The position numbers were made by a program, and so were the translations under genes. Source: Acidobacteriota bacterium (lineage in GTDB: Bacteria > Acidobacteriota > Vicinamibacteria > Vicinamibacterales > SCN-69-37). Taken from it: DNA of 24,000 nt. Below the pieces are notes generated by a model. That model saw nothing but the letters and a program-made list of their open reading frames with translations, had not been told where the DNA came from and made no database searches. Below are positions 1 to 24,000 of the stretch, piece by piece. The stretch's first letter is position 1; every line of letters starts with the position of its first letter. The stretch is from positions 875-24,874 of the forward strand of contig JBLNGH010000339.1 of NCBI GenBank assembly GCA_050264575.1, read 5' to 3'.

Positions 1-2992
1 TGAAATCGCCTTCGCTGAGCAGCACCTGGCCCAGATCGTACGCGCCGTGAATCCGCGTCAGCTGCAGGCCATCGGGCGCCTGTCTGCCAAGCCGTTCGAT
101 CGTCGTCATGAGCTGATCGCGGCCGGCCAGCAGCGTCTGGATGAGAGTCGATGTGCCCGCGGGTGCGCGCTCGGCGGCCGAGCCGAGCGCGGCGAGCGTC
201 GAGTCGGTCTGCCGCCGTGTGCGTGAGACGAGCGCGCTGGTCCACTCGGCATCGAGCGCCGCGGTGCCGAACTCGGAGACGGCCTCGTCGCCGGCGAGCG
301 TGAGGTGCAGCTCGGCGGTGCGCCGTCCCAGCGTGGATGCCGCCTCGAGCGCGGAGCCGACCGTCCGCCGGGCGGCTTCCGGCACGTCTCCGGCCGAGAG
401 GGCTGGCGGTCGATCCCGCTGCGTCTCGCTCACGTCCCACGCGATCGCGCTCTCGAAGTAGCGCTCGAGCTCGCCGATCGCCTGGCGCCAGCCGTCCATC
501 TGATGCGGCACGAACGCGTGCAGGATCGCCAGCGTGGTCGTTTCGCCTGCCGTCGACGTGTACGCGATTGTCCCGGCCAGTCGCGGCGCGCGCGGGAAAT
601 GCGCGCGGTCCGTCAGGAAGCGGCCCATTTCGACTTCGTGATTCGGCCCCGGCCACAGCCGCCGCACCAGCTTCAGCACGAACCGCTCGCCAAACCGGAT
701 CGACGAGTTCGCGCGTTCGACGCTCGGGCTCACCGGCGCCAGATCGCCGTCCGGTGCCTGGGTCCGGATTTCGTCGAACACAGGCGTGCGCGATCCCTGC
801 AGCTGTCCGTGCCGCATGTCGGCGCTGCGCGTTTCGCCGATGACGGAGAACACCTCGCGCGCCTCGTCCGGATCGAGCGATGCATGCAGGATCCCTTTTG
901 CCGCGCCGGCAATTCGAGCGACGATGCCGTCTGGCGATTCCTGGACGATCACGTCAGCATGGGTGCCCGACGCCATCGCCAGCGGCACGAAGTAGCGATC
1001 CTCGCGGCCGTCCTCGAACTTGACGGCGAGGATCGTCGCCATGACCGGTTCCTTGCCGCCGCGCAGCGTGCTCCACTCGACGATTCTGGCGTCGGCGATC
1101 GCCGTGCCGCGCTTCTGGAACCAGCGCTGCCTGGCGAGGAACGGCGCCAGGTAGCGGCGCTCGAGCAGCGATCGCGCGCTGCCGGCCAGCGTGCGCGACC
1201 AGTCCTCGCCGAGCAGCACCGGCAGCGTCTCGATCTCCGATTCAGCGGCCGGGGCCAGCGGCCGGGCGGTCACCGGCGCCGGCGCCTGTCGCTTCAGCTC
1301 CAGCCAGTAGAACCCGTACGGCGCAAGCGTCAGGAAATACGGCGTCTCGCCGATGCGCGGGAGGTCGGTGCTGCCCGACATCTCGATCGGCACGAGACCC
1401 GAATACTTCGACAAATCCAGCGACACGGCCTGCATCGTGCGCGCCATGTTGGCGACGACGAGAATTGGATCCTCGGCATCGAGCCGGCGAATGAACGCGA
1501 AGACCCGGCGGTTTTCGGGACGGAGCAGCTCGATCGTCCCTCGTCCGAAGGTGCGATGGCGCTGGCGCAGCGCGATCAGCCGTCGCGTCCAGTTGAGGAG
1601 CGAATGCGGCGAGCGCTCCTGCGCCTCGACGTTGACGGACTGATATCCGTAGACCGAATCCATGACCACCGGCGCGTACAGCCGGGCCGGATCGGCGCGC
1701 GAGAAGCCACCGTTGCGGTCCGCGGTCCACTGCATCGGCGTCCGTACCGCGTTGCGATCGCCGAGGTACACGTTGTCACCCATGCCGAGTTCGTCGCCGT
1801 AATAGATGACCGGCGTGCCCGGGAGCGAGAGCAGCAGCCCGTTCAGCAGCTCGATCCGCGCCCGGCTGTTCTCCATCAGCGGCGCGAGCCGGCGGCGGAT
1901 GCCGGCGTTGACGCGCATCTGCGGGTCGGCGGCGTACGCCTGGTACATGTAGTCGCGCTCCTCGTCGGTCACCATTTCGAGCGTCAGCTCATCGTGGTTC
2001 CGCAAAAAGATCGCCCACTGACAGCTGTCGGGGATCTCCGGCGTCTGGTAGAGGATTTCGCTGATGGGATGGCGGTCTTCCTGCCGCATCGCCATGTACA
2101 GCCGCGGCATCAGCGGGAAATGAAAGGCCATGTGGCATTCGTCGCCGTCGCCGAAGTACGCGCAGACATCCGACGGCCACAGGTTCGCTTCCGCCAGGAA
2201 CATCCGATCGTGATAGCGCCCGTCCAGCTCGCGCCTCAGATTGCGGAGGACTTCGTGGGTTTCCGGCAGGTTCGCGCAGCTCGTGCCCTCGCGCTCGATC
2301 AGGTACGGCACGGCGTCGAGCCGCATGCCGTCGACGCCTTTGTCGAGCCAGAAGCGCATGACGCGCGTCACCGCTCTGCGGACCTGCGGGTTGTCGAAGT
2401 TCAGATCCGGCTGATGGTGGAAGAACCGGTGCCAGTAGTATGCGCCGGCCAGCGGATCCCACGTCCAGTTCGAGCGCTCGGTGTCGCTGAAAATAATCCG
2501 GACGCCCGCGTATTTCTGATCGGTATCGCTCCAGACGTAGTACTCGCGCTTGCGCGATCCGGCGCGGGCCCGGCGCGCCGCCTGGAACCACGGATGTTGA
2601 TCCGAGGTGTGGTTGATGACCAGCTCGGTGATGACGCGCAGCCCTCGCTCGTGCGCCTGATCCAGAAACGTCCGGAAGTCTTTCAGCGTGCCGTACGATT
2701 TGTGGACGCCTTCGTAGTGCGCAATGTCATAGCCGTCGTCGCGAAGCGGCGACGGGTAGAACGGCTGCAGCCAGATGCACGAGACGCCCAGCGACTGGAT
2801 GTAGTCGAGCTTGCGCGTCAGCCCGGCGAAATCGCCGACGCCGTCGTCGTCGCTGTCGAAAAAGCCCCGGACGTGGACCTGGTAGATGACCGCGTCTTTG
2901 TACCAGAGGCTAGGGGAGGTGTCAGGAGGACGGGGGTCGATTATGGAAAACTCGCCGGACTGCCTGGTAATGGTGTCCGGCGAGTTTCCCAC
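1..2992 (-). CDS. treS: Trehalose synthase (GH13, TreS) with C-terminal maltokinase-like domain; partial, 3' end runs off the left edge of the window
   Basis: Absent from the ORF track because it has no stop inside the window. Manual reverse-strand translation gives the canonical TreS blocks LWYKDAVIYQVHVRGFFDSDDDGVGDFAGLTRKLDYIQSLGVSCIWLQPFYPSPLRDDGYDI, VINHTSDQHPWF, GVDGMRLDAVPYL, FLAEANLWP, FLRNHDELTLEMVTDEERDYMY and LLLSLPGTPVIYYGDELGMGDN. The same frame at bp 2-58 reads TRIHGAYDLGQVLLSEGDF, which resembles the maltokinase HGDxHLGQVL block. The start is set at the in-frame GTG 2992-2990, the only canonical start upstream of the conserved WYKD block, so the start is uncertain. Confidence 0.85.
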   Translation of the reverse strand, partial: MGNSPDTITRQSGEFSIIDPRPPDTSPSLWYKDAVIYQVHVRGFFDSDDDGVGDFAGLTRKLDYIQSLGVSCIWLQPFYPSPLRDDGYDIAHYEGVHKSYGTLKDFRTFLDQAHERGLRVITELVINHTSDQHPWFQAARRARAGSRKREYYVWSDTDQKYAGVRIIFSDTERSNWTWDPLAGAYYWHRFFHHQPDLNFDNPQVRRAVTRVMRFWLDKGVDGMRLDAVPYLIEREGTSCANLPETHEVLRNLRRELDGRYHDRMFLAEANLWPSDVCAYFGDGDECHMAFHFPLMPRLYMAMRQEDRHPISEILYQTPEIPDSCQWAIFLRNHDELTLEMVTDEERDYMYQAYAADPQMRVNAGIRRRLAPLMENSRARIELLNGLLLSLPGTPVIYYGDELGMGDNVYLGDRNAVRTPMQWTADRNGGFSRADPARLYAPVVMDSVYGYQSVNVEAQERSPHSLLNWTRRLIALRQRHRTFGRGTIELLRPENRRVFAFIRRLDAEDPILVVANMARTMQAVSLDLSKYSGLVPIEMSGSTDLPRIGETPYFLTLAPYGFYWLELKRQAPAPVTARPLAPAAESEIETLPVLLGEDWSRTLAGSARSLLERRYLAPFLARQRWFQKRGTAIADARIVEWSTLRGGKEPVMATILAVKFEDGREDRYFVPLAMASGTHADVIVQESPDGIVARIAGAAKGILHASLDPDEAREVFSVIGETRSADMRHGQLQGSRTPVFDEIRTQAPDGDLAPVSPSVERANSSIRFGERFVLKLVRRLWPGPNHEVEMGRFLTDRAHFPRAPRLAGTIAYTSTAGETTTLAILHAFVPHQMDGWRQAIGELERYFESAIAWDVSETQRDRPPALSAGDVPEAARRTVGSALEAASTLGRRTAELHLTLAGDEAVSEFGTAALDAEWTSALVSRTRRQTDSTLAALGSAAERAPAGTSTLIQTLLAGRDQLMTTIERLGRQAPDGLQLTRIHGAYDLGQVLLSEGDF

Positions 2993-3012
2993 AATCGACG
3001 CCCCGTCCCCTC
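2925..3012. repeat. About 88-nt imperfect palindrome (arms 2925-2960 and 2975-3012, 14-nt loop) with GGACGGGGG / CCCCGTCC termini. It lies between the BNR-gene stop and treS and covers the predicted treS start codon.
   Basis: Left arm is GGAGGACGGGGGTCGATTATGGAAAACTCGCCGGAC. The reverse complement of the right arm is GAGGGGACGGGGCGTCGATTGTGGGAAACTCGCCGGAC. Hand pairing shows only a few mismatches or bulges. Confidence 0.7.
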
Positions 3013-5393
3013 TACTTAATGGAGCTCGCGTCGAGCGCCCAGATGCCCCGCCCGTACGTCGAGATCACGAGCATCTGGTCGCGCGGCTCGAACTGCAGGT
3101 CCGACACCTGGTTGGACGGCAGATTGCCGCCGAGCACTTCCCAGCGTTCGCCTCCGTTCGTCGAGACGTAGACGCCGAAGTCGGTGCCGACGTAGAGGAT
3201 GTTCGGGTTGCGCGGGTCTTCGCGAATCACGTTCACCGGACCCACCGGGATGTTCCCGGCGATGCTGCGAATCGTCCTCCCGTTGTCGGTCGACTTGTAG
3301 ATGTAGACGCCGAAGTCGTCGTCTTCGCGGCCGCGCTGCGTGATGTAGACCGTACCTTCGTCGTGCTGAGAGGGGACGACGCGCGAGATCCAGCGTCGGA
3401 CCGGGAGCTTGGATGTCAGTTCCGTCCACTCCTTGCCCGTATCGAGCGTGACGTGCAGCCGGCCATCGTCGCTGCCGACGTAGAGCAGTCCCTTGCGCTT
3501 CGGCGATTCGGCGAGCGCCACGATTGTCTGGTACGGAATCGCCGTCGGATTCTCGCCCATCTGCTCCTTCTTGTTGTCGGTCAGATCCGCGCTGATCTTT
3601 TGCCAGCTGTCTCCGCGATTCTCGGATCGATAGACCGACTGGAAGCCCGCGAAGATGATGCTGCCGTCGTGGGGCGAGACGATGATCGGCGCCATCCATT
3701 GCGCGCGCAGTTCCTGATCCGGATCCTTCGGCTGAATCGGCGTGTTGGTGCCTCCGCGTCCGCGGCCGCCGCCGCGGCCGCTCGGATCGGGCGGCGGGGT
3801 CGCGCCGAGGTCGGTCCGGCTGAAGTTGCCGTAGAAGCCGTGCGAGTACACGATGTTCGGATTGGTCGGATCGATCGCGTGGTTCGATCCTTCGCCGCCA
3901 GGCGCATTCTCGAAGTCGACGGCCGGGACGGCGCCACGCCCCTTGCCGGTATCGACGCGGCCGCGCCGGCTGCCGTGATCCTGAATCGATCCGTAGGCCC
4001 AGACGGGCGTGTTCGAATCGAGCGTCACGTTGTAGAACTGCGCGCCGCCCGCCGACACGGCAAATTTCCAGGTCTTGCCGCCGTCCTCGGACTGATAGAA
4101 GCCGCCGTCGTTGTTGTTATAGAGAATCGACGTGTTGCCCGGATCGATCCAGAGACCATGGTGGTCGCCGTGCATCCCGGTGACGCGCGAGAACGTCTGA
4201 CCGCCATCCCGGGAGACGTTGAGACCCAGGCCCATCGTGTAAATCGTTTTTTCGTCTTTCGGATCCACCCGGATCTGTCCGAAGACCCACCCGTACGTGC
4301 CGGAATGGCCGTTGAGGTAGTCAATCGTGGCCTGAGTCTTTCGACTGGTTTGCCGCCAGGTCTTGCCTCCATCGTCGGTCCGGTAGATGTCGGCACCCTT
4401 GATGAAGCCTTTGCCCGCCGGCATCGGCCGGCCGTACGCGTCATTGGTGCCCGGCTTCGGCACCACGCCGATCTCGTAGTTGTCGACGAAGGCGTACAGC
4501 ACGTTCGGGTTCGATCTGGAGACGTCGATCCCGATGCGGCCGCGGAACTCGGGCGCGGGAAGGCCCTGGCTCACGTCGTTCCAGGTCTTACCGCCGTCGG
4601 TCGTCTTCAGGATGCCGCCTTCTTTGTAGCCGGGCTCGACGCGCGGATCCGACCACTTGCGCCGCACGCGCTGCCAGAGTGCCGCGTACAGCGTGTTGGG
4701 GTCGCGCGGATCCATCACGAGATCGATCGCGCCGGTGCGCGGGCTGCGATACAGCACCTTTGTCCACGTCTTGCCGCCGTCGGTCGTCTTGAAGACGCCG
4801 CGCATCTCGTTGTCCGTCCACTCGTGGCCGGAAGCGGCCACGTACACGATGTCAGGGTTGGTCGGATGCACGAGGATCCGCGCGATCGTCTGCGTATCGG
4901 TCAGCCCCATGTGCTGAAAGGTCTTGCCGGCGTCGGTGGACTTGTAAATGCCGACCCCCGGCATCGACGCGCGAAAGATATTCGCTTCGCCCGTCCCGAC
5001 CCACAGAATGTCGGGGTTCGAGGGCGCGACGGCGAGATCGCCGACGCTCGTCGACGGCATGTCGTCGAAGATCGCCTGCCACGTTGCGCCGTTGTCATCG
5101 GTTTTCCAGACGCCGCTCGTCGCGTAGCCGGCGTAGATGCGCCGTTGACCGTTCTTGTCGGCGACGGCCGTATCCGTGGAGCGGCCGCTCACGTTCGTGG
5201 GACCCACGTACATCCATGAGGCCGATTTGTACGGCGACGCATCGCGCATCGAGCGATACGTGTCGTAGCCCTTGCGCAGGACTTCGGCATCCGCCCTGGC
5301 GGCCTGCTGCGCCCGCAGAGCGAGCGGAATGCTGCAGAGTGCCGCGAGAAGGACCAGCGAGAGGCGGCTGGCGCGCCCGAGGTGTCGGGTCAT
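3012..5393 (-). CDS. Secreted BNR/Asp-box repeat beta-propeller protein (sortilin/VPS10-like or GH74-like WD40/YVTN/BNR family)
   Basis: At least 10 Asp-box motifs (S/T-x-D-x-G-x-T-W/F) are present: TDDNGATW, STDAGKTF, TTDGGKTW (twice), RTDDGGKTW, SRDGGQTF, SEDGGKTW, ENRGDSWQ, LDTGKEW and STNGGERW. The start is moved to the internal Met at 5393 (MTRHLGRASRLSLVLLAALCSIPLALRAQQ), which gives a classical signal peptide. The track ORF start at 5531 would overlap the divergent cysteine desulfurase gene. Confidence 0.8.
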   Translation of the reverse strand: MTRHLGRASRLSLVLLAALCSIPLALRAQQAARADAEVLRKGYDTYRSMRDASPYKSASWMYVGPTNVSGRSTDTAVADKNGQRRIYAGYATSGVWKTDDNGATWQAIFDDMPSTSVGDLAVAPSNPDILWVGTGEANIFRASMPGVGIYKSTDAGKTFQHMGLTDTQTIARILVHPTNPDIVYVAASGHEWTDNEMRGVFKTTDGGKTWTKVLYRSPRTGAIDLVMDPRDPNTLYAALWQRVRRKWSDPRVEPGYKEGGILKTTDGGKTWNDVSQGLPAPEFRGRIGIDVSRSNPNVLYAFVDNYEIGVVPKPGTNDAYGRPMPAGKGFIKGADIYRTDDGGKTWRQTSRKTQATIDYLNGHSGTYGWVFGQIRVDPKDEKTIYTMGLGLNVSRDGGQTFSRVTGMHGDHHGLWIDPGNTSILYNNNDGGFYQSEDGGKTWKFAVSAGGAQFYNVTLDSNTPVWAYGSIQDHGSRRGRVDTGKGRGAVPAVDFENAPGGEGSNHAIDPTNPNIVYSHGFYGNFSRTDLGATPPPDPSGRGGGRGRGGTNTPIQPKDPDQELRAQWMAPIIVSPHDGSIIFAGFQSVYRSENRGDSWQKISADLTDNKKEQMGENPTAIPYQTIVALAESPKRKGLLYVGSDDGRLHVTLDTGKEWTELTSKLPVRRWISRVVPSQHDEGTVYITQRGREDDDFGVYIYKSTDNGRTIRSIAGNIPVGPVNVIREDPRNPNILYVGTDFGVYVSTNGGERWEVLGGNLPSNQVSDLQFEPRDQMLVISTYGRGIWALDASSIK

Positions 5394-5417
5394 GGTCTTT
5401 AGCTTATGACAACGTAG

Positions 5418-5468
5418 GGCGGACTGATTTCCAAGTCCGCCACCGGCGGATTTGGCGATCAATCCGCC
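5418..5468. promoter_or_regulatory. Two adjacent 24-bp palindromes (candidate dimeric-regulator operators or twin hairpins) in the divergent intergenic region
   Basis: GGCGGACT-gatttcca-AGTCCGCC lies at 5418-5441 and GGCGGATT-tggcgatc-AATCCGCC at 5445-5468. Both have perfect 8-bp arms, 8-nt centres and the same half-site GGCGGAnT. Confidence 0.4.
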
Positions 5469-5485
5469 CCACATGCAGGTAGGAC

Positions 5486-5491
5486 TACAAT
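5486..5491 (+). promoter_or_regulatory. Candidate -10 box TACAAT, 7 nt upstream of the cysteine desulfurase ATG (possible leaderless mRNA)
   Basis: The sequence is TACAAT cgacgca ATG with no Shine-Dalgarno-like purine run in between. No convincing -35 element was found. Confidence 0.3.
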
Positions 5492-5498
5492 CGACGCA

Positions 5499-6659
5499 AT
5501 GCCACACGCGCCGGTCTATCTCGACTACCACGCGACCACGCCGGTCGATCGCCGGGTGGTCGACGCGATGCTGCCGTACTTCACCGAGTGCTTCGGCAAT
5601 CCCGCCTCATCCGGTCATCAGTGGGGATGGAAGGCGCAGGAAGCGGTGGAGCAGGCGCGCCGGGACGTCGCCGCGCTCATCGGCGCAACGGCGCGTGAGA
5701 TCGTGTTCACGAGCGGCGCCACGGAATCCAATAACCTGGCAATTCAGGGTGGTGCCGCCGAGGCGCCGCCCGAACGTCGTCACGTCGTCGTCTCGGCGAT
5801 CGAACATAAGTCGGTGCTCGAAGCGGCGGCCCGGCTCGAACGGAGCGGCTGGCGCGTGACGGTCCTGCCCGTTCGGAAAGACGGGATGATCGATCTCGAG
5901 CCGCTCGACCGCGCCGTCACGGACGACACGGCGCTCGTGAGCGTGATGGCCGCCAACAATGAGATCGGCGTTCTCCAGCCGCTCGCGGAGATTGGCGAGA
6001 TCGCGCACGCGCGCGGCGCGATTTTCCACGTGGATGCTGCTCAGGGCGCGGGCAAGATTCCGATTGACGTCGGCGCCATGCACGTCGACCTGCTCGCGCT
6101 GACGGGTCACAAGATGTACGGGCCCAAAGGATGCGGCGCGCTGTTCGTGCGCAAGCGCACCGAGCTGGCGCCGCTCATCATCGGCGGCGGGCAGGAGCGC
6201 GGGCTGCGATCGGGAACCTTGAACGTCCCTGGCATCGTCGGGCTCGGCGCCGCGTGCGCGATCTGCCAGCGCGAGATGCCGCAGGAAGCGATCAGGATGC
6301 GTCAGCTTCGTGACCGGCTGCTGAGCGGGCTGACGTCGCAGATCGACGGTGTGATCGTCAACGGATCGCTCGAGCATCGGCTTCCGAACAACCTTCACGT
6401 CAGCTTCAGCGGCGTGGATGGAGAATCGCTGCTCATCGGCATCGGCGACATCGCGGTCTCATCCGGATCCGCGTGCAGCTCCGCGTCGGCGACGCCGTCC
6501 CACGTCCTCCGCGCCATCCTCGGCGACGACGTGCCGGCGGCGGCAATCCGGTTCGGGTTGGGCCGGTTCACGACCGACGACGAGATTGACTACGCCGTCG
6601 AAAAATTTGCGACAGTCGTTCGACATTTGCGAGGCGTTGCGCCCGCAAGTCGATCATGA
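5499..6659 (+). CDS. iscS: Cysteine desulfurase, class I (IscS/NifS family, PLP-dependent)
   Basis: The N-terminus reads VYLDYHATTPVD..MLPYF...FGNPASSGHQWGW. Other family blocks are FTSGATESNNLAI, the PLP-lysine block LTGHKMYGPKGCGALFVR, and the active-site loop SSGSACSS. The length of 386 aa is typical. Confidence 0.9.
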   Translation: MPHAPVYLDYHATTPVDRRVVDAMLPYFTECFGNPASSGHQWGWKAQEAVEQARRDVAALIGATAREIVFTSGATESNNLAIQGGAAEAPPERRHVVVSAIEHKSVLEAAARLERSGWRVTVLPVRKDGMIDLEPLDRAVTDDTALVSVMAANNEIGVLQPLAEIGEIAHARGAIFHVDAAQGAGKIPIDVGAMHVDLLALTGHKMYGPKGCGALFVRKRTELAPLIIGGGQERGLRSGTLNVPGIVGLGAACAICQREMPQEAIRMRQLRDRLLSGLTSQIDGVIVNGSLEHRLPNNLHVSFSGVDGESLLIGIGDIAVSSGSACSSASATPSHVLRAILGDDVPAAAIRFGLGRFTTDDEIDYAVEKFATVVRHLRGVAPASRS

Positions 6660-7486
6660 ACGGCACCGACGAACGTTCCGGACGCGAGACACGGCTGCTG
6701 GTGCTCGTGATCGTCGTGTCGCTGGCCGTGCTCCTGCTGCTCGCGCAGTTCCGGTTCCCGCCGGTCGGGTTGACCGCCGGACCGCCCACGCCGGGGCCGC
6801 TCGACAAGCTGGCCGCGCGCGCGACGTACGACGATCTTGCCGCGGCGATTGCCGCCGTCGTCCAACGGGTCGAGTCCTCGATCGTCATCGTCCAGGTCGA
6901 CTCGCCGCCGCCCGAGGAAAAAGAAAAGGAGCGGGGGAAGGAGCGCGGGAGAGAAAAGACCAGCCCGGCGCCGTCCGCACCGGCGCTGTCGCCCAGGCTC
7001 CTGCCCGCCATCCGGCTGAGGCCCGACATCGCCCTGGTCCATGTGCCGGCCGGGATGCGGGTCAGTCCGGCACAGGGATTCTCGGGTCCGACGGCCGTTT
7101 TTGCGACCGATCCGAAGCGTGAAATCGCGCTGGTACGGGTCGCGCCATTGCCTGAGTCGGCCACCGGGCTGCCGAGTGCCTTCGAACGCTTCCCTGGATT
7201 CAGCTACGTCGCCGTGATCGAGGCCGCGATGGGCGGACCATCGGCGCGCCCGGCATTCATCGGCCGGCTCGACACATCCGTCGACGATCGCTGGCAGCCG
7301 TCGCCGCTGCTCATCGGCGGCGCGTCGGAAGCCAGCGCGGGCTCGCTGCTCTTTGCGGTCGACGGCCGGCTCATCGGCATGGTGCTGCCGCAATTCGGTA
7401 CGCTCGCCGTCGTTTCGCCCGCGGCGCTCAACGCCGTCGTCACCGAGCTCGGCGGCGGTGGAACGAATGGCGGCGGCGCGCGATGA
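6656..7486 (+). CDS. Hypothetical N-terminally membrane-anchored protein, possibly a degenerate trypsin/HtrA-like fold
   Basis: Its ATG overlaps the upstream stop (ATGA at 6656-6659). One TM helix is present (LLVLVIVVSLAVLLLLAQF). By eye, REIALVRV and SAGSLLFAVDGRLIGMV resemble the S1C blocks DIALLKV and GNSGGPL..DG.vIGI, but there is no clear catalytic Ser, His or Asp. A charged insert reads PPEEKEKERGKERGREK. Confidence 0.55.
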   Translation: MNGTDERSGRETRLLVLVIVVSLAVLLLLAQFRFPPVGLTAGPPTPGPLDKLAARATYDDLAAAIAAVVQRVESSIVIVQVDSPPPEEKEKERGKERGREKTSPAPSAPALSPRLLPAIRLRPDIALVHVPAGMRVSPAQGFSGPTAVFATDPKREIALVRVAPLPESATGLPSAFERFPGFSYVAVIEAAMGGPSARPAFIGRLDTSVDDRWQPSPLLIGGASEASAGSLLFAVDGRLIGMVLPQFGTLAVVSPAALNAVVTELGGGGTNGGGAR

Positions 7487-7592
7487 GTGCCATGCGCGCG
7501 ACAGGCGAACGCGGCCGAAGCGACGCGGCGCTCCGGGGTCCCGGCGAGCGTAGGCCGGTAGTCGGGGTGCAGGGGGCCCCGACGATCAAGCA

Positions 7593-8783
7593 ATGACCTC
7601 ACCCCTTCGCGACATTCGACGTCGCGAATTGGGCGGGCCGGACCCGCTCGATCGCCGTCTGGGGATTCCGCCGCAAACGCCGCTCACCTGGCTGCGGTCG
7701 CTCTTGTTCACGCGATCGGCGCTCGGGCTCGCGCCGTCGCTCACGCCCGCGGTGATCTTTCTGCCGGTCGGCGTGCTGCTCGGTCCTCATGCGCTGAACG
7801 TCCTCTCGCCGACCGTCCTCGGCCGGCTCGATCTCGCCGTGACCATTGCGCTCGCCGTGCTCGGCGTGCTCGTCGGCATTGCGCTCGGCCGCGAGATCCG
7901 GTCGGCGACGCGTCTGTTCATCGCCGCCAGCCTCGAGAGCCTCGTGACGATTGCCTTCGTCACCGGCGCGACGATCTACTTCGCGCGGGTGACCGGATTG
8001 CCGCTCGGCGCGCCGATCGCCGCGTTCGGACTCGCGCTCGGTCTCTGCGCGTCGGCATCGTCAGCCACGTCTGCCGATCCCGATTCGGAGCCGTCGGCCG
8101 AAGTCGCGACGCGCGTTGCCGATCTCGACGACGTCGTGCCGATTGTCGTCGCGACGATCGGGTTCGGTCTGCTGGCGCCTGTGCCGATCGAGGACACGCT
8201 CACCCTCGCGCTCGCGACCGTCCTGTCCGGGCTTGCGGTCGGCGCCATCGGCTGGCTGCTCTTCGAGCGTGCGGAGTCCGGCGCCGAGCGCGCGGTGTTT
8301 CTGCTTGGCGCGCTCGCGCTGGCGGGCGGCGCCGCGGCCATGCTTCGCGCCTCGCCGCTGGCTGTCGGGCTCATCGCCGGCCTGTGCTGGACGATCGCGC
8401 CGGGCCGCGCCGATCGGATCGTGCAGGACGACCTCGGCAAAGTGCAGCACCCGCTGGTGGTCCTGCTGCTCGTGACCGCCGGCGCCCTGTGGGCGCCGTC
8501 CGTGGTCAGCTTGTGGCTTCTGGCGCCGTATCTCCTCTTTCGTCTGGCGGGCAAAGTCGCCGGTGCCTGGGTCTCGTCGCGAATTGCCGATGTGAGCGCC
8601 GCCGATCTCGCGGCGTTCCTCGTGCCGCCCGGCGTTCTGGCCGTGGCGTTCGCGCTCAACTTCCGCCAACTCCTTCCGCCTGACGCCGGGGACACGCTGC
8701 TCTCGGCCGTCGTGATCGGCACCGCGGCGTTCGATCTGTTCGCGCTGGCCGTCGTGCCTCACTGGAGACGAAGGCCGACATAG
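7593..8783 (+). CDS. Polytopic membrane protein, cation/proton-antiporter-like (Na_H_exchanger-type)
   Basis: The ORF has about 11-12 hydrophobic spans. An N-terminal signature LPVGVLLGPHALNVL and a mid-protein block ADLDDVVPIVV recall CPA-family helices. It looks like a paralog of the N-terminal half of the next ORF. The start is uncertain. Confidence 0.6.
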   Translation: MTSPLRDIRRRELGGPDPLDRRLGIPPQTPLTWLRSLLFTRSALGLAPSLTPAVIFLPVGVLLGPHALNVLSPTVLGRLDLAVTIALAVLGVLVGIALGREIRSATRLFIAASLESLVTIAFVTGATIYFARVTGLPLGAPIAAFGLALGLCASASSATSADPDSEPSAEVATRVADLDDVVPIVVATIGFGLLAPVPIEDTLTLALATVLSGLAVGAIGWLLFERAESGAERAVFLLGALALAGGAAAMLRASPLAVGLIAGLCWTIAPGRADRIVQDDLGKVQHPLVVLLLVTAGALWAPSVVSLWLLAPYLLFRLAGKVAGAWVSSRIADVSAADLAAFLVPPGVLAVAFALNFRQLLPPDAGDTLLSAVVIGTAAFDLFALAVVPHWRRRPT

Positions 8784-8976
8784 CCCCATGCAGCGTGTTG
8801 CCGAGATCGCTGTCTCATTGTTTCCCGTCGGATGGCCCGCAGGCGCGCCAACGGCGCGCCTCGCCGGAGCGGAGCGGGGCGGAAGGGCCCCCGCGAGCGA
8901 ACGGCGAAAGGGGGTCCGGGGGACGAATGTCCCCCGGTTGAACAAGAGGCGGAGGCCAACCTAGCCCCATGCGGCG
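8769..8976 (+). repeat. 27-nt direct repeats (8769-8795 and 8950-8976, 23/27 identical), each carrying an ...RRRPT-TAG-CCCC-ATG stop/start junction, flanking a 154-nt spacer with two GC hairpins
   Basis: The repeats are CGAAGGCCGACATAGCCCCATGCAGCG and CGGAGGCCAACCTAGCCCCATGCGGCG. The hairpins are GGCGCGCC-aac-GGCGCGCC (8842-8860) and CCGGGGGAC-gaat-GTCCCCCGG (8916-8937). A 58-codon ORF (8788-8964) runs exactly from the first ATG to the second TAG. Confidence 0.6.
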
Positions 8977-11683
8977 GCTCAGTGCGCTTGCCATCACGAT
9001 CACGCTTGCCTGGTTCGTCCTCGTCCGGATGGGCGGTCAGAACGCGAGCGCGACCGCGCTCGGGCTGGGCGTGGCGCTCGTCTCGGCGTCGATCGTCGGG
9101 TGGCTCTTCGAGTTTCTCCGGCTCCCGCGCATTACCGGCTATCTGATCTTCGGCCTCGTCTGCGGTCCCGCAGTCGCCAACCTGATCACGGAACCAATGG
9201 CGCGCGACCTGCGCGTCGTCGGCGGCTTCGCGATCGGCATCATCGCCTTCATCGCCGGCTTGCAGGTGAACTTCGCCAGTCTCCGTTCACGGCTTCGAGC
9301 GATTGCGACGGTGACCGTCACGGCGGTGTCGCTCTCATGGGCGGGCGTGACGGCGGTGGTGTTCGTCCTGTGGCGCTGGCTGCCGTTCGGCGCCGAGCTG
9401 TCGGGCGCGGAACGAGCCGCCGCGTCGGCGCTCATCGCGACGCTCGTCATCGGCGTCTCGCCCATCCTGACCACGGCGGTGATCGCCGAAAGCCGTGCCC
9501 GCGGGCCGCTTTCGACGATGGCCACCGCGGTTGTCGTCTGCGCCGAGCTTCTCGTCATCGTCTTCTTTGCGATCGCGCTGCAGCTCTCGAGGACGGCATT
9601 CGGCACTCAGCCGGCGCAGGGCTTCGAGCTCGCGATCTCGACCGGCTGGGCGACGGCGGGATCGGTCGCGTTCGGCGGGCTGCTGGGATCGCTGTTCGCG
9701 CTGTATTTGCGTTTTGTCGGGCGCGAGGTCACGGTCGTGCTCCTCGCGCTGTTCGCGCTCTTTACGGGCCTTGGCGCGCGATGGCACTTCGAGCCGCTGC
9801 TCTCCGGGCTGGCGGCCGGGCTGGTCGTGCAGAACGTGATGGGGCAGGCGGGCGACGTGCTGCGCGACTCGATCGCGCGCGGCGCCATGCCCGTCTTCGT
9901 CCTGTTCTTTGCCGCCGTCGGCGCGTCGATGCAGGTCGATGCGGTCGCGACGCTCGGGATTACGGCGCTCGCGCTCTCGCTCGTGCGCGCCGTGCTGCTC
10001 CGCGCCGGCGCCAAGTTCGGCGTGCGGGCGGCCGGCGTCGAAGCGCCGGAGACCCATCTGCTCTGGCGGTCCTTTATATCCACGGCGGAGATCACGATCG
10101 GTCTGACCACGCTCGTCGTCACCGAGCATCCGGTCTGGTCGGGCCAGCTGCAGACACTCATGATCGCGATCGTGGCCATGAACGAGCTCGTCGGGCCGAT
10201 CGTCTTCCGGGCCACGCTGGCGCAGCTTCGCGAGATCGGCGGCGGTGGCGGCAGCCTCGTCGTCGTGTCCAATCGTGAGCCGTGGGTGCACGACTACGCG
10301 CCTGATGGATCCATCCGCGCGCGCCCGACGCCCGGCGGCGTCTCCGTCGCGCTCGATGCGCTGATGCGCGAACGCGGCGGCGTGTGGATCGCGCACGGCG
10401 CCGGCAGCGCGGATCGCGAAGTCGTCGACGAGCGAAGCTCGATTTACGTCCCGCCCGACTCGCCGTCCTACCGGCTGCGGCGGCTGTGGCTGTCACCCGA
10501 AGAGGAAGAGCGGTACTACGCGGGCTTCTCCAACAGCGCGTTGTGGCCGCTCTGTCACCAGGCGCACGTGCGTCCGGTGTTCAAAGCCGAGGATTGGGAA
10601 GCGTACAAGTCGGTGAACCGGTTGTTTGCGGAAGCGGTCGCGCTCGAAGCGCCGCCGGACTCGTCCGTGTTCCTGAACGACTACCACCTCTCGCTCGTCG
10701 CCAGGTACATGCGCGAGCGGCGGCCGCTCCTGCGCTCCGCGCTGTTCTGGCACATTCCGTGGCCGGACGCCGATCGTCTCAGAATCTGCCCGTGGCGCAA
10801 GGAGATCCTCGAAGGGCTCCTCAGCAACGATCTGCTCGCATTCCAGCTGCCGCGCGATCAACGCAACTTCCTCGTCTCGGTCGCCGACGAGCTGGGCGCC
10901 TCCGTCTCGGGCGAGACCGTGTACTTCGGCGATCGGCCGGTCCGCGTGCTGGCGATTCCGATCGGCGCCGATTTCGATCGCATTACCGAGATTCTGGCGG
11001 ACCCGGACCTGCCGAGCGAGATGCGCCGGCTCGCGCGCGACCTGAAGCTCGAGGACAAGGTCGTCGGTGTCGGCGTCGATCGGCTCGACTACACCAAGGG
11101 GATTCCCGAACGGATGGCCGCCATCGATCGCGTGCTCGCCGCGCGGCCGGACCTGGCCAAACGATTCGTGTTCGTCCAGATTGGCGTGCCGTCGCGCACC
11201 GATGTGCCGGCGTATGCCGACATCACCGCGGAAATCGACGAGCAGGTGGCGCGCATGAACGAGAAGTACGGCAACGGGCCCGACAATGGTCCCGTCCGCT
11301 ACGTGAAGCAGGCGTTTCAGCTGCCGGAGCTCGTCGCCGTGTACCGCCTCGCGCGGTTCTGCATCGTCTCGTCGCTCCACGACGGCATGAATCTCGTCGC
11401 GAAGGAGTTCGTCGCCGCGCGCGACGATCTCGACGGGATCCTGATTCTGAGCGAGCTGGCAGGCGCGGCGCAGGAGCTGTCCGAGGCGCTGATCATCAAC
11501 CCGTACGACGAGCGGGGATTCACTGACGCGGTGGCACGCGCGATCGACATGCCGGCCTGGGAGCGGCGGCGCCGGATGCAGGCGCTCCGGCGGCGCGTGG
11601 CCGGACGCGACGTGCTGGCCTGGGCGTCGGACATTCTCGATCGGCTCGAACGGCGGAAAGGTACGGGGTTTCTCGCTGGGTAG
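8969..11683 (+). CDS. otsA: Fusion protein: N-terminal cation/proton-antiporter-like polytopic membrane domain (about aa 1-415), GGGGG linker, and C-terminal trehalose-6-phosphate synthase (GT20, OtsA)
   Basis: This is a single 904-codon ORF. The N-terminal half is hydrophobic and carries ITGYLIFGLVCGPAVANLI. The C-terminal half has the OtsA blocks LVVVSNREP, GGVSVALDAL, YYAGFSNSALWPLCH, FLNDYHL, FWHIPWP, GVDRLDYTKGIPERM, VQIGVPSRTDV, SLHDGMNLVAKEFVAA and LSELAGAAQELSEALIINPYD. Confidence 0.85.
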   Translation: MRRLSALAITITLAWFVLVRMGGQNASATALGLGVALVSASIVGWLFEFLRLPRITGYLIFGLVCGPAVANLITEPMARDLRVVGGFAIGIIAFIAGLQVNFASLRSRLRAIATVTVTAVSLSWAGVTAVVFVLWRWLPFGAELSGAERAAASALIATLVIGVSPILTTAVIAESRARGPLSTMATAVVVCAELLVIVFFAIALQLSRTAFGTQPAQGFELAISTGWATAGSVAFGGLLGSLFALYLRFVGREVTVVLLALFALFTGLGARWHFEPLLSGLAAGLVVQNVMGQAGDVLRDSIARGAMPVFVLFFAAVGASMQVDAVATLGITALALSLVRAVLLRAGAKFGVRAAGVEAPETHLLWRSFISTAEITIGLTTLVVTEHPVWSGQLQTLMIAIVAMNELVGPIVFRATLAQLREIGGGGGSLVVVSNREPWVHDYAPDGSIRARPTPGGVSVALDALMRERGGVWIAHGAGSADREVVDERSSIYVPPDSPSYRLRRLWLSPEEEERYYAGFSNSALWPLCHQAHVRPVFKAEDWEAYKSVNRLFAEAVALEAPPDSSVFLNDYHLSLVARYMRERRPLLRSALFWHIPWPDADRLRICPWRKEILEGLLSNDLLAFQLPRDQRNFLVSVADELGASVSGETVYFGDRPVRVLAIPIGADFDRITEILADPDLPSEMRRLARDLKLEDKVVGVGVDRLDYTKGIPERMAAIDRVLAARPDLAKRFVFVQIGVPSRTDVPAYADITAEIDEQVARMNEKYGNGPDNGPVRYVKQAFQLPELVAVYRLARFCIVSSLHDGMNLVAKEFVAARDDLDGILILSELAGAAQELSEALIINPYDERGFTDAVARAIDMPAWERRRRMQALRRRVAGRDVLAWASDILDRLERRKGTGFLAG

Positions 11684-11738
11684 ACACGACACCTCTCGCG
11701 CTTCGCTGTACAACCCGTCGGACATCGTCGCGGCCGAC

Positions 11739-12521
11739 GTGCACGAGCGGTTGTCCGACCGCCACGTGCTGCTGCTCACCGACTACGACGGCACGCTCGC
11801 CGACATCGCGCCGACGCCGGCCGAAGCGACGCTCTCCGAATCGGTGCGCCTCGAGCTCGCCGCGCTGGCCGCTTTCGACGACGTCACCGTCGGCGTCGTC
11901 AGCGGGCGGCGCCTCGACGATGTGCTCGAGCGCGTCGGGCCCGCGGCCGAGTACGGCGCAGGCCTGCACGGGCTGGAAATGGTCGGCCCGGAATCGGCGT
12001 TCCATCACTATGCGCTCGACTCGGTCGAATCGGTGATCGCCCGCCTCGCGCGCGACGCAGCGCGTGTGCTGCAGTGGTGCCCGGGCGTGCTGCTGGAGAA
12101 CAAGAAATACGCGCTCACCTGTCACGTCCGGCTCGCGCCGCCGGACCTCGGCGATCGCGCGCTCGAAGAGTTCGAAGCGCTTGCCGAGCCGCAACTCGAA
12201 GCACGTACGCTGAAGCTGCTGACCGGCAAGCAGGCTCTCGAGCTCCTGCCTGCCGTCGACTGGCACAAGGGCCGCGCCGCCGAGTGGATCCGCGCGCGCG
12301 TCGCCCCGCGAGTCGATCGGCCGGTATCGATCGTGTACCTCGGCGACGATCGCACGGACGAGGATGCGTTCACGGCCCTCGGCGACGAAGACGTCGTCAT
12401 CGGCGTCGGCGACCGCCCGCACACGCACCTCATCGACTGGCGGCTCGCAGGTCCGCCATCGGTCGGACGATTCTTCGCGCGGCTCGCGGATTACAGGCGG
12501 GGCGCCGCCGAAGAGACCTAG
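11739..12521 (+). CDS. otsB: Trehalose-6-phosphate phosphatase (HAD superfamily, OtsB)
   Basis: HAD motif I is LLLTDYDGTL, motif II is GVVSGR, and motif IV is YLGDDRTDEDAF. The gene sits directly downstream of otsA. The start is a GTG. Confidence 0.85.
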   Translation: MHERLSDRHVLLLTDYDGTLADIAPTPAEATLSESVRLELAALAAFDDVTVGVVSGRRLDDVLERVGPAAEYGAGLHGLEMVGPESAFHHYALDSVESVIARLARDAARVLQWCPGVLLENKKYALTCHVRLAPPDLGDRALEEFEALAEPQLEARTLKLLTGKQALELLPAVDWHKGRAAEWIRARVAPRVDRPVSIVYLGDDRTDEDAFTALGDEDVVIGVGDRPHTHLIDWRLAGPPSVGRFFARLADYRRGAAEET

Positions 12522-12526
12522 GCGGC

Positions 12527-12570
12527 CCTGTAGGACCTGTAGGACCTGTAGGACCTGTAAGGACCTATAC
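12527..12570 (+). repeat. Tandem 9-nt repeat (CCTGTAGGA x3, then CCTGTAAGGA, then CCTATAC) filling the otsB/mqnD-like intergenic region and ending in a TATACT -10-like box
   Basis: Read directly: CCTGTAGGA CCTGTAGGA CCTGTAGGA CCTGTAAGGA CCTATACT. TATACT (12566-12571) lies 7 nt before the ATG at 12579, and there is no SD. Confidence 0.8.
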
Positions 12571-12578
12571 TCCTTTTC

Positions 12579-13412
12579 ATGCGCATTTCCGTCGCCCACA
12601 GTCCTGACTCCGACGACGCGTTCATGTTCTTTGGATTGGCGAGCGGGGCCGTGCGCGCCGACGGCCTCGAGTTCGATCAGATCCTGGCCGATATCGAGAC
12701 GCTCAATCAGGCGGCCTTCGAAGGACGGTACGACGTCAGCGCCGTGTCGTTCCACGCCTACGCGCACCTCGCGGACAAGTACGCGCTCCTGCCGCATGGC
12801 GCCAGCATGGGCGATCGCTACGGCCCGATTCTCGTCGCGAAGCGCCCGCTGGCGGAGGACGGGTCGCTCGCCGGGGTGCGTGTCGGCGTCCCCGGGCGAT
12901 TGACGTCGGCATTCCTGGCCTTGCAGCTGTACGATCCGTCCTTCGATTTCGAGGTCGTTCCGTTCGACCAGATCCAGCAGGCCGTCGTGGAGGATCGGGT
13001 CGATGCCGGACTGCTGATTCACGAGGGGCAGCTCACCTACGCGGCCGACGGGCTGAAGAAGATCGTCGATCTGGGCGAATGGTGGTTCGATCGGACGGGC
13101 GGTCTGCCGCTGCCGCTCGGCGGCAACGTGATCCGCCGGGACCTCGAGCCCGCCACGGCGCGGACGGTGTCGCGGATCCTGCACGACAGCATCGCCCATG
13201 CCCTCGAGCATCGGGCCCAGGCGGTCGAGTACGCGAAGCAATTCGGCCGTGGATTGGACTCCCGGGACACCGATCGGTTCGTCGGAATGTACGTCAATCA
13301 GCTCACCCTGGATTACGGCACCCGGGGCCGCGCCGCCCTCGACCGGTTCTTCGGCGAGGCGTACGAGCGGGGACTTATTCCTCGCAAGATCTCGGCAGAT
13401 TTCGTCAATTGA
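12579..13412 (+). CDS. mqnD: MqnA/MqnD family protein of the futalosine menaquinone pathway, most like 1,4-dihydroxy-6-naphthoate synthase (MqnD)
   Basis: The N-terminus is MRISVAHSPDSDDAFMFFGL..G.......F......DIETLNQAAFEGRYDVSAVSFHAY.....YALLPHGASMGDRYGPILV. It parallels the remembered MqnD pattern SPCPNDTF.F.AL ... DIE.LN ... DV.K.SFHA ... GaalG.g.GPl. The subfamily assignment is by eye. Confidence 0.65.
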   Translation: MRISVAHSPDSDDAFMFFGLASGAVRADGLEFDQILADIETLNQAAFEGRYDVSAVSFHAYAHLADKYALLPHGASMGDRYGPILVAKRPLAEDGSLAGVRVGVPGRLTSAFLALQLYDPSFDFEVVPFDQIQQAVVEDRVDAGLLIHEGQLTYAADGLKKIVDLGEWWFDRTGGLPLPLGGNVIRRDLEPATARTVSRILHDSIAHALEHRAQAVEYAKQFGRGLDSRDTDRFVGMYVNQLTLDYGTRGRAALDRFFGEAYERGLIPRKISADFVN

Positions 13413-13413
13413 C

Positions 13414-13454
13414 GCTGGAAAGCCGGAAAGCTCGAAAGCCGGAAAGCTGGAAGC
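13414..13454. repeat. Array of 8-nt GGAAAGCY units; left member of an inverted-repeat pair bracketing the first SH3 gene
   Basis: The sequence is GCTGGAAAGCCGGAAAGCTCGAAAGCCGGAAAGCTGGAAGC. Its first 27 nt are the exact reverse complement of 14496-14522. Confidence 0.85.
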
Positions 13455-13511
13455 GTGCGCGAGCGGGGGTGGGGTGGGGCCCCGCGAGCACTGAAAAGAA
13501 GAAGCAAGCCG

Positions 13512-14474
13512 ATGCGATTTCAATTGGTGAAGGTGGGTGTGTGTCTGGCGCTCGCGACTGCCATCGCTGCGCAGGAACCATCGGTCGTTCGAGTCACGGC
13601 AGCGCGGGCAACTCTTCGAGCTGAACCCTCCGAGACCGCTCCTGCCGTCGACGAAGTCATGGCCGGCGCGGTCTTCGAGCTGGCGCGGGTCGAAGGCGAC
13701 TGGTTTCGCGTCATCCTTCCCCCAGACCCTCGCCTGAAGGGTGCACGCGTCCACGCATACCTGTCGCGGAAGGCCGCCAGCCAGGTTGCCGGCACGGACG
13801 CCGCCAGTGCCCTGACTCTGTCCCGCGCGCCCCGCCGAAGCCCGCTCGCAACCAGCGTCAAGGTCGGCGTCGACGCCGGGGGCCCGACCACATGGTTGTC
13901 GGCACGGGCCGTCAACGCGTCTCTCGTCCCCGGCCGGCCGGAGTCGGTGCCCGCAGCCGCATCGATCGCTGTGTTCGACGGTCCACCAGGGGCAACGACA
14001 CCTGAGCCACCAGGGTCGGAGGTCATCGGGACCTGGGTCTGGGCGATCTCGCCGGGCGCGCCTTCGGTCACGATAACTGCCGGTCAGCCGAGCTTTTTCG
14101 TGGCCTATACCGAGTTGCCCGACCTGAATTCAGCCGATTTCGTGCCCTCGCTGATCAAAATCGTGCCCGGCAAGTCGGGATGGCGCTTGCTCTCGATCGC
14201 CGCCGGCCGGGCCGGCGCGCGATCGAATGACGAGGCGGACTGGGTCGTCCTTCGTCAACTGAAACAGGAGGTCGTACCGACCAGCCTCGACGGCAGCGGT
14301 CCCGGACTGGTGCAGGTGCGCCCGCGCGTCGCCTTGAGTCCCGGTGAGTACGCGATCGTTCTTCGGCCGGCGTACGCGCGCGGCTATTCCGGCCGCGAGA
14401 TTCTGAACGACGCCGGCGCCGGGTCCGTTTTCAGCGTCGCGTGGACCTTCACCATCAAGCCCGCGCGTTTCTAA
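13512..14474 (+). CDS. Secreted protein: signal peptide, bacterial SH3 domain, low-complexity linker, and an uncharacterised C-terminal domain (paralog 1)
   Basis: The start is moved to the internal ATG at 13512, giving the signal peptide MRFQLVKVGVCLALATAIAAQEP. The SH3_3-like block is VVRVTAARATLRAEPSETAPAVDEVMAGAVFELARVEGDWFRVILP. The C-terminal domain aligns with the next ORF (PSFFVAY, LSPGEYAIVLRP, VAWTFTIK). Confidence 0.7.
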   Translation: MRFQLVKVGVCLALATAIAAQEPSVVRVTAARATLRAEPSETAPAVDEVMAGAVFELARVEGDWFRVILPPDPRLKGARVHAYLSRKAASQVAGTDAASALTLSRAPRRSPLATSVKVGVDAGGPTTWLSARAVNASLVPGRPESVPAAASIAVFDGPPGATTPEPPGSEVIGTWVWAISPGAPSVTITAGQPSFFVAYTELPDLNSADFVPSLIKIVPGKSGWRLLSIAAGRAGARSNDEADWVVLRQLKQEVVPTSLDGSGPGLVQVRPRVALSPGEYAIVLRPAYARGYSGREILNDAGAGSVFSVAWTFTIKPARF

Positions 14475-14481
14475 TCGCGCT

Positions 14482-14522
14482 CTTCCAAGCCTTTTGGCTT
14501 TCGAGCTTTCCGGCTTTCCAGC
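14482..14522. repeat. Right, inverted member of the GGAAAGCY array pair
   Basis: The reverse complement of 14482-14522 is GCTGGAAAGCCGGAAAGCTCGAAAGCCAAAAGGCTTGGAAG. It has 27 exact nt plus a degenerate 14-nt extension relative to 13414-13454. A T6 run follows. Confidence 0.85.
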
Positions 14523-14591
14523 TTTTTTGGCTCCCATCGAAATCTGTAATTCACATCTATATCTGTAAGAAGTCGTACCGATAAGAGAGCC

Positions 14592-15722
14592 ATGAAAAGA
14601 CTCTCAATCTCTCTCGTCACCGTACTCGGAGTCATTCTGGCTACCGGGTCCGCTTTCGCGCAGACCGCCGGCACCGTCAAAGTGACCGCGCCGCGCGCGA
14701 ACGTGCGATCGGGGCCGAATCAGAAGAGCCCAATCCTTGCCCGGGTGAGCGTCGGTACCACCTTCAGACTGCAAGCTGTCGAGGGCGAGTGGTACCGGGT
14801 CCAGCTGCCCGCGTCGTCTCGGGCAGCCAAGACCCGAAAGACCGCGTTCATTTCGCGGAAGGTTTCGTCGGTCGTCACGCCGCCCGCGCCCGCGGTTTCG
14901 TCCGCGCAGCCGGTTTCACGGCCGCCGGCCGCCTCGCGCACAGCGGCCTATTCACCGGCGCCGGCTGTTTCTCCCGCGACTGCCATTCCCGCTGAGCCAA
15001 CACCGCTGCCTCCACCGCCGGTGGCGGAGTCGCTGGCACCGGCGATGCGGGGGACGCCTCTGCCATCGCCGCCGCTGGCGCCGCTGCTCAAGGCGACCTC
15101 GGCTCCGCTCGCTCCGGTCAGCCGCGACGGCATGTCGGTCGCGTTGCAGACCGGAGGCGGATCGACGTGGATGCCATCCTCGTCCGCGCGTGTGTCGAAG
15201 ATGCTCGAGAAGGTTGGTTCGGTGCCGGAATTCGCCAAAACGCTTCCTGCCGGCGAAGGGTCCGGTGCCGCAGCGACGGGGACGACGCCGATCACCTATG
15301 TCTGGACGGTCGATGGGAACACCTCGAGGCTCGTGGATGAGGCCCGGCCGACCTTCGTGGTCCAGTACAAGGATGTGCCGGGCGTGAGCCCCGACGAGGT
15401 CATTCCCGTCATCGTCCGGCTGACCCCGACCGCAGCGGGCGAGCGCTTCGTTGGAGCGGCCAAGGGACGGGCGGACGAAGCGGTCCGGCCCGGCGCGGAA
15501 TGGGACATCTTCCGCGAATGGAAGCAGGAAATCGTCAAGACTGAGTTTGAAAAGGTCGGCCGGGGCGCCGCGAAGGTTCGTCCAGCGAGCGATCTCAAGC
15601 CCGGCGACTACGCCGTGGTCCTTCGGATGAGGGACCGCAAGAAGCTGCCGGGCGCGACGGTGCTCTCCCCGTCGGGCGAAGGAAAACTCTACACGTCGGT
15701 CTGGCCGTTCACGGTCAGGTGA
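14592..15722 (+). CDS. Secreted protein: signal peptide, bacterial SH3 domain, Pro/Ala/Ser-rich linker, and an uncharacterised C-terminal domain (paralog 2)
   Basis: The signal peptide is MKRLSISLVTVLGVILATGSAFAQT. The SH3-like block is VKVTAPRANVRSGPNQKSPILARVSVGTTFRLQAVEGEWYRVQLP. The C-terminal blocks PTFVVQY, LKPGDYAVVLRM and SVWPFTVR match paralog 1. An AGAGAG purine run precedes the ATG. Confidence 0.75.
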   Translation: MKRLSISLVTVLGVILATGSAFAQTAGTVKVTAPRANVRSGPNQKSPILARVSVGTTFRLQAVEGEWYRVQLPASSRAAKTRKTAFISRKVSSVVTPPAPAVSSAQPVSRPPAASRTAAYSPAPAVSPATAIPAEPTPLPPPPVAESLAPAMRGTPLPSPPLAPLLKATSAPLAPVSRDGMSVALQTGGGSTWMPSSSARVSKMLEKVGSVPEFAKTLPAGEGSGAAATGTTPITYVWTVDGNTSRLVDEARPTFVVQYKDVPGVSPDEVIPVIVRLTPTAAGERFVGAAKGRADEAVRPGAEWDIFREWKQEIVKTEFEKVGRGAAKVRPASDLKPGDYAVVLRMRDRKKLPGATVLSPSGEGKLYTSVWPFTVR

Positions 15723-15734
15723 GGCGGGGAGCCC

Positions 15735-15754
15735 GGAGCCGCGGAGCCGCGGAG
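15735..15754. repeat. Tandem 8-nt repeat GGAGCCGC x2.5 occupying the 33-nt gap between convergent genes
   Basis: Read directly: GGAGCCGC GGAGCCGC GGAG. It contains two CCGCGG palindromes. Confidence 0.6.
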
Positions 15755-15755
15755 A

Positions 15756-16415
15756 CTAGGGGGCCAAAACATCCGCGAACACAAACCCTTCGCGCTCGAC
15801 GATGACGCCGGGTTCGATCGCGATGGGATGACCGAACATCGGTCCGGAAAAACAGAAGGTATGAAACTCGCCGCGCTCGCCGCACGGGTCAACACCCGGC
15901 GGCAGCTCGGCGAGGAGTGACGAATCGAAGCGGCGCCCGGCGAACCGGCGATCGAGCTGCCGCGGATCCACGCAGGTGAGAACCGCGCCCAGCCCGGACG
16001 CAAGCATCTCACGCGCGAGCGCATCCGTCGGCCGTTTCCAGAGCGGAAAGATCGGATCGAGTCCGGTGCCCGCCAGCCGCGATTCGCGGTACTGCCGGAC
16101 GTCTTCGAGAAAGAGATCGCCGAACGCGACGTGCGTCAATCCTTCCAATCGCGCGCGCGCCATCGCATCACGCATCCGCGCCTCGTAAATGTCGTTCGGA
16201 CAGGGCGATGGAATCGGTACATTCCAGAGCGGCAGGCCGGCCGCCTCCGCTTGCGCTTCGACAAGCGTTCGCCGGACTGCGTGCATCGCCACGCGATCCG
16301 CCTCCGCGTTGAACGTGGTCAGCAACGCGTGCACCTGCACGGCCGGATCCTGCCGGAGCACATGCAGGGCCCAGGCGGAATCCTTGCCTGACGACCACGA
16401 CAGCAGCACTTTCAT
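15756..16415 (-). CDS. Dph6-related / MJ0570-like PP-loop ATP pyrophosphatase (adenine nucleotide alpha-hydrolase superfamily, ATP_bind_4 type)
   Basis: The N-terminus MKVLLSWSSGKDSAWAL carries the SxGKDS PP-loop. Also present are FGDLFLEDVRQYRE, PLWKR and CGERGEFHTF. The ATG overlaps the upstream stop (ATGA at 16412-16415). Confidence 0.7.
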   Translation of the reverse strand: MKVLLSWSSGKDSAWALHVLRQDPAVQVHALLTTFNAEADRVAMHAVRRTLVEAQAEAAGLPLWNVPIPSPCPNDIYEARMRDAMARARLEGLTHVAFGDLFLEDVRQYRESRLAGTGLDPIFPLWKRPTDALAREMLASGLGAVLTCVDPRQLDRRFAGRRFDSSLLAELPPGVDPCGERGEFHTFCFSGPMFGHPIAIEPGVIVEREGFVFADVLAP

Positions 16416-17443
16416 TGAGTCGTGGCCCGCTGAAGCGGCTGCGGCGCGAAGGCGGCTGGATGCAGCACGCGCGCCAGCCGCCGGATCGCCTCTGCGACGC
16501 GGGGGCCGGGAATCGACATGAGATCGTCGGCGAGGATGTAGATGCGTCCCGTGCGGACGGCGGGAAGCGACGGAAGCGCCTTCCAGACGCCGCGCTCGCG
16601 TTCAATCTTCTCCGGCGTCCACCCTGCGCTGGCATAGACCTCGATAATCACCTCGGGTGCGCGGGCGAGCACGGTCTCCGCCGACAGCTGCAGGCTCTGG
16701 CGCTTGAGGTCCGCAAACGCGTCCATTCCGCCCGCGGCTTCCAACATGTCGTGCATGAACCCGACGCCGGCGCTGGCGTACATGCTCCGGAGAGTGCCGG
16801 CTTCACGGCCGAAGAGCAACGCCGTTTTCGGTCGTGGTCTTCCCGATACCCGCGTCCGGATGTCCGCGATGTCGCGCTCGATCTCCGACGCGATCCGGTC
16901 CGCCTCCGGCGAGCGGCCGACGCGTTCTCCAAGCTTTCGAATCGTCATCGTGATGTCCGGGAGGCCGGCGTGCTGGTACTCGAACCGCGGAATTCCTGCG
17001 CGATCGAGTCGCGCGATCAGCTCCTGCTGGGTGCCGTAGACGACGACGAGATCGGGTTTGAGCGCGAAGATCCGCTCGACATTCGGATCGAGCAGCGCGC
17101 CGACGCGCTCGCGCGACGCCACCGCCGCCGGGTACGTGTCGTAACTCGACACGCCGACGACCTGGTCTCCCGCGCCGATGGCAAACAACATCTCGGTGAC
17201 GGCGGGAATGACGGAGATGATGCGGCGAGGACGCTGAAGAAGGACGCTTGTCGGTACGACGGGTACAGCAGGTACGACAGGTACGTCGGGTCCCTGGAAC
17301 GATCTGACGCTGGCCATCTTTCCTTTACTAAGGAAGCTGGCGAGCGTCAGGCTCCTTGGACCTGACGTACCCGGCGTACCTGATGTGCCTGACGTACCGA
17401 CGCCGAGCGACGCGATCAGCGCGAGCGAAGCGAGGAGTTTCAT
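16412..17443 (-). CDS. ABC-transporter periplasmic substrate-binding protein, BtuF/FhuD-like (cobalamin / Fe3+-siderophore family)
   Basis: The start is set at the internal Met (MKLLASLALIASLG signal peptide), whose ATG overlaps the permease stop (ATGA at 17440-17443). The mature part, RIISVIPAVTEMLFAIGAGDQVVGVSSYDTYP ... LKPDLVVVYG, is typical of Peripla_BP_2. The 149 aa upstream in the track ORF overlap the permease gene and are Arg-rich shadow sequence. Confidence 0.8.
   Translation of the reverse strand: MKLLASLALIASLGVGTSGTSGTPGTSGPRSLTLASFLSKGKMASVRSFQGPDVPVVPAVPVVPTSVLLQRPRRIISVIPAVTEMLFAIGAGDQVVGVSSYDTYPAAVASRERVGALLDPNVERIFALKPDLVVVYGTQQELIARLDRAGIPRFEYQHAGLPDITMTIRKLGERVGRSPEADRIASEIERDIADIRTRVSGRPRPKTALLFGREAGTLRSMYASAGVGFMHDMLEAAGGMDAFADLKRQSLQLSAETVLARAPEVIIEVYASAGWTPEKIERERGVWKALPSLPAVRTGRIYILADDLMSIPGPRVAEAIRRLARVLHPAAFAPQPLQRATTQ
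17250..17401. repeat. Inverted pair of 44-nt arrays with 9-nt period (GTACCNNNN x4), arms 17250-17293 and 17358-17401 with a 64-nt spacer, lying in-frame inside the BtuF-like CDS
   Basis: Arm A is GTCGGTACGACGGGTACAGCAGGTACGACAGGTACGTCGGGTCC. The reverse complement of arm B is GTCGGTACGTCAGGCACATCAGGTACGCCGGGTACGTCAGGTCC, which matches 37/44. The arms encode GTSGTSGTPGTSGP and GPDVPVVPAVPVVPT between the signal peptide and the mature domain. Confidence 0.8.
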
Positions 17444-18447
17444 CGTTTCCCGATTAAAAACCAGAGCACGAACGGCCCGCCGATGACCGCCGTCACCACG
17501 CCGACCGGCAGCTCGACGGGCGCGAGGATCGTACGCGCGAAGACGTCGCAGACGACCAGAAATGCCGCGCCGAAGAAAGTGGACGCCGGAAGGACCAGCC
17601 GGTGATCGGCGCCCACCACCAGCCGGACCAGGTGCGGGACGATGATGCCGACGAAGCCGATGGGGCCGCCGACGGACACGGCCGCGCCTGTCGCAAGCGA
17701 CCCGCCGAAGAACGCCATCCGCTGAGCGCGCCCGACGTCGACGCCGCGCGAGCTCGCCGCGTCGGTGCCGAGCGTGAGCAGATTGAGCGGACGGGCGAGC
17801 CGCGCGAACAGGCCGAATGCGACGACCACGAGCGGAAGGGCGGAGAAGATCGGCCGGTAGCTGACGACGTCGAGATCGCCCATCAGCCATCGCAGCGCGC
17901 GAAAGATTTGCGCGAAGTCGCTCAGGTACTGGACGAAGAGAATGAGCGCCGAGAAGAACGCGTTGAGCGTGACACCCGCGAGCAGAAGGACCGTGGAGGA
18001 CAGCCCCTGGTGACGCGCGGTCGCCAGAAAGTACACGACCATCACGGCGACGAACGCGCCCATCAGGCTGGCGGCTTCGACGCTTCCGAGCGGCCAGGCG
18101 GCACCGAAGGTGATCGTCACCATCGCGCCCAGCGCGGCGCCCGACGAGACGCCGAGCGTGTACGGCGTGGCCAGCGGATTGCGAAGCAGGCCCTGAAAGA
18201 CGACGCCGGCCGCGGCCAGCGTTCCGCCGACGAGCGCCGCCGCCAGCGCGCGCGGCAGCCGCGCGACGAAAAAAATCTGCGCGTCGACGTTGTCGGTAAA
18301 CGCGACGGACGGGTTGAAGACCTGTCGGAAATGGATGGGCGTCGATCCGATAAACGGCGCGATGAGGACCGCGGCGATCATCGCCACGAAGCAGACCGCG
18401 ACGATCGGGAGGCCGCGTCGCAGGGGTAAGACGACCTCGGGTGTCAT
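17440..18447 (-). CDS. ABC-transporter permease, FecCD/BtuC family
   Basis: The protein is polytopic and has FecCD-type sequence ([44 protein letters not shown] ... [16 protein letters not shown]). The start is set at Met17 of the track ORF (18447), whose ATG overlaps the ATPase stop (ATGA). Confidence 0.85.
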   Translation of the reverse strand: [335 protein letters not shown]

Positions 18448-19271
18448 GTCCTGCTGCGATCGTCCGCGGAAATGACCCCCGAGGTCTTGTCCCACGAAAT
18501 GAAGCCCGAGGTCATCAGCATCTCCGCGTCCAGGTCGTACAGGGCGGCGATCTGCGACGCGGTCAGCACGTTGGCGGGAGCGCCATCGCTCAGGACGCGT
18601 CCTTTGGAGAGAAGGATCACTCGCGTACAGACCGATGCCGCGAAGCGCAGGTCGTGCGTCGTGAGCACGATCGTGACGTGCCGGCGATCGTGCAGCCGCC
18701 GCAGGAGCGCCGCGACTTCGAGCTGGTAGCGGAGGTCGAGCGAGGCGGTCGGCTCGTCGAGCAGCAGGAGCGGGGGCGCGACGGCGTCCCGTCCGTCCTC
18801 CAGCTGCGCGAGCGCCGACGCAATCATCACGCGCTGCTTCTCGCCGCCGCTGAGCGTGCGAAACGGCCGGCGGGCAAGCTCCGCCGTTCCCGTGGCCTCG
18901 AGCGCCGACATCGCCGCCCCGAAGTCGTCCGGACCCTCGACTTCGAACACACCGAGATGCGGGTATCGTCCCATGAGGACGATTTCGATCACGCTGTAAT
19001 CGAACGCGAGCACAGTCTCCTGGGGGACGACGGCGAGTCTGCGCGCGAGAACGCGGCGGGGTACGGTCTCGATTGGTACGCCGCCCAGGCGGACGTGCCC
19101 GGACGTTGGCCGCAGCGCCCGCGCGATCAGGCGCAGAATCGTGGTCTTGCCCGAGCCGTTCGGGCCGAGGATGCCGACGAGGCCGCGCTCCTCGATCCCG
19201 AACGAGACGTCATCGATGATCTGCGGACCGCCGCGGTACGCAAACCGGAGGTTAGCGGCTTCCAGTAACAC
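18444..19271 (-). CDS. ABC-transporter ATP-binding protein (FecE/BtuD-like)
   Basis: Walker A is GPNGSGKTT, the signature is LSGGEKQRV, Walker B is LLLLDEPT, and the H-loop is TTHDL. Confidence 0.9.
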   Translation of the reverse strand: MLLEAANLRFAYRGGPQIIDDVSFGIEERGLVGILGPNGSGKTTILRLIARALRPTSGHVRLGGVPIETVPRRVLARRLAVVPQETVLAFDYSVIEIVLMGRYPHLGVFEVEGPDDFGAAMSALEATGTAELARRPFRTLSGGEKQRVMIASALAQLEDGRDAVAPPLLLLDEPTASLDLRYQLEVAALLRRLHDRRHVTIVLTTHDLRFAASVCTRVILLSKGRVLSDGAPANVLTASQIAALYDLDAEMLMTSGFISWDKTSGVISADDRSRT

Positions 19272-21597
19272 GGACCCCCACGAGGCCGGAGCGGCCGAGC
19301 GCCGGAAAACCGAACACCTCTTCGTACGCGCGATCGAACAGGTTCGTCACCCGTCCGAACACCTCGACGCTGCGGCCGACGCGGAACGCGGCTCCGATCG
19401 TGACCGTCGTATAGCCGGGGTTCTCGAACACCTGATCGGCGAAGCTCGGCTCGAGATCCTGCGTGTGGCTGCGGCCGTTGACGAGGGCGAATGCCGACGC
19501 ACGGCCCTGCGTCCAACCGAACTCGACAGACACCTGATGGCCAGGACGTCGAATCAGCGGATCGCCGACGTGAAACGGGTTCGGCGCCTCCGTTTGGGCG
19601 CCATCGACACCCAGGATCTCGGTGTTGAGCCAGGTCCACGCGGAACGGATCGAGACGGCCGCGGAGGGACGCCACGTCAGGCCTGTTTCGAGTCCCCACG
19701 CGCGCGCGTTCGCGATGTTGTCGCTGCGATAACGGCTGGCGCCCGAGAAGGACGAGCCAACCGTCACAATCAGATCGTCGTACCAGTTGGCGAACGCCGT
19801 GGCGTCGAGACTGATCGTCGATGCCGCAAAGGCCTGTTCGATGCCTGCATCAAAGCTGCGGCTCCGTTCCGGCTTCAGCCCGGGATTATCGGTAAACCCG
19901 ATTTCGAACGCGGTTGGCGGCTTGATGCCCGTGCCGGCTCCGGCACGCACCTTCGTCCACGTACCGTTTTCAGCCAGCTTGACGAACCAGGCCGCCGAGA
20001 CCTTCGGATTCACAGACCAGACAACGTCGGTGTCGAGGGCCGGCCGAGGCGTGAACGCGAACGGATCGGCCTCGAGTGCCGCGCGCTCGATGCGTTCGAC
20101 GCGCGCGCCGGCGTTCACGAACCCACGCCGGCCTCCGACGGGCCGCGCCTCGATAAACCAGCCGTTGATTGAACGTTTGACGGGAATCTGCTTCGCGTCC
20201 TCGCCAGTGATGAACGTGTTGTCTGCACGTTCACGCACGAATTCCCATCCGGCCGAGAGATCGACCCGGCCTGCGGAGGCGTCCAGTTGATAGCGACCGG
20301 TCACGCGTGACGTCCGATCGTCCGATCCGCCGAAGGGGCTCGTGAAATCGTTCTCAGCGCCGCTCCACGTGACGTGCCCGCGATGCGTGATCTTCGCGGT
20401 CCGAAACGTGCCCATGCCCGCGGCAGAACTGAACTGCGTGACGCCGCGCGAGATCAGATCGATACCCTCGTAGCGATCGAGCGGATCCGATCCGTAGGGT
20501 CCCGGAAACCCGCGTTCCGAACGGCCGGAGCGGACATCGATCCGAACCTGGCGTCCGGGATTGTCCGACCAGCCAAGGCTGCCCGCACCGCTCGCGCGCT
20601 GGTACTCGTCGTTGGCGACTGGACCGCCGCTGCCCGGAAACACCCGCGAGTCGCCGTCCGTGGAGAGGCCGTCGAACGACAAGCCCCATCGCCAGGCATT
20701 CCGGCTGCCGGCCGTGGAGGCGGTTGCTCGATATGTCCCGTTGCTGCCCGTCTCGAACGAGCCGCTTGCACGCGTCGGCCGGCCGTGCTGGGTGATCACG
20801 TGGACAATCGCGCCGATCGCGCCGCCGCCATACAGCGCGCTCTGCGGTCCGCGCACGACCTCGACGCGTTCGATCTCGCCGGTCCCGAACTGGCCGAAAT
20901 CGACGAATCCACCGAACGCATTCTGCGGCACCCCGTCGATCAGCACGAGCGTGTAGTCCGATTCGCCGCCGCGCGGGAAGACCGACGTCACGGCGCCGCG
21001 GCCTCCGGACGCGACGACGGCAAGGCCGGGTACCTGGCGCAGAACGTCGGGAAGCGACTCGATCTGTTGGGCGTCGATCTTGGCGCGCGTGATGACCGAG
21101 ACGCTGTCCGTGACCCGTGTCAGCGGCTGTTCGACCTGCGAGGCCGACACAACGATCGATTCGTGGACGGCGCTAGGCGCCACGGTCAGGTCGATCTCGA
21201 TGGTGTCCCCGGTCTTCATCGTGAACGGTTTCGGCGCGCTTCGCAGTCCCGGCGCGGACGCGACGATCTCGTAGTCGCCCGCGGGGACGTCGATCGGCCC
21301 GAACTGCCCGTTGGCAAGCGTACGGGTCGAGGTGATCACGGTATTCCGCCGCAGCACCAGCACGTCGGCGGCCGCGACGGGCCGCGCGTGCGCGTCGATC
21401 ACGCGTCCGCGCAGCGATTCGGCCGCGGCCGTCGCCGCTGTGGCGAGCGGCATGACGGTCACGAGAATACTGAGAAAAAGACCGCGAAGCCCGCGACGTG
21501 AGGAGCGGCGCTGAGCGGGCGAGTGGGGCTTTGGCCCCACGAGCGAGTAAAGGAGAGATGGAAGCGACGGGCCGGAACGGCCCAGCGTGCGGGGCAT
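19252..21597 (-). CDS. TonB-dependent outer-membrane receptor with N-terminal CarboxypepD_reg-like domain (BtuB-like by context)
   Basis: A signal-peptide-like N-terminus is followed by LRGRVIDAHARPVAAADVLV...NGQFGPIDVPAGDYEIVASAPG (carboxypeptidase regulatory fold). The plug reads VSVITRAKIDAQQIESLPDVLRQVPGLAVV...VFPRGGESDYTLVLIDGVP. A long beta-barrel region follows. GAGGAGG lies 6 nt upstream of the ATG, and the gene is directly downstream of a cobalamin riboswitch. Confidence 0.85.
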   Translation of the reverse strand: MPRTLGRSGPSLPSLLYSLVGPKPHSPAQRRSSRRGLRGLFLSILVTVMPLATAATAAAESLRGRVIDAHARPVAAADVLVLRRNTVITSTRTLANGQFGPIDVPAGDYEIVASAPGLRSAPKPFTMKTGDTIEIDLTVAPSAVHESIVVSASQVEQPLTRVTDSVSVITRAKIDAQQIESLPDVLRQVPGLAVVASGGRGAVTSVFPRGGESDYTLVLIDGVPQNAFGGFVDFGQFGTGEIERVEVVRGPQSALYGGGAIGAIVHVITQHGRPTRASGSFETGSNGTYRATASTAGSRNAWRWGLSFDGLSTDGDSRVFPGSGGPVANDEYQRASGAGSLGWSDNPGRQVRIDVRSGRSERGFPGPYGSDPLDRYEGIDLISRGVTQFSSAAGMGTFRTAKITHRGHVTWSGAENDFTSPFGGSDDRTSRVTGRYQLDASAGRVDLSAGWEFVRERADNTFITGEDAKQIPVKRSINGWFIEARPVGGRRGFVNAGARVERIERAALEADPFAFTPRPALDTDVVWSVNPKVSAAWFVKLAENGTWTKVRAGAGTGIKPPTAFEIGFTDNPGLKPERSRSFDAGIEQAFAASTISLDATAFANWYDDLIVTVGSSFSGASRYRSDNIANARAWGLETGLTWRPSAAVSIRSAWTWLNTEILGVDGAQTEAPNPFHVGDPLIRRPGHQVSVEFGWTQGRASAFALVNGRSHTQDLEPSFADQVFENPGYTTVTIGAAFRVGRSVEVFGRVTNLFDRAYEEVFGFPALGRSGLVGVRVTGSR

Positions 21598-21659
21598 CGG
21601 GACCTCCTCGGCGTGTCTGCGCGCCGATCCGCGCTGAGTGATTCAGCGTCGGGTGAAGG

Positions 21660-21945
21660 ACGGCCCGGTGACCAGGTATCCTGACTCGCGAATCATCGCC
21701 GGCATCCGCGTCTTCCCACGCCGTGGAAGTCCCACGCGCGCAGTGACGGCCGGGGAATCGATCTATCGATTCATCGATCTATCGATCTATTGAAAATCAC
21801 TTGTCCTGGCACGCAAGGTCTTCAAAAGATCGATAGATCGATAATCCGGTAGATCGATTCACCCAGTCATTTTGGGACGCCGACTCCTCGCTGACAGTGG
21901 CGGCACCGTGTGGGATTTGCACCCACTTCCCTTGCCGCCGGGCGA
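21660..21945 (-). promoter_or_regulatory. Cobalamin (AdoCbl-type) riboswitch in the 5' leader of the TonB-receptor/ABC operon
   Basis: On the minus strand, AAGGGAAGTGGGTGCAAATCCCACACGGTGCCGCCACTGTCAG (plus 21891-21933) matches the GGGAA...GGTG.AAATCC...CCGCCACTGT core. GGCCGTCACTGCGCGCGTGGGACTTCCACGGCGTGGGAAGAC lies downstream and resembles the GCCACTG...GGGAAG element. The B12 box AGTCAGGATACCTGG is at plus 21672-21686. GCCCGG (21938-21943) can pair with CCGGGC (21662-21667) as a closing helix. A candidate -10 box TATACT is at plus 21965-21970. Confidence 0.8.
21752..21864. repeat. 113-nt near-perfect palindrome built from ATCGAT-containing 8-nt units (ATCGATCT / ATCGATAG), embedded in the riboswitch between the core and the B12 box
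   Basis: The plus strand reads GGGGAATCGATCTATCGATTCATCGATCTATCGATCTATTGAA, then a 25-nt loop, then TTCAAAAGATCGATAGATCGATAATCCGGTAGATCGATTCACCC. The arms are complementary except for one 7-nt internal patch, one mismatch and one bulge. Confidence 0.85.
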
Positions 21946-22017
21946 ACGTCGGTTGTCTGGCCGGAGTATAGCATGTCAAAATGAGCCGACAGTTCGACTC
22001 GAGCCCCACGGAGGAGC

Positions 22018-22518
22018 ATGAGCAAGAGCTCGACGGTCACCGCCCGGGCGCAACCGGTCGCGGATCTGACGTCGGTCACCGGCGCCCTGCGAGTCCACAG
22101 CGAGACGTTCACGCTTCAGACGGATCAGCGGTTTCACGTCATCGATCTCACCGAGCGCGTGATGACGCTCGTGCGCGATCTGCGAATCACCGAAGGGCTC
22201 GTCAACCTGTTCTCGATGCACACGACGTGCACGGTTTTCATCAACGAGTACCAGGCGGCGCTCGTCGCCGACATCAAGACCTTCCTCGAGCGCGTCGTCC
22301 TGCGCGACGCGGAGTGGCGGCACAACGATCCCGAGCACTCGGACTGCGATCGGATGAACGCCGATTCGCATCTGCGCGCGATGCTGCTCGGTCACAGCCT
22401 CACGGTCCAGGTGAGCGGCGGCGAAGTCGTGCTGGGCCAGTGGCAGCGCATTCTCATGGCCGAGCTCGACGGTCCCCGCGCGCGCACGCTGCGCGTCATG
22501 GTGATGGGCGTCGGATAA
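22018..22518 (+). CDS. yjbQ: YjbQ/UPF0047 family protein (secondary thiamine-phosphate synthase-type enzyme)
   Basis: Family pattern blocks are HVIDLTERV, GLVNLFSMHTTCTVFINE, D...FLERV and NADSHLRAMLLGHSLTVQVSGGEVVLGQWQRILMAELDGPRARTLRV. GGAGGAG lies just upstream of the ATG. The overlapping 187-aa track ORF (21981..22544) is Arg-rich shadow sequence. Confidence 0.85.
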   Translation: MSKSSTVTARAQPVADLTSVTGALRVHSETFTLQTDQRFHVIDLTERVMTLVRDLRITEGLVNLFSMHTTCTVFINEYQAALVADIKTFLERVVLRDAEWRHNDPEHSDCDRMNADSHLRAMLLGHSLTVQVSGGEVVLGQWQRILMAELDGPRARTLRVMVMGVG

Positions 22519-22525
22519 GAACATT

Positions 22526-22555
22526 GATAATGGGTAATTGGTAATCGGGTAATGG
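22526..22555 (+). repeat. Tandem 7-8-nt repeat GATAAT / GGTAAT x3 in the yjbQ/mqnE-like intergenic region, overlapping the first possible ATG
   Basis: Read directly: GATAATG GGTAATT GGTAATC GGGTAATG. Confidence 0.7.
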
Positions 22556-23733
22556 GAGCCAAGAGCTCTGAGAGGCCCTTCATGCTCCGTGCCCCTTCAT
22601 GCGATCTCGCTGACATCGATGTCAAGCTGACCGCCGGCGAACGGCTGTCGTTCGACGACGGCGTGCGTTTGTTCGAACATCCGGACCTGCACGCGCTCGG
22701 CGTGCTCGCCAACCGCGAGCGCGAGAAGCGTCACGGCGCGGTCACGTACTACAACTACAACCTGCGTCTCGAAGCGACGAACGTCTGTTCGGCGAGCTGC
22801 CTGTTCTGCTCGTTTGCGCGCCTCCGTCCCGGCGACCCCGGCGCGTACACGATGTCGATCGAGCACGTGCTGGACAAGGTTCGCGAGCGCGCCGATCAGC
22901 CGCTCACCGAAATCCACATCGTCAACGGCCTGCATCCCGGGTTGCCGTTCGACTACTACATCGACCTCCTCCGCGGGATCAAGCGGCTGCGGCCCGACCT
23001 TCATCTGAAGTGCTTCACGGCGGTGGAGATCGCGTTCTTCGCCGACACGTACGGCATGACGGACGTGGCCGTGCTGCGCGCGCTCATGGACGCGGGCCTC
23101 GATTCGCTGCCAGGCGGCGGGGCGGAGATCTTCGCCGAGCGCGTCCGGCGCAAGATTTGCCACGACAAGGCTGACGCGGATCGGTACCTCGCGATTCATC
23201 GCGCGGCGCATGCGCTCGGCCTGCGCTCGAACATCACGATGCTCTACGGGCATATCGAGACGATGGAGGAGCGGGTCGATCACATGCTGCGCACGCGCGC
23301 GCTGCAGGACGAGACCGGCGGACTGCAGGCGTTCATCCCGCTCGCGTTCCATCCGGACAACAACCAGATGCGCAAGCTGCCGGCGCCGACGGCGAGCGAT
23401 ACGCTGCGCGTGCACGCGGTCGCGAGATTGATGCTCGACAACGTGCCGCACATCAAGGCGTTCTGGATTGCGGCCGGCGTCGAGGTCGCGCAGCTGGCGC
23501 AATGGTACGGCGCCGACGATCTCGACGGCACGGTGCAGGAAGAGCGGATCTACCACATGGCCGGTTCACGCACGCCGGAATCGCTGTCGACCGCGGACAT
23601 CCGGCGCCTGATCCTCGCGTCCGGCCGGACGCCGGTCGAACGCGACACGTTGTACAACCGGGTGTACGGGGGACGGGGGTTTTCAACAGATCCGCCTGGT
23701 CGGGGCCGGAGGTCCCTCGGGCCTCCGGCCTGA
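22552..23733 (+). CDS. mqnE: Radical-SAM futalosine-pathway enzyme, MqnE-like (aminodeoxyfutalosine synthase; MqnC not excluded)
   Basis: The radical-SAM cluster motif is NVCSASCLFCSF (CxxxCxxC). Other blocks are TEIHIVNGLHPGLPFDYY, LHLKCFTAVEI, LDSLPGGGAEIF, NITMLYGHIETMEERVDH, LQDETGGLQAFIPLAFHP and DDLDGTVQEERIYHMAG, ending in RTPVERDTLYNRV. The GTVxEE block favours MqnE by eye. The alternative start ATG 22582 has a better SD (GAGAGG, 6-nt spacing). The last 21 codons and the stop lie inside a palindromic element. Confidence 0.75.
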   Translation: MGAKSSERPFMLRAPSCDLADIDVKLTAGERLSFDDGVRLFEHPDLHALGVLANREREKRHGAVTYYNYNLRLEATNVCSASCLFCSFARLRPGDPGAYTMSIEHVLDKVRERADQPLTEIHIVNGLHPGLPFDYYIDLLRGIKRLRPDLHLKCFTAVEIAFFADTYGMTDVAVLRALMDAGLDSLPGGGAEIFAERVRRKICHDKADADRYLAIHRAAHALGLRSNITMLYGHIETMEERVDHMLRTRALQDETGGLQAFIPLAFHPDNNQMRKLPAPTASDTLRVHAVARLMLDNVPHIKAFWIAAGVEVAQLAQWYGADDLDGTVQEERIYHMAGSRTPESLSTADIRRLILASGRTPVERDTLYNRVYGGRGFSTDPPGRGRRSLGPPA

Positions 23734-23767
23734 CCTGTGCGGATCTGTGGAAAAACCCCCGTCCCCC
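23668..23767. repeat. 100-nt near-perfect extended palindrome with GGGGGACGGGGG / CCCCCGTCCCCC termini, overlapping the 3' end and stop codon of the mqnE-like gene
   Basis: The outer arms are GGGGGACGGGGGTTTTCAACAGATCCGC (23668-23695) and GCGGATCTGTGGAAAAACCCCCGTCCCCC (23739-23767). The middle pair is GGTC/GACC. The inner pair is GGCCGGAGG (23704-23712) and CCTCCGGCC (23722-23730), with loop TCCCTCGGG. Confidence 0.85.
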
Positions 23768-23883
23768 TTGTAAACTGATCAGTGAGTCAAGTCCCGAGCC
23801 GGCGATAGCCGGGGGCCGAGGAGGCCCGGCGGGATCTTGGCATTTTTCATCTTTGGAGATTGAGAAAAATTTCACAAGCGGCC

Positions 23884-24000
23884 ATGGAGATCGCCTTCCT
23901 CACCGACTACGAGAAAACCCGCCTGAGCGACCGGCAAGCGCTCCCCGAGGGGTACCTCCGTCTGTCGGACGGCGAGATGGACGTGCGCATCGCCGCGGCC
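23884..24000 (+). CDS. Partial CDS (N-terminal 39 codons, runs off the right edge), possibly quinolinate synthase NadA of the long N-terminus type
   Basis: MEIAFLTDYEKTRLSDRQALPEGYLRLSDGEMDVRIAAA resembles, by memory, the N-terminal '..LP..y..s..el..RI.aAK..LG' segment that precedes HHYQRDEV in actinobacterial-type NadA. The diagnostic part lies outside the window. Confidence 0.35.
   Translation, partial: MEIAFLTDYEKTRLSDRQALPEGYLRLSDGEMDVRIAAA

Follow-up and report, generated by a model that had tools for sequence, protein, structure and literature searches.

The two long hairpins of the window (the whole stretch of 24,000 nt that was analysed) are, together with the reading of the treS start given below, probably best understood as non-autonomous, REPIN-like mobile elements built from a repeat that flanks a RAYT-like gene, and their nature as REPINs or dimers of terminal inverted repeats (TIRs) is very likely when taken by itself. 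Elements of the REPIN or "TIRtron" type are already on record, also from Acidobacteria, and this family reveals no new kind of system. What it adds is one repeat family of an uncultured soil lineage tied to its probable transposase, as well as clear cases of start codons putatively donated by a repeat (that of treS in three species, that of purN in two). Two odd gene ends of the window, the start of treS and the tail of a radical-SAM gene, would be explained as products of mobile hairpins. The features concerned are collected in Table 1.

Table 1. Features of the window that bear on the two hairpins and on the genes next to them.
Feature	Position	Strand	Basis or remark
treS-mak fusion gene (trehalose synthase + maltokinase N-cap)	2..2992	-	Pfam; extends past window edge
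Type-A hairpin element, 85 nt (core of the 2925-3012 hairpin)	2926..3010	-	Fold, alignment with 24 other type-A copies, arm co-variation
GTG start candidate for treS	2990..2992	-	Within the 5' arm of the element (GTGGAAAA box)
TAG stop of the BNR/sortilin-like gene	3012..3014	-	Ends one base ahead of the element's first G
BNR/Asp-box gene, sortilin-Vps10-like, with treS downstream	3012..5531	-	
Other ~100-nt dispersed repeat, outside the A/B family	8840..8940	+	3' hairpin = 8916-8937
Radical-SAM gene	22552..23733	+	Type-B element supplies the 22 terminal codons and the TGA stop (23731-23733)
Type-B hairpin element, 100 nt	23668..23767	+	Fold; 3' end of the radical-SAM (CofH/MqnC-like) gene

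The first hairpin has arms of about 35 nt and a loop of 14 nt, and folds at -72.6 kcal/mol on the gene (minus) strand, compared to -32.5 +/- 3.5 kcal/mol for its shuffles (z about -11.6), and at -68.5 kcal/mol on the plus strand (z -9.2). The second reaches -90.6 kcal/mol (z about -10.1 against shuffles). Both hairpins are therefore real, and, as an earlier note had described, they hold common termini (GGGGACGGGG / CCCCGTCCCC) and unlike interiors. They represent two subtypes of a dispersed family, A (84 or 96 nt) and B (approximately 100 nt), which have in common a GGGGACGGG end and a GTGGAAAA/TTTTCCAC box of 9 nt, the terminal GGGGACGGG and the box standing in inverted order in one subtype relative to the other. 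Like in REPINs, inverted conserved ends and a variable spacer form a single long hairpin. Across 25 type-A copies, 96.3% of the stem cells are paired, and 14 of the 35 stem pairs are altered on both sides (in 70 cells); none of 500 shuffles matched the real values of pairing and co-variation, and slid controls of arm co-variation gave at most 0.066, compared to 0.251 for the real arms. The arms of types A and B are not self-complementary, and their halves are not the short GT[AG]G-headed palindromes characteristic of REPs; GTAG lies ahead of only 8 of 86 element ends. Neither window copy is followed by the T-run or U-run of an intrinsic terminator on either strand, and neither hairpin has an Rfam match at gathering score, the sole match in the window being a cobalamin riboswitch (21654-21971). 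The hairpins are not an assembly artefact, since the same element type occupies orthologous sites in two independently assembled genomes of the same genus.

Arms of both subtypes are dispersed in the fragmented MAG that holds the window (G000), in two genomes of the same genus (G001 and G002), and in one of a sister genus (G015), with 2, 21, 37, and 3 pattern matches for type-A arms, and 24, 78, 26, and 28 for type-B arms, respectively. The reversed pattern, used as a control, has no match in any of the 71 genomes of the taxonomic family, 29 of which (from 12 of 24 genera) hold B arms and 13 hold A arms. Counted as whole elements, the same-genus genomes carry approximately 10–23 type-A and 13–39 type-B copies, and copy number varies 2- to 10-fold among species of one genus. 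Type-B copies of the 23668-23767 element were also recovered by BLAST in G001 and G002. A scan of the fragmented MAG with the strict motif of the earlier note returned only five true hairpins, which is an undercount because the arms sit at contig ends, and the relatives assembled in few contigs give the real numbers. An unbiased hairpin scan revealed many other palindrome families.

The B family is linked to a transposase gene. Inverted B arms surround a RAYT-like HUH/Y1 gene in four genera, where a PF01797 gene is bracketed at G001:C1:1279657-1280400, G015:C16:192185-192878, G014:C2:1271699-1272429, and G034:C2:255449-256398; in G002 (C46), the arm is one-sided. This gene is located between purM and purN in G001, G002, and G015, the genomes whose flanks were read, and a paralogue in G001 (C6) is bracketed by a GGGTTAG variant of the arm. 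In the genome that holds the window, the cognate RAYT gene (C61) is intact and its flanking arms are degenerate, and the arms of two other hairpin families bracket other RAYT genes (C151 and C319). In proteins of the TnpA_REP type, HUH is combined with Y...N, unlike the Y...Q of IS200. The encoded protein holds an HUH motif (HWH) and a tyrosine motif (YVERN), scores 35.1 bits against PF01797 (cut-off, 23 bits), and has the REP-associated tyrosine transposase (REP_Tyr_transpos) as its sole NCBIfam match, with an E value of 1.8e-18 over positions 4–146 of the 146 of the profile, and with 66.8 bits, under the curated cut-off of 80 bits. A sequence search for relatives of solved structure gave no PDB match.

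Co-occurrence within the family follows the same direction. When close homologues of the RAYT-like protein are defined by E<=1e-55, B arms are found in 25 of the 37 genomes with such a homologue and in 4 of the 34 without it, a comparison among related genomes that allows no valid P value; within one genus of 20 genomes, the figures are 8 of 9 and 1 of 11. The four genomes with B arms and no close RAYT homologue are only 64–86% complete, and 12 genomes hold the homologue and no arm of the strict pattern. Regarding type A, 12 of its 13 genomes also hold B arms, and 12 of 13 hold the RAYT homologue; the type-A copies of G001 and G002 have no Y1 match in their neighbourhood. On the favoured reading, each hairpin consists of two terminal inverted repeats joined head to head, the repeat being the one found on the flanks of a RAYT-like transposase gene of the HUH/Y1 (single-strand DNA) class. 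Type B, whose arms equal the flanks of the RAYT gene itself, would be its direct derivative, while type A, lacking a transposase gene of its own, would depend on that same enzyme for mobilisation in trans. We infer mobilisation by the RAYT.

Insertion polymorphism between species is also observed. The same nucleotide position at the 3' end of mqn holds a type-B element in G000, a type-A element in G002, another palindrome in G001, and no element in G015 and G012. Sites where G001 or G002 carry elements are empty or otherwise filled in G000, and between the convergent genes of L115, a type-A element of G002 takes the place of a small terminator-like hairpin of G000. The elements are found upstream of start codons, downstream of genes, and inside genes in frame (e.g., a 96-nt copy in G002). 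TAA or TA(G) adjoins 26 of 86 element ends, the stop of a coding ORF begins 2–4 nt ahead of the element in 12 of approximately 38 elements, and the second base beyond the end is preferentially A (42 of 63 for type A). The Pfam domains of the radical-SAM protein stop at residue 369, just ahead of the element, and its relatives terminate in LYN(R/V)V plus 0–9 residues. No consistent direct repeat flanks the copies, and no clean target-site duplication is seen at empty sites; a TGTA duplication that looked possible at copy 2 is unsupported by other copies or by empty sites. The elements are proposed to spread and turn over as DNA, inserting in, or displacing one another at, very short intergenic spacers, usually with their ends adjoining a stop or a start codon, and copies would last where the neighbouring genes remain expressible. 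The refilling of the same gene-boundary sites by different hairpin families makes target choice by enzymes of the RAYT type testable, and gene annotation in these genomes should allow for N- and C-termini that an element encodes.

At the BNR-treS junction, the consequences for a neighbouring gene can be followed across species. The hairpin had been described as occupying the whole gap between both genes; the distance from the BNR stop to the GTG is 19 nt instead of 20. The further proposal that GTG 2992 is the only plausible treS start, located in the 5' arm and paired, agrees with the fold and with the reading frame: it is the first canonical start in the treS frame, is base-paired in the predicted helix, lies 8 nt downstream of a G-rich, Shine-Dalgarno-like run, and is followed by no other in-frame ATG, GTG, or TTG until past the conserved LWYKDAV motif (starting near 2906). 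Homology to TreS in relatives starts at about residue 28–29 of the window ORF, and the Alpha-amylase domain starts at residue 38 (Malt_amylase_C and Mak_N_cap are also present). The three genomes of the genus (G000, G001, and G002) all carry an element of this type at the junction, and at each of these filled junctions, the arm GTG is the only canonical in-frame start, located 29, 26, and 30 codons ahead of the conserved W. The sister genus (G015) has an empty junction that reads TAG-CGCC-GTG and holds its own GTG start. A comparable case is that of purN, which starts at the GTG of the flanking repeat in G001 and G002.

The lack of alternatives, together with frame conservation in three related and non-independent genomes, makes it rather likely that GTG 2992 is the true treS start. 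Insertion at the junction would have taken away the original start region, after which the arm's own GTG most probably came to start treS, adding 28 element-encoded residues. In a BNR-treS transcript, this start would be sequestered in a helix of approximately 35 bp that begins one base past the BNR stop, so that treS translation may require either that ribosomes terminating on BNR open the helix or that initiation precedes transcription of the 3' arm. Such translational coupling of treS to BNR, deduced from the predicted helix, is doubtful, although conceivable. A more far-reaching proposal is unlikely: that the type-A arm, with its G-rich, Shine-Dalgarno-like run, 6–8 nt spacer, and GTG, acts as a cassette for translation initiation that can be carried from place to place, that the hairpins home to and replace each other at the same few nucleotides of gene boundaries so that the lineage repeatedly rewires its starts and stops by hairpins borne by a transposase, and that treS is obligatorily coupled or gated by structure.

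It also seems unlikely that the junction hairpin is kept mainly as an RNA regulator (a thermosensor or coupling device that occludes the treS start, an RNase III processing site, or a cause of ribosome stalling at the BNR stop), with its repeat nature being secondary; occlusion, a thermosensor, and processing had been raised in the earlier note. The site is indeed filled in all three species with the frame kept, pairing in the predicted helix includes both the start codon and the Shine-Dalgarno-like run, and the sense strand of the treS copy is 4 kcal/mol stabler than the antisense strand by virtue of two G.U pairs. REPs at no more than about 15 nt from a stop codon were also reportedly found by Liang, Rudd and Deutscher in 2015 to reduce translation of the upstream gene in E. 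coli, which would count in the same direction. However, the family as a whole shows no G.U bias of the sense strand, with 3 G.U compared to 6 A.C among 11 co-directional cases (few mismatches in all). The same elements occur at dozens of unrelated sites upstream of, downstream of, and inside genes, the sister genus does without a hairpin at the junction, and the loop and the inner stem differ completely among the three species. Moreover, the orthologous copies carry the diagnostic bases of their own genomes (GGGTCTCG in G001 versus GGGGCTCG in G002), which argues for replacement or homogenisation rather than for a conserved regulator.

Host-serving structural signals, such as the bidirectional terminators, stabilisers of mRNA 3' ends, and gyrase or IHF sites proposed for E. 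coli REPs, are quite improbable as an explanation. Many copies do lie just past stop codons, and the exchange at L115 puts an element where a terminator-like hairpin stood. Nevertheless, the missing U-runs after the window copies, the copies directly upstream of starts or in frame within genes, the differences in copy number within one genus, and the fact that the family tracks a transposase gene count against such a signal. Classical MITEs, that is, deletion derivatives of an insertion sequence with a DDE transposase, recognised through their TIRs and duplicating their targets, are very improbable. They would account for the long terminal inverted repeats, the small size, the dispersed copies, and the preferred A outside the end, but the transposase gene in the only kb-scale units that terminate in this way is of the Y1 (HUH) and not of the DDE class, no consistent direct duplication lies around the copies, and the empty sites reveal no clean one.

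The earlier note had suggested REP/MITE-like palindromes recognised through conserved ends, which is borne out by the multiple copies, the empty reversed control, the ends that bracket a RAYT-like Y1 gene, and the existence of filled and empty sites; the outcomes of the tests that it had named as able to refute it were all in its favour, with further copies found, an empty junction in the sister genus, and no other canonical treS start. In the REPIN-RAYT system (Bertels and Rainey 2011, PMC3116915), and in the E. coli REP/BIME elements with TnpA_REP, elements of approximately 80–110 nt likewise fold into a long hairpin, made of two conserved ends in inverted orientation around a variable spacer, occur in tens of copies per genome, and commonly show compensatory stem changes. 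The cognate Y1 gene keeps a fixed position in the chromosome, with the repeat on both its sides, and a genome may hold several repeat families, each with its own RAYT. Contrary to them, the present arms are not short GTAG-tagged palindromes and end in GGGGACGGG, subtype A lacks a RAYT of its own, many copies adjoin or enter coding sequence, and the host phylum is Acidobacteriota.

A further related system is that of the TIRtrons, whose RAYT-like genes (TIRYTs) are flanked by long TIRs with a GGGGWSAS motif and form a distinct acidobacterial group in Koribacter, Terriglobus, Acidobacterium, and Granulicella (Di Nocera, De Gregorio and Rocco 2013, PMC3733652). There too, the long TIRs around a RAYT-like gene start G-rich and bear no relation to GTAG REPs, and they also form moderately abundant families of monomers and dimers. 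The present motif, GGGGACGG, departs from the published one at one position (7 of 8 agree), while that of a sister family of G000 (GGGGTCAG..., flanking the C319 RAYT) fits it fully. The lineage also differs, being one of Vicinamibacterales-like MAGs, and dimers with near-perfect 35-bp stems predominate in it. The CGTC-tagged REP family of the same study, considered since the present end contains CGTC, was ruled out, its members having stems of 8–9 bp without linkage to a transposase.

Other palindromes share part of these features. Rickettsia palindromic elements and intragenic REPs are tolerated within functional genes or at their ends, where they are translated as extra peptide, as would be the treS N-terminus, the radical-SAM C-terminus, and the in-frame copy of G002. 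Their sequences are unrelated, and although TAG stops contributed by the ends of REPs are on record (PMC3733652), the donation of a start codon and an N-terminus, as proposed here, is not mentioned in that work. Correia/NEMIS, ERIC, and other bacterial MITEs are also co-transcribed hairpins adjoining coding regions that can alter mRNA stability or translation (PMC3733652); unlike them, with their DDE parents and target duplications, the present family has a Y1 partner and shows no duplication.

Finally, the short hairpin at 8916-8937, which had been taken for a mini-version of the same palindromes, does not belong to the A/B family. With 9 bp, it is weak (z -2.4, with 4 of 200 shuffles folding equally well), and it constitutes the last hairpin of a separate dispersed repeat of approximately 100 nt, of which 21 further copies are present in G000, 12 in G001, and 32 in G002.

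The two long hairpins described in the earlier note were confirmed by folding. The region of copy 1, at the junction between a BNR/sortilin-like gene and treS (2915–3022, minus strand, which is the gene strand), reaches −72.6 kcal/mol, compared to −32.5 ± 3.5 in 200 dinucleotide shuffles (z −11.6), and that of copy 2, at the 3′ end of a radical-SAM (CofH/MqnC-like) gene (23660–23775, plus strand), reaches −90.6 kcal/mol (z −10.1). The source genome, G000, is a MAG of 682 contigs (6.05 Mb, 65.6% GC, 90% complete), in which the window is contig C339, and the best named relatives of its TreS are Vicinamibacterales/Acidobacteriota MAGs (71–73% identity). The comparison set comprised two genomes of the same genus, G001 (10 contigs) and G002 (80 contigs), and about 70 genomes of the same family, including G015 from the sister genus.

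Coordinates of the hairpins, the neighbouring genes and the transposase genes
Feature	Location	Position	Strand	Remarks
Copy 1, type-A element	Window	2926–3010		85 nt; BNR-treS junction
Copy 2, type-B element	Window	23668–23767		100 nt; 3′ end of radical-SAM gene
BNR/sortilin-like gene	Window	3012–5531	minus	Stop TAG 3014–3012
First canonical start of treS-mak fusion ORF	Window	GTG 2992–2990	minus	Inside 5′ arm of copy 1
904-aa ORF	Window	8969–11683	plus	Same neighbourhood as treS-mak
Cobalamin riboswitch (Rfam RF00174)	Window	21654–21971	minus	48.8 bits; upstream of TonB-dependent receptor gene
Y1_Tnp match	G001, C1	1279937–1280275		Inverted type-B arms at 1279657 and 1280380
Y1_Tnp match	G015, C16	192399–192737		Inverted type-B arms at 192185 and 192858
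Y1_Tnp match	G002, C46			Type-B arm on one side only
Y1 gene	Relative G014, C2			Bracketed by type-B arms
Y1 gene	Relative G034, C2			Bracketed by type-B arms
Region of purM-purN RAYT-like gene	G000, C61 (outside window)	7700–7960		Gene intact; flanking arms degenerate
Other RAYT-like genes	G000, C151 and C319	1192–1981 and 3733–4813		Within 27-nt and 30-nt inverted repeats

A strict scan of the MAG for the end motif returned five true hairpins of two types. In type A, mostly 84 or 96 nt long, a 5-nt linker separates the end motif from a GTGGAAAA box, and an inner stem follows; in type B, of about 100 nt, this box adjoins the end motif immediately and has the opposite orientation (TTTTCCACAG). 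Searched with arm patterns (an arm being one half of a hairpin) that allowed up to 3 mismatches, G000 holds 2 type-A and 24 type-B matches, which is an undercount, as several of its arms are no more than 100 nt from the end of a contig; the corresponding numbers are 21 and 78 for G001, 37 and 26 for G002, and 3 and 28 for G015, and the reversed patterns used as a control gave zero matches in these four genomes. Of the 71 genomes searched across the family, 29, from 12 of the 24 genera, contain B arms and 13 contain A arms; the control patterns matched none of the 71. The arm consensus differs by species (GGGAC in G001, GGGCC in G015), which is the pattern expected from within-genome amplification.

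Both arms of these elements change together. When the stem is imposed on an alignment of 25 type-A copies with 35-nt arms, 96.3% of the cells are paired, and both sides have changed in 14 of the 35 pairs (70 cells), values reached by none of 500 shuffles. The covariation score, 0.251 for the imposed stem, is at most 0.066 once the partner is slid by 1–3 columns, and single copies hold private linker variants that are identical across both arms. A sense-strand G·U bias, which would indicate selection at the RNA level, was sought family-wide, where mismatches were too few and showed no trend.

Type-B arms also bracket transposase genes, as revealed by a search with Pfam Y1_Tnp (PF01797), and a paralogue on contig C6 of G001 is flanked on both sides by a GGGTTAG variant of the arm. 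In G001, G002, and G015, the genomes whose flanks were read, this gene lies between purM and purN. Judging from its sequence, this transposase looks like a REP-associated tyrosine transposase (RAYT, of the Y1/HUH type): in these three genomes and in G000 the protein combines an HUH motif (HWH) with a tyrosine motif, YVERN, its PF01797 score of 35.1 bits is above the cut-off, and its sole NCBIfam match is the RAYT family (E 1.8e-18, profile positions 4–146 of 146), at 66.8 bits, below the cut-off of 80. With close homologues defined by E ≤ 1e-55 in 71 genomes, B arms occur in 25 of the 37 genomes with a close RAYT homologue versus 4 of the 34 without, the latter four being only 64–86% complete; in a single genus represented by 20 genomes, the figures are 8 of 9 versus 1 of 11. 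All but one of the 13 type-A genomes contain B arms, and all but one contain a close homologue, the two exceptions being different genomes. These counts are descriptive and carry no test, because the genomes are kin.

The suggestion in the earlier note that the palindromes are REP/MITE-like is thus supported, since they are multi-copy and transposase-linked, and empty sites exist. The family is of an already known type, its nearest counterparts being REPIN-RAYT systems and in particular the TIRtrons (Di Nocera et al. 2013), in which RAYT-like genes are flanked by long inverted repeats rather than by GTAG REPs (PMC3733652). A GGGGWSAS motif is common to some of the TIRtron repeats, which make up moderate repeat families, and a distinct acidobacterial group of their transposases has been singled out (PMC3733652). 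Textbook REPs carry in each half a short palindrome headed by GTAG, which the A and B hairpins lack. The RAYT would mobilise the hairpins as single-stranded DNA, as the analogous TnpA_REP and IS200/IS605 enzymes suggest (PMC3116915, PMC6006769), and type A may be moved by this enzyme too.

Less ordinary for such a family is the probable donation of start codons by a repeat. Copy 1 fills the gap between the BNR stop and treS, as had been proposed, the gap being 19 nt rather than 20, and reading of the frame bore out that the GTG in its 5′ arm is the only canonical treS start, with no other in-frame ATG, GTG, or TTG ahead of the conserved LWYKDAV motif. Type-A elements also occupy this junction in G001 and G002. 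The comparison of orthologous junctions that the note had called for found an empty site in G015, where four bases separate the BNR TAG from a GTG start that lies eight codons ahead of the conserved W. The outer arms are alike across the three filled sites, and the inner stem and loop are wholly different with pairing kept; each copy bears the diagnostic bases of its own genome, which indicates that the site was homogenised, or filled anew, after the species diverged. At each of these three sites, the arm GTG is in frame with treS without stops (at a distance from the W of 29, 26, and 30 codons in G000, G001, and G002) and is the only canonical start, and homology to the TreS of relatives begins at residue 28–29 of the window ORF. 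Similarly, purN in G001 and G002 starts at the GTG of the box in the flanking repeat, giving MEKSPVPL ahead of the conserved AVLISGRGSNL. In G000, the arm remnant on C61 still encodes PVPL, and the purN frame has no canonical start between it and the opposite-strand RAYT start.

The G-run of the arm, 8 nt ahead of the GTG, could act as the Shine-Dalgarno sequence of treS. In a full-length BNR-treS transcript, both would be locked in a helix starting one base past the BNR stop, and the simplest route to treS expression would be by ribosomes terminating on BNR, or by initiation while the 3′ arm has yet to be transcribed. In the single 904-aa ORF of this neighbourhood, residues 38–417 form a Na+/H+ exchanger membrane domain and residues 430–894 a GT20 trehalose-6-phosphate synthase domain.

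Also unusual is the reuse of the same gene-boundary sites by different hairpin families. The elements meet coding sequence with a precision that is out of the ordinary. TAA or TA(G) immediately precedes 26 of 86 element ends, against a chance level roughly estimated at a few per cent at 65% GC; in 12 of about 38 elements, the stop of a coding-like ORF begins 2–4 nt ahead of the element, and several start codons lie 0–6 nt past an element end. REP termini are known to often give TAG stops to flanking ORFs (Di Nocera et al., PMC3733652). Among sites occupied in G001 or G002, loci L113, L130, and L133 are empty in G000, L110 and L122 hold another palindrome family there, and the convergent gene pair of L115 has a type-A element in G002 and a small terminator-like hairpin in G000. 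At the 3′ end of the radical-SAM gene, the elements of G000 (type B) and G002 (type A) both come after the same codon, in G001 a longer native tail precedes a different word-palindrome, and G015 and a further relative, G012, have no element; copy 2 provides the G000 gene with 22 codons and a TGA stop.

In another genus, the BNR-treS junction of G018 (C234:17984-21367, L090, at about 1400–1536) holds a different repeat of ATCGGGCGAT-like words, so this boundary has been colonised by unrelated repeat families across lineages. The G001 leader orthologous to the cobalamin riboswitch region carries a type-A element (L139), and the G000 region contains a GATCTATCGAT-word palindrome instead. A 96-nt type-A copy in G002 (C16:127406-127497, L119:499-594) lies in frame inside a gene, directly after a signal-peptide-like N-terminus that is preceded by a good Shine-Dalgarno sequence and an ATG. 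Both main type-A lengths (84 and 96 nt) are divisible by three, and all six frames of the conserved arms are free of stop codons.

Other repeats share these genomes. The 9-bp hairpin at 8916–8937, wrongly taken for a mini-version of the family, folds weakly (z −2.4) and belongs to a separate dispersed repeat of about 100 nt (8840–8940) between the 7593–8783 ORF and the GT20 fusion gene, which has a three-hairpin fold (−71.7 kcal/mol) and no Rfam match; BLAST found 21, 12, and 32 further copies in G000, G001, and G002, respectively (73–90% identity). The inverted repeats around the RAYT-like genes on C151 and C319 are the arms of two other G000 hairpin families, the GACCTCGGGTT family and the 97-nt GGGGTCAGGTCTTGTATTGC family, so the genome hosts several repeat-transposase pairs. 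G000 also contains at least 168 long palindromes (for example, C118:25289-25582 and C345:2643-2940), the largest reaching 300 nt and −215 kcal/mol. Many have arms made of tandem 6–11 nt words, such as AATCTG (about 46), GATCTATCGAT (21), CATGAAGG (16), and AACTTAGAAC (14), as well as GGGCAAAGGGCAGAG and GGTTCCGGGG types.

Follow-up and report, generated by a model that had tools for sequence, protein, structure and literature searches.

A predicted integral-membrane trehalose-6-phosphate synthase of Vicinamibacterales with a fused CPA-type domain

A gene within the 24,000-nucleotide stretch of Acidobacteriota DNA analysed here (GCA_050264575.1, JBLNGH010000339.1:875-24874; hereafter the window) encodes what is, judged by sequence and predicted structure, a single polypeptide and a trehalose-6-phosphate synthase integral to the membrane, belonging to Vicinamibacterales (Acidobacteriota). 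In a common group of soil bacteria, a trehalose-building enzyme and a membrane domain resembling an ion transporter are made as one protein. The position of this fusion beside a second, divergent transporter copy suggests that synthesis of a stress sugar is physically tied to the ion and pH machinery of the cell. In the literature, no publication was found that describes the CPA-OtsA architecture, in line with the initial annotation, which had known of no characterised membrane-embedded OtsA.

Results

The reading frame (8969-11683, plus strand) starts with ATG and continues without interruption for 904 codons, as had been described before. It specifies an N-terminal helix, a CPA membrane domain, a 10-residue linker and a complete OtsA domain (Table 1), and the expected Pfam families were found above cut-off in the N-terminal (PF00999) and C-terminal (PF00982) halves. 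The fusion is real and not an assembly artefact, given 43 intact in-frame copies from independent Vicinamibacterales assemblies (approximately 60 species-representative genomes) and more than 120 protein clusters of 62-100% identity that share its length and both Pfam domains. In the AlphaFold model, which shows no confident packing between the two domains (pTM 0.53), the N-terminal helix spans residues 2-21; R2, R3 and L4 are invariant in the family. Residues 1-28 may represent a signal peptide or an additional membrane helix preceding the 13-helix core, cleavage being predicted solely from an A-x-A pattern.

Table 1. Coordinates of the fusion gene, its parts and its neighbours in the window.
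Feature	Position	Strand	Basis or remark
treS	2-3064	-	incomplete, continues beyond the window
p276, single-pass membrane-anchored protein	6656..7486	+	ectodomain with weak trypsin-like similarity
UpCPA, 396-aa divergent CPA-fold paralog	7593..8783	+	hhalign and AlphaFold fold; no Pfam hit
Spacer between UpCPA and fusion gene, 185 bp	8784..8968		two perfect GC-rich hairpins, 8841-8861 and 8916-8937
N-terminal helix, fusion residues 1-28	8969..9052	+	MRR, hydrophobic stretch, then ...NASA
CPA (NhaA-fold, KefB-like) membrane domain, residues 38-419	9080..10225	+	PF00999
Linker, residues 420-429 (REIGGGGGS)	10226..10255	+	last membrane helix to first OtsA beta strand
GT20/OtsA trehalose-6-phosphate synthase domain, residues 430-894	10256..11650	+	PF00982
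otsB, trehalose-6-phosphate phosphatase	11739..12521	+	55 bp downstream of the fusion

The linker is 10-11 residues long in 43 of the 44 fusions, and its sequence varies between the two fused clades (EIG(R/G)xGG in clade 1, GELDAxxPRP in clade 2). The five glycines noticed at first are present as G424-G428, but they are limited to this window and not conserved. No start codon occurs within the linker; the nearest GTG corresponds to V433 inside the first beta strand, and the other start candidates nearby are found only inside TM13 or inside beta strand 1. The sequence LVVVSNREP at the junction is invariant.

A complete GT20/OtsA domain, as claimed in the initial annotation, is borne out by the PF00982 match (Glyco_transf_20; 373.8 bits, cut-off 32.5, E 1.6e-111), which covers model positions 3-472 of 473, and by the active site. 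Residues R9, W40, Y76, W85 and R300 have been assigned to G6P and G22, D130, H154, R262, K267, D361 and E369 to UDP-glucose in E. coli OtsA (PMC1769515, PMC3441724), and 11 of these 12 are identical in the window protein and invariant among 47 fused sequences. R436, G457, Y517, W526, D571 and H595 correspond to E. coli R9, G22, Y76, W85, D130 and H154, and R705, K710, R743, D805 and E813 to R262, K267, R300, D361 and E369. The register of "Trp40" is shifted: the invariant W473 is the counterpart of E. coli W39, and H476 takes the place of W42 in fused and unfused relatives. The AlphaFold model shows a GT-B fold with two Rossmann domains that matches OtsA/Tps1 structures (TM-score 0.85-0.87, target-normalised; probability 1.0), the nearest solved relative being 5jij (E 4e-88). 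With the known substrate-binding and catalytic residues retained, the domain is predicted to be an active enzyme, and it should be cytoplasmic. The scores for TIGR02400 (OtsA; 433.5 bits, cut-off 564.85) and PRK10117 (257.6, cut-off 759) both remain below the NCBIfam cut-offs, which points to a divergent protein to which automated equivalog naming is inapplicable.

An antiporter-type region of about 415 amino acids had been proposed for the N-terminal part, and PF00999 (Na_H_Exchanger) indeed matches residues 38-417 with 78.8 bits (cut-off 26.2; model positions 2-373 of 375). The Na+/H+-exchanger-style signature ITGYLIFGLVCGPAVANLI corresponds to residues 55-73, of which G57, Y58, G62, G66 and P67 are family-invariant. 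With 31.5 bits for TIGR00932 (CPA2, 2a37; cut-off 238.3) the domain does not score as a CPA2 member. Its subfamily profile matches NHE6, NHE9, NapA and PaNhaP, and in these matches S164-P165 and x192-[D/E]193 align with the TDP and ND motifs. The helix map was taken from the AlphaFold model and the helices were named after PMC11150392. It predicts a 13-helix core with interruptions at 161-164 (TM5) and 370-374 (TM12). At the TM5 breakpoint, S164-P165 aligns with "D-P" of the TDP motif in NHE6 and NHE9; TM6 carries A192-E193 in the window protein, and the TM12 break reads T-A-E there (T372-A-E374) and Q-A-G in unfused orthologs. Positions 99 and 367 of the window protein are Q and R. R340, in the middle of predicted TM11 (residues 323-355), is invariant; for comparison, NapA (K305) and KefC (K307) have Lys on TM11, and CPA1 has an Arg on TM12. 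All fusions retain the putative ion-pocket residues S164, acidic 193, N289 and R340, which stay invariant across more than 50% divergence. Relatives of the CPA domain are annotated by JGI as "KefB-type". Some relatives are fused to AAA_16/MarR or Ion_trans domains; in the fusion studied here, the C-terminal part is a GT20 domain and Pfam detected no KTN/TrkA domain.

The by-eye alignment of ADLDDVVPIV in the upstream paralog with CAELLVIVF in the fused copy was reproduced by profile alignment. The conclusion drawn from it, a lost ion-binding carboxylate, is not supported, as the key Asp of the ND/QD/DD motif has E193 as its aligned residue. Every fused protein has an acidic residue at position 193 (Glu in 7 and Asp in 5 proteins of clade 1, Asp in 32/32 of clade 2) and the unfused orthologs have Asp there in 121/121. 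KefC is functional with a "QD" motif (PMC11150392), and "A-E" alone is therefore not the sign of a dead transporter. Other positions are altered. E99, D193 and Q372-A-G374 are conserved in approximately 100% and M367 in 89% of the unfused orthologs (n=121), and in the fused copies E99 and M367, both located on the cytoplasmic side, have been replaced in both clades by clade-specific residues. Clade 1, to which the window belongs, additionally shows D193E and a degraded Q-A-G motif, whereas the clade 2 fusions keep D193 and QAG in 32/32. The distance ratio of CPA to UpCPA is 1.40 within clade 1, 0.58 in clade 2 and 0.64 in unfused genomes, the latter based on only three genome pairs; the CPA domain of clade 1 hence diverges 1.4 times faster than the upstream paralog, and the relation is reversed in the other two groups. 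Degeneration is complementary: in clade 2 it is UpCPA that has lost its Asp-Asp motif.

UpCPA had been taken for a membrane protein of the same apparent family, and it turned out to be a distant CPA-fold homolog of the same subfamily. No Pfam or NCBIfam family was assigned at E<=0.01, and a profile search of PDB sequences gave no match. By hhalign, UpCPA aligns with the CPA subfamily profile over 311 collinear columns (probability 96%, E 4.9e-9). Its AlphaFold model (pLDDT 77.6) adopts an NhaA/CPA fold, for which Foldseek returned SLC9C1, SOS1, NhaP, NapA and KefC with probability 1.0 and TM-scores of 0.55-0.64. Invariant residues are D177-L-D179-D180, R317 and K321, of which the DD motif and R317 align with x192-[D/E]193 and R340 of the fused CPA domain. 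The DD motif is intact in 12/12 clade 1 and 8/8 unfused contexts and degraded in clade 2. The homologs of UpCPA form more than 120 clusters, every one annotated as "hypothetical".

In a conserved triad with the order p276, UpCPA and CPA gene, the fusion occupies the third position. At Vicinamibacterales loci, with the fusion or without it, UpCPA directly precedes the CPA gene, and p276 lies upstream of the pair in nearly all loci, including the unfused contexts L081, L083 and L085. The same three genes occur without OtsA in related genomes, and the module is older than the fusion. Its prior, OtsA-free existence elsewhere is absent from the initial annotation. The UpCPA stop overlaps the CPA start in unfused genomes; at most other loci the gap between the two is about 5 bp or a 4-bp overlap (domain-match coordinates). 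The spacer of the window is longer, and neither a sigma-70-like promoter nor a T-tract terminator was detected in it. The start of p276 overlaps the stop of a cysteine desulfurase gene. Matches of p276 to Trypsin_2 are weak (4/15 members, best E 0.004), as is the similarity to the protease-like sensor domain of RsgI9 (E 0.46), and the family alignment contains no invariant His or Ser, catalytic positions being assigned by eye. Unfused relatives of p276 carry an additional PDZ domain.

Both otsB downstream and treS at the left edge were found where they had been reported. The otsB product scores above cut-off for PF02358 (119 bits) and TIGR00685 (138 bits, cut-off 68) and shows the HAD motif DYDGTL; the gene lies downstream of the fusion at clade 1 loci and at roughly one in three clade 2 loci. 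The genes otsA-otsB adjoin the unfused module in divergent orientation in L033, L036 and L048, and in the outgroup locus L054 the CPA gene is followed by a separate otsA. Genes for cysteine desulfurase and MqnA flank both otsA and the module genes, which indicates an old syntenic neighbourhood; closeness in the genome, and not function, could therefore account in part for the adjacency and the fusion. In 18 Vicinamibacterales genomes the locus has a plain stand-alone OtsA and lacks the module, so that the fusion is dispensable for trehalose synthesis in this order. In the OtsA tree, unfused forms fall between the two fused clades.

Discussion

We tentatively favour an explanation in which OtsA is tethered to the membrane and coupled to a paired CPA module, so that trehalose synthesis would be linked to ions or pH. 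OtsA, carried on the mobile core helix TM13, would produce trehalose-6-phosphate on the inner side of the membrane. The fused CPA protein probably pairs with UpCPA, given that antiporters of the CPA type function as dimers. The loss of hallmark residues and the faster evolution of the fused copy, together with the Asp-Asp motif kept by UpCPA in the clade of the window, suggest that UpCPA would be the main ion-handling partner; the fused copy would mostly act as an ion- or pH-responsive subunit for coupling and anchoring. Trehalose synthesis would thereby be tied to cation or proton status under osmotic or drying stress, and control could run from ion state to enzyme or from enzyme state to transporter. 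We infer such a coupling to ion or osmotic status against a physiological background in which E. coli swaps transiently accumulated K+-glutamate for trehalose (Dinnbier 1988, as cited in PMC5066198) and in which trehalose synthesis is enriched in soil-preferring classes of Acidobacteriota (PMC11245096).

The earlier view of the fused domain as a sensor or anchor stands in part. Replaced hallmark residues and faster divergence fit an altered role, regulatory or anchoring, but the argument from a lost carboxylate does not hold, as position 193 stays acidic. With this residue and the invariant R340, S164 and N289, the fused copy could still transport ions. A more far-reaching version, which we consider rather doubtful, is that the two CPA paralogs form a heterodimer that is no longer mainly an antiporter and instead senses ions, pH or membrane state, with the short linker of fixed length on the mobile TM13 transmitting an allosteric switch to OtsA. 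A working ion site would be kept by one partner, leaving the other free to diverge, and the two fused clades would have taken opposite courses in this. If true, no heteromeric CPA pair would have preceded it, and it would be the first transporter-fold "transceptor" directly controlling a sugar-nucleotide glycosyltransferase.

It is unlikely that the fused CPA domain still functions as a K+(Na+)/H+ antiporter with OtsA as its cytoplasmic regulatory domain, comparable to the KTN domain of KefC or the C-terminal domains of NHE, SOS1 and SLC9C1. In this reading, the occupancy of OtsA by substrate or product would control cation efflux, and K+ would be released while trehalose builds up. This would agree with the replacement of K+ by trehalose in E. 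coli, with the regulation of transport by C-terminal cytoplasmic domains in known CPA proteins (KefC, PMC11150392), with structural matches to SOS1, NHE3 and SLC9C1, and with the pocket residues kept in all fusions, including D193 and QAG throughout clade 2. However, the clade of the window has D193E, a degraded TM12 breakpoint motif and no E99, and its CPA domain evolves faster than UpCPA; moreover, the fully conserved active site of OtsA and the otsB gene that follows indicate that OtsA is primarily an enzyme and more than a sensor of ligands.

Similarly improbable is a passive tether, in which a rearrangement joined neighbouring genes and the CPA domain only localises OtsA, for instance near membranes protected by trehalose, without any ion control. 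Pocket residues that are invariant over more than 50% divergence would be unneeded in a mere anchor, and the almost fixed length of the linker speaks against it as well. Both fused clades changed the same E99 and M367 to clade-specific residues, which looks like adaptation rather than drift. On the other hand, the hallmark residues of the fused copy are relaxed, otsA/otsB and the module share one ancestral neighbourhood between cysteine desulfurase and MqnA, and the unfused forms between the fused clades suggest that fusion and fission are evolutionarily easy.

Carriers of organic substrates are found in the wider CPA/AT clan, and together with the changes at otherwise conserved residues this brings up a CPA fold repurposed for non-cation cargo, for example the export of trehalose or T6P or the uptake of a sugar precursor, channelled with synthesis. 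We regard this as very unlikely, as the cation-site signature is kept (Ser-Pro breakpoint, acidic TM6 residue, TM11 Arg), the neighbourhood contains no pointer to sugar export, and the unfused orthologs carry the annotation of ordinary KefB-type proteins. Finally, a fusion created by an assembly or sequencing frameshift, or split by translation from an internal start, is effectively refuted by 43 in-frame copies from independent assemblies and sequencing platforms, by the absence of a linker start codon (with a start at V433, the conserved first strand would be largely lost) and by the invariant junction, although frameshifts in this region of several long-read MAG loci (L002, L023, L049, L057, L062) show that indel errors occur.

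Comparison with known systems

The fusion shares its fold, substrate-binding and catalytic residues and the partner otsB with the soluble OtsA/TPS enzymes of E. coli (1GZ5/1UQU) and Mycobacterium thermoresistibile (5JIJ). In contrast to these, which are not membrane proteins, it carries an N-terminal polytopic membrane domain of about 430 residues; it also differs by a score below the NCBIfam equivalog cut-off and by His in place of E. coli W42, as in unfused relatives. "Transceptors" such as the CbrA histidine kinase with its SLC5-like domain use transporter-like domains as sensors, and they likewise combine a transporter-fold membrane domain with a cytoplasmic output domain; the CPA subfamily is also found fused to AAA_16/MarR-type domains. 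The output of CbrA is a signalling domain, whereas that of the window fusion is a biosynthetic enzyme, with sensing by the CPA domain as a proposal.

In KefC/KefB, NHE1/3, SOS1 and SLC9C1, as in the fusion, a cytoplasmic domain directly follows TM13 of a 13-helix NhaA-fold domain. The QD motif of KefC resembles the acidic "xD"-type motif in TM6 of the fusion, and the basic TM11 residue of these exchangers may have its counterpart in R340 on predicted TM11. However, the likeness to KefC-type regulated exchangers is one of layout only. The appended domain of CPA exchangers is a KTN/RCK, cyclic-nucleotide-binding or scaffold domain and that of the fusion a metabolic enzyme; the window protein has Glu at the key site where the exchangers have Asp, and its partner is a second CPA-fold paralog instead of a soluble ancillary protein.

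A genetic link between T6P synthesis and a membrane protein of osmotic homeostasis has been described for the msc-gt-tpsp operon of Thermoproteus tenax, in which the enzyme is activated via complex formation (PMC3634074). In contrast to the window gene, the link takes the form of an operon instead of a fused gene, and it involves an MscS-like channel in place of a CPA-fold protein; the T. tenax enzyme, a TPS-TPP fusion, has a GT4 glycosyltransferase as its activator. Bifunctional TPS-TPP proteins (TPSP, PRK14501) also contain OtsA within a larger fusion, and PRK14501 is the top-scoring NCBIfam model for the window protein. Only its positions 4-465 of 729, the synthase half, are matched, and the phosphatase is encoded by a separate gene; the fusion partner of OtsA in the window is instead N-terminal and embedded in the membrane.

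A conserved single polypeptide

The CPA::OtsA protein, in which a cation/proton-antiporter (CPA) membrane domain precedes a trehalose-6-phosphate synthase (OtsA) domain, is a conserved single polypeptide. As the initial annotation had stated, it is encoded by one uninterrupted ORF of 904 codons (Table), and the Pfam search proposed there returned both expected domains above their cut-offs, PF00999 (Na_H_Exchanger) at residues 38-417 of the N-terminal half (78.8 bits against 26.2) and PF00982 (Glyco_transf_20) at residues 430-894 of the C-terminal half (373.8 bits against 32.5). More than 120 protein clusters of 62-100% identity share the length of about 904 aa and both Pfam domains, and all named organisms among them are Acidobacteriota or Vicinamibacterales MAGs. 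When the membrane domain and the junction were used as query against species-representative genomes, about 60 genomes had an intact junction, and 43 uninterrupted fusions were extracted from these. Frameshifted copies were confined to long-read MAGs, in which neighbouring genes are also fragmented. The five-glycine linker described earlier is present in the window (G424-G428), but the glycine run is not conserved in relatives; the linker measures 10-11 residues in 43 of 44 fusions, and its sequence differs between the two groups of fused proteins (clade 1, to which the window's protein belongs, and clade 2). It contains no start codon; the closest candidates fall within the final membrane helix on one side and within OtsA's first beta strand on the other. 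An internal start, a frameshift or an assembly artefact, all of which had been considered from the outset, were rejected in view of the clusters, the intact loci and the linker without a start. The NCBI entry (MGE5835583.1) reads "trehalose-6-phosphate synthase" and no more, and metabolic reconstructions therefore overlook the membrane nature of the protein.

Table. Features of the window, in order of position
Feature	Position	Strand	Remarks
treS, TreS-like GH13 enzyme	2-3064	-	Long C-terminal extension, runs off the window edge
Sortilin/Vps10- and BNR-repeat protein	3012-5531	-	839 aa, between treS and cysteine desulfurase
Cysteine desulfurase	5499-6659		
p276	6656-7486	+	
UpCPA	7593-8783	+	
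CPA::OtsA fusion	8969-11683	+	904 codons, uninterrupted
otsB	11739-12521	+	PF02358, TIGR00685
MqnA-like gene (VitK2_biosynth)	12579-13412	+	
Two paralogous SH3_3/SH3_4-domain proteins	13455-14474, 14592-15722	+	After MqnA
Periplasmic binding protein gene	16412-17890	-	
FecCD permease gene	17440-18495	-	
TonB-dependent receptor gene	19252-21597	-	
Cobalamin riboswitch	21654-21971	-	RF00174, 48.8 bits
MqnC/CofH-like radical SAM gene	22552-23733	+	

The two halves of the fusion

A phmmer search of solved-structure (PDB) sequences with the fused membrane domain gave no match, and the CPA2 model TIGR00932 (NCBIfam) matched the fusion weakly (31.5 bits against a cut-off of 238). The sole search to reach CPA structures used a profile of 55 subfamily sequences, which matched NHE6, NHE9, NapA, PaNhaP and MjNhaP1 and aligned S164-P165 with the "D-P" of the breakpoint motif in TM5 and x192-[D/E]193 with the "N-D" motif of ion binding. 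NapA carries DD on TM6 and K305 on TM11, KefC has QD and K307, and CPA1 exchangers bear an Arg on TM12 (PMC11150392). A profile built on the membrane domain's C-terminal half, intended to align R340 with NapA K305 or KefC K307, yielded spurious matches only. The AlphaFold model of the fusion (pLDDT 76) has 13 core helices preceded by an additional N-terminal one. In it TM5 is interrupted at 161-164, TM6 bears A192-E193, the invariant R340 sits midway along TM11, and TM12 is interrupted at 370-374; residue 419 is the last of helix 13, and residue 430 the first of the opening beta strand of OtsA. The fused CPA-fold domain retains an acidic residue on predicted TM6 and an Arg on predicted TM11. 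Positive-inside reasoning and the precedent of KefC suggest that the C-terminus, and hence OtsA, would be cytoplasmic.

For the enzyme half, E. coli K-12 OtsA was aligned with the fused and unfused sequences. In the E. coli enzyme, R9, W40, Y76, W85 and R300 are the glucose-6-phosphate residues and G22, D130, H154, R262, D361 and E369 the UDP-glucose residues (PMC1769515), to which K267 is added (PMC3441724). Known catalytic and substrate-binding residues are retained in the fusion: 11 of these 12 are identical and invariant across all 47 fused sequences. The published "Trp40" numbering is off-register, E. coli W39 corresponding to the invariant W473 of the fusion. At the position of E. coli W42 a His is common to fused and unfused relatives and is thus a trait of the lineage. 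The predicted structure of this half superimposes on OtsA/Tps1 crystal structures with TM-scores of 0.85-0.87, and the NCBIfam OtsA equivalog models match strongly, yet below their strict cut-offs. With residues and fold kept, the enzyme half therefore retains the features of a working synthase. The otsB gene reported downstream was recovered as well.

The upstream paralog and the membrane module

UpCPA, the 396-aa product of the upstream gene, is annotated as "hypothetical" everywhere; it has no Pfam or NCBIfam match, and a profile of its family found nothing among PDB sequences. First comparisons with the fusion were weak (26% probability with a fusion-only profile, and 69 residues only by pairwise BLASTP). 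The CPA subfamily profile aligned with UpCPA over 311 collinear columns (hhalign probability 96%, E 4.9e-9), and its predicted model matched SLC9C1, SOS1, NhaP, NapA and KefC at a probability of 1.0. Paralogy was accepted once the broader profile and the fold match agreed, so that UpCPA is, as judged from profile and model, a CPA-fold paralog, in line with the family membership proposed initially. D179-D180, invariant in UpCPA, pairs with A192-E193 of the fusion, and R317 pairs with R340; the motif alignment made by eye is therefore correct. UpCPA also has a 6-residue deletion at residues 155-170 (window ~8055-8102), opposite the TM5b helix of the fused domain, and in clade 1 this stretch is an invariant acidic loop, S-A-D-P-D-S-E-P, of very low model confidence.

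HMMs of the individual neighbouring genes, run over all loci fetched, revealed four arrangements. Clade 1 has the order cysteine desulfurase, p276, UpCPA, CPA::OtsA, OtsB, MqnA. Clade 2 (39-47% identity) has p276, UpCPA and CPA::OtsA, with OtsB in about one third of the loci. Three genomes (L033, L036 and L048) carry p276, UpCPA and a stand-alone CPA protein, with otsA-otsB divergent next door, and 18 Vicinamibacterales genomes have a plain OtsA with no module in the locus. Stand-alone CPA orthologs (44-51% identity) are many and labelled KefB-type, one being from Luteitalea; they follow a p276 with a PDZ domain and UpCPA, whose stop overlaps the CPA start, and no otsA lies nearby in these contexts. 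The three-gene membrane module predates the fusion, and within it UpCPA is an obligately co-encoded CPA-fold paralog. The first gene product, p276, is membrane-anchored with a weakly trypsin-like ectodomain; no His or Ser is invariant across its family, and further searches on this similarity gave weak matches at best.

The gap between UpCPA and the fusion is about 5 bp or an overlap in most related loci. In the window it is a 185-bp spacer (8784-8968) with two perfect GC-rich hairpins at 8841-8861 and 8916-8937, and the closest relative, L001, alone has a similar gap. The spacer shows no promoter or terminator consensus, scans around the fusion operon did not rise above the level of shuffled sequence, and no RNA family of Rfam matched in the vicinity of the fusion. 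A MAG labelled Proteobacteria (L054) serves as an outgroup: a stand-alone CPA homolog (7875-9245, 34% identity) is followed after 138 bp by a separate otsA (9384-10928), the two genes being neighbours here, outside Vicinamibacterales, without being fused. The ORF preceding this homolog was tested as a candidate UpCPA and is unrelated. Five MAGs labelled Solibacteraceae, Acidimicrobiia, Bifidobacteriaceae or Bifidobacterium (L003, L004, L006, L018 and L034) contain the Vicinamibacterales-type module in full synteny, and their bin labels are probably wrong.

Divergence of fused and unfused copies

Positions that do not otherwise vary are substituted specifically in the fused domains. Among 121 unfused orthologs, conservation is 100% at each of E99, S164, P165, D193, N289, R340 and Q372-A373-G374 and 89% at M367. 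Both fused clades have E99 replaced (T in 27 of 32 clade 2 sequences, none with Glu; Glu kept in 4 of 12 in clade 1), and at position 367 Met has given way to Arg (clade 1) or Thr (clade 2). Also seen in clade 1 are D193E in 7 of 12 sequences and a degraded Q-A-G motif, and the window's fusion reads Q99, E193, R367 and T372-A-E374. The pattern in UpCPA is the reverse: its D-x-D-D motif is kept in 12 of 12 clade 1 sequences and in 8 of 8 unfused contexts, and the second Asp is lost in most clade 2 sequences. Evolutionary rates agree, the ratio of divergence of the CPA domain to that of UpCPA being 1.40 in clade 1, 0.58 in clade 2 and 0.64 in unfused genomes (only 3 pairs). The two paralogs thus degenerate in complementary fashion in the two fused clades. 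In a neighbour-joining tree of OtsA domains without support values, unfused forms fall between the fused clades, so that there was either a single fusion that was later split or lost, or fusion happened twice independently.

Remaining genes of the window

The treS gene expected at the left edge was confirmed on the minus strand. A plus-strand ORF at 305-3019, also exactly 904 aa long, was rejected as a second fusion or as treS, since it has no Pfam match and the true gene runs on the opposite strand; it looks like a spurious high-GC ORF. The Sortilin/Vps10 protein and the SH3_3/SH3_4 pair look secreted, judged by eye from their hydrophobic N-termini, and the pair is syntenic in several clade 1 loci (L002, L008, L061 and L062). 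The MqnA-like and MqnC/CofH-like genes are pieces of the futalosine menaquinone pathway, and across Vicinamibacterales the otsA region has MqnA and the cysteine desulfurase at its flanks, with or without the CPA module. The riboswitch lies upstream of the TonB-dependent receptor gene and, together with this gene and those for the FecCD permease and the binding protein, probably forms a B12 uptake operon.

Possible mechanism and relation to known systems

CPA antiporters work as dimers, and UpCPA and the fused copy are therefore probably a heteromer. OtsA would hang from TM13, which belongs to the mobile core domain, so that ion-dependent movements could be transmitted to the enzyme or in the opposite direction. 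Of the two partners in the window's clade, the fused copy seems to be under less constraint and to have a more regulatory or anchoring role, and UpCPA keeps the canonical DD site. The fused copy may instead be a working antiporter that its OtsA domain gates, like KefC under the control of its KTN domain, or a passive tether born of genomic proximity; these are the main rivals.

Trehalose is the main drought and osmotic protectant of soil bacteria, and Vicinamibacterales, an order of Acidobacteriota, is represented by many genomes from soil and groundwater. To our knowledge, the switching of trehalose synthesis at the protein level is poorly understood beyond a few model organisms. The physiological logic of a regulatory fusion would be the handover from an ionic K+-glutamate phase to trehalose, a replacement during osmoadaptation attributed to Dinnbier 1988 as cited in PMC5066198; trehalose synthesis is enriched in soil-preferring Acidobacteriota classes (PMC11245096). 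With OtsA hard-wired to a pair of CPA-fold proteins in Vicinamibacterales, the fusion offers a concrete, testable candidate for how the fast ionic phase of osmoadaptation is connected at the molecular level to the slower phase of compatible solutes. It further brings to light a conserved three-gene membrane module whose second gene is annotated just as 'hypothetical', and a CPA subfamily found repeatedly at the N-terminus of other large proteins with several domains.

This subfamily comprises 3,235 clusters at 50% identity, about two of which are the OtsA fusion. It also heads a fairly uniform class of 1,300-1,520 aa, consisting of PF00999, about 700 unannotated residues, an AAA_16/AAA_22 P-loop domain and a weak C-terminal MarR-like helix-turn-helix; P0266, P0308, P0330, P0361, P0371, P0375 and P0384, relatives of window 8969-10250, are of this class, and a further relative, P0309, differs in having an Ion_trans channel domain. 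We know of no description of CPA-AAA_16/MarR or CPA-Ion_trans architectures. Full-text literature searches for the CPA-OtsA architecture and for Vicinamibacter with trehalose found no description, and both domains are noted solely by automated annotations such as one JGI name. Geobacter sulfurreducens GSU2337, "containing a domain" 37% identical to mycobacterial OtsA (PMC2700814), hints at another multi-domain OtsA. The closest known systems are the soluble OtsA enzymes and those CPA exchangers whose regulatory domain is C-terminal and cytoplasmic (KefC, NHE, SOS1 and SLC9C1); others are TPS-TPP fusions and the msc-gt-tpsp operon of T. tenax (PMC3634074). In no case is a CPA-fold domain joined to a glycosyltransferase, as it is in the fusion described here.

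Follow-up and report, generated by a model that had tools for sequence, protein, structure and literature searches.

In the 24,000-nt stretch of Acidobacteriota DNA analyzed here (the window), the arms of an inverted repeat with a perfect 27-nt core surround a single gene, SH3a. These arms are probably two separate members of a young family of octamer arrays, the GGAAAGCY family, and bracket an old gene by chance, forming neither a gene cassette nor a switch. We favor this explanation because the arms are 2 of about 65 family copies, in the genome of a soil Acidobacterium with about 1,600 short tandem arrays.

An earlier reading of the sequence alone (the sequence-only reading) had described an exact 27-nt inverted pair with degenerate extensions, built from tandem 8-mers, and all of this was confirmed. 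The 27-mer at 13414–13440 is the exact reverse complement of 14496–14522, and no such match occurred in 100 shuffles. Ungapped extension of the repeat yielded 35 nt with 91% complementarity (13414–13448 / 14488–14522), leaving a gap of 1039 nt between the arms. TRF located the left arm at 13414–13452 with a period of 8/16 and the right arm at 14497–14525 with a period of 8. The left arm (13414–13453, plus strand) consists of five tandem 8-nt GCYSGAAA units and has its GGAAAGC form in the sense direction. The right arm (14488–14528, minus strand) comprises 3.5 units of the same GGAAAGCY family, has the GCTTTCC form on the plus strand and ends in a run of six T. Its ending, AGCTTTTTT, is also found at C404:16896–16935, and the consensus scan called no terminator at this arm. 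Of a local partner to the right arm, the only trace is a mini-hairpin read from the sequence, AAGCC-TTTT-GGCTT (14487–14500, plus strand). The three-unit variant pattern of the arms recurs on contigs C9 and C353. Rfam gave no match at the arms or the SH3a leader.

The left arm follows an mqnD-like gene for menaquinone biosynthesis by the futalosine pathway (12579–13412, plus strand; Pfam VitK2_biosynth, E = 1.9e-75), which is conserved in 25 of 30 relatives and ends in a TGA stop 1 nt upstream of the array. SH3a (13512–14474, plus strand) was assigned from its ORF, Pfam and its orthologs. It encodes a secreted 320-aa protein with a bacterial SH3-like domain and precedes the other member of an old tandem pair of paralogs. 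Its ORF is given as 13455–14474; translation most likely starts at the ATG at 13512, which coincides with the onset of a signal peptide and, in the alignment, with the start of the ortholog. The second paralog, SH3b (14592–15722, plus strand), lies outside the bracket and is conserved in G001, G002, G006, G011, and G014. The sequence-only reading had correctly identified the enclosed gene as the first of two tandem SH3 paralogs, although SH3a falls marginally short of the Pfam cut-off (SH3_4, 23.9 bits against 24.1), while SH3b passes it (SH3_3, 33.1 bits against 27). The arms had further been said to enclose one gene together with its upstream region. They do enclose one gene; most of the 58 nt from the left arm to the start codon, on the other hand, belongs to a separate dispersed element rich in GC, of which a truncated 3′ part was detected by BLAST (13453–13505, plus strand). 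This element has a full length of ~80 nt and about 35 copies in the genome, with further copies in related genera. A full copy showed no Rfam match, and its better fold was on the opposite strand (z = −2.9).

The neighbors in the window are otsB, mqnD, the two SH3 genes, a Dph6-like gene, and btuF; Pfam was run on three of the window's proteins (mqnD-like, SH3a, and SH3b). A cobalamin riboswitch, spanning one palindromic insert, was the only Rfam match in the window. Scanning revealed no promoter-like site, and neither arm was called as a terminator-like site. The scan gave a single terminator-like site, within SH3a on the minus strand, which is no more than in shuffles.

Comparison with relatives set the age of the gene against that of the repeats around it. 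SH3a orthologs are found at the same position in G002 (same genus, 50–53% identity) and in G006 (another genus, 37–41%); the gene is absent in G001. Gene order and orientation around SH3a are the same as in G002 and G006. SH3a and SH3b are only 30–42% identical, so their duplication is old. On this comparative evidence, SH3a is old and ancestral at its position. The orthologs of G002 and G006 are flanked by other repeats or by none and have no matching arms: G002 carries different arrays at both flanking sites. G001 has a third repeat family after mqnD. The repeat that occupies a given intergenic site differs between sister genomes.

These comparisons bear directly on the proposal of the sequence-only reading that the arms are the footprint of an event that duplicated or inserted the SH3a paralog as a cassette. 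The geometry speaks for such an event, with arms around exactly one of the two paralogs. The synteny check that had been suggested refutes it, as does the distribution of the family. G002 and G006 carry both paralogs without these arrays, and the family is unmatched in 60 relatives. Since the SH3a ortholog is in place where other repeats or none are present, the arrays are not a duplication or insertion footprint; the low identity of the paralogs also disagrees with it. We consider this origin scarcely credible. Two related candidates were rejected. For a MITE or composite transposon, SH3a is ancestral at the site, and no clear target duplication was visible at the C35 site. For an integron cassette with attC sites, the arms are inverted tandem arrays, and no integrase was seen among the ORFs.

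The genome as a whole contains about 1,600–1,700 tandem arrays with a unit period of 6–10. Like arrays occur mostly as close inverted pairs (array, variable spacer, inverted array), and half-elements are common. Within 150 nt, 166 same-family inverted pairs were observed, compared with 5.5 expected. The GGAAAGCY family accounts for 65 arrays of at least three units on 58 contigs, 56 of them outside gene calls. Both arms of the SH3a pair share its features, having at least three tandem 8-nt units with a GAAAGC core and many dispersed copies. The sequence-only reading had proposed a genome search for the 27-mer, and this showed it to be part of a common dispersed intergenic repeat, the 65-copy family. 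A lack of preference for paired arrangement had been named as evidence against a meaningful bracket; in this genome, such a preference for inverted pairs does exist among like arrays, chiefly at distances under 1 kb. The three-unit pattern (GGAAAGC) had 24 exact matches in this genome and none in 60 related genomes from its taxonomic family, two of them congeneric. The GGAAAGCY family is young and lineage-specific, one of dozens of families with 7–9-nt tandem units that fill short gene gaps. The spread of these repeat families is most likely due to a selfish, REP/MITE-like or repair-associated DNA process.

Family members have a preferred position and orientation. Among the sense-form arrays, 29 of 31 begin −11 to +13 nt from a stop codon, and solo arrays between co-directional genes are sense rather than antisense in a 15:4 ratio. 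The left arm, in sense form and 1 nt past the mqnD stop, has the usual position and orientation. It would be an ordinary solo array. It matched contig C501:8570–8605 at 36/36 positions (BLAST), which is closer than its match to the right arm. The right arm is intergenic, yet it has the rarer antisense form. Three other antisense-form arrays (C501, C460, and C508) have a recognizable degenerate local partner, which the right arm lacks. We infer that the right arm may be the remaining half of a local hairpin after the SH3a stop, its partner having been lost except for a 5-nt stub. The two arms would then look like a bracket because both adjoin the same 1-kb ancestral gene.

The similarity of the arms was judged against the rest of the family. 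In the two arms' lists of 68 related arrays, the partner comes only 5th and 2nd, which favors a chance bracket; this still places the arms within the top few percent of family similarity. The family contains five clear and three degenerate short inverted pairs elsewhere, and the polarity of the SH3a pair, GGAAAGC first and GCTTTCC second, is that of these short hairpins. Close inverted pairs have a spacer below ~150 nt; the spacer of the SH3a pair is 1039 nt, with canonical polarity. The antisense form of the right arm without a local partner, the rank of the arms, and their polarity all count against a chance bracket. In short hairpins, the arms are mutual best matches in only 3% of cases. 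As even such arms are seldom each other's best match, the complementarity of the SH3a arms reflects the family consensus. Their 27-nt identity would therefore require no special relationship between them. For the same reason, pair-specific complementarity was discarded as a sign of stem selection, in short hairpins and elsewhere.

The same features can be read as signs of a linked origin, in which both arms come from one event. The DNA process that makes the array–spacer–inverted-array elements would, in this case, have separated the arms by as much as ~1 kb. Arrays could have been placed at both junctions by break repair or by template switching at the segment or near it, with SH3a rejoined in its original orientation. 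The canonical polarity, the high similarity of the arms, and the right arm without a local partner are in line with this. In addition, the last four codons and the stop of SH3a are unlike the end of the G002 ortholog, and the junction behind the gene was therefore remodeled. Against it, the arms are not mutual best matches, and no enzyme or template for such a process was found; nor do we know of one. We regard a linked origin as possible but doubtful.

Pair statistics across the genome provided further evidence on this point. At 250–1000 nt, inverted pairs of like arrays outnumber direct pairs 22:5, and 15:1 among solo arrays. At 1000–1250 nt, the spacing of the SH3a pair, the ratio falls to 7:4 and it is about 1:1 beyond; so small a preference for inversion favors a chance bracket and weakens the case for a linked origin. 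The inverted excess up to ~1 kb is real genome-wide, and the SH3a pair, at 1045 nt, lies at the edge of this range. The number of inverted adjacent pairs expected by our own arithmetic is ~0.36 (56 arrays over ~4,300 gene gaps, with approximate gaps from a home-made gene caller that, for example, called btuF on the wrong strand). Four elements with inserted orphan interiors and one inverted gene are the source of the 22:5 excess. The four pairs, on contigs C35, C394, C296, and C275, enclose interiors of 0.43–0.7 kb; neither same-genus genome has this DNA at the corresponding site, which favors a linked origin. Relatives were searched for three of the interiors: two had no homolog and one had a single distant homolog. 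The inverted gene, on contig C168, is flanked by arrays and inverted relative to five relatives, which also favors a linked origin. The inverted excess to ~1 kb, and the coincidence of some such pairs with insertions or an inversion, stand as observations against a chance bracket.

Brackets around colinear ancestral genes, of which the SH3a locus is one, number ~5–6 compared with 5 direct pairs. Their similar frequency argues against a linked origin, as does the absence of a target duplication or other junction signature at the single filled-versus-empty site compared (contig C35). A transposon with cargo was also considered and rejected. The interior ORFs are unrelated ordinary genes (rplL, rpsD, a thioesterase, a NUDIX gene, an esterase, and others), and the interiors are single-copy. 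No transposase look-alike was recognized by eye among the 28 ORFs between like-array pairs. In a less probable reading, inverted like-array pairs in these Acidobacteria may mark a DNA process that can enclose up to ~1 kb of arbitrary DNA, be it filler, captured foreign DNA, or a neighboring gene in either orientation. The repeats would in that case take part in, or be left over from, the insertion and inversion of gene-sized segments instead of being passive intergenic clutter. The SH3a bracket would then be one such event in which the original orientation was kept.

The sequence-only reading had also suggested that the arrays are sites of recombination or inversion, so that the population would hold SH3a in both orientations. 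With 27 bp of perfect identity, the inverted repeat is close to the shortest length on which homologous recombination can act. Precedents are found at the level of the class: besides the C168 gene, a gene at the C450-equivalent locus of G006 is inverted relative to four genomes and flanked by inverted repeats. At the locus itself, no evidence for the suggestion was found. SH3a has the ancestral orientation and, since this equals that of the relatives, no inversion has been fixed. A flip would part SH3a from its conserved context without obvious promoter logic, and the arrays are generic, being present in 65 places. The sequence-only reading had noted that the window contains no recombinase; indeed, none is evident beside the pair or among the window ORFs. 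A switch is accordingly very improbable.

The third suggestion of the sequence-only reading, long-range RNA pairing that circularizes or insulates the transcript, is physically possible. If mqnD read-through put both arms on one RNA, a ~40-bp duplex could close off the SH3a message for RNase III cutting or exonuclease protection. The duplex would be comparable to the processing stalks around rRNA genes or to the stems found in 23S rRNA intervening sequences. The predicted duplex energy was −73.5 kcal/mol, compared with −12.5 and −15.7 kcal/mol for the local folds, and the predicted pairing probability was ~1 in the fold of a 1141-nt RNA. However, such a fold is expected of any 35-nt inverted repeat. 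The position of the left arm within the untranslated leader, the lack of a terminator-like site between mqnD and SH3a and of a promoter-like site in the scan, and the brackets found also around rplL and rpsD are compatible with pairing. On the other side, pair-specific covariation was absent both at the SH3a pair and in the short hairpins, and the G002 and G006 orthologs have no matching arms. Since none of the 60 relatives searched has the family, it is not tied to any conserved function. We consider a role in RNA processing quite unlikely. Under the preferred explanation of a chance bracket, both properties would be side effects: the arms could serve as a weak substrate for homologous inversion and, if co-transcribed, could form a 35–45-bp RNA duplex. 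Nothing indicates selection for either.

The closest known parallel is provided by the class 1 global regulator binding sites of Geobacter metallireducens, which contain four tandem octanucleotides each and form pairs of variable spacing, with one site on either strand (Aklujkar et al. 2009, PMC2700814). Those sites are multicopy and species-specific, they lie between and within genes, and their binding by an IHF/HU-type protein is only hypothesised (PMC2700814). The paired tandem-octamer architecture of the SH3a arms matches these sites. The unit is GTTGCTYN in G. metallireducens and GGAAAGCY here, and the organism belongs to a different phylum; the resemblance is therefore not homology. Moreover, dozens of families with ~1,600 arrays are present here, and the SH3a pair lies 1 kb apart with a gene in between.

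Other dispersed repeats share some of these traits. REP, BIME, and REPIN sequences are short, high-copy, intergenic, and often located directly behind stops; they form hairpin-capable inverted doublets, are species-specific, and are mobilised by RAYTs. The arrays here are likewise intergenic, high-copy, stop-proximal, species-specific, and arranged as inverted doublets. A REP, however, is a single imperfect palindrome of 20–40 nt with a GTAG or CGTC head, whereas the arms here are arrays of 8-nt units without such a head. The families here are many and coexist, with 7–9-nt units and hypervariable spacers. Cyanobacterial STRRs have 7-nt tandem units and are dispersed intergenically in several families per genome. 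Short dispersed tandem units are thus common to both, but the period, base composition, and taxon differ; to our knowledge, STRRs have not been described as obligate inverted pairs. Rickettsia palindromic elements, which also land in frame inside genes, are 100–150 nt long and have unique sequences, in contrast to the short-unit repeats here. In 23S rRNA intervening sequences and S23p-type cassettes, a small gene is enclosed by inverted repeats whose pairing gives an RNase III stem. The bracket geometry is similar, but SH3a encodes an ordinary ancestral secreted protein and is no four-helix-bundle cassette of the S23p type. The ORFs in the brackets on C251 and C275 are presumably of the four-helix-bundle type, as read by eye from their sequences.

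Where nearly every gene gap holds a tandem-unit repeat, finding a gene inside a conspicuous 27-nt inverted repeat is no evidence of a cassette or a switch. The wider picture is barely covered in the literature: dozens of coexisting families, the one family compared with 60 relatives being confined to this genome, turnover of sites between sister genomes, and a strong leaning of the arrays toward inverted pairs. A few such pairs are found where orphan DNA has been inserted or a gene has been flipped. If this link were causal, the repeats would drive genome rearrangement on a small scale in a phylum that ranks among the most abundant in soil.

The 27-mer at 13414-13440 has one further copy in the window, its exact reverse complement at 14496-14522, and no such match is expected by chance in shuffled sequence. 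The perfect inverted repeat described in the sequence-only reading was thus confirmed, and Tandem Repeats Finder (TRF) bore out the description of both arms as tandem 8-mers (GCYSGAAA). The degenerate extension claimed beyond the 27 nt held as an ungapped pairing of 35 nt at 91% complementarity (13414-13448/14488-14522), with 1039 nt between the arms. Upstream of the left arm lies an MqnD-like gene (12579-13412; Pfam VitK2_biosynth, E = 1.9e-75), and the arm begins 1 nt past its TGA stop codon. The right arm starts 13 nt past the TAA stop codon of SH3a, the enclosed gene, and has six T at its end. A single gene does lie between the arms, as had been stated. It is the first of two SH3 paralogs, and its SH3 domain call is marginal (23.9 bits vs. 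a cut-off of 24.1); the downstream paralog SH3b (14592-15722) scores above the Pfam cut-off. The start of SH3a is most likely the ATG at 13512, where the signal peptide begins, rather than the GTG at 13455. At its end (14460-14474), SH3a carries four additional codons (PARF) and the stop, while the ortholog in the same-genus relative G002 terminates directly after ...KIK. These extra codons suggest that the sequence bringing the right arm may have replaced the original stop codon.

Repeats are frequent around the locus, and each of four consecutive gene gaps around SH3a holds a tandem array. The otsB-mqnD gap is filled by CCTGTAGGA x4.3 (12527-12566), and the gap where SH3b and the Dph6-like gene converge contains GGAGCCGC x3.5 (15728-15754). 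Positions 13453-13505 hold a truncated copy, the 3' part, of a dispersed GC-rich element that is ~80 nt long in full, with ~35 copies in the genome of the window (G000) and copies at 83-92% identity in the relatives G001, G002, G006, G008, and G012. Full copies often have tandem arrays of various families alongside; the opposite strand gave the better fold of a full copy (z = -2.9), and Rfam gave no match for the element. A cobalamin riboswitch match on the minus strand (21654-21971; Rfam RF00174, 48.8 bits, model positions 1 to 189 over 318 nt) runs across ATCGATCT-unit arrays at 21757-21858.

The GGAAAGCY family is young, whereas SH3a is old. The pattern GGAAAGC-NN-GAAAGC-NN-GAAAGC matched 24 times in G000 and not once in 60 further genomes from its taxonomic family, G001 and G002 included. 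SH3a has orthologs between mqnD and SH3b in G002 (50-53% identity; the assembly has it in two separate frames) and in G006, which belongs to another genus (37-41%); SH3a and SH3b share only 30-42% identity. Other repeats occupy the two flanking sites in G002: behind mqnD lie three GCTTTGAG units, and behind SH3a the GGTACGGCG units form a complete short hairpin. With an old gene, different repeats at the orthologous sites, and a family confined to G000, the arrays are no footprint of a paralog duplication or cassette insertion, and this proposal of the sequence-only reading is refuted. The relatives G001, G011, and G014 carry the SH3b type alone. In the same-genus G001 (locus L012, G001:C3:19500-25500), mqnD has a 7-mer array (AGGCCCR) behind it, and the conserved SH3b leader comes next; since SH3a is absent there, the gene is dispensable, and its loss on the way to G001 is probable. 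G001 and G002 are colinear with G000 over ~20 kb spanning SH3a, whose absence from G001 is the sole gene-scale difference. This colinearity shows no fixed inversion at SH3a, and an active inversion switch with the arms as its sites, which had also been suggested, is highly improbable.

The assembly of G000 is a fragmented metagenome bin (682 contigs, 6.05 Mb, 65.6% G+C, completeness 90%, contamination 6.8%; the window lies on contig C339) with approximate gene calls. A scan for at least three GAAAGC units at 8-nt spacing yielded 65 GGAAAGCY arrays, 56 of them outside these gene calls. The 27-mer, taken earlier for a locus-specific bracket, belongs to this dispersed family. The top match of the left arm is C501:8570-8605 (36/36), not the right arm, and in an all-against-all comparison of 68 related arrays the partner arm ranked fifth from the left arm and second from the right. 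The unit-variant pattern common to both arms recurs on C9 and C353, which suggests that their 27-nt identity is largely family consensus. Sense-form arrays begin -11 to +13 nt from a stop codon in 29 of 31 cases, and solo arrays between co-directional genes present GGAAAGC vs. GCTTTCC on the sense strand at 15:4. The left arm has the typical orientation and the right arm the rarer form.

Genome-wide, TRF detected a large excess of arrays with periods 7, 8, and 9 (638, 592, and 306 with at least three copies); once overlaps were removed, ~1,600-1,700 arrays of period 6-10 were left, in dozens of unit families. Among arrays with common 11-mers, 166 inverted pairs within 150 nt were observed vs. 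5.5 expected from label shuffling, which ignores between-contig differences, and direct pairs were therefore used as an internal control. The close inverted pairs have variable spacers and a polarity fixed within each family. Hairpin spacers of different unit families share a ~25-nt motif (around GATGGCCAGCGTCAGTTCGTTCC) with a small stem ahead of it, found on C150, C406, C296, C416, C430, and locus L011 of G002.

For same-family pairs over all families, the inverted:direct ratio was 22:5 at 250-1000 nt, and 15:1 where neither array had a close partner. It decreased to 7:4 at 1000-1250 nt, the class of the SH3a pair (1045 nt), and to ~1:1 beyond 1250 nt. For the GGAAAGCY family (56 arrays, ~4,300 gene gaps), simple arithmetic gives ~0.36 inverted neighbour pairs by chance, and one was observed.

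Pair interiors were compared with G001 and G002. Four interiors of 0.43-0.7 kb are absent at the orthologous sites of both: C35:7984-8472, C394:2306-3114, C296:16384-16969, and the second pair on C275 (C275:690-1475), for which copies were searched within G000. The first three are single-copy in G000. The C35 interior codes for a membrane-like protein of 129 aa with one distant homolog among 30 relatives (in G017, where flanking arrays are lacking), and those of C394 and C296 had no match in 20 relatives. By eye, the array-bracketed ORFs at C251:10042-10524 and C275:914-1345 resemble four-helix-bundle proteins of the 23S rRNA intervening-sequence type. On C168 (15333-15931; L018:634-1232), inverted GGTTCCGR arrays (69 and 45 nt) enclose a thioesterase-like gene that is flipped relative to both flanking genes, as compared with G001, G002, G003, G006, and G011; the array following its stop codon has changed place together with the gene. 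This inversion, like the insertions, was read from assemblies; the C168 arms share only ~23 nt of exact identity, so an assembly error seems unlikely. The SpoIID-like gene equivalent to that on C450 has the reverse orientation in G006 compared with G000, G001, G002, and G011, and is flanked there (G006:C12; L058:312-434, 1416-1441) by a 25-nt unit x4.9 and one inverted copy 981 nt off. The brackets of rplL (C406), an esterase (C44), NUDIX (C275), C450, C430, and SH3a are colinear with relatives. Such colinear ancestral brackets (~5-6) are about as numerous as direct pairs (5); thus, the surplus of inverted pairs comes from elements whose interiors were inserted or rearranged, and brackets that enclose resident genes do not account for it.

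We consider it probable that the arms are independent members of a young, lineage-specific family that flank an ancestral 1-kb gene by chance. Two arrays would have landed independently on either side of SH3a, the right arm being the remainder of a local hairpin. A linked origin, in one event of the process that also makes short inverted pairs and insertion or inversion brackets, appears rather unlikely. The main point for such a link is the missing local partner of the right arm: it is reduced to a 5-nt stub (AAGCC-TTTT-GGCTT, 14487-14500), whereas the antisense-form arrays on C501, C460, and C508 have degenerate local partners.

On one RNA, the arms are predicted to pair with -73.5 kcal/mol (local folds: -12.5 and -15.7 kcal/mol) and with a probability near 1 in the predicted fold of the full 1141-nt stretch. 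A selected RNA function could make use of this duplex, but similarly strong predicted pairing would be expected of any such repeat. The SH3a arms showed no pair-specific covariation, and orthologous SH3a loci carry no matching arms, which makes such a function improbable. In short hairpins, the arms are mutually best matches in only 3% of cases. The promoter scan called no promoter-like site, and the terminator scan gave one terminator-like site, which falls within SH3a on the minus strand; shuffles yield such sites at the same rate.

The closest published description that we found for these arrays is that of the Geobacter metallireducens paired sites, each of four tandem octanucleotide repeats, on opposite strands and at variable distance, for which binding of a global regulator was proposed without a test (PMC2700814). 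REP/REPIN sequences, cyanobacterial STRR heptamers, and Rickettsia palindromic elements have some features in common with them. Our analysis adds the counts of inverted vs. direct pairs resolved by distance, the confinement of the GGAAAGCY family to G000 relative to 60 genomes of the same taxonomic family, and examples in which the DNA enclosed by like arrays is inserted or inverted.

Follow-up and report, generated by a model that had tools for sequence, protein, structure and literature searches.

A translated copy of a dispersed hairpin repeat in the btuF gene of a Vicinamibacterales bacterium

Introduction

How does a long palindrome made of short tandem units come to lie in frame within the gene of a periplasmic binding protein? 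The question is raised by a metagenome-assembled genome of a soil Acidobacteriota bacterium (Vicinamibacterales, SCN-69-37; GCA_050264575.1), in a stretch of 24,000 nt of contig JBLNGH010000339.1 that was analyzed as a whole and is referred to here as the window. A sequence-only reading of the window had suggested a dispersed palindromic element inserted in frame, similar to the Rickettsia palindromic elements (RPEs), and had offered a domesticated linker, an mRNA structure and an alternative internal start as further possibilities. RPEs are dispersed palindromes found in frame in genes, with nearly half of the members of three families located in ORFs (Ogata et al. 2000, summarised in PMC10969869). 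Here the locus is compared with the window's own assembly (G000, 6.05 Mb), with two congeners (G001 and G002), with a JGI metagenome protein (P0003, referred to as J1) and with orthologs from a wider set of relatives.

Results

The btuF locus and its palindrome

The gene, located at 16412..17443 on the minus strand, encodes a BtuF-like periplasmic cobalamin-binding protein of 343 aa and is the fourth gene of a cobalamin-riboswitch operon with the order riboswitch (RF00174), TonB-dependent receptor, ABC ATPase, FecCD permease, Peripla_BP_2 protein and Dph6-like PP-loop protein. Its ATG overlaps the stop codon of the FecCD permease gene (ATGA), and this overlap is kept in G002 and J1. The signal-peptide coding stretch (MKLLASLALIASLG; 17402..17443, minus strand), as read from the sequence, occupies the 14 codons ahead of the element, and the signal peptide is similar to that of the insert-free ortholog in G001. 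The Peripla_BP_2 domain (16523..17221, minus strand; residues 75-307, Pfam E = 1.2e-30) is intact. The element is in frame on the minus strand between these two features, which agrees with its original placement.

The segment 17250-17401 is a near-complete palindrome of 152 nt. Its outer arms (17250-17298 and 17353-17401) are 49 nt each, 82% complementary and 54 nt apart; the centre between them (17299..17352) contains an inner inverted repeat of 17 nt (17304-17320 and 17334-17350, 88%), so that almost the whole 152 nt forms one palindrome. Tandem Repeats Finder detects a 9-nt period in both arms. The arm that is 5' in the coding sense (17353..17401) consists of a foot, GTCGG, followed by four 9-nt GGTACGNCN units and GGTCC, and encodes VGTSGTSGTPGTSGP; the 3' arm (17250..17298) encodes QGPDVPVVPAVPVVPT. 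The unit has no run of three G. A recount of the two opposed 44-nt arrays, 64 nt apart, gave 37 Watson-Crick pairs, one G-T pair and six mismatches, identical to the 37 of 44 first noted, and translation reproduced both array peptides quoted in the sequence-only reading. Folding of the minus-strand RNA of 17240-17411 yielded -105.1 kcal/mol, compared with -56.8 +/- 4.5 for shuffled sequences (z = -10.85; 0 of 200 shuffles as good). An Rfam search of the element returned two sub-threshold miRNA-hairpin matches only.

The centre holds a family-conserved core, CTGACGCTGGCCATCTT, at 17304-17320 on the + strand, and the reverse complement of this core bears the SD-like AAGGAAAG-ATG that had been noticed in the spacer on the coding strand. 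The ATG, which is CAT at 17315-17317 on the + strand, is in the btuF frame, where it encodes Met43, and the SD-like purine run stands 3 nt before it. A probable outer terminus of the element is present on one side only, at 17235..17249, where the + strand reads TGAAGAAGGACGCTT compared with TGAAAAGCGCTT in the family consensus and encodes SVLLQ; the assignment is based on the flank consensus of 40 copies and on alignment to the long member C497 described below. The opposite terminus is not recognisable. The element probably extends from 17235 to about 17401, and because the 152-nt core is not a multiple of 3, the true insert is either longer or accompanied by a duplication. The insert is not an assembly artefact, because it also occurs in G002 and in four independent JGI metagenome contigs.

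A second, different palindrome is present in the same operon. At 21752-21864, within the cobalamin riboswitch (21654-21971), lies a 113-nt palindrome with ATCGATCT-type arms (-72.6 kcal/mol), and it is for this reason that the RF00174 match spans 318 nt for a model of 189 positions.

Orthologs with and without the insert

The btuF gene was found in 36 of the 41 relatives searched. The G002 protein, which has 78% amino acid identity and matches from residue 1, contains the element as an in-frame 146-nt copy at the same position; J1, known from four JGI sample contigs, has a 152-nt copy at the same codon position, likewise in frame. In G001 and in every other genus, the signal peptide is followed by the conserved RIISLIPAVTEM within about 10-30 residues, with no insert between them. 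Of 80 further orthologs, taken from MAGs of Vicinamibacterales and other Acidobacteriota, nearly all are likewise without it, and the orthologs that lack the insert number about 70 in all, besides G001. Alignment thus bears out the expectation that about 50 residues are extra in this protein; they are missing outside a small clade. The simplest history is a single gain in the common ancestor of G000, J1 and G002, where it is the direction of the event that we infer.

How the insert has changed since then can be followed in a small sample of three orthologs (G000, G002 and J1). Third-codon identity to G000 in the domain is 0.52 for G002 and 0.58 for J1, and identity of the insert to G000 is 74% and 92%, respectively. 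Orthologous copies differ by indels of 3, 6 and 3 nt in an alignment that is not codon-guided. By codon position, the identity of the insert is 0.77, 0.83 and 0.63, compared with 0.86, 0.93 and 0.52 in the domain. Each copy is still a strong hairpin (-100 to -116 kcal/mol), and that of G002 has 36 consecutive perfect pairs. Three stem pairs show compensatory double changes between G002 and G000/J1. The G-U and A-C mismatches in the stem show no preference for the mRNA strand. G000, G002 and J1 all keep the 5' half of the element open and in register with the upstream ATGA-coupled start.

The sequence-only reading had named a linker shared by distant orthologs, with its complementarity lost, as the finding that would speak against an inserted element; what is found instead is that the orthologous copies stay complementary. 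We conclude that a nucleotide-level force keeps the units near consensus; it may be pairing, conversion between units inside the palindrome, or exchange with copies elsewhere.

A lineage-specific family of hairpins

Other inverted pairs of (GGTACGNCN)n arrays, which the sequence-only reading proposed to look for, are numerous in G000 and its relatives. The 152-nt element has 56 matches in G000, four of which are full length (C242, C183, C402 and C133); the number of copies is about 20 in G000 and about 40 and 80 in the two congeners. Occurrences of the inner arm motif number 160 in G001 and 80 in G002, compared with 0-1 for a reversed control pattern, and almost all of them form facing pairs separated by 70-110 nt. 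Of 24 representatives of the genera in the taxonomic family, 14 have the repeat, and it was found in none of the 16 other families of the order. With copies this abundant and the outer orthologs free of the insert, the main idea of the earlier reading, a dispersed palindromic element inserted in frame in the manner of an RPE, is supported.

Arms contain 1-5 units across copies, and orthologous copies can differ in unit number. The palindrome extends outward into a terminus with the consensus TGAAAAGCGCNN, and in some copies the terminus and the first unit together are tandemly repeated. Terminal inverted repeats, small size, multiple copies and the lack of a transposase gene of its own are features that the element shares with MITEs. 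At two intergenic sites, some congeners have a copy and others an empty site. No target-site duplication is visible in 40 copies or in the two filled/empty site pairs, whose flanks are too diverged for base-level resolution. When the two arms of one copy were compared with arms of different copies at variable positions (35 copies), agreement was 85 of 140 versus an expectation of 78.5 +/- 4.3; the difference is not significant (p = 0.09) and gives no support to pairing selection across the family.

The location of the btuF copy is exceptional. GC3 and an open-frame test place 39 of 40 copies sampled from G001 and G002 between genes, and the remaining one is only a possible 5'-end overlap with a gene; of about 15 copies tested in G000, that of the window alone is clearly inside a real gene. 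The family thus does not have the large share of copies inside ORFs that RPEs have, and the btuF copy is a rare survivor, RPE-like in outcome and not in habit. A search with the insert peptide retrieved the orthologous BtuF cluster only, which says little about in-frame copies in other genes.

Two family copies lie close to other gene ends. In G001, a GGTAC-family copy (C3:21333-21485; L050 2334-2486) is located at the 3' end of btuF, where it provides some 50 residues of the C-terminus as well as the stop codon, which falls in the distal arm of the copy; the Dph6-like gene begins directly after it. In G002, a copy at C35:8914-9030 (L160 315-431) lies 22 nt upstream of a MoeA-like gene, and its central ATG is in frame with the MoeA start with no intervening stop, which may be due to chance (one of three frames).

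These hairpins belong to a genome rich in palindromes. With a long palindrome defined by an arm of at least 24 nt and at least 80% complementarity, G000 has at least 440 of many kinds in 6 Mb, or roughly one per 12 genes, compared with 4 in shuffled sequence. About a dozen appear to be internal to coding sequence, and at least 85 of the 440 have arms of 7- or 8-nt tandem units. The window itself contains two hairpins of another palindrome family of G000, at 2925-3012 and 23668-23767 (-73 and -95 kcal/mol), which have GGGGGACGGGGG-type feet and unrelated interiors. We found no paper describing the GGTAC hairpin family.

Longer members with a PF05635 gene

Some members of the family are longer and contain a gene for a PF05635 protein, of the 23S-rRNA-IVS (S23p)/Avd-like four-helix-bundle family. 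In the member at C497:3056-3764, the same 4-unit arms surround such a gene (C497:3381-3644, 54 bits), and two further members with the same arms, C57 and C394, contain decayed PF05635 genes (28-30 bits). The C497 ORF lacks an evident start codon and may itself be decayed; an intact, arm-flanked gene is found in G000 at C430:15744-16046. The btuF copy can be aligned to the C497 element at either end. In the gene-distal part of C497 the alignment spans the AAAGATG core to the outer terminus, and this core includes the final codons of the PF05635 ORF together with its TGA stop. The btuF copy has no PF05635 ORF in its loop and no ORF of its own.

The association is broader than one type of arm. 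PF05635 loci lie between inverted tandem arrays in 10 of 13 cases in G000 and in at least 6 of 9 in G001 and G002, and the unit, 7-16 nt long in G000 and the two congeners, is different at each locus. Examples from G000 besides C497:3056-3764 are C430:15589-16300, C275:560-1500, C251:9900-10560, C25:16650-17200, C460:16800-17400 and C268:1300-2100, and further arm-bracketed loci are L199, L202, L206, L208 and L197. The arm types include ATCGAT, which interrupts the riboswitch of the btuF operon, as well as GGGCARA and GAACTTC; units of the riboswitch type (ATCGATCT) flank a PF05635 gene in G002 (L197). Short elements with GGGCARA or GAACTTC arms have an inner core, GGAACGAACTGACGCTGGCCATCTT, in common with the GGTAC family. 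This core is found with other arms in G000 at C19:7713, C45:29995, C255:1891, C278:3195, C286:5223, C296:8187, C416:2321, C150:2170-2217 and C406:343.

No parent IS with a transposase and the same terminal repeats was found; the long members carry the PF05635 gene instead. Several candidate mobility partners were considered and rejected. RAYT/Y1 transposases are represented by 11 PF01797 loci in G000-G002, none of which has an arm or core motif within 1.5 kb, and TnpB (PF07282) was not found in these three genomes. An IS1-like fragment occurs inside a 2.1-kb arm-bounded stretch of G002; relatives of the fragment occur in few genomes (6 of 31) and are not flanked by arms. An IS5-family transposase adjoins a single arm, for which no matching second end was found.

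The translated insert

In an AlphaFold model based on an alignment of 34 sequences, pLDDT stays below 50 over residues 1-68 and exceeds 90 over residues 70-330. The model predicts that the element-encoded residues, about 50 in number and rich in Gly, Thr, Ser, Pro and Val, form a disordered tail and that the binding domain is intact. As judged from the sequence, cleavage of the signal peptide would fall after GVG, past the hydrophobic core, and the element peptide would then most likely be the mature N-terminal tail of exported BtuF.

Discussion

Origin of the insert

Our preferred interpretation, in which we have good though not complete confidence, is that the btuF hairpin is a gene-less copy of a foldback repeat specific to a lineage of Vicinamibacterales, that is, selfish or neutral DNA tolerated at a permissive site and, we infer, lacking a function. 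The family has arms of tandem 9-nt GGTACGNCN units around a conserved centre, and one copy would have landed just past the signal-peptide codons of btuF in an ancestor of G000, G002 and the metagenomic relative. That copy would have survived because its ribosome-facing frame has no stop and the added length keeps btuF in frame. It would now be translated as a disordered tail of about 50 residues; its hairpin potential would be maintained at the nucleotide level, through pairing or through concerted evolution of the units, rather than by selection for the peptide.

Alternatively, selection may act on the hairpin as a cis-acting structure, in mRNA or DNA, where the permease and btuF genes of the B12-riboswitch operon meet, which would leave the peptide as a by-product. 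Such a structure might be a site of processing by RNase III, might stabilise the distal mRNA, or might slow translational coupling and in this way set the ratio of binding protein to permease. A regulatory mRNA structure at btuF is conceivable, and the stem has indeed been kept, with its three compensatory pairs, though synonymous sites are near saturation. However, the window copy has six mismatches in 44 pairs, the G-U and A-C mismatches are without mRNA-strand bias, no covariation is seen across the family, and compared with G002 the element is less conserved than the coding sequence on both sides. Long palindromes of unrelated sequence stand at this junction in about 8-10 of 78 other orthologs, G001 has a same-family copy at the opposite end of btuF, and the riboswitch of the operon contains yet another palindrome, all of which could suggest that hairpins are favored here; but a junction frequency of about 10% is near the genome-wide palindrome density, and we therefore claim no targeting. 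On balance, we regard a selected structure as unlikely. The unrelated junction palindromes (L064, L071, L067, L126, L121, L096, L080 and L098, all from other Vicinamibacterales MAGs) are located about 300 nt before the PAVTEM motif, and in L064, L071 and L067 the signal peptide is encoded within the hairpin, its hydrophobic core by the loop and the flanks by the arms.

Domestication of the element as a flexible tether or linker that serves a function at the N-terminus of mature BtuF fares worse, and we consider it very improbable. The insert is held in frame in three lineages, and its low-complexity Gly/Thr/Ser/Pro composition and the disorder in the AlphaFold model are what a tether would have. 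Yet the identity of the insert is flat over codon positions, unlike that of the domain, the G000 and G002 peptides are substantially different, some 70 orthologs work without the insert, and the same DNA is non-coding in 39 of 40 other copies. The domestication suggested by the sequence-only reading is therefore not shown; what the data describe is a predicted disordered tail with substitutions spread evenly over codon positions. The use of the internal AAGGAAAG-ATG as an alternative start yielding a non-exported BtuF, also suggested earlier, is scarcely credible even though an SD-like purine run precedes the in-frame ATG and the motif is kept in J1 and G002, since the motif is also within the family consensus of intergenic copies, aligns with the last codons and stop of the PF05635 ORF in the long member, which makes the supposed SD plus Met a relic of the parent element, would give a product without the signal peptide that a periplasmic binding protein needs, and lies downstream of a 5' half that is in register with the ATGA-coupled start in three orthologs.

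Relation to known repeats

The foldback repeat to which we assign the btuF copy resembles several known systems, each in part. Like an RPE, the btuF insert is a dispersed palindrome of about 150 bp, in frame in an intact housekeeping gene, with its peptide at a permissive place. The likeness is to RPEs as described, in another phylum and at another base composition, and unlike RPEs the arms consist of tandem 9-nt units and in-gene copies are the exception (one of about 20 in G000; at most one of 40 in the relatives). Hairpin MITEs such as Correia/NEMIS and ERIC (PMC10969869) are likewise small, multicopy, without a transposase and with long terminal inverted repeats, mostly intergenic and variably present between related genomes, but here neither a target-site duplication nor a transposase-bearing parent IS was found. 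The pattern of a normal MITE is also reversed: conservation lies in the centre, around which subfamilies have arms of different units (GGTAC, GGGCARA and GAACTTC).

In Xanthomonas, convergent arrays of the heptamer GGGAATC form 70-75 pairs in each genome, and 89-93% of these are intergenic, near the ends of ORFs (Rehm et al. 2015, PMC4692102). Both there and here, inverted arrays of a short tandem unit (6-9 nt) are potential hairpins. The present unit, in contrast, is 9 nt long, not rich in G tracts and without G-quadruplex potential; the family has a conserved centre and outer termini, and its btuF copy is translated. REP/REPIN sequences with their RAYT (PMC3733652) are also hairpin-forming dispersed repeats that occasionally lie inside ORFs, but the present element is much longer than a REP, and no RAYT gene in the three congeneric genomes is flanked by the repeat. 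In outcome, then, the btuF copy is RPE-like, and in habit the family is closer to intergenic hairpin MITEs and the Xanthomonas inverted heptamer arrays.

For the long members, the closest parallel is with the ORF-bearing intervening sequences (IVS) of 23S rRNA genes in Coxiella and Leptospira (S23p/PF05635; PMC4990558), in which a stem of inverted termini has a PF05635 four-helix-bundle gene in its loop. The short btuF copy retains both ends of this layout, with a long stem; it differs in that it lies in an mRNA and not in helix 25 or 45 of 23S rRNA, and in lacking an ORF. In G001 and G002 the 23S genes (2991-2993 nt, full-length model match) contain no IVS.

A conserved centre with variable arms is not explained by any ordinary transposon model. 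We suggest that the short elements derive from PF05635 hairpin cassettes, and we speculate that the PF05635 protein moves them. A wider proposal, which we put forward tentatively and think slightly more prone to be wrong than right, is that the btuF hairpin is a MITE-like gene-less derivative of PF05635 cassettes of the same kind as the ORF-bearing 23S IVS, that one superfamily with fast-changing arms and a conserved inner relic accounts for the tandem-arm palindromes of Vicinamibacterales, and that the PF05635 protein is its own maintenance or mobility factor and not a transposase. If true, a single superfamily would cover palindromes in intergenic gaps, in a riboswitch, at gene ends and within ORFs.

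Implications

The btuF insert provides a clean case in three lineages, outside Rickettsia, of selfish palindromic DNA joining a conserved protein, and it offers both an insert-free state and a datable origin. The family it belongs to is an abundant set of gene-less hairpins tied to longer, PF05635-bearing members by common arms, inner sequence and outer termini, which gives a handle on two old puzzles, the role of the S23p/IVS protein and the spread of tandem-arm palindromes without a transposase. For the annotation of soil Acidobacteriota it carries a warning as well: hairpins can provide the N-terminal tails, C-terminal tails and stop codons of real genes.

Follow-up and report, generated by a model that had tools for sequence, protein, structure and literature searches.

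Riboswitch aptamers are usually regarded as compact, tightly constrained units. In the literature searched we encountered no description of a riboswitch aptamer that carries a dispersed repeat, the nearest case being the pneumococcal trp leader, where a BOX element lies between two T-box riboswitches and is co-transcribed, and where regulation appears to be retained (Croucher et al., 2011, PMC3049150). The nearest precedent for word repeats within a structured RNA is contained in the title of Vioque (1997, Nucleic Acids Res 25:3471; title via PMC2858038), which places repeated STRR heptamers within the gene for RNase P RNA in heterocyst-forming cyanobacteria. The nearest published class of repeats is represented by the GGGAATC heptamer arrays of Xanthomonas (Rehm et al., 2015, PMC4692102), of which 70-75 per genome are arranged convergently, as inverted pairs with the capacity to fold into stem-loops. 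As described there, these arrays are transcribed and mostly intergenic, lie between co-directional ORFs near the upstream stop codon, and are conserved in position across related species while being variable in length. The same article describes GGGGA(C/T)T arrays in Nostoc, and in the passages of it that were searched no array was found to be borne by a riboswitch.

The window, i.e., the whole 24,000-nt stretch of DNA analyzed here, corresponds to positions 875-24874 of contig C339 in the metagenome-assembled genome (MAG) of a soil acidobacterium of the Vicinamibacterales, 6.05 Mb in size (G000; 682 contigs, 90% complete). It contains a word-hairpin repeat of REP/MITE-like habit that is lodged within a riboswitch aptamer (Table 1). 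In the reading that we consider probable, a non-coding ATCGATCT-word repeat occupies the loop of a side hairpin in the sole cobalamin riboswitch detected in this genome, where the core of the switch is intact, the repeat is a tolerated passenger and the switch most likely works.

Table 1. Features of the riboswitch leader, of the repeat it carries and of the neighbouring genes (positions in the window).
Feature	Position	Strand	Basis
Cobalamin riboswitch aptamer, Cbl-I type with long P7-P11 extension, repeat included	21654-21971	-	RF00174
Candidate extended -10 promoter element TGCTATACT, directly upstream of the aptamer	21965-21973	-	Invariant in 7 aligned leaders; inference
Native peripheral hairpin hosting the repeat, 5' strand CUGGG	21862-21866	-	Aligns with the short-hairpin 5' stem of the sister species and of both congeners, G001 and G002; folds onto 21750-21754 as its pairing partner
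Native peripheral hairpin, 3' strand CCCGG	21750-21754	-	CCGGCCGUCACUG identical to G001
Conserved GUCACUG ... GGGAAG hairpin of the P7-P11 extension	21712-21747	-	In 17/17 orthologous leaders
B12 box AGUCAGGAUACCUGG	21672-21686	-	Model consensus aligned, high posterior probability
Shine-Dalgarno GAGGAGG (21603-21609) and receptor ATG (21595-21597)	21595-21609	-	Sequence; conserved in G001, G002 and the sister species
ATCGATCT-word palindromic repeat, ~106 nt; core from first to last ATCGAT 21757-21858, GA...TC ends	21755-21860	-	Fold, inverted repeat, family matches
5' arm (RNA sense): four 8-nt words, then UUUUGAAGA; second word ACCGGAUU is the family's variable block	21821-21860	-	Arm profile E 1.8e-10
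Element centre, loop and inner stem; sequence common only to the copy on contig C76	21795-21820	-	C339/C76 85.3% over 102 nt including the centre
3' arm (RNA sense)	21755-21794	-	Arm profile E 2.9e-13
TonB-dependent receptor (BtuB-like), 781 aa	19252-21597	-	Pfam Plug, TonB_dep_Rec_b-barrel, CarboxypepD_reg
ABC ATPase	18444-19271	-	Pfam ABC_tran
FecCD permease	17440-18495	-	Pfam FecCD
Periplasmic binding protein, longest ORF	16412-17890	-	Pfam Peripla_BP_2
UPF0047/YjbQ gene, divergent, bounding the other side of the leader	22018-22518	+	Pfam PF01894

The earlier note, made from the sequence alone, had recognized in the leader the full set of cobalamin-riboswitch signatures, and all the motifs it quoted, among them the core motifs GGGAAG..GGTGCAAATCC, are indeed present. 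A covariance-model scan, which the note had proposed as a check, gave a significant match to RF00174 (48.8 bits vs. a gathering score of 31.5, E 1.4e-9), which covers the whole model (positions 1-189), leaves a 141-nt insert unaligned and is the only RF00174 match detected in the genome. In this alignment the GGGAA junction, the GGUGCAAAUCC loop and the B12 box follow the consensus and carry the asterisk mark for posterior probability. GUCACUG (21741-21747) and GGGAAG (21712-21717) form the long P6 (P7-P11) extension hairpin, and the same GYCACUG...GGGAAG layout was found in 16 relatives. Such a long extension is the mark of adenosylcobalamin-specific Cbl-I riboswitches, in which it helps to form the AdoCbl site (PMC7367189). 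The genes downstream of the riboswitch, encoding a TonB-dependent receptor, an ABC ATPase, a FecCD permease and a binding protein, provide a B12-related context and bear out the attribution of the leader to a TonB-receptor operon. No two-hexamer sigma-70 site was found in the leader region with a simple sigma-70 promoter scan, and a candidate pairing of 17 nt that would join the aptamer to the Shine-Dalgarno region was discarded, its long form being conserved in neither of the two congeners (G001, G002).

The palindrome corresponds to its first description as a long, near-perfect hairpin of ATCGAT-bearing octamers that is more AT-rich than its surroundings. Its inverted-repeat arms (21752-21794 and 21821-21863) are 43 nt long, 86% complementary and spaced by 26 nt, with a direct periodicity of 8 nt, while G+C content amounts to 40% in the element and to 65% in the remaining aptamer. 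The 14-nt double word ATCGATCTATCGAT occurs three times in the window at one mismatch or fewer, as compared to 0.02 occurrences expected. The RNA fold of the palindrome has a predicted energy of -68.5 kcal/mol vs. -35.2 +/- 3.8 kcal/mol in 200 shuffles, none of which was as stable (z -8.8), and within the 382-nt leader the palindrome folds independently. It fills the loop of the native CUGGG/CCCGG stem, just 5' of GUCACUG. The check proposed earlier, on whether RF00174 models the palindrome as an insert, gave the 141-nt insert, the placement of which needed amendment, since cmscan took the ACUGGG that precedes the palindrome for the CCACUG motif and set the insert one helix too far 3', whereas the alignment of near-identical relatives puts the palindrome 5' of the true GUCACUG.

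Receptor orthologues were obtained from two genomes of the same genus (G001 and G002) and from many of the family and order, and RF00174 matched in the leader of 16 of the 17 orthologous loci scanned; in the four alignments printed, the model inserts 17-28 nt just 5' of GCCACUG/GUCACUG. The hairpin-bearing stretch, defined from the CACUGU-A..G anchor to the GYCACUG motif, was extracted from 17 leaders, and in all of them it closes with a hairpin directly adjoining GYCACUG, the sequence of which varies from leader to leader. The host hairpin is therefore a lineage-typical, position-conserved and sequence-variable branch of the P7-P11 extension. The length of this stretch, 36-64 nt in most leaders and 77-118 nt in three, agrees with the earlier assignment of the site to a variable peripheral region, which can now be located within the P7-P11 extension (PMC7367189). 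A short hairpin alone occupies the site in the two congeners and in 14 other genera. The allele of G001 reads CCGGCG-loop-CGCCGG and that of G002 reads CGGGGAAC-GU-GUUCCGCCG, the remaining leader being respectively 86 and 80% identical over aligned columns. An earlier metagenome scan with the species-specific flank as query gave no matches; with a conserved 26-mer, two contigs (L115 and L116) were retrieved, and their identity to the window, 92-94% along 8-12 kb, shows that they originate from a sister species. Between the same flanks, TGA on one side and TC on the other, the sister species has a stub of 21-25 nt made of TCGA/ATCGAT words, and the stubs of the two contigs are a 4-nt slip apart. 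The comparison of orthologous leaders, for which the earlier note had considered that the palindrome might prove conserved in all of them, returned the congeners, the sister species and the 14 other genera without the full palindrome.

The fragmentation of the MAG, in which several of the 682 contigs break at word repeats, would be compatible with a repeat misthreaded into the leader during assembly. Two more contigs were nevertheless retrieved by exact-protein look-up for the neighbouring YjbQ. One, a farmland contig from ENA belonging to an independent assembly of another sample, is 99.8% identical over 4243 nt (7 differences) and has the same junctions, the same 102 nt and the identical full palindrome, while the other, a Logan contig, is 100% identical and terminates within the palindrome. 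These contigs show that the palindrome is real and recurs in one or more independent assemblies of the species; its flanks, furthermore, are the two halves of one conserved hairpin, and the chance that it is an assembly artefact is negligible. A neighbouring palindrome of another family (23668-23767) is retained at full length in both this and the sister species, which marks the difference at the riboswitch site as a discrete event.

Other palindromes were observed in the same leader of the congeners. In G002 a different palindrome sits in the loop of the expression-platform hairpin (L032:1372-1466); the 171-nt stretch that contains it folds at -103.8 kcal/mol, and four copies are present in that genome. 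In G001 a third kind of palindrome is located just upstream of the promoter. Considered together with the repeat in the riboswitch loop, these palindromes show that the hairpin tips and spacers of this leader have taken in self-folding repeats at least three times.

The repeat in the riboswitch has many relatives elsewhere in the genome. A BLAST search with the palindrome returned 97 matches, ATCGAT clusters mark about 35 loci, and an arm profile recovered 76 arms, that is about 31 pairs and about 10 solo arms, several of them at contig ends. Arms of ~45 nt together with the inner core are found again at unlinked loci, more than 30 in number, which settles the question, raised at the outset, of whether other word arrays exist in the genome. 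The arm consensus, G(A/C) followed by ATCGATCTATCG-nnnn-ATCGATCTATCGATCTATTGAAgAgC, drops in conservation toward the centre. In 14 of 16 elements the two arms do not pair across the nnnn block, which constitutes a family-wide internal loop. The centres, of about 20 to more than 100 nt, are unrelated among copies with the exception of the riboswitch copy and the one on contig C76, which share theirs and are the closest pair of the family (85.3% over 102 nt). No pair of copies in the genome is more than 85.3% alike, and this maximum led us to reject a recent burst; likewise, as no genome copy exceeds 85% identity to the riboswitch copy, no donor is visible.

Among the representative genomes of GTDB an exact 22-mer occurred in only one Vicinamibacterales MAG, and arm matches at two mismatches or fewer, counted in 71 genomes of the family, numbered 60 in G000, 90 in G002, 4 in G001 and 0-2 in the 68 others; about 45 element copies were counted in one congener. 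The earlier note had left a choice between a lineage-specific extension and an inserted palindrome, and the existence of a dispersed family, together with relatives' leaders devoid of the full palindrome, supports the latter. The palindrome is a copy of a dispersed, genus-restricted repeat and not a native helix of the riboswitch.

A home-grown extension of the riboswitch could also have arisen in place, if an ATCGAT-bearing loop had been expanded by slippage. Such a course would be in agreement with the 21-25 nt of TCGA/ATCGAT words at the exact spot in the sister species, with the 4-nt slip between the stubs of L115 and L116, and with the TCGAT held in the loop of G001 (GATGTTCGATCC) and the ATCGATCGG found at the same site in another genome (G015); moreover ATCGAT is self-complementary, and any array of it would pair with itself. 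The riboswitch copy, however, carries the non-repetitive inner core of the family (UUGAAGA...GACAAG..UUCAAUAG), a centre in common with the C76 copy, to which it is 85% identical overall, and the arm layout of the family including the unpaired 4-nt block, a combination that could not arise independently by slippage. Pairwise identities also suggest that the copy nests within the family beside that of C76, and we hold growth in place to be improbable.

The fewest events would be needed by a gain in this lineage. An older insertion that collapsed several times in the relatives would also fit the lack of any copy above 85% identity, the stub of the sister species and the TCGAT of G001; alternatively, the stub and the TCGAT would fit a word seed that was later converted to the full element. 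Two candidate properties of the element were rejected. The 10-nt flanks of 31 copies show no greater complementarity than do pairs that were shuffled (2.68 vs. 2.81 matches, p = 0.71), which speaks against the targeting of hairpin loops and suggests that the riboswitch site reflects tolerance. An outer TGAC..GGGGA extension was likewise dismissed as part of the element, the TGAC at the C25 copy being the stop codon of the upstream gene and the flanks in the riboswitch being native stem.

For several copies (C402, C384, C305, C509 and both copies on C168) a counterpart at the orthologous site was detected in G002 and/or G001. Across these two or three species the inner arms are conserved, whereas the centres are scrambled and the outer words species-specific. 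Site C25:15201 is occupied in G000 and G002 and empty in G001, the G000 site that matches a G002 element in L064 is empty, and at C169/L074 and C76/L120 the two species carry palindromes of different families at the same site. The shared orthologous sites, the presence/absence differences and the lack of close pairs show that the family is old, that it went on gaining or losing copies after the species diverged, and that nothing points to a burst in recent times.

Of 32 copies placed by means of a crude ORF finder based on GC3, 31 are intergenic and 19 lie between co-directional genes, usually within about 1-35 nt of the stop and start codons, and one copy is in frame within a 643-aa UvrC. This almost exclusive location at gene junctions would be expected if the repeat had been recruited as an array that binds a protein, as a cluster for GATC/ATCGAT methylation or as a signal for the stability or processing of the mRNA, adding a second control input to the leader, and so would the several copies kept at the same site in three species with conserved arms and scrambled centres, and the presence of both GATC and ATCGAT in each word. 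On the other hand, the 80-90% complementarity of the arms is close to that left by neutral decay since the genus ancestor, the riboswitch copy is absent in all relatives while their leaders are otherwise the same, and we know of no binding protein for the word hairpin. Recruitment has, in our estimation, little probability.

The ATCGATCT family is one of several in this genome. A scan of the whole genome for long palindromes, with arms of 30 nt or more and pairing of 80% or more, returned 245. In 134 of these the arms are made of tandem words of 7-11 nt, all but four of 7-9 nt, and at least 10 different words are used, including ATCGATCT, GGGCARA, CTYAGTT, CCGRRGTT, GGTGATKT, GGTAATT and CATGAAGGA; an AAGAGC-like inner core, recognized by eye, is common to several word families. 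As compared with the Xanthomonas arrays (Rehm et al., 2015, PMC4692102), the elements are alike in their convergent arms of tandem words (here with an 8-nt period), in their intergenic placement between co-directional genes and in their conserved positions. They differ in that the word is an 8-mer and itself palindromic (ATCGAT), the ATCGATCT unit lacks a G-tract and hence quadruplex potential, the copies have a common non-repetitive inner core, and the genome harbors at least 10 word families.

With REP/BIME and REPIN-RAYT systems the family shares short palindromic intergenic repeats in tens of copies, present as singles and inverted doublets and located at operon junctions. Its arms are nonetheless tandem words, and its ends are G(A/C)ATCGAT and not the GTAG or CGTC tags that the title of PMC3733652 names. 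A RAYT or IS partner was rejected, given that no arm lies within 1.5 kb of any Y1 transposase gene in G000, G001 and G002 (11 PF01797 loci, no match even at E = 10). MITEs such as the Rickettsia palindromic elements (RPEs), Correia and ERIC (PMC10969869) are similar in being non-coding palindromes of ~100 nt with terminal inverted repeats (here 43-nt arms), in their dispersal (here about 31 paired copies) and in their presence/absence differences among relatives, seen here at the riboswitch site, C25:15201, L064 and C76; the in-frame copy in uvrC is a further likeness to RPEs. Unlike MITEs, the family has no target-site duplication, no direct repeat being found in the flanks of 31 copies, whose G(A/C)...(T/G)C ends are inverted, and its centres are hypervariable, with no two copies more than 85% alike. 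In the 90%-complete assembly neither a parent IS sharing these ends nor an arm pair enclosing a transposase was found, and one long arm pair (C234, 531 nt) encloses an 89-codon ORF resembling a small secreted protein.

With regard to the host RNA, the BOX element of the pneumococcal leader lies between two complete riboswitches, whereas the repeat described here is inside the aptamer, in the loop of a peripheral hairpin. The STRR case is alike in that a genomic tandem repeat sits within a peripheral helix of a conserved RNA, and differs in that the host is a ribozyme gene and not a cis-regulatory riboswitch, and in that both the repeat family and the phylum are others. STRR repeats reportedly sit in helix P12 of the cyanobacterial RNase P RNA, the activity of which is said to be retained. 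The RNase P RNA of the genome analyzed here contains no word hairpin and has ordinary GC-rich inserts.

Being its own reverse complement, the repeat would zip on itself in the transcript and would extend the side hairpin by about 45 bp, directed away from the ligand-binding four-way junction. The host hairpin branches from the P7-P11 (P6) extension, just 5' of the GUCACUG...GGGAAG hairpin. The repeat leaves the core of the aptamer and its B12 box undisturbed, as it does the expression platform, Shine-Dalgarno included, and the btuB-like uptake operon, which suggests that it most likely only lengthens a peripheral stem, as a passenger rather than a part of the sensor, and that the riboswitch most likely still senses AdoCbl.

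The main rival to the reading of the repeat as a passenger is that its insertion altered or crippled regulation, leaving the operon deregulated or retuned through cutting by RNase III or through slowed or misdirected folding of the P7-P11 extension. The duplex counts about 43 pairs per arm with few mismatches, and an RNA duplex of ~45 bp may serve as a substrate of RNase III, in which case cutting there would change expression; moreover, the extension in which it lies helps to form the AdoCbl site (PMC7367189). The RF00174 score is also 11-14 bits below those of the congeners (48.8 bits vs. 59.5 and 62.6), a difference that is explicable by the large insert, yet could also mask damage. Against an altered regulation stand the retention of all conserved positions, the identical allele in two samples, the position of the riboswitch, the only one for B12 that was found in this genome, in front of an operon that is intact, and the 36-118 nt that relatives tolerate at the site. 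We therefore regard a loss or change of regulation as unlikely and retain the tolerated passenger as the preferred reading.

As to how word hairpins spread, we put forward, as a speculation that we consider rather unlikely, a mode without transposase, in which a short run of words serves as homology landing pad for a full element, copied there through gene conversion or through template switching. Such a pad would be exemplified by the 21-25-nt stub of ATCGAT words in the riboswitch loop of the sister species. This mode of spread would account for the absent target-site duplications and for ends that are always within a word, for the species-specific outer words at orthologous sites, and for word families replacing each other at the same gene junction. 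If it were true, new copies would enter preferentially at the loops of structured RNAs, where their entry would be selectively neutral.

The locus offers a natural insertion experiment, in which the domain that senses the ligand, in the one B12 riboswitch detected for the species, harbors a foreign hairpin of ~100 nt. By its sequence, it indicates that a structured regulatory RNA may carry a hairpin repeat with all its conserved parts intact. Matched alleles, namely the full palindrome, the stub of the sister species and the palindrome in the expression platform of G002, permit a direct test of the loading of P7-P11 against AdoCbl sensing, and the limits of such loading would be useful for riboswitch engineering. 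For annotation, large repeat inserts depress covariance-model scores and can shift the alignment by one helix. More generally, the more than 130 hairpins of this single acidobacterial genome, built from at least 10 words of 7-9 nt, represent an under-described class of repeats, and the value of the finding lies in the natural allelic series at the riboswitch and in the mode of spread of the word-hairpin class to which its repeat belongs.

Long palindromes number 245 in the whole genome of the source MAG (G000), and in 134 of them the arms consist of tandem words of 7-11 nt, all but four at 7-9 nt. The word-built palindromes come from at least 10 families, several of which share, by eye, an inner AAGAGC-like core. 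Across the same genome the ATCGAT hexamer was counted 3373 times, where base composition predicts 568; only about 250 of the occurrences belong to the ATCGAT family, as estimated from about 35 loci with about seven copies each.

Copies of this family were also met in or around coding sequence (coordinates of all features are collected in the table). One lies in frame within UvrC (643 aa), where it divides the match to the Pfam UvrC RNase H domain into two stretches. At a second locus an inverted pair of ATCGAT arms surrounds 531 nt with an 89-codon open reading frame, whose start resembles a signal peptide and in which no transposase was recognized by eye; the counterpart of this locus in the congener G002 (L060) carries several ATCGAT arms. 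The window itself holds a 100-nt palindrome of another family, retained at full length in a sister-species metagenome contig (L116) at roughly 90% identity by eye.

Features discussed in the text and their locations
Feature	Location	Sequence or type
Conserved sequence upstream of the aptamer	window 21965-21980 (-)	ATTTTGACATGCTATACT
Loop of the GUCACUG...GGGAAG hairpin	window 21726-21730 (-)	
Segment complementary to the loop	window 21598-21602 (-)	
Longer pairing in G000	window 21717-21733 vs 21599-21615	
Neighboring palindrome	window 23668-23767	GGGGGACGGGGG..UUUUC.ACAGAUC type
Palindrome in the G002 leader	L032:1372-1466	GGGGTCAGGTCTTGAATTGACG... type
Palindrome in G001	L031:994-1089	GGGGACGGG...TGTGGAAAAC type
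In-frame copy in UvrC	G000:C279:19342-19468 (L088:2343-2469)	ATCGAT family
Inverted arm pair	G000:C234:984-1514	ATCGAT family
First shared junction, G000	G000:C169:~2990-3100	ATCGAT words
First shared junction, other species	L074:7409-7532	CATGAAG words
Second shared junction, G000	G000:C76:1930-2031	ATCGAT words
Second shared junction, other species	L120:~1430-1490	GACCUCGGGUUUC type

Upstream of the riboswitch aptamer, a 16-nt sequence is nearly invariant in leaders from seven genera, and the TGCTATACT within it looks, from its sequence, like an extended -10 element; a promoter scan of the leader region found no -35 at the proper spacing. The loop of the GUCACUG...GGGAAG hairpin is complementary to the 5 nt separating the Shine-Dalgarno sequence from the ATG, and the two covary across relatives: GGGAC faces GUCCC in G000, GGAAC faces GUUCC in the sister species, the congener G001 and L117, and AACC faces GGUU in G015, another genome with an orthologous leader. 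Neither G002 nor the more distant leaders show such complementarity. The pairing may reflect a contact between the loop and the ribosome-binding site. In G000 the complementarity is longer (17 nt, 88%), and in the predicted minimum-energy fold of the leader this pairing sequesters the Shine-Dalgarno sequence; neither G001 nor G002 has conserved the long form.

In two cases, palindromes of different families occupy the same gene junction in two species of the genus. As regards the riboswitch leader region, the orthologous leader of G002 is without the ATCGAT palindrome and carries a different one of about 90 nt, which occupies the loop of the hairpin that separates the aptamer from the Shine-Dalgarno sequence; palindromes of this type number four in G002 and one in G000, with one partial copy in G001. 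In G001 a third kind lies directly upstream of the riboswitch promoter. The divergent intergenic region therefore holds a different repeat in each of the three congeners.
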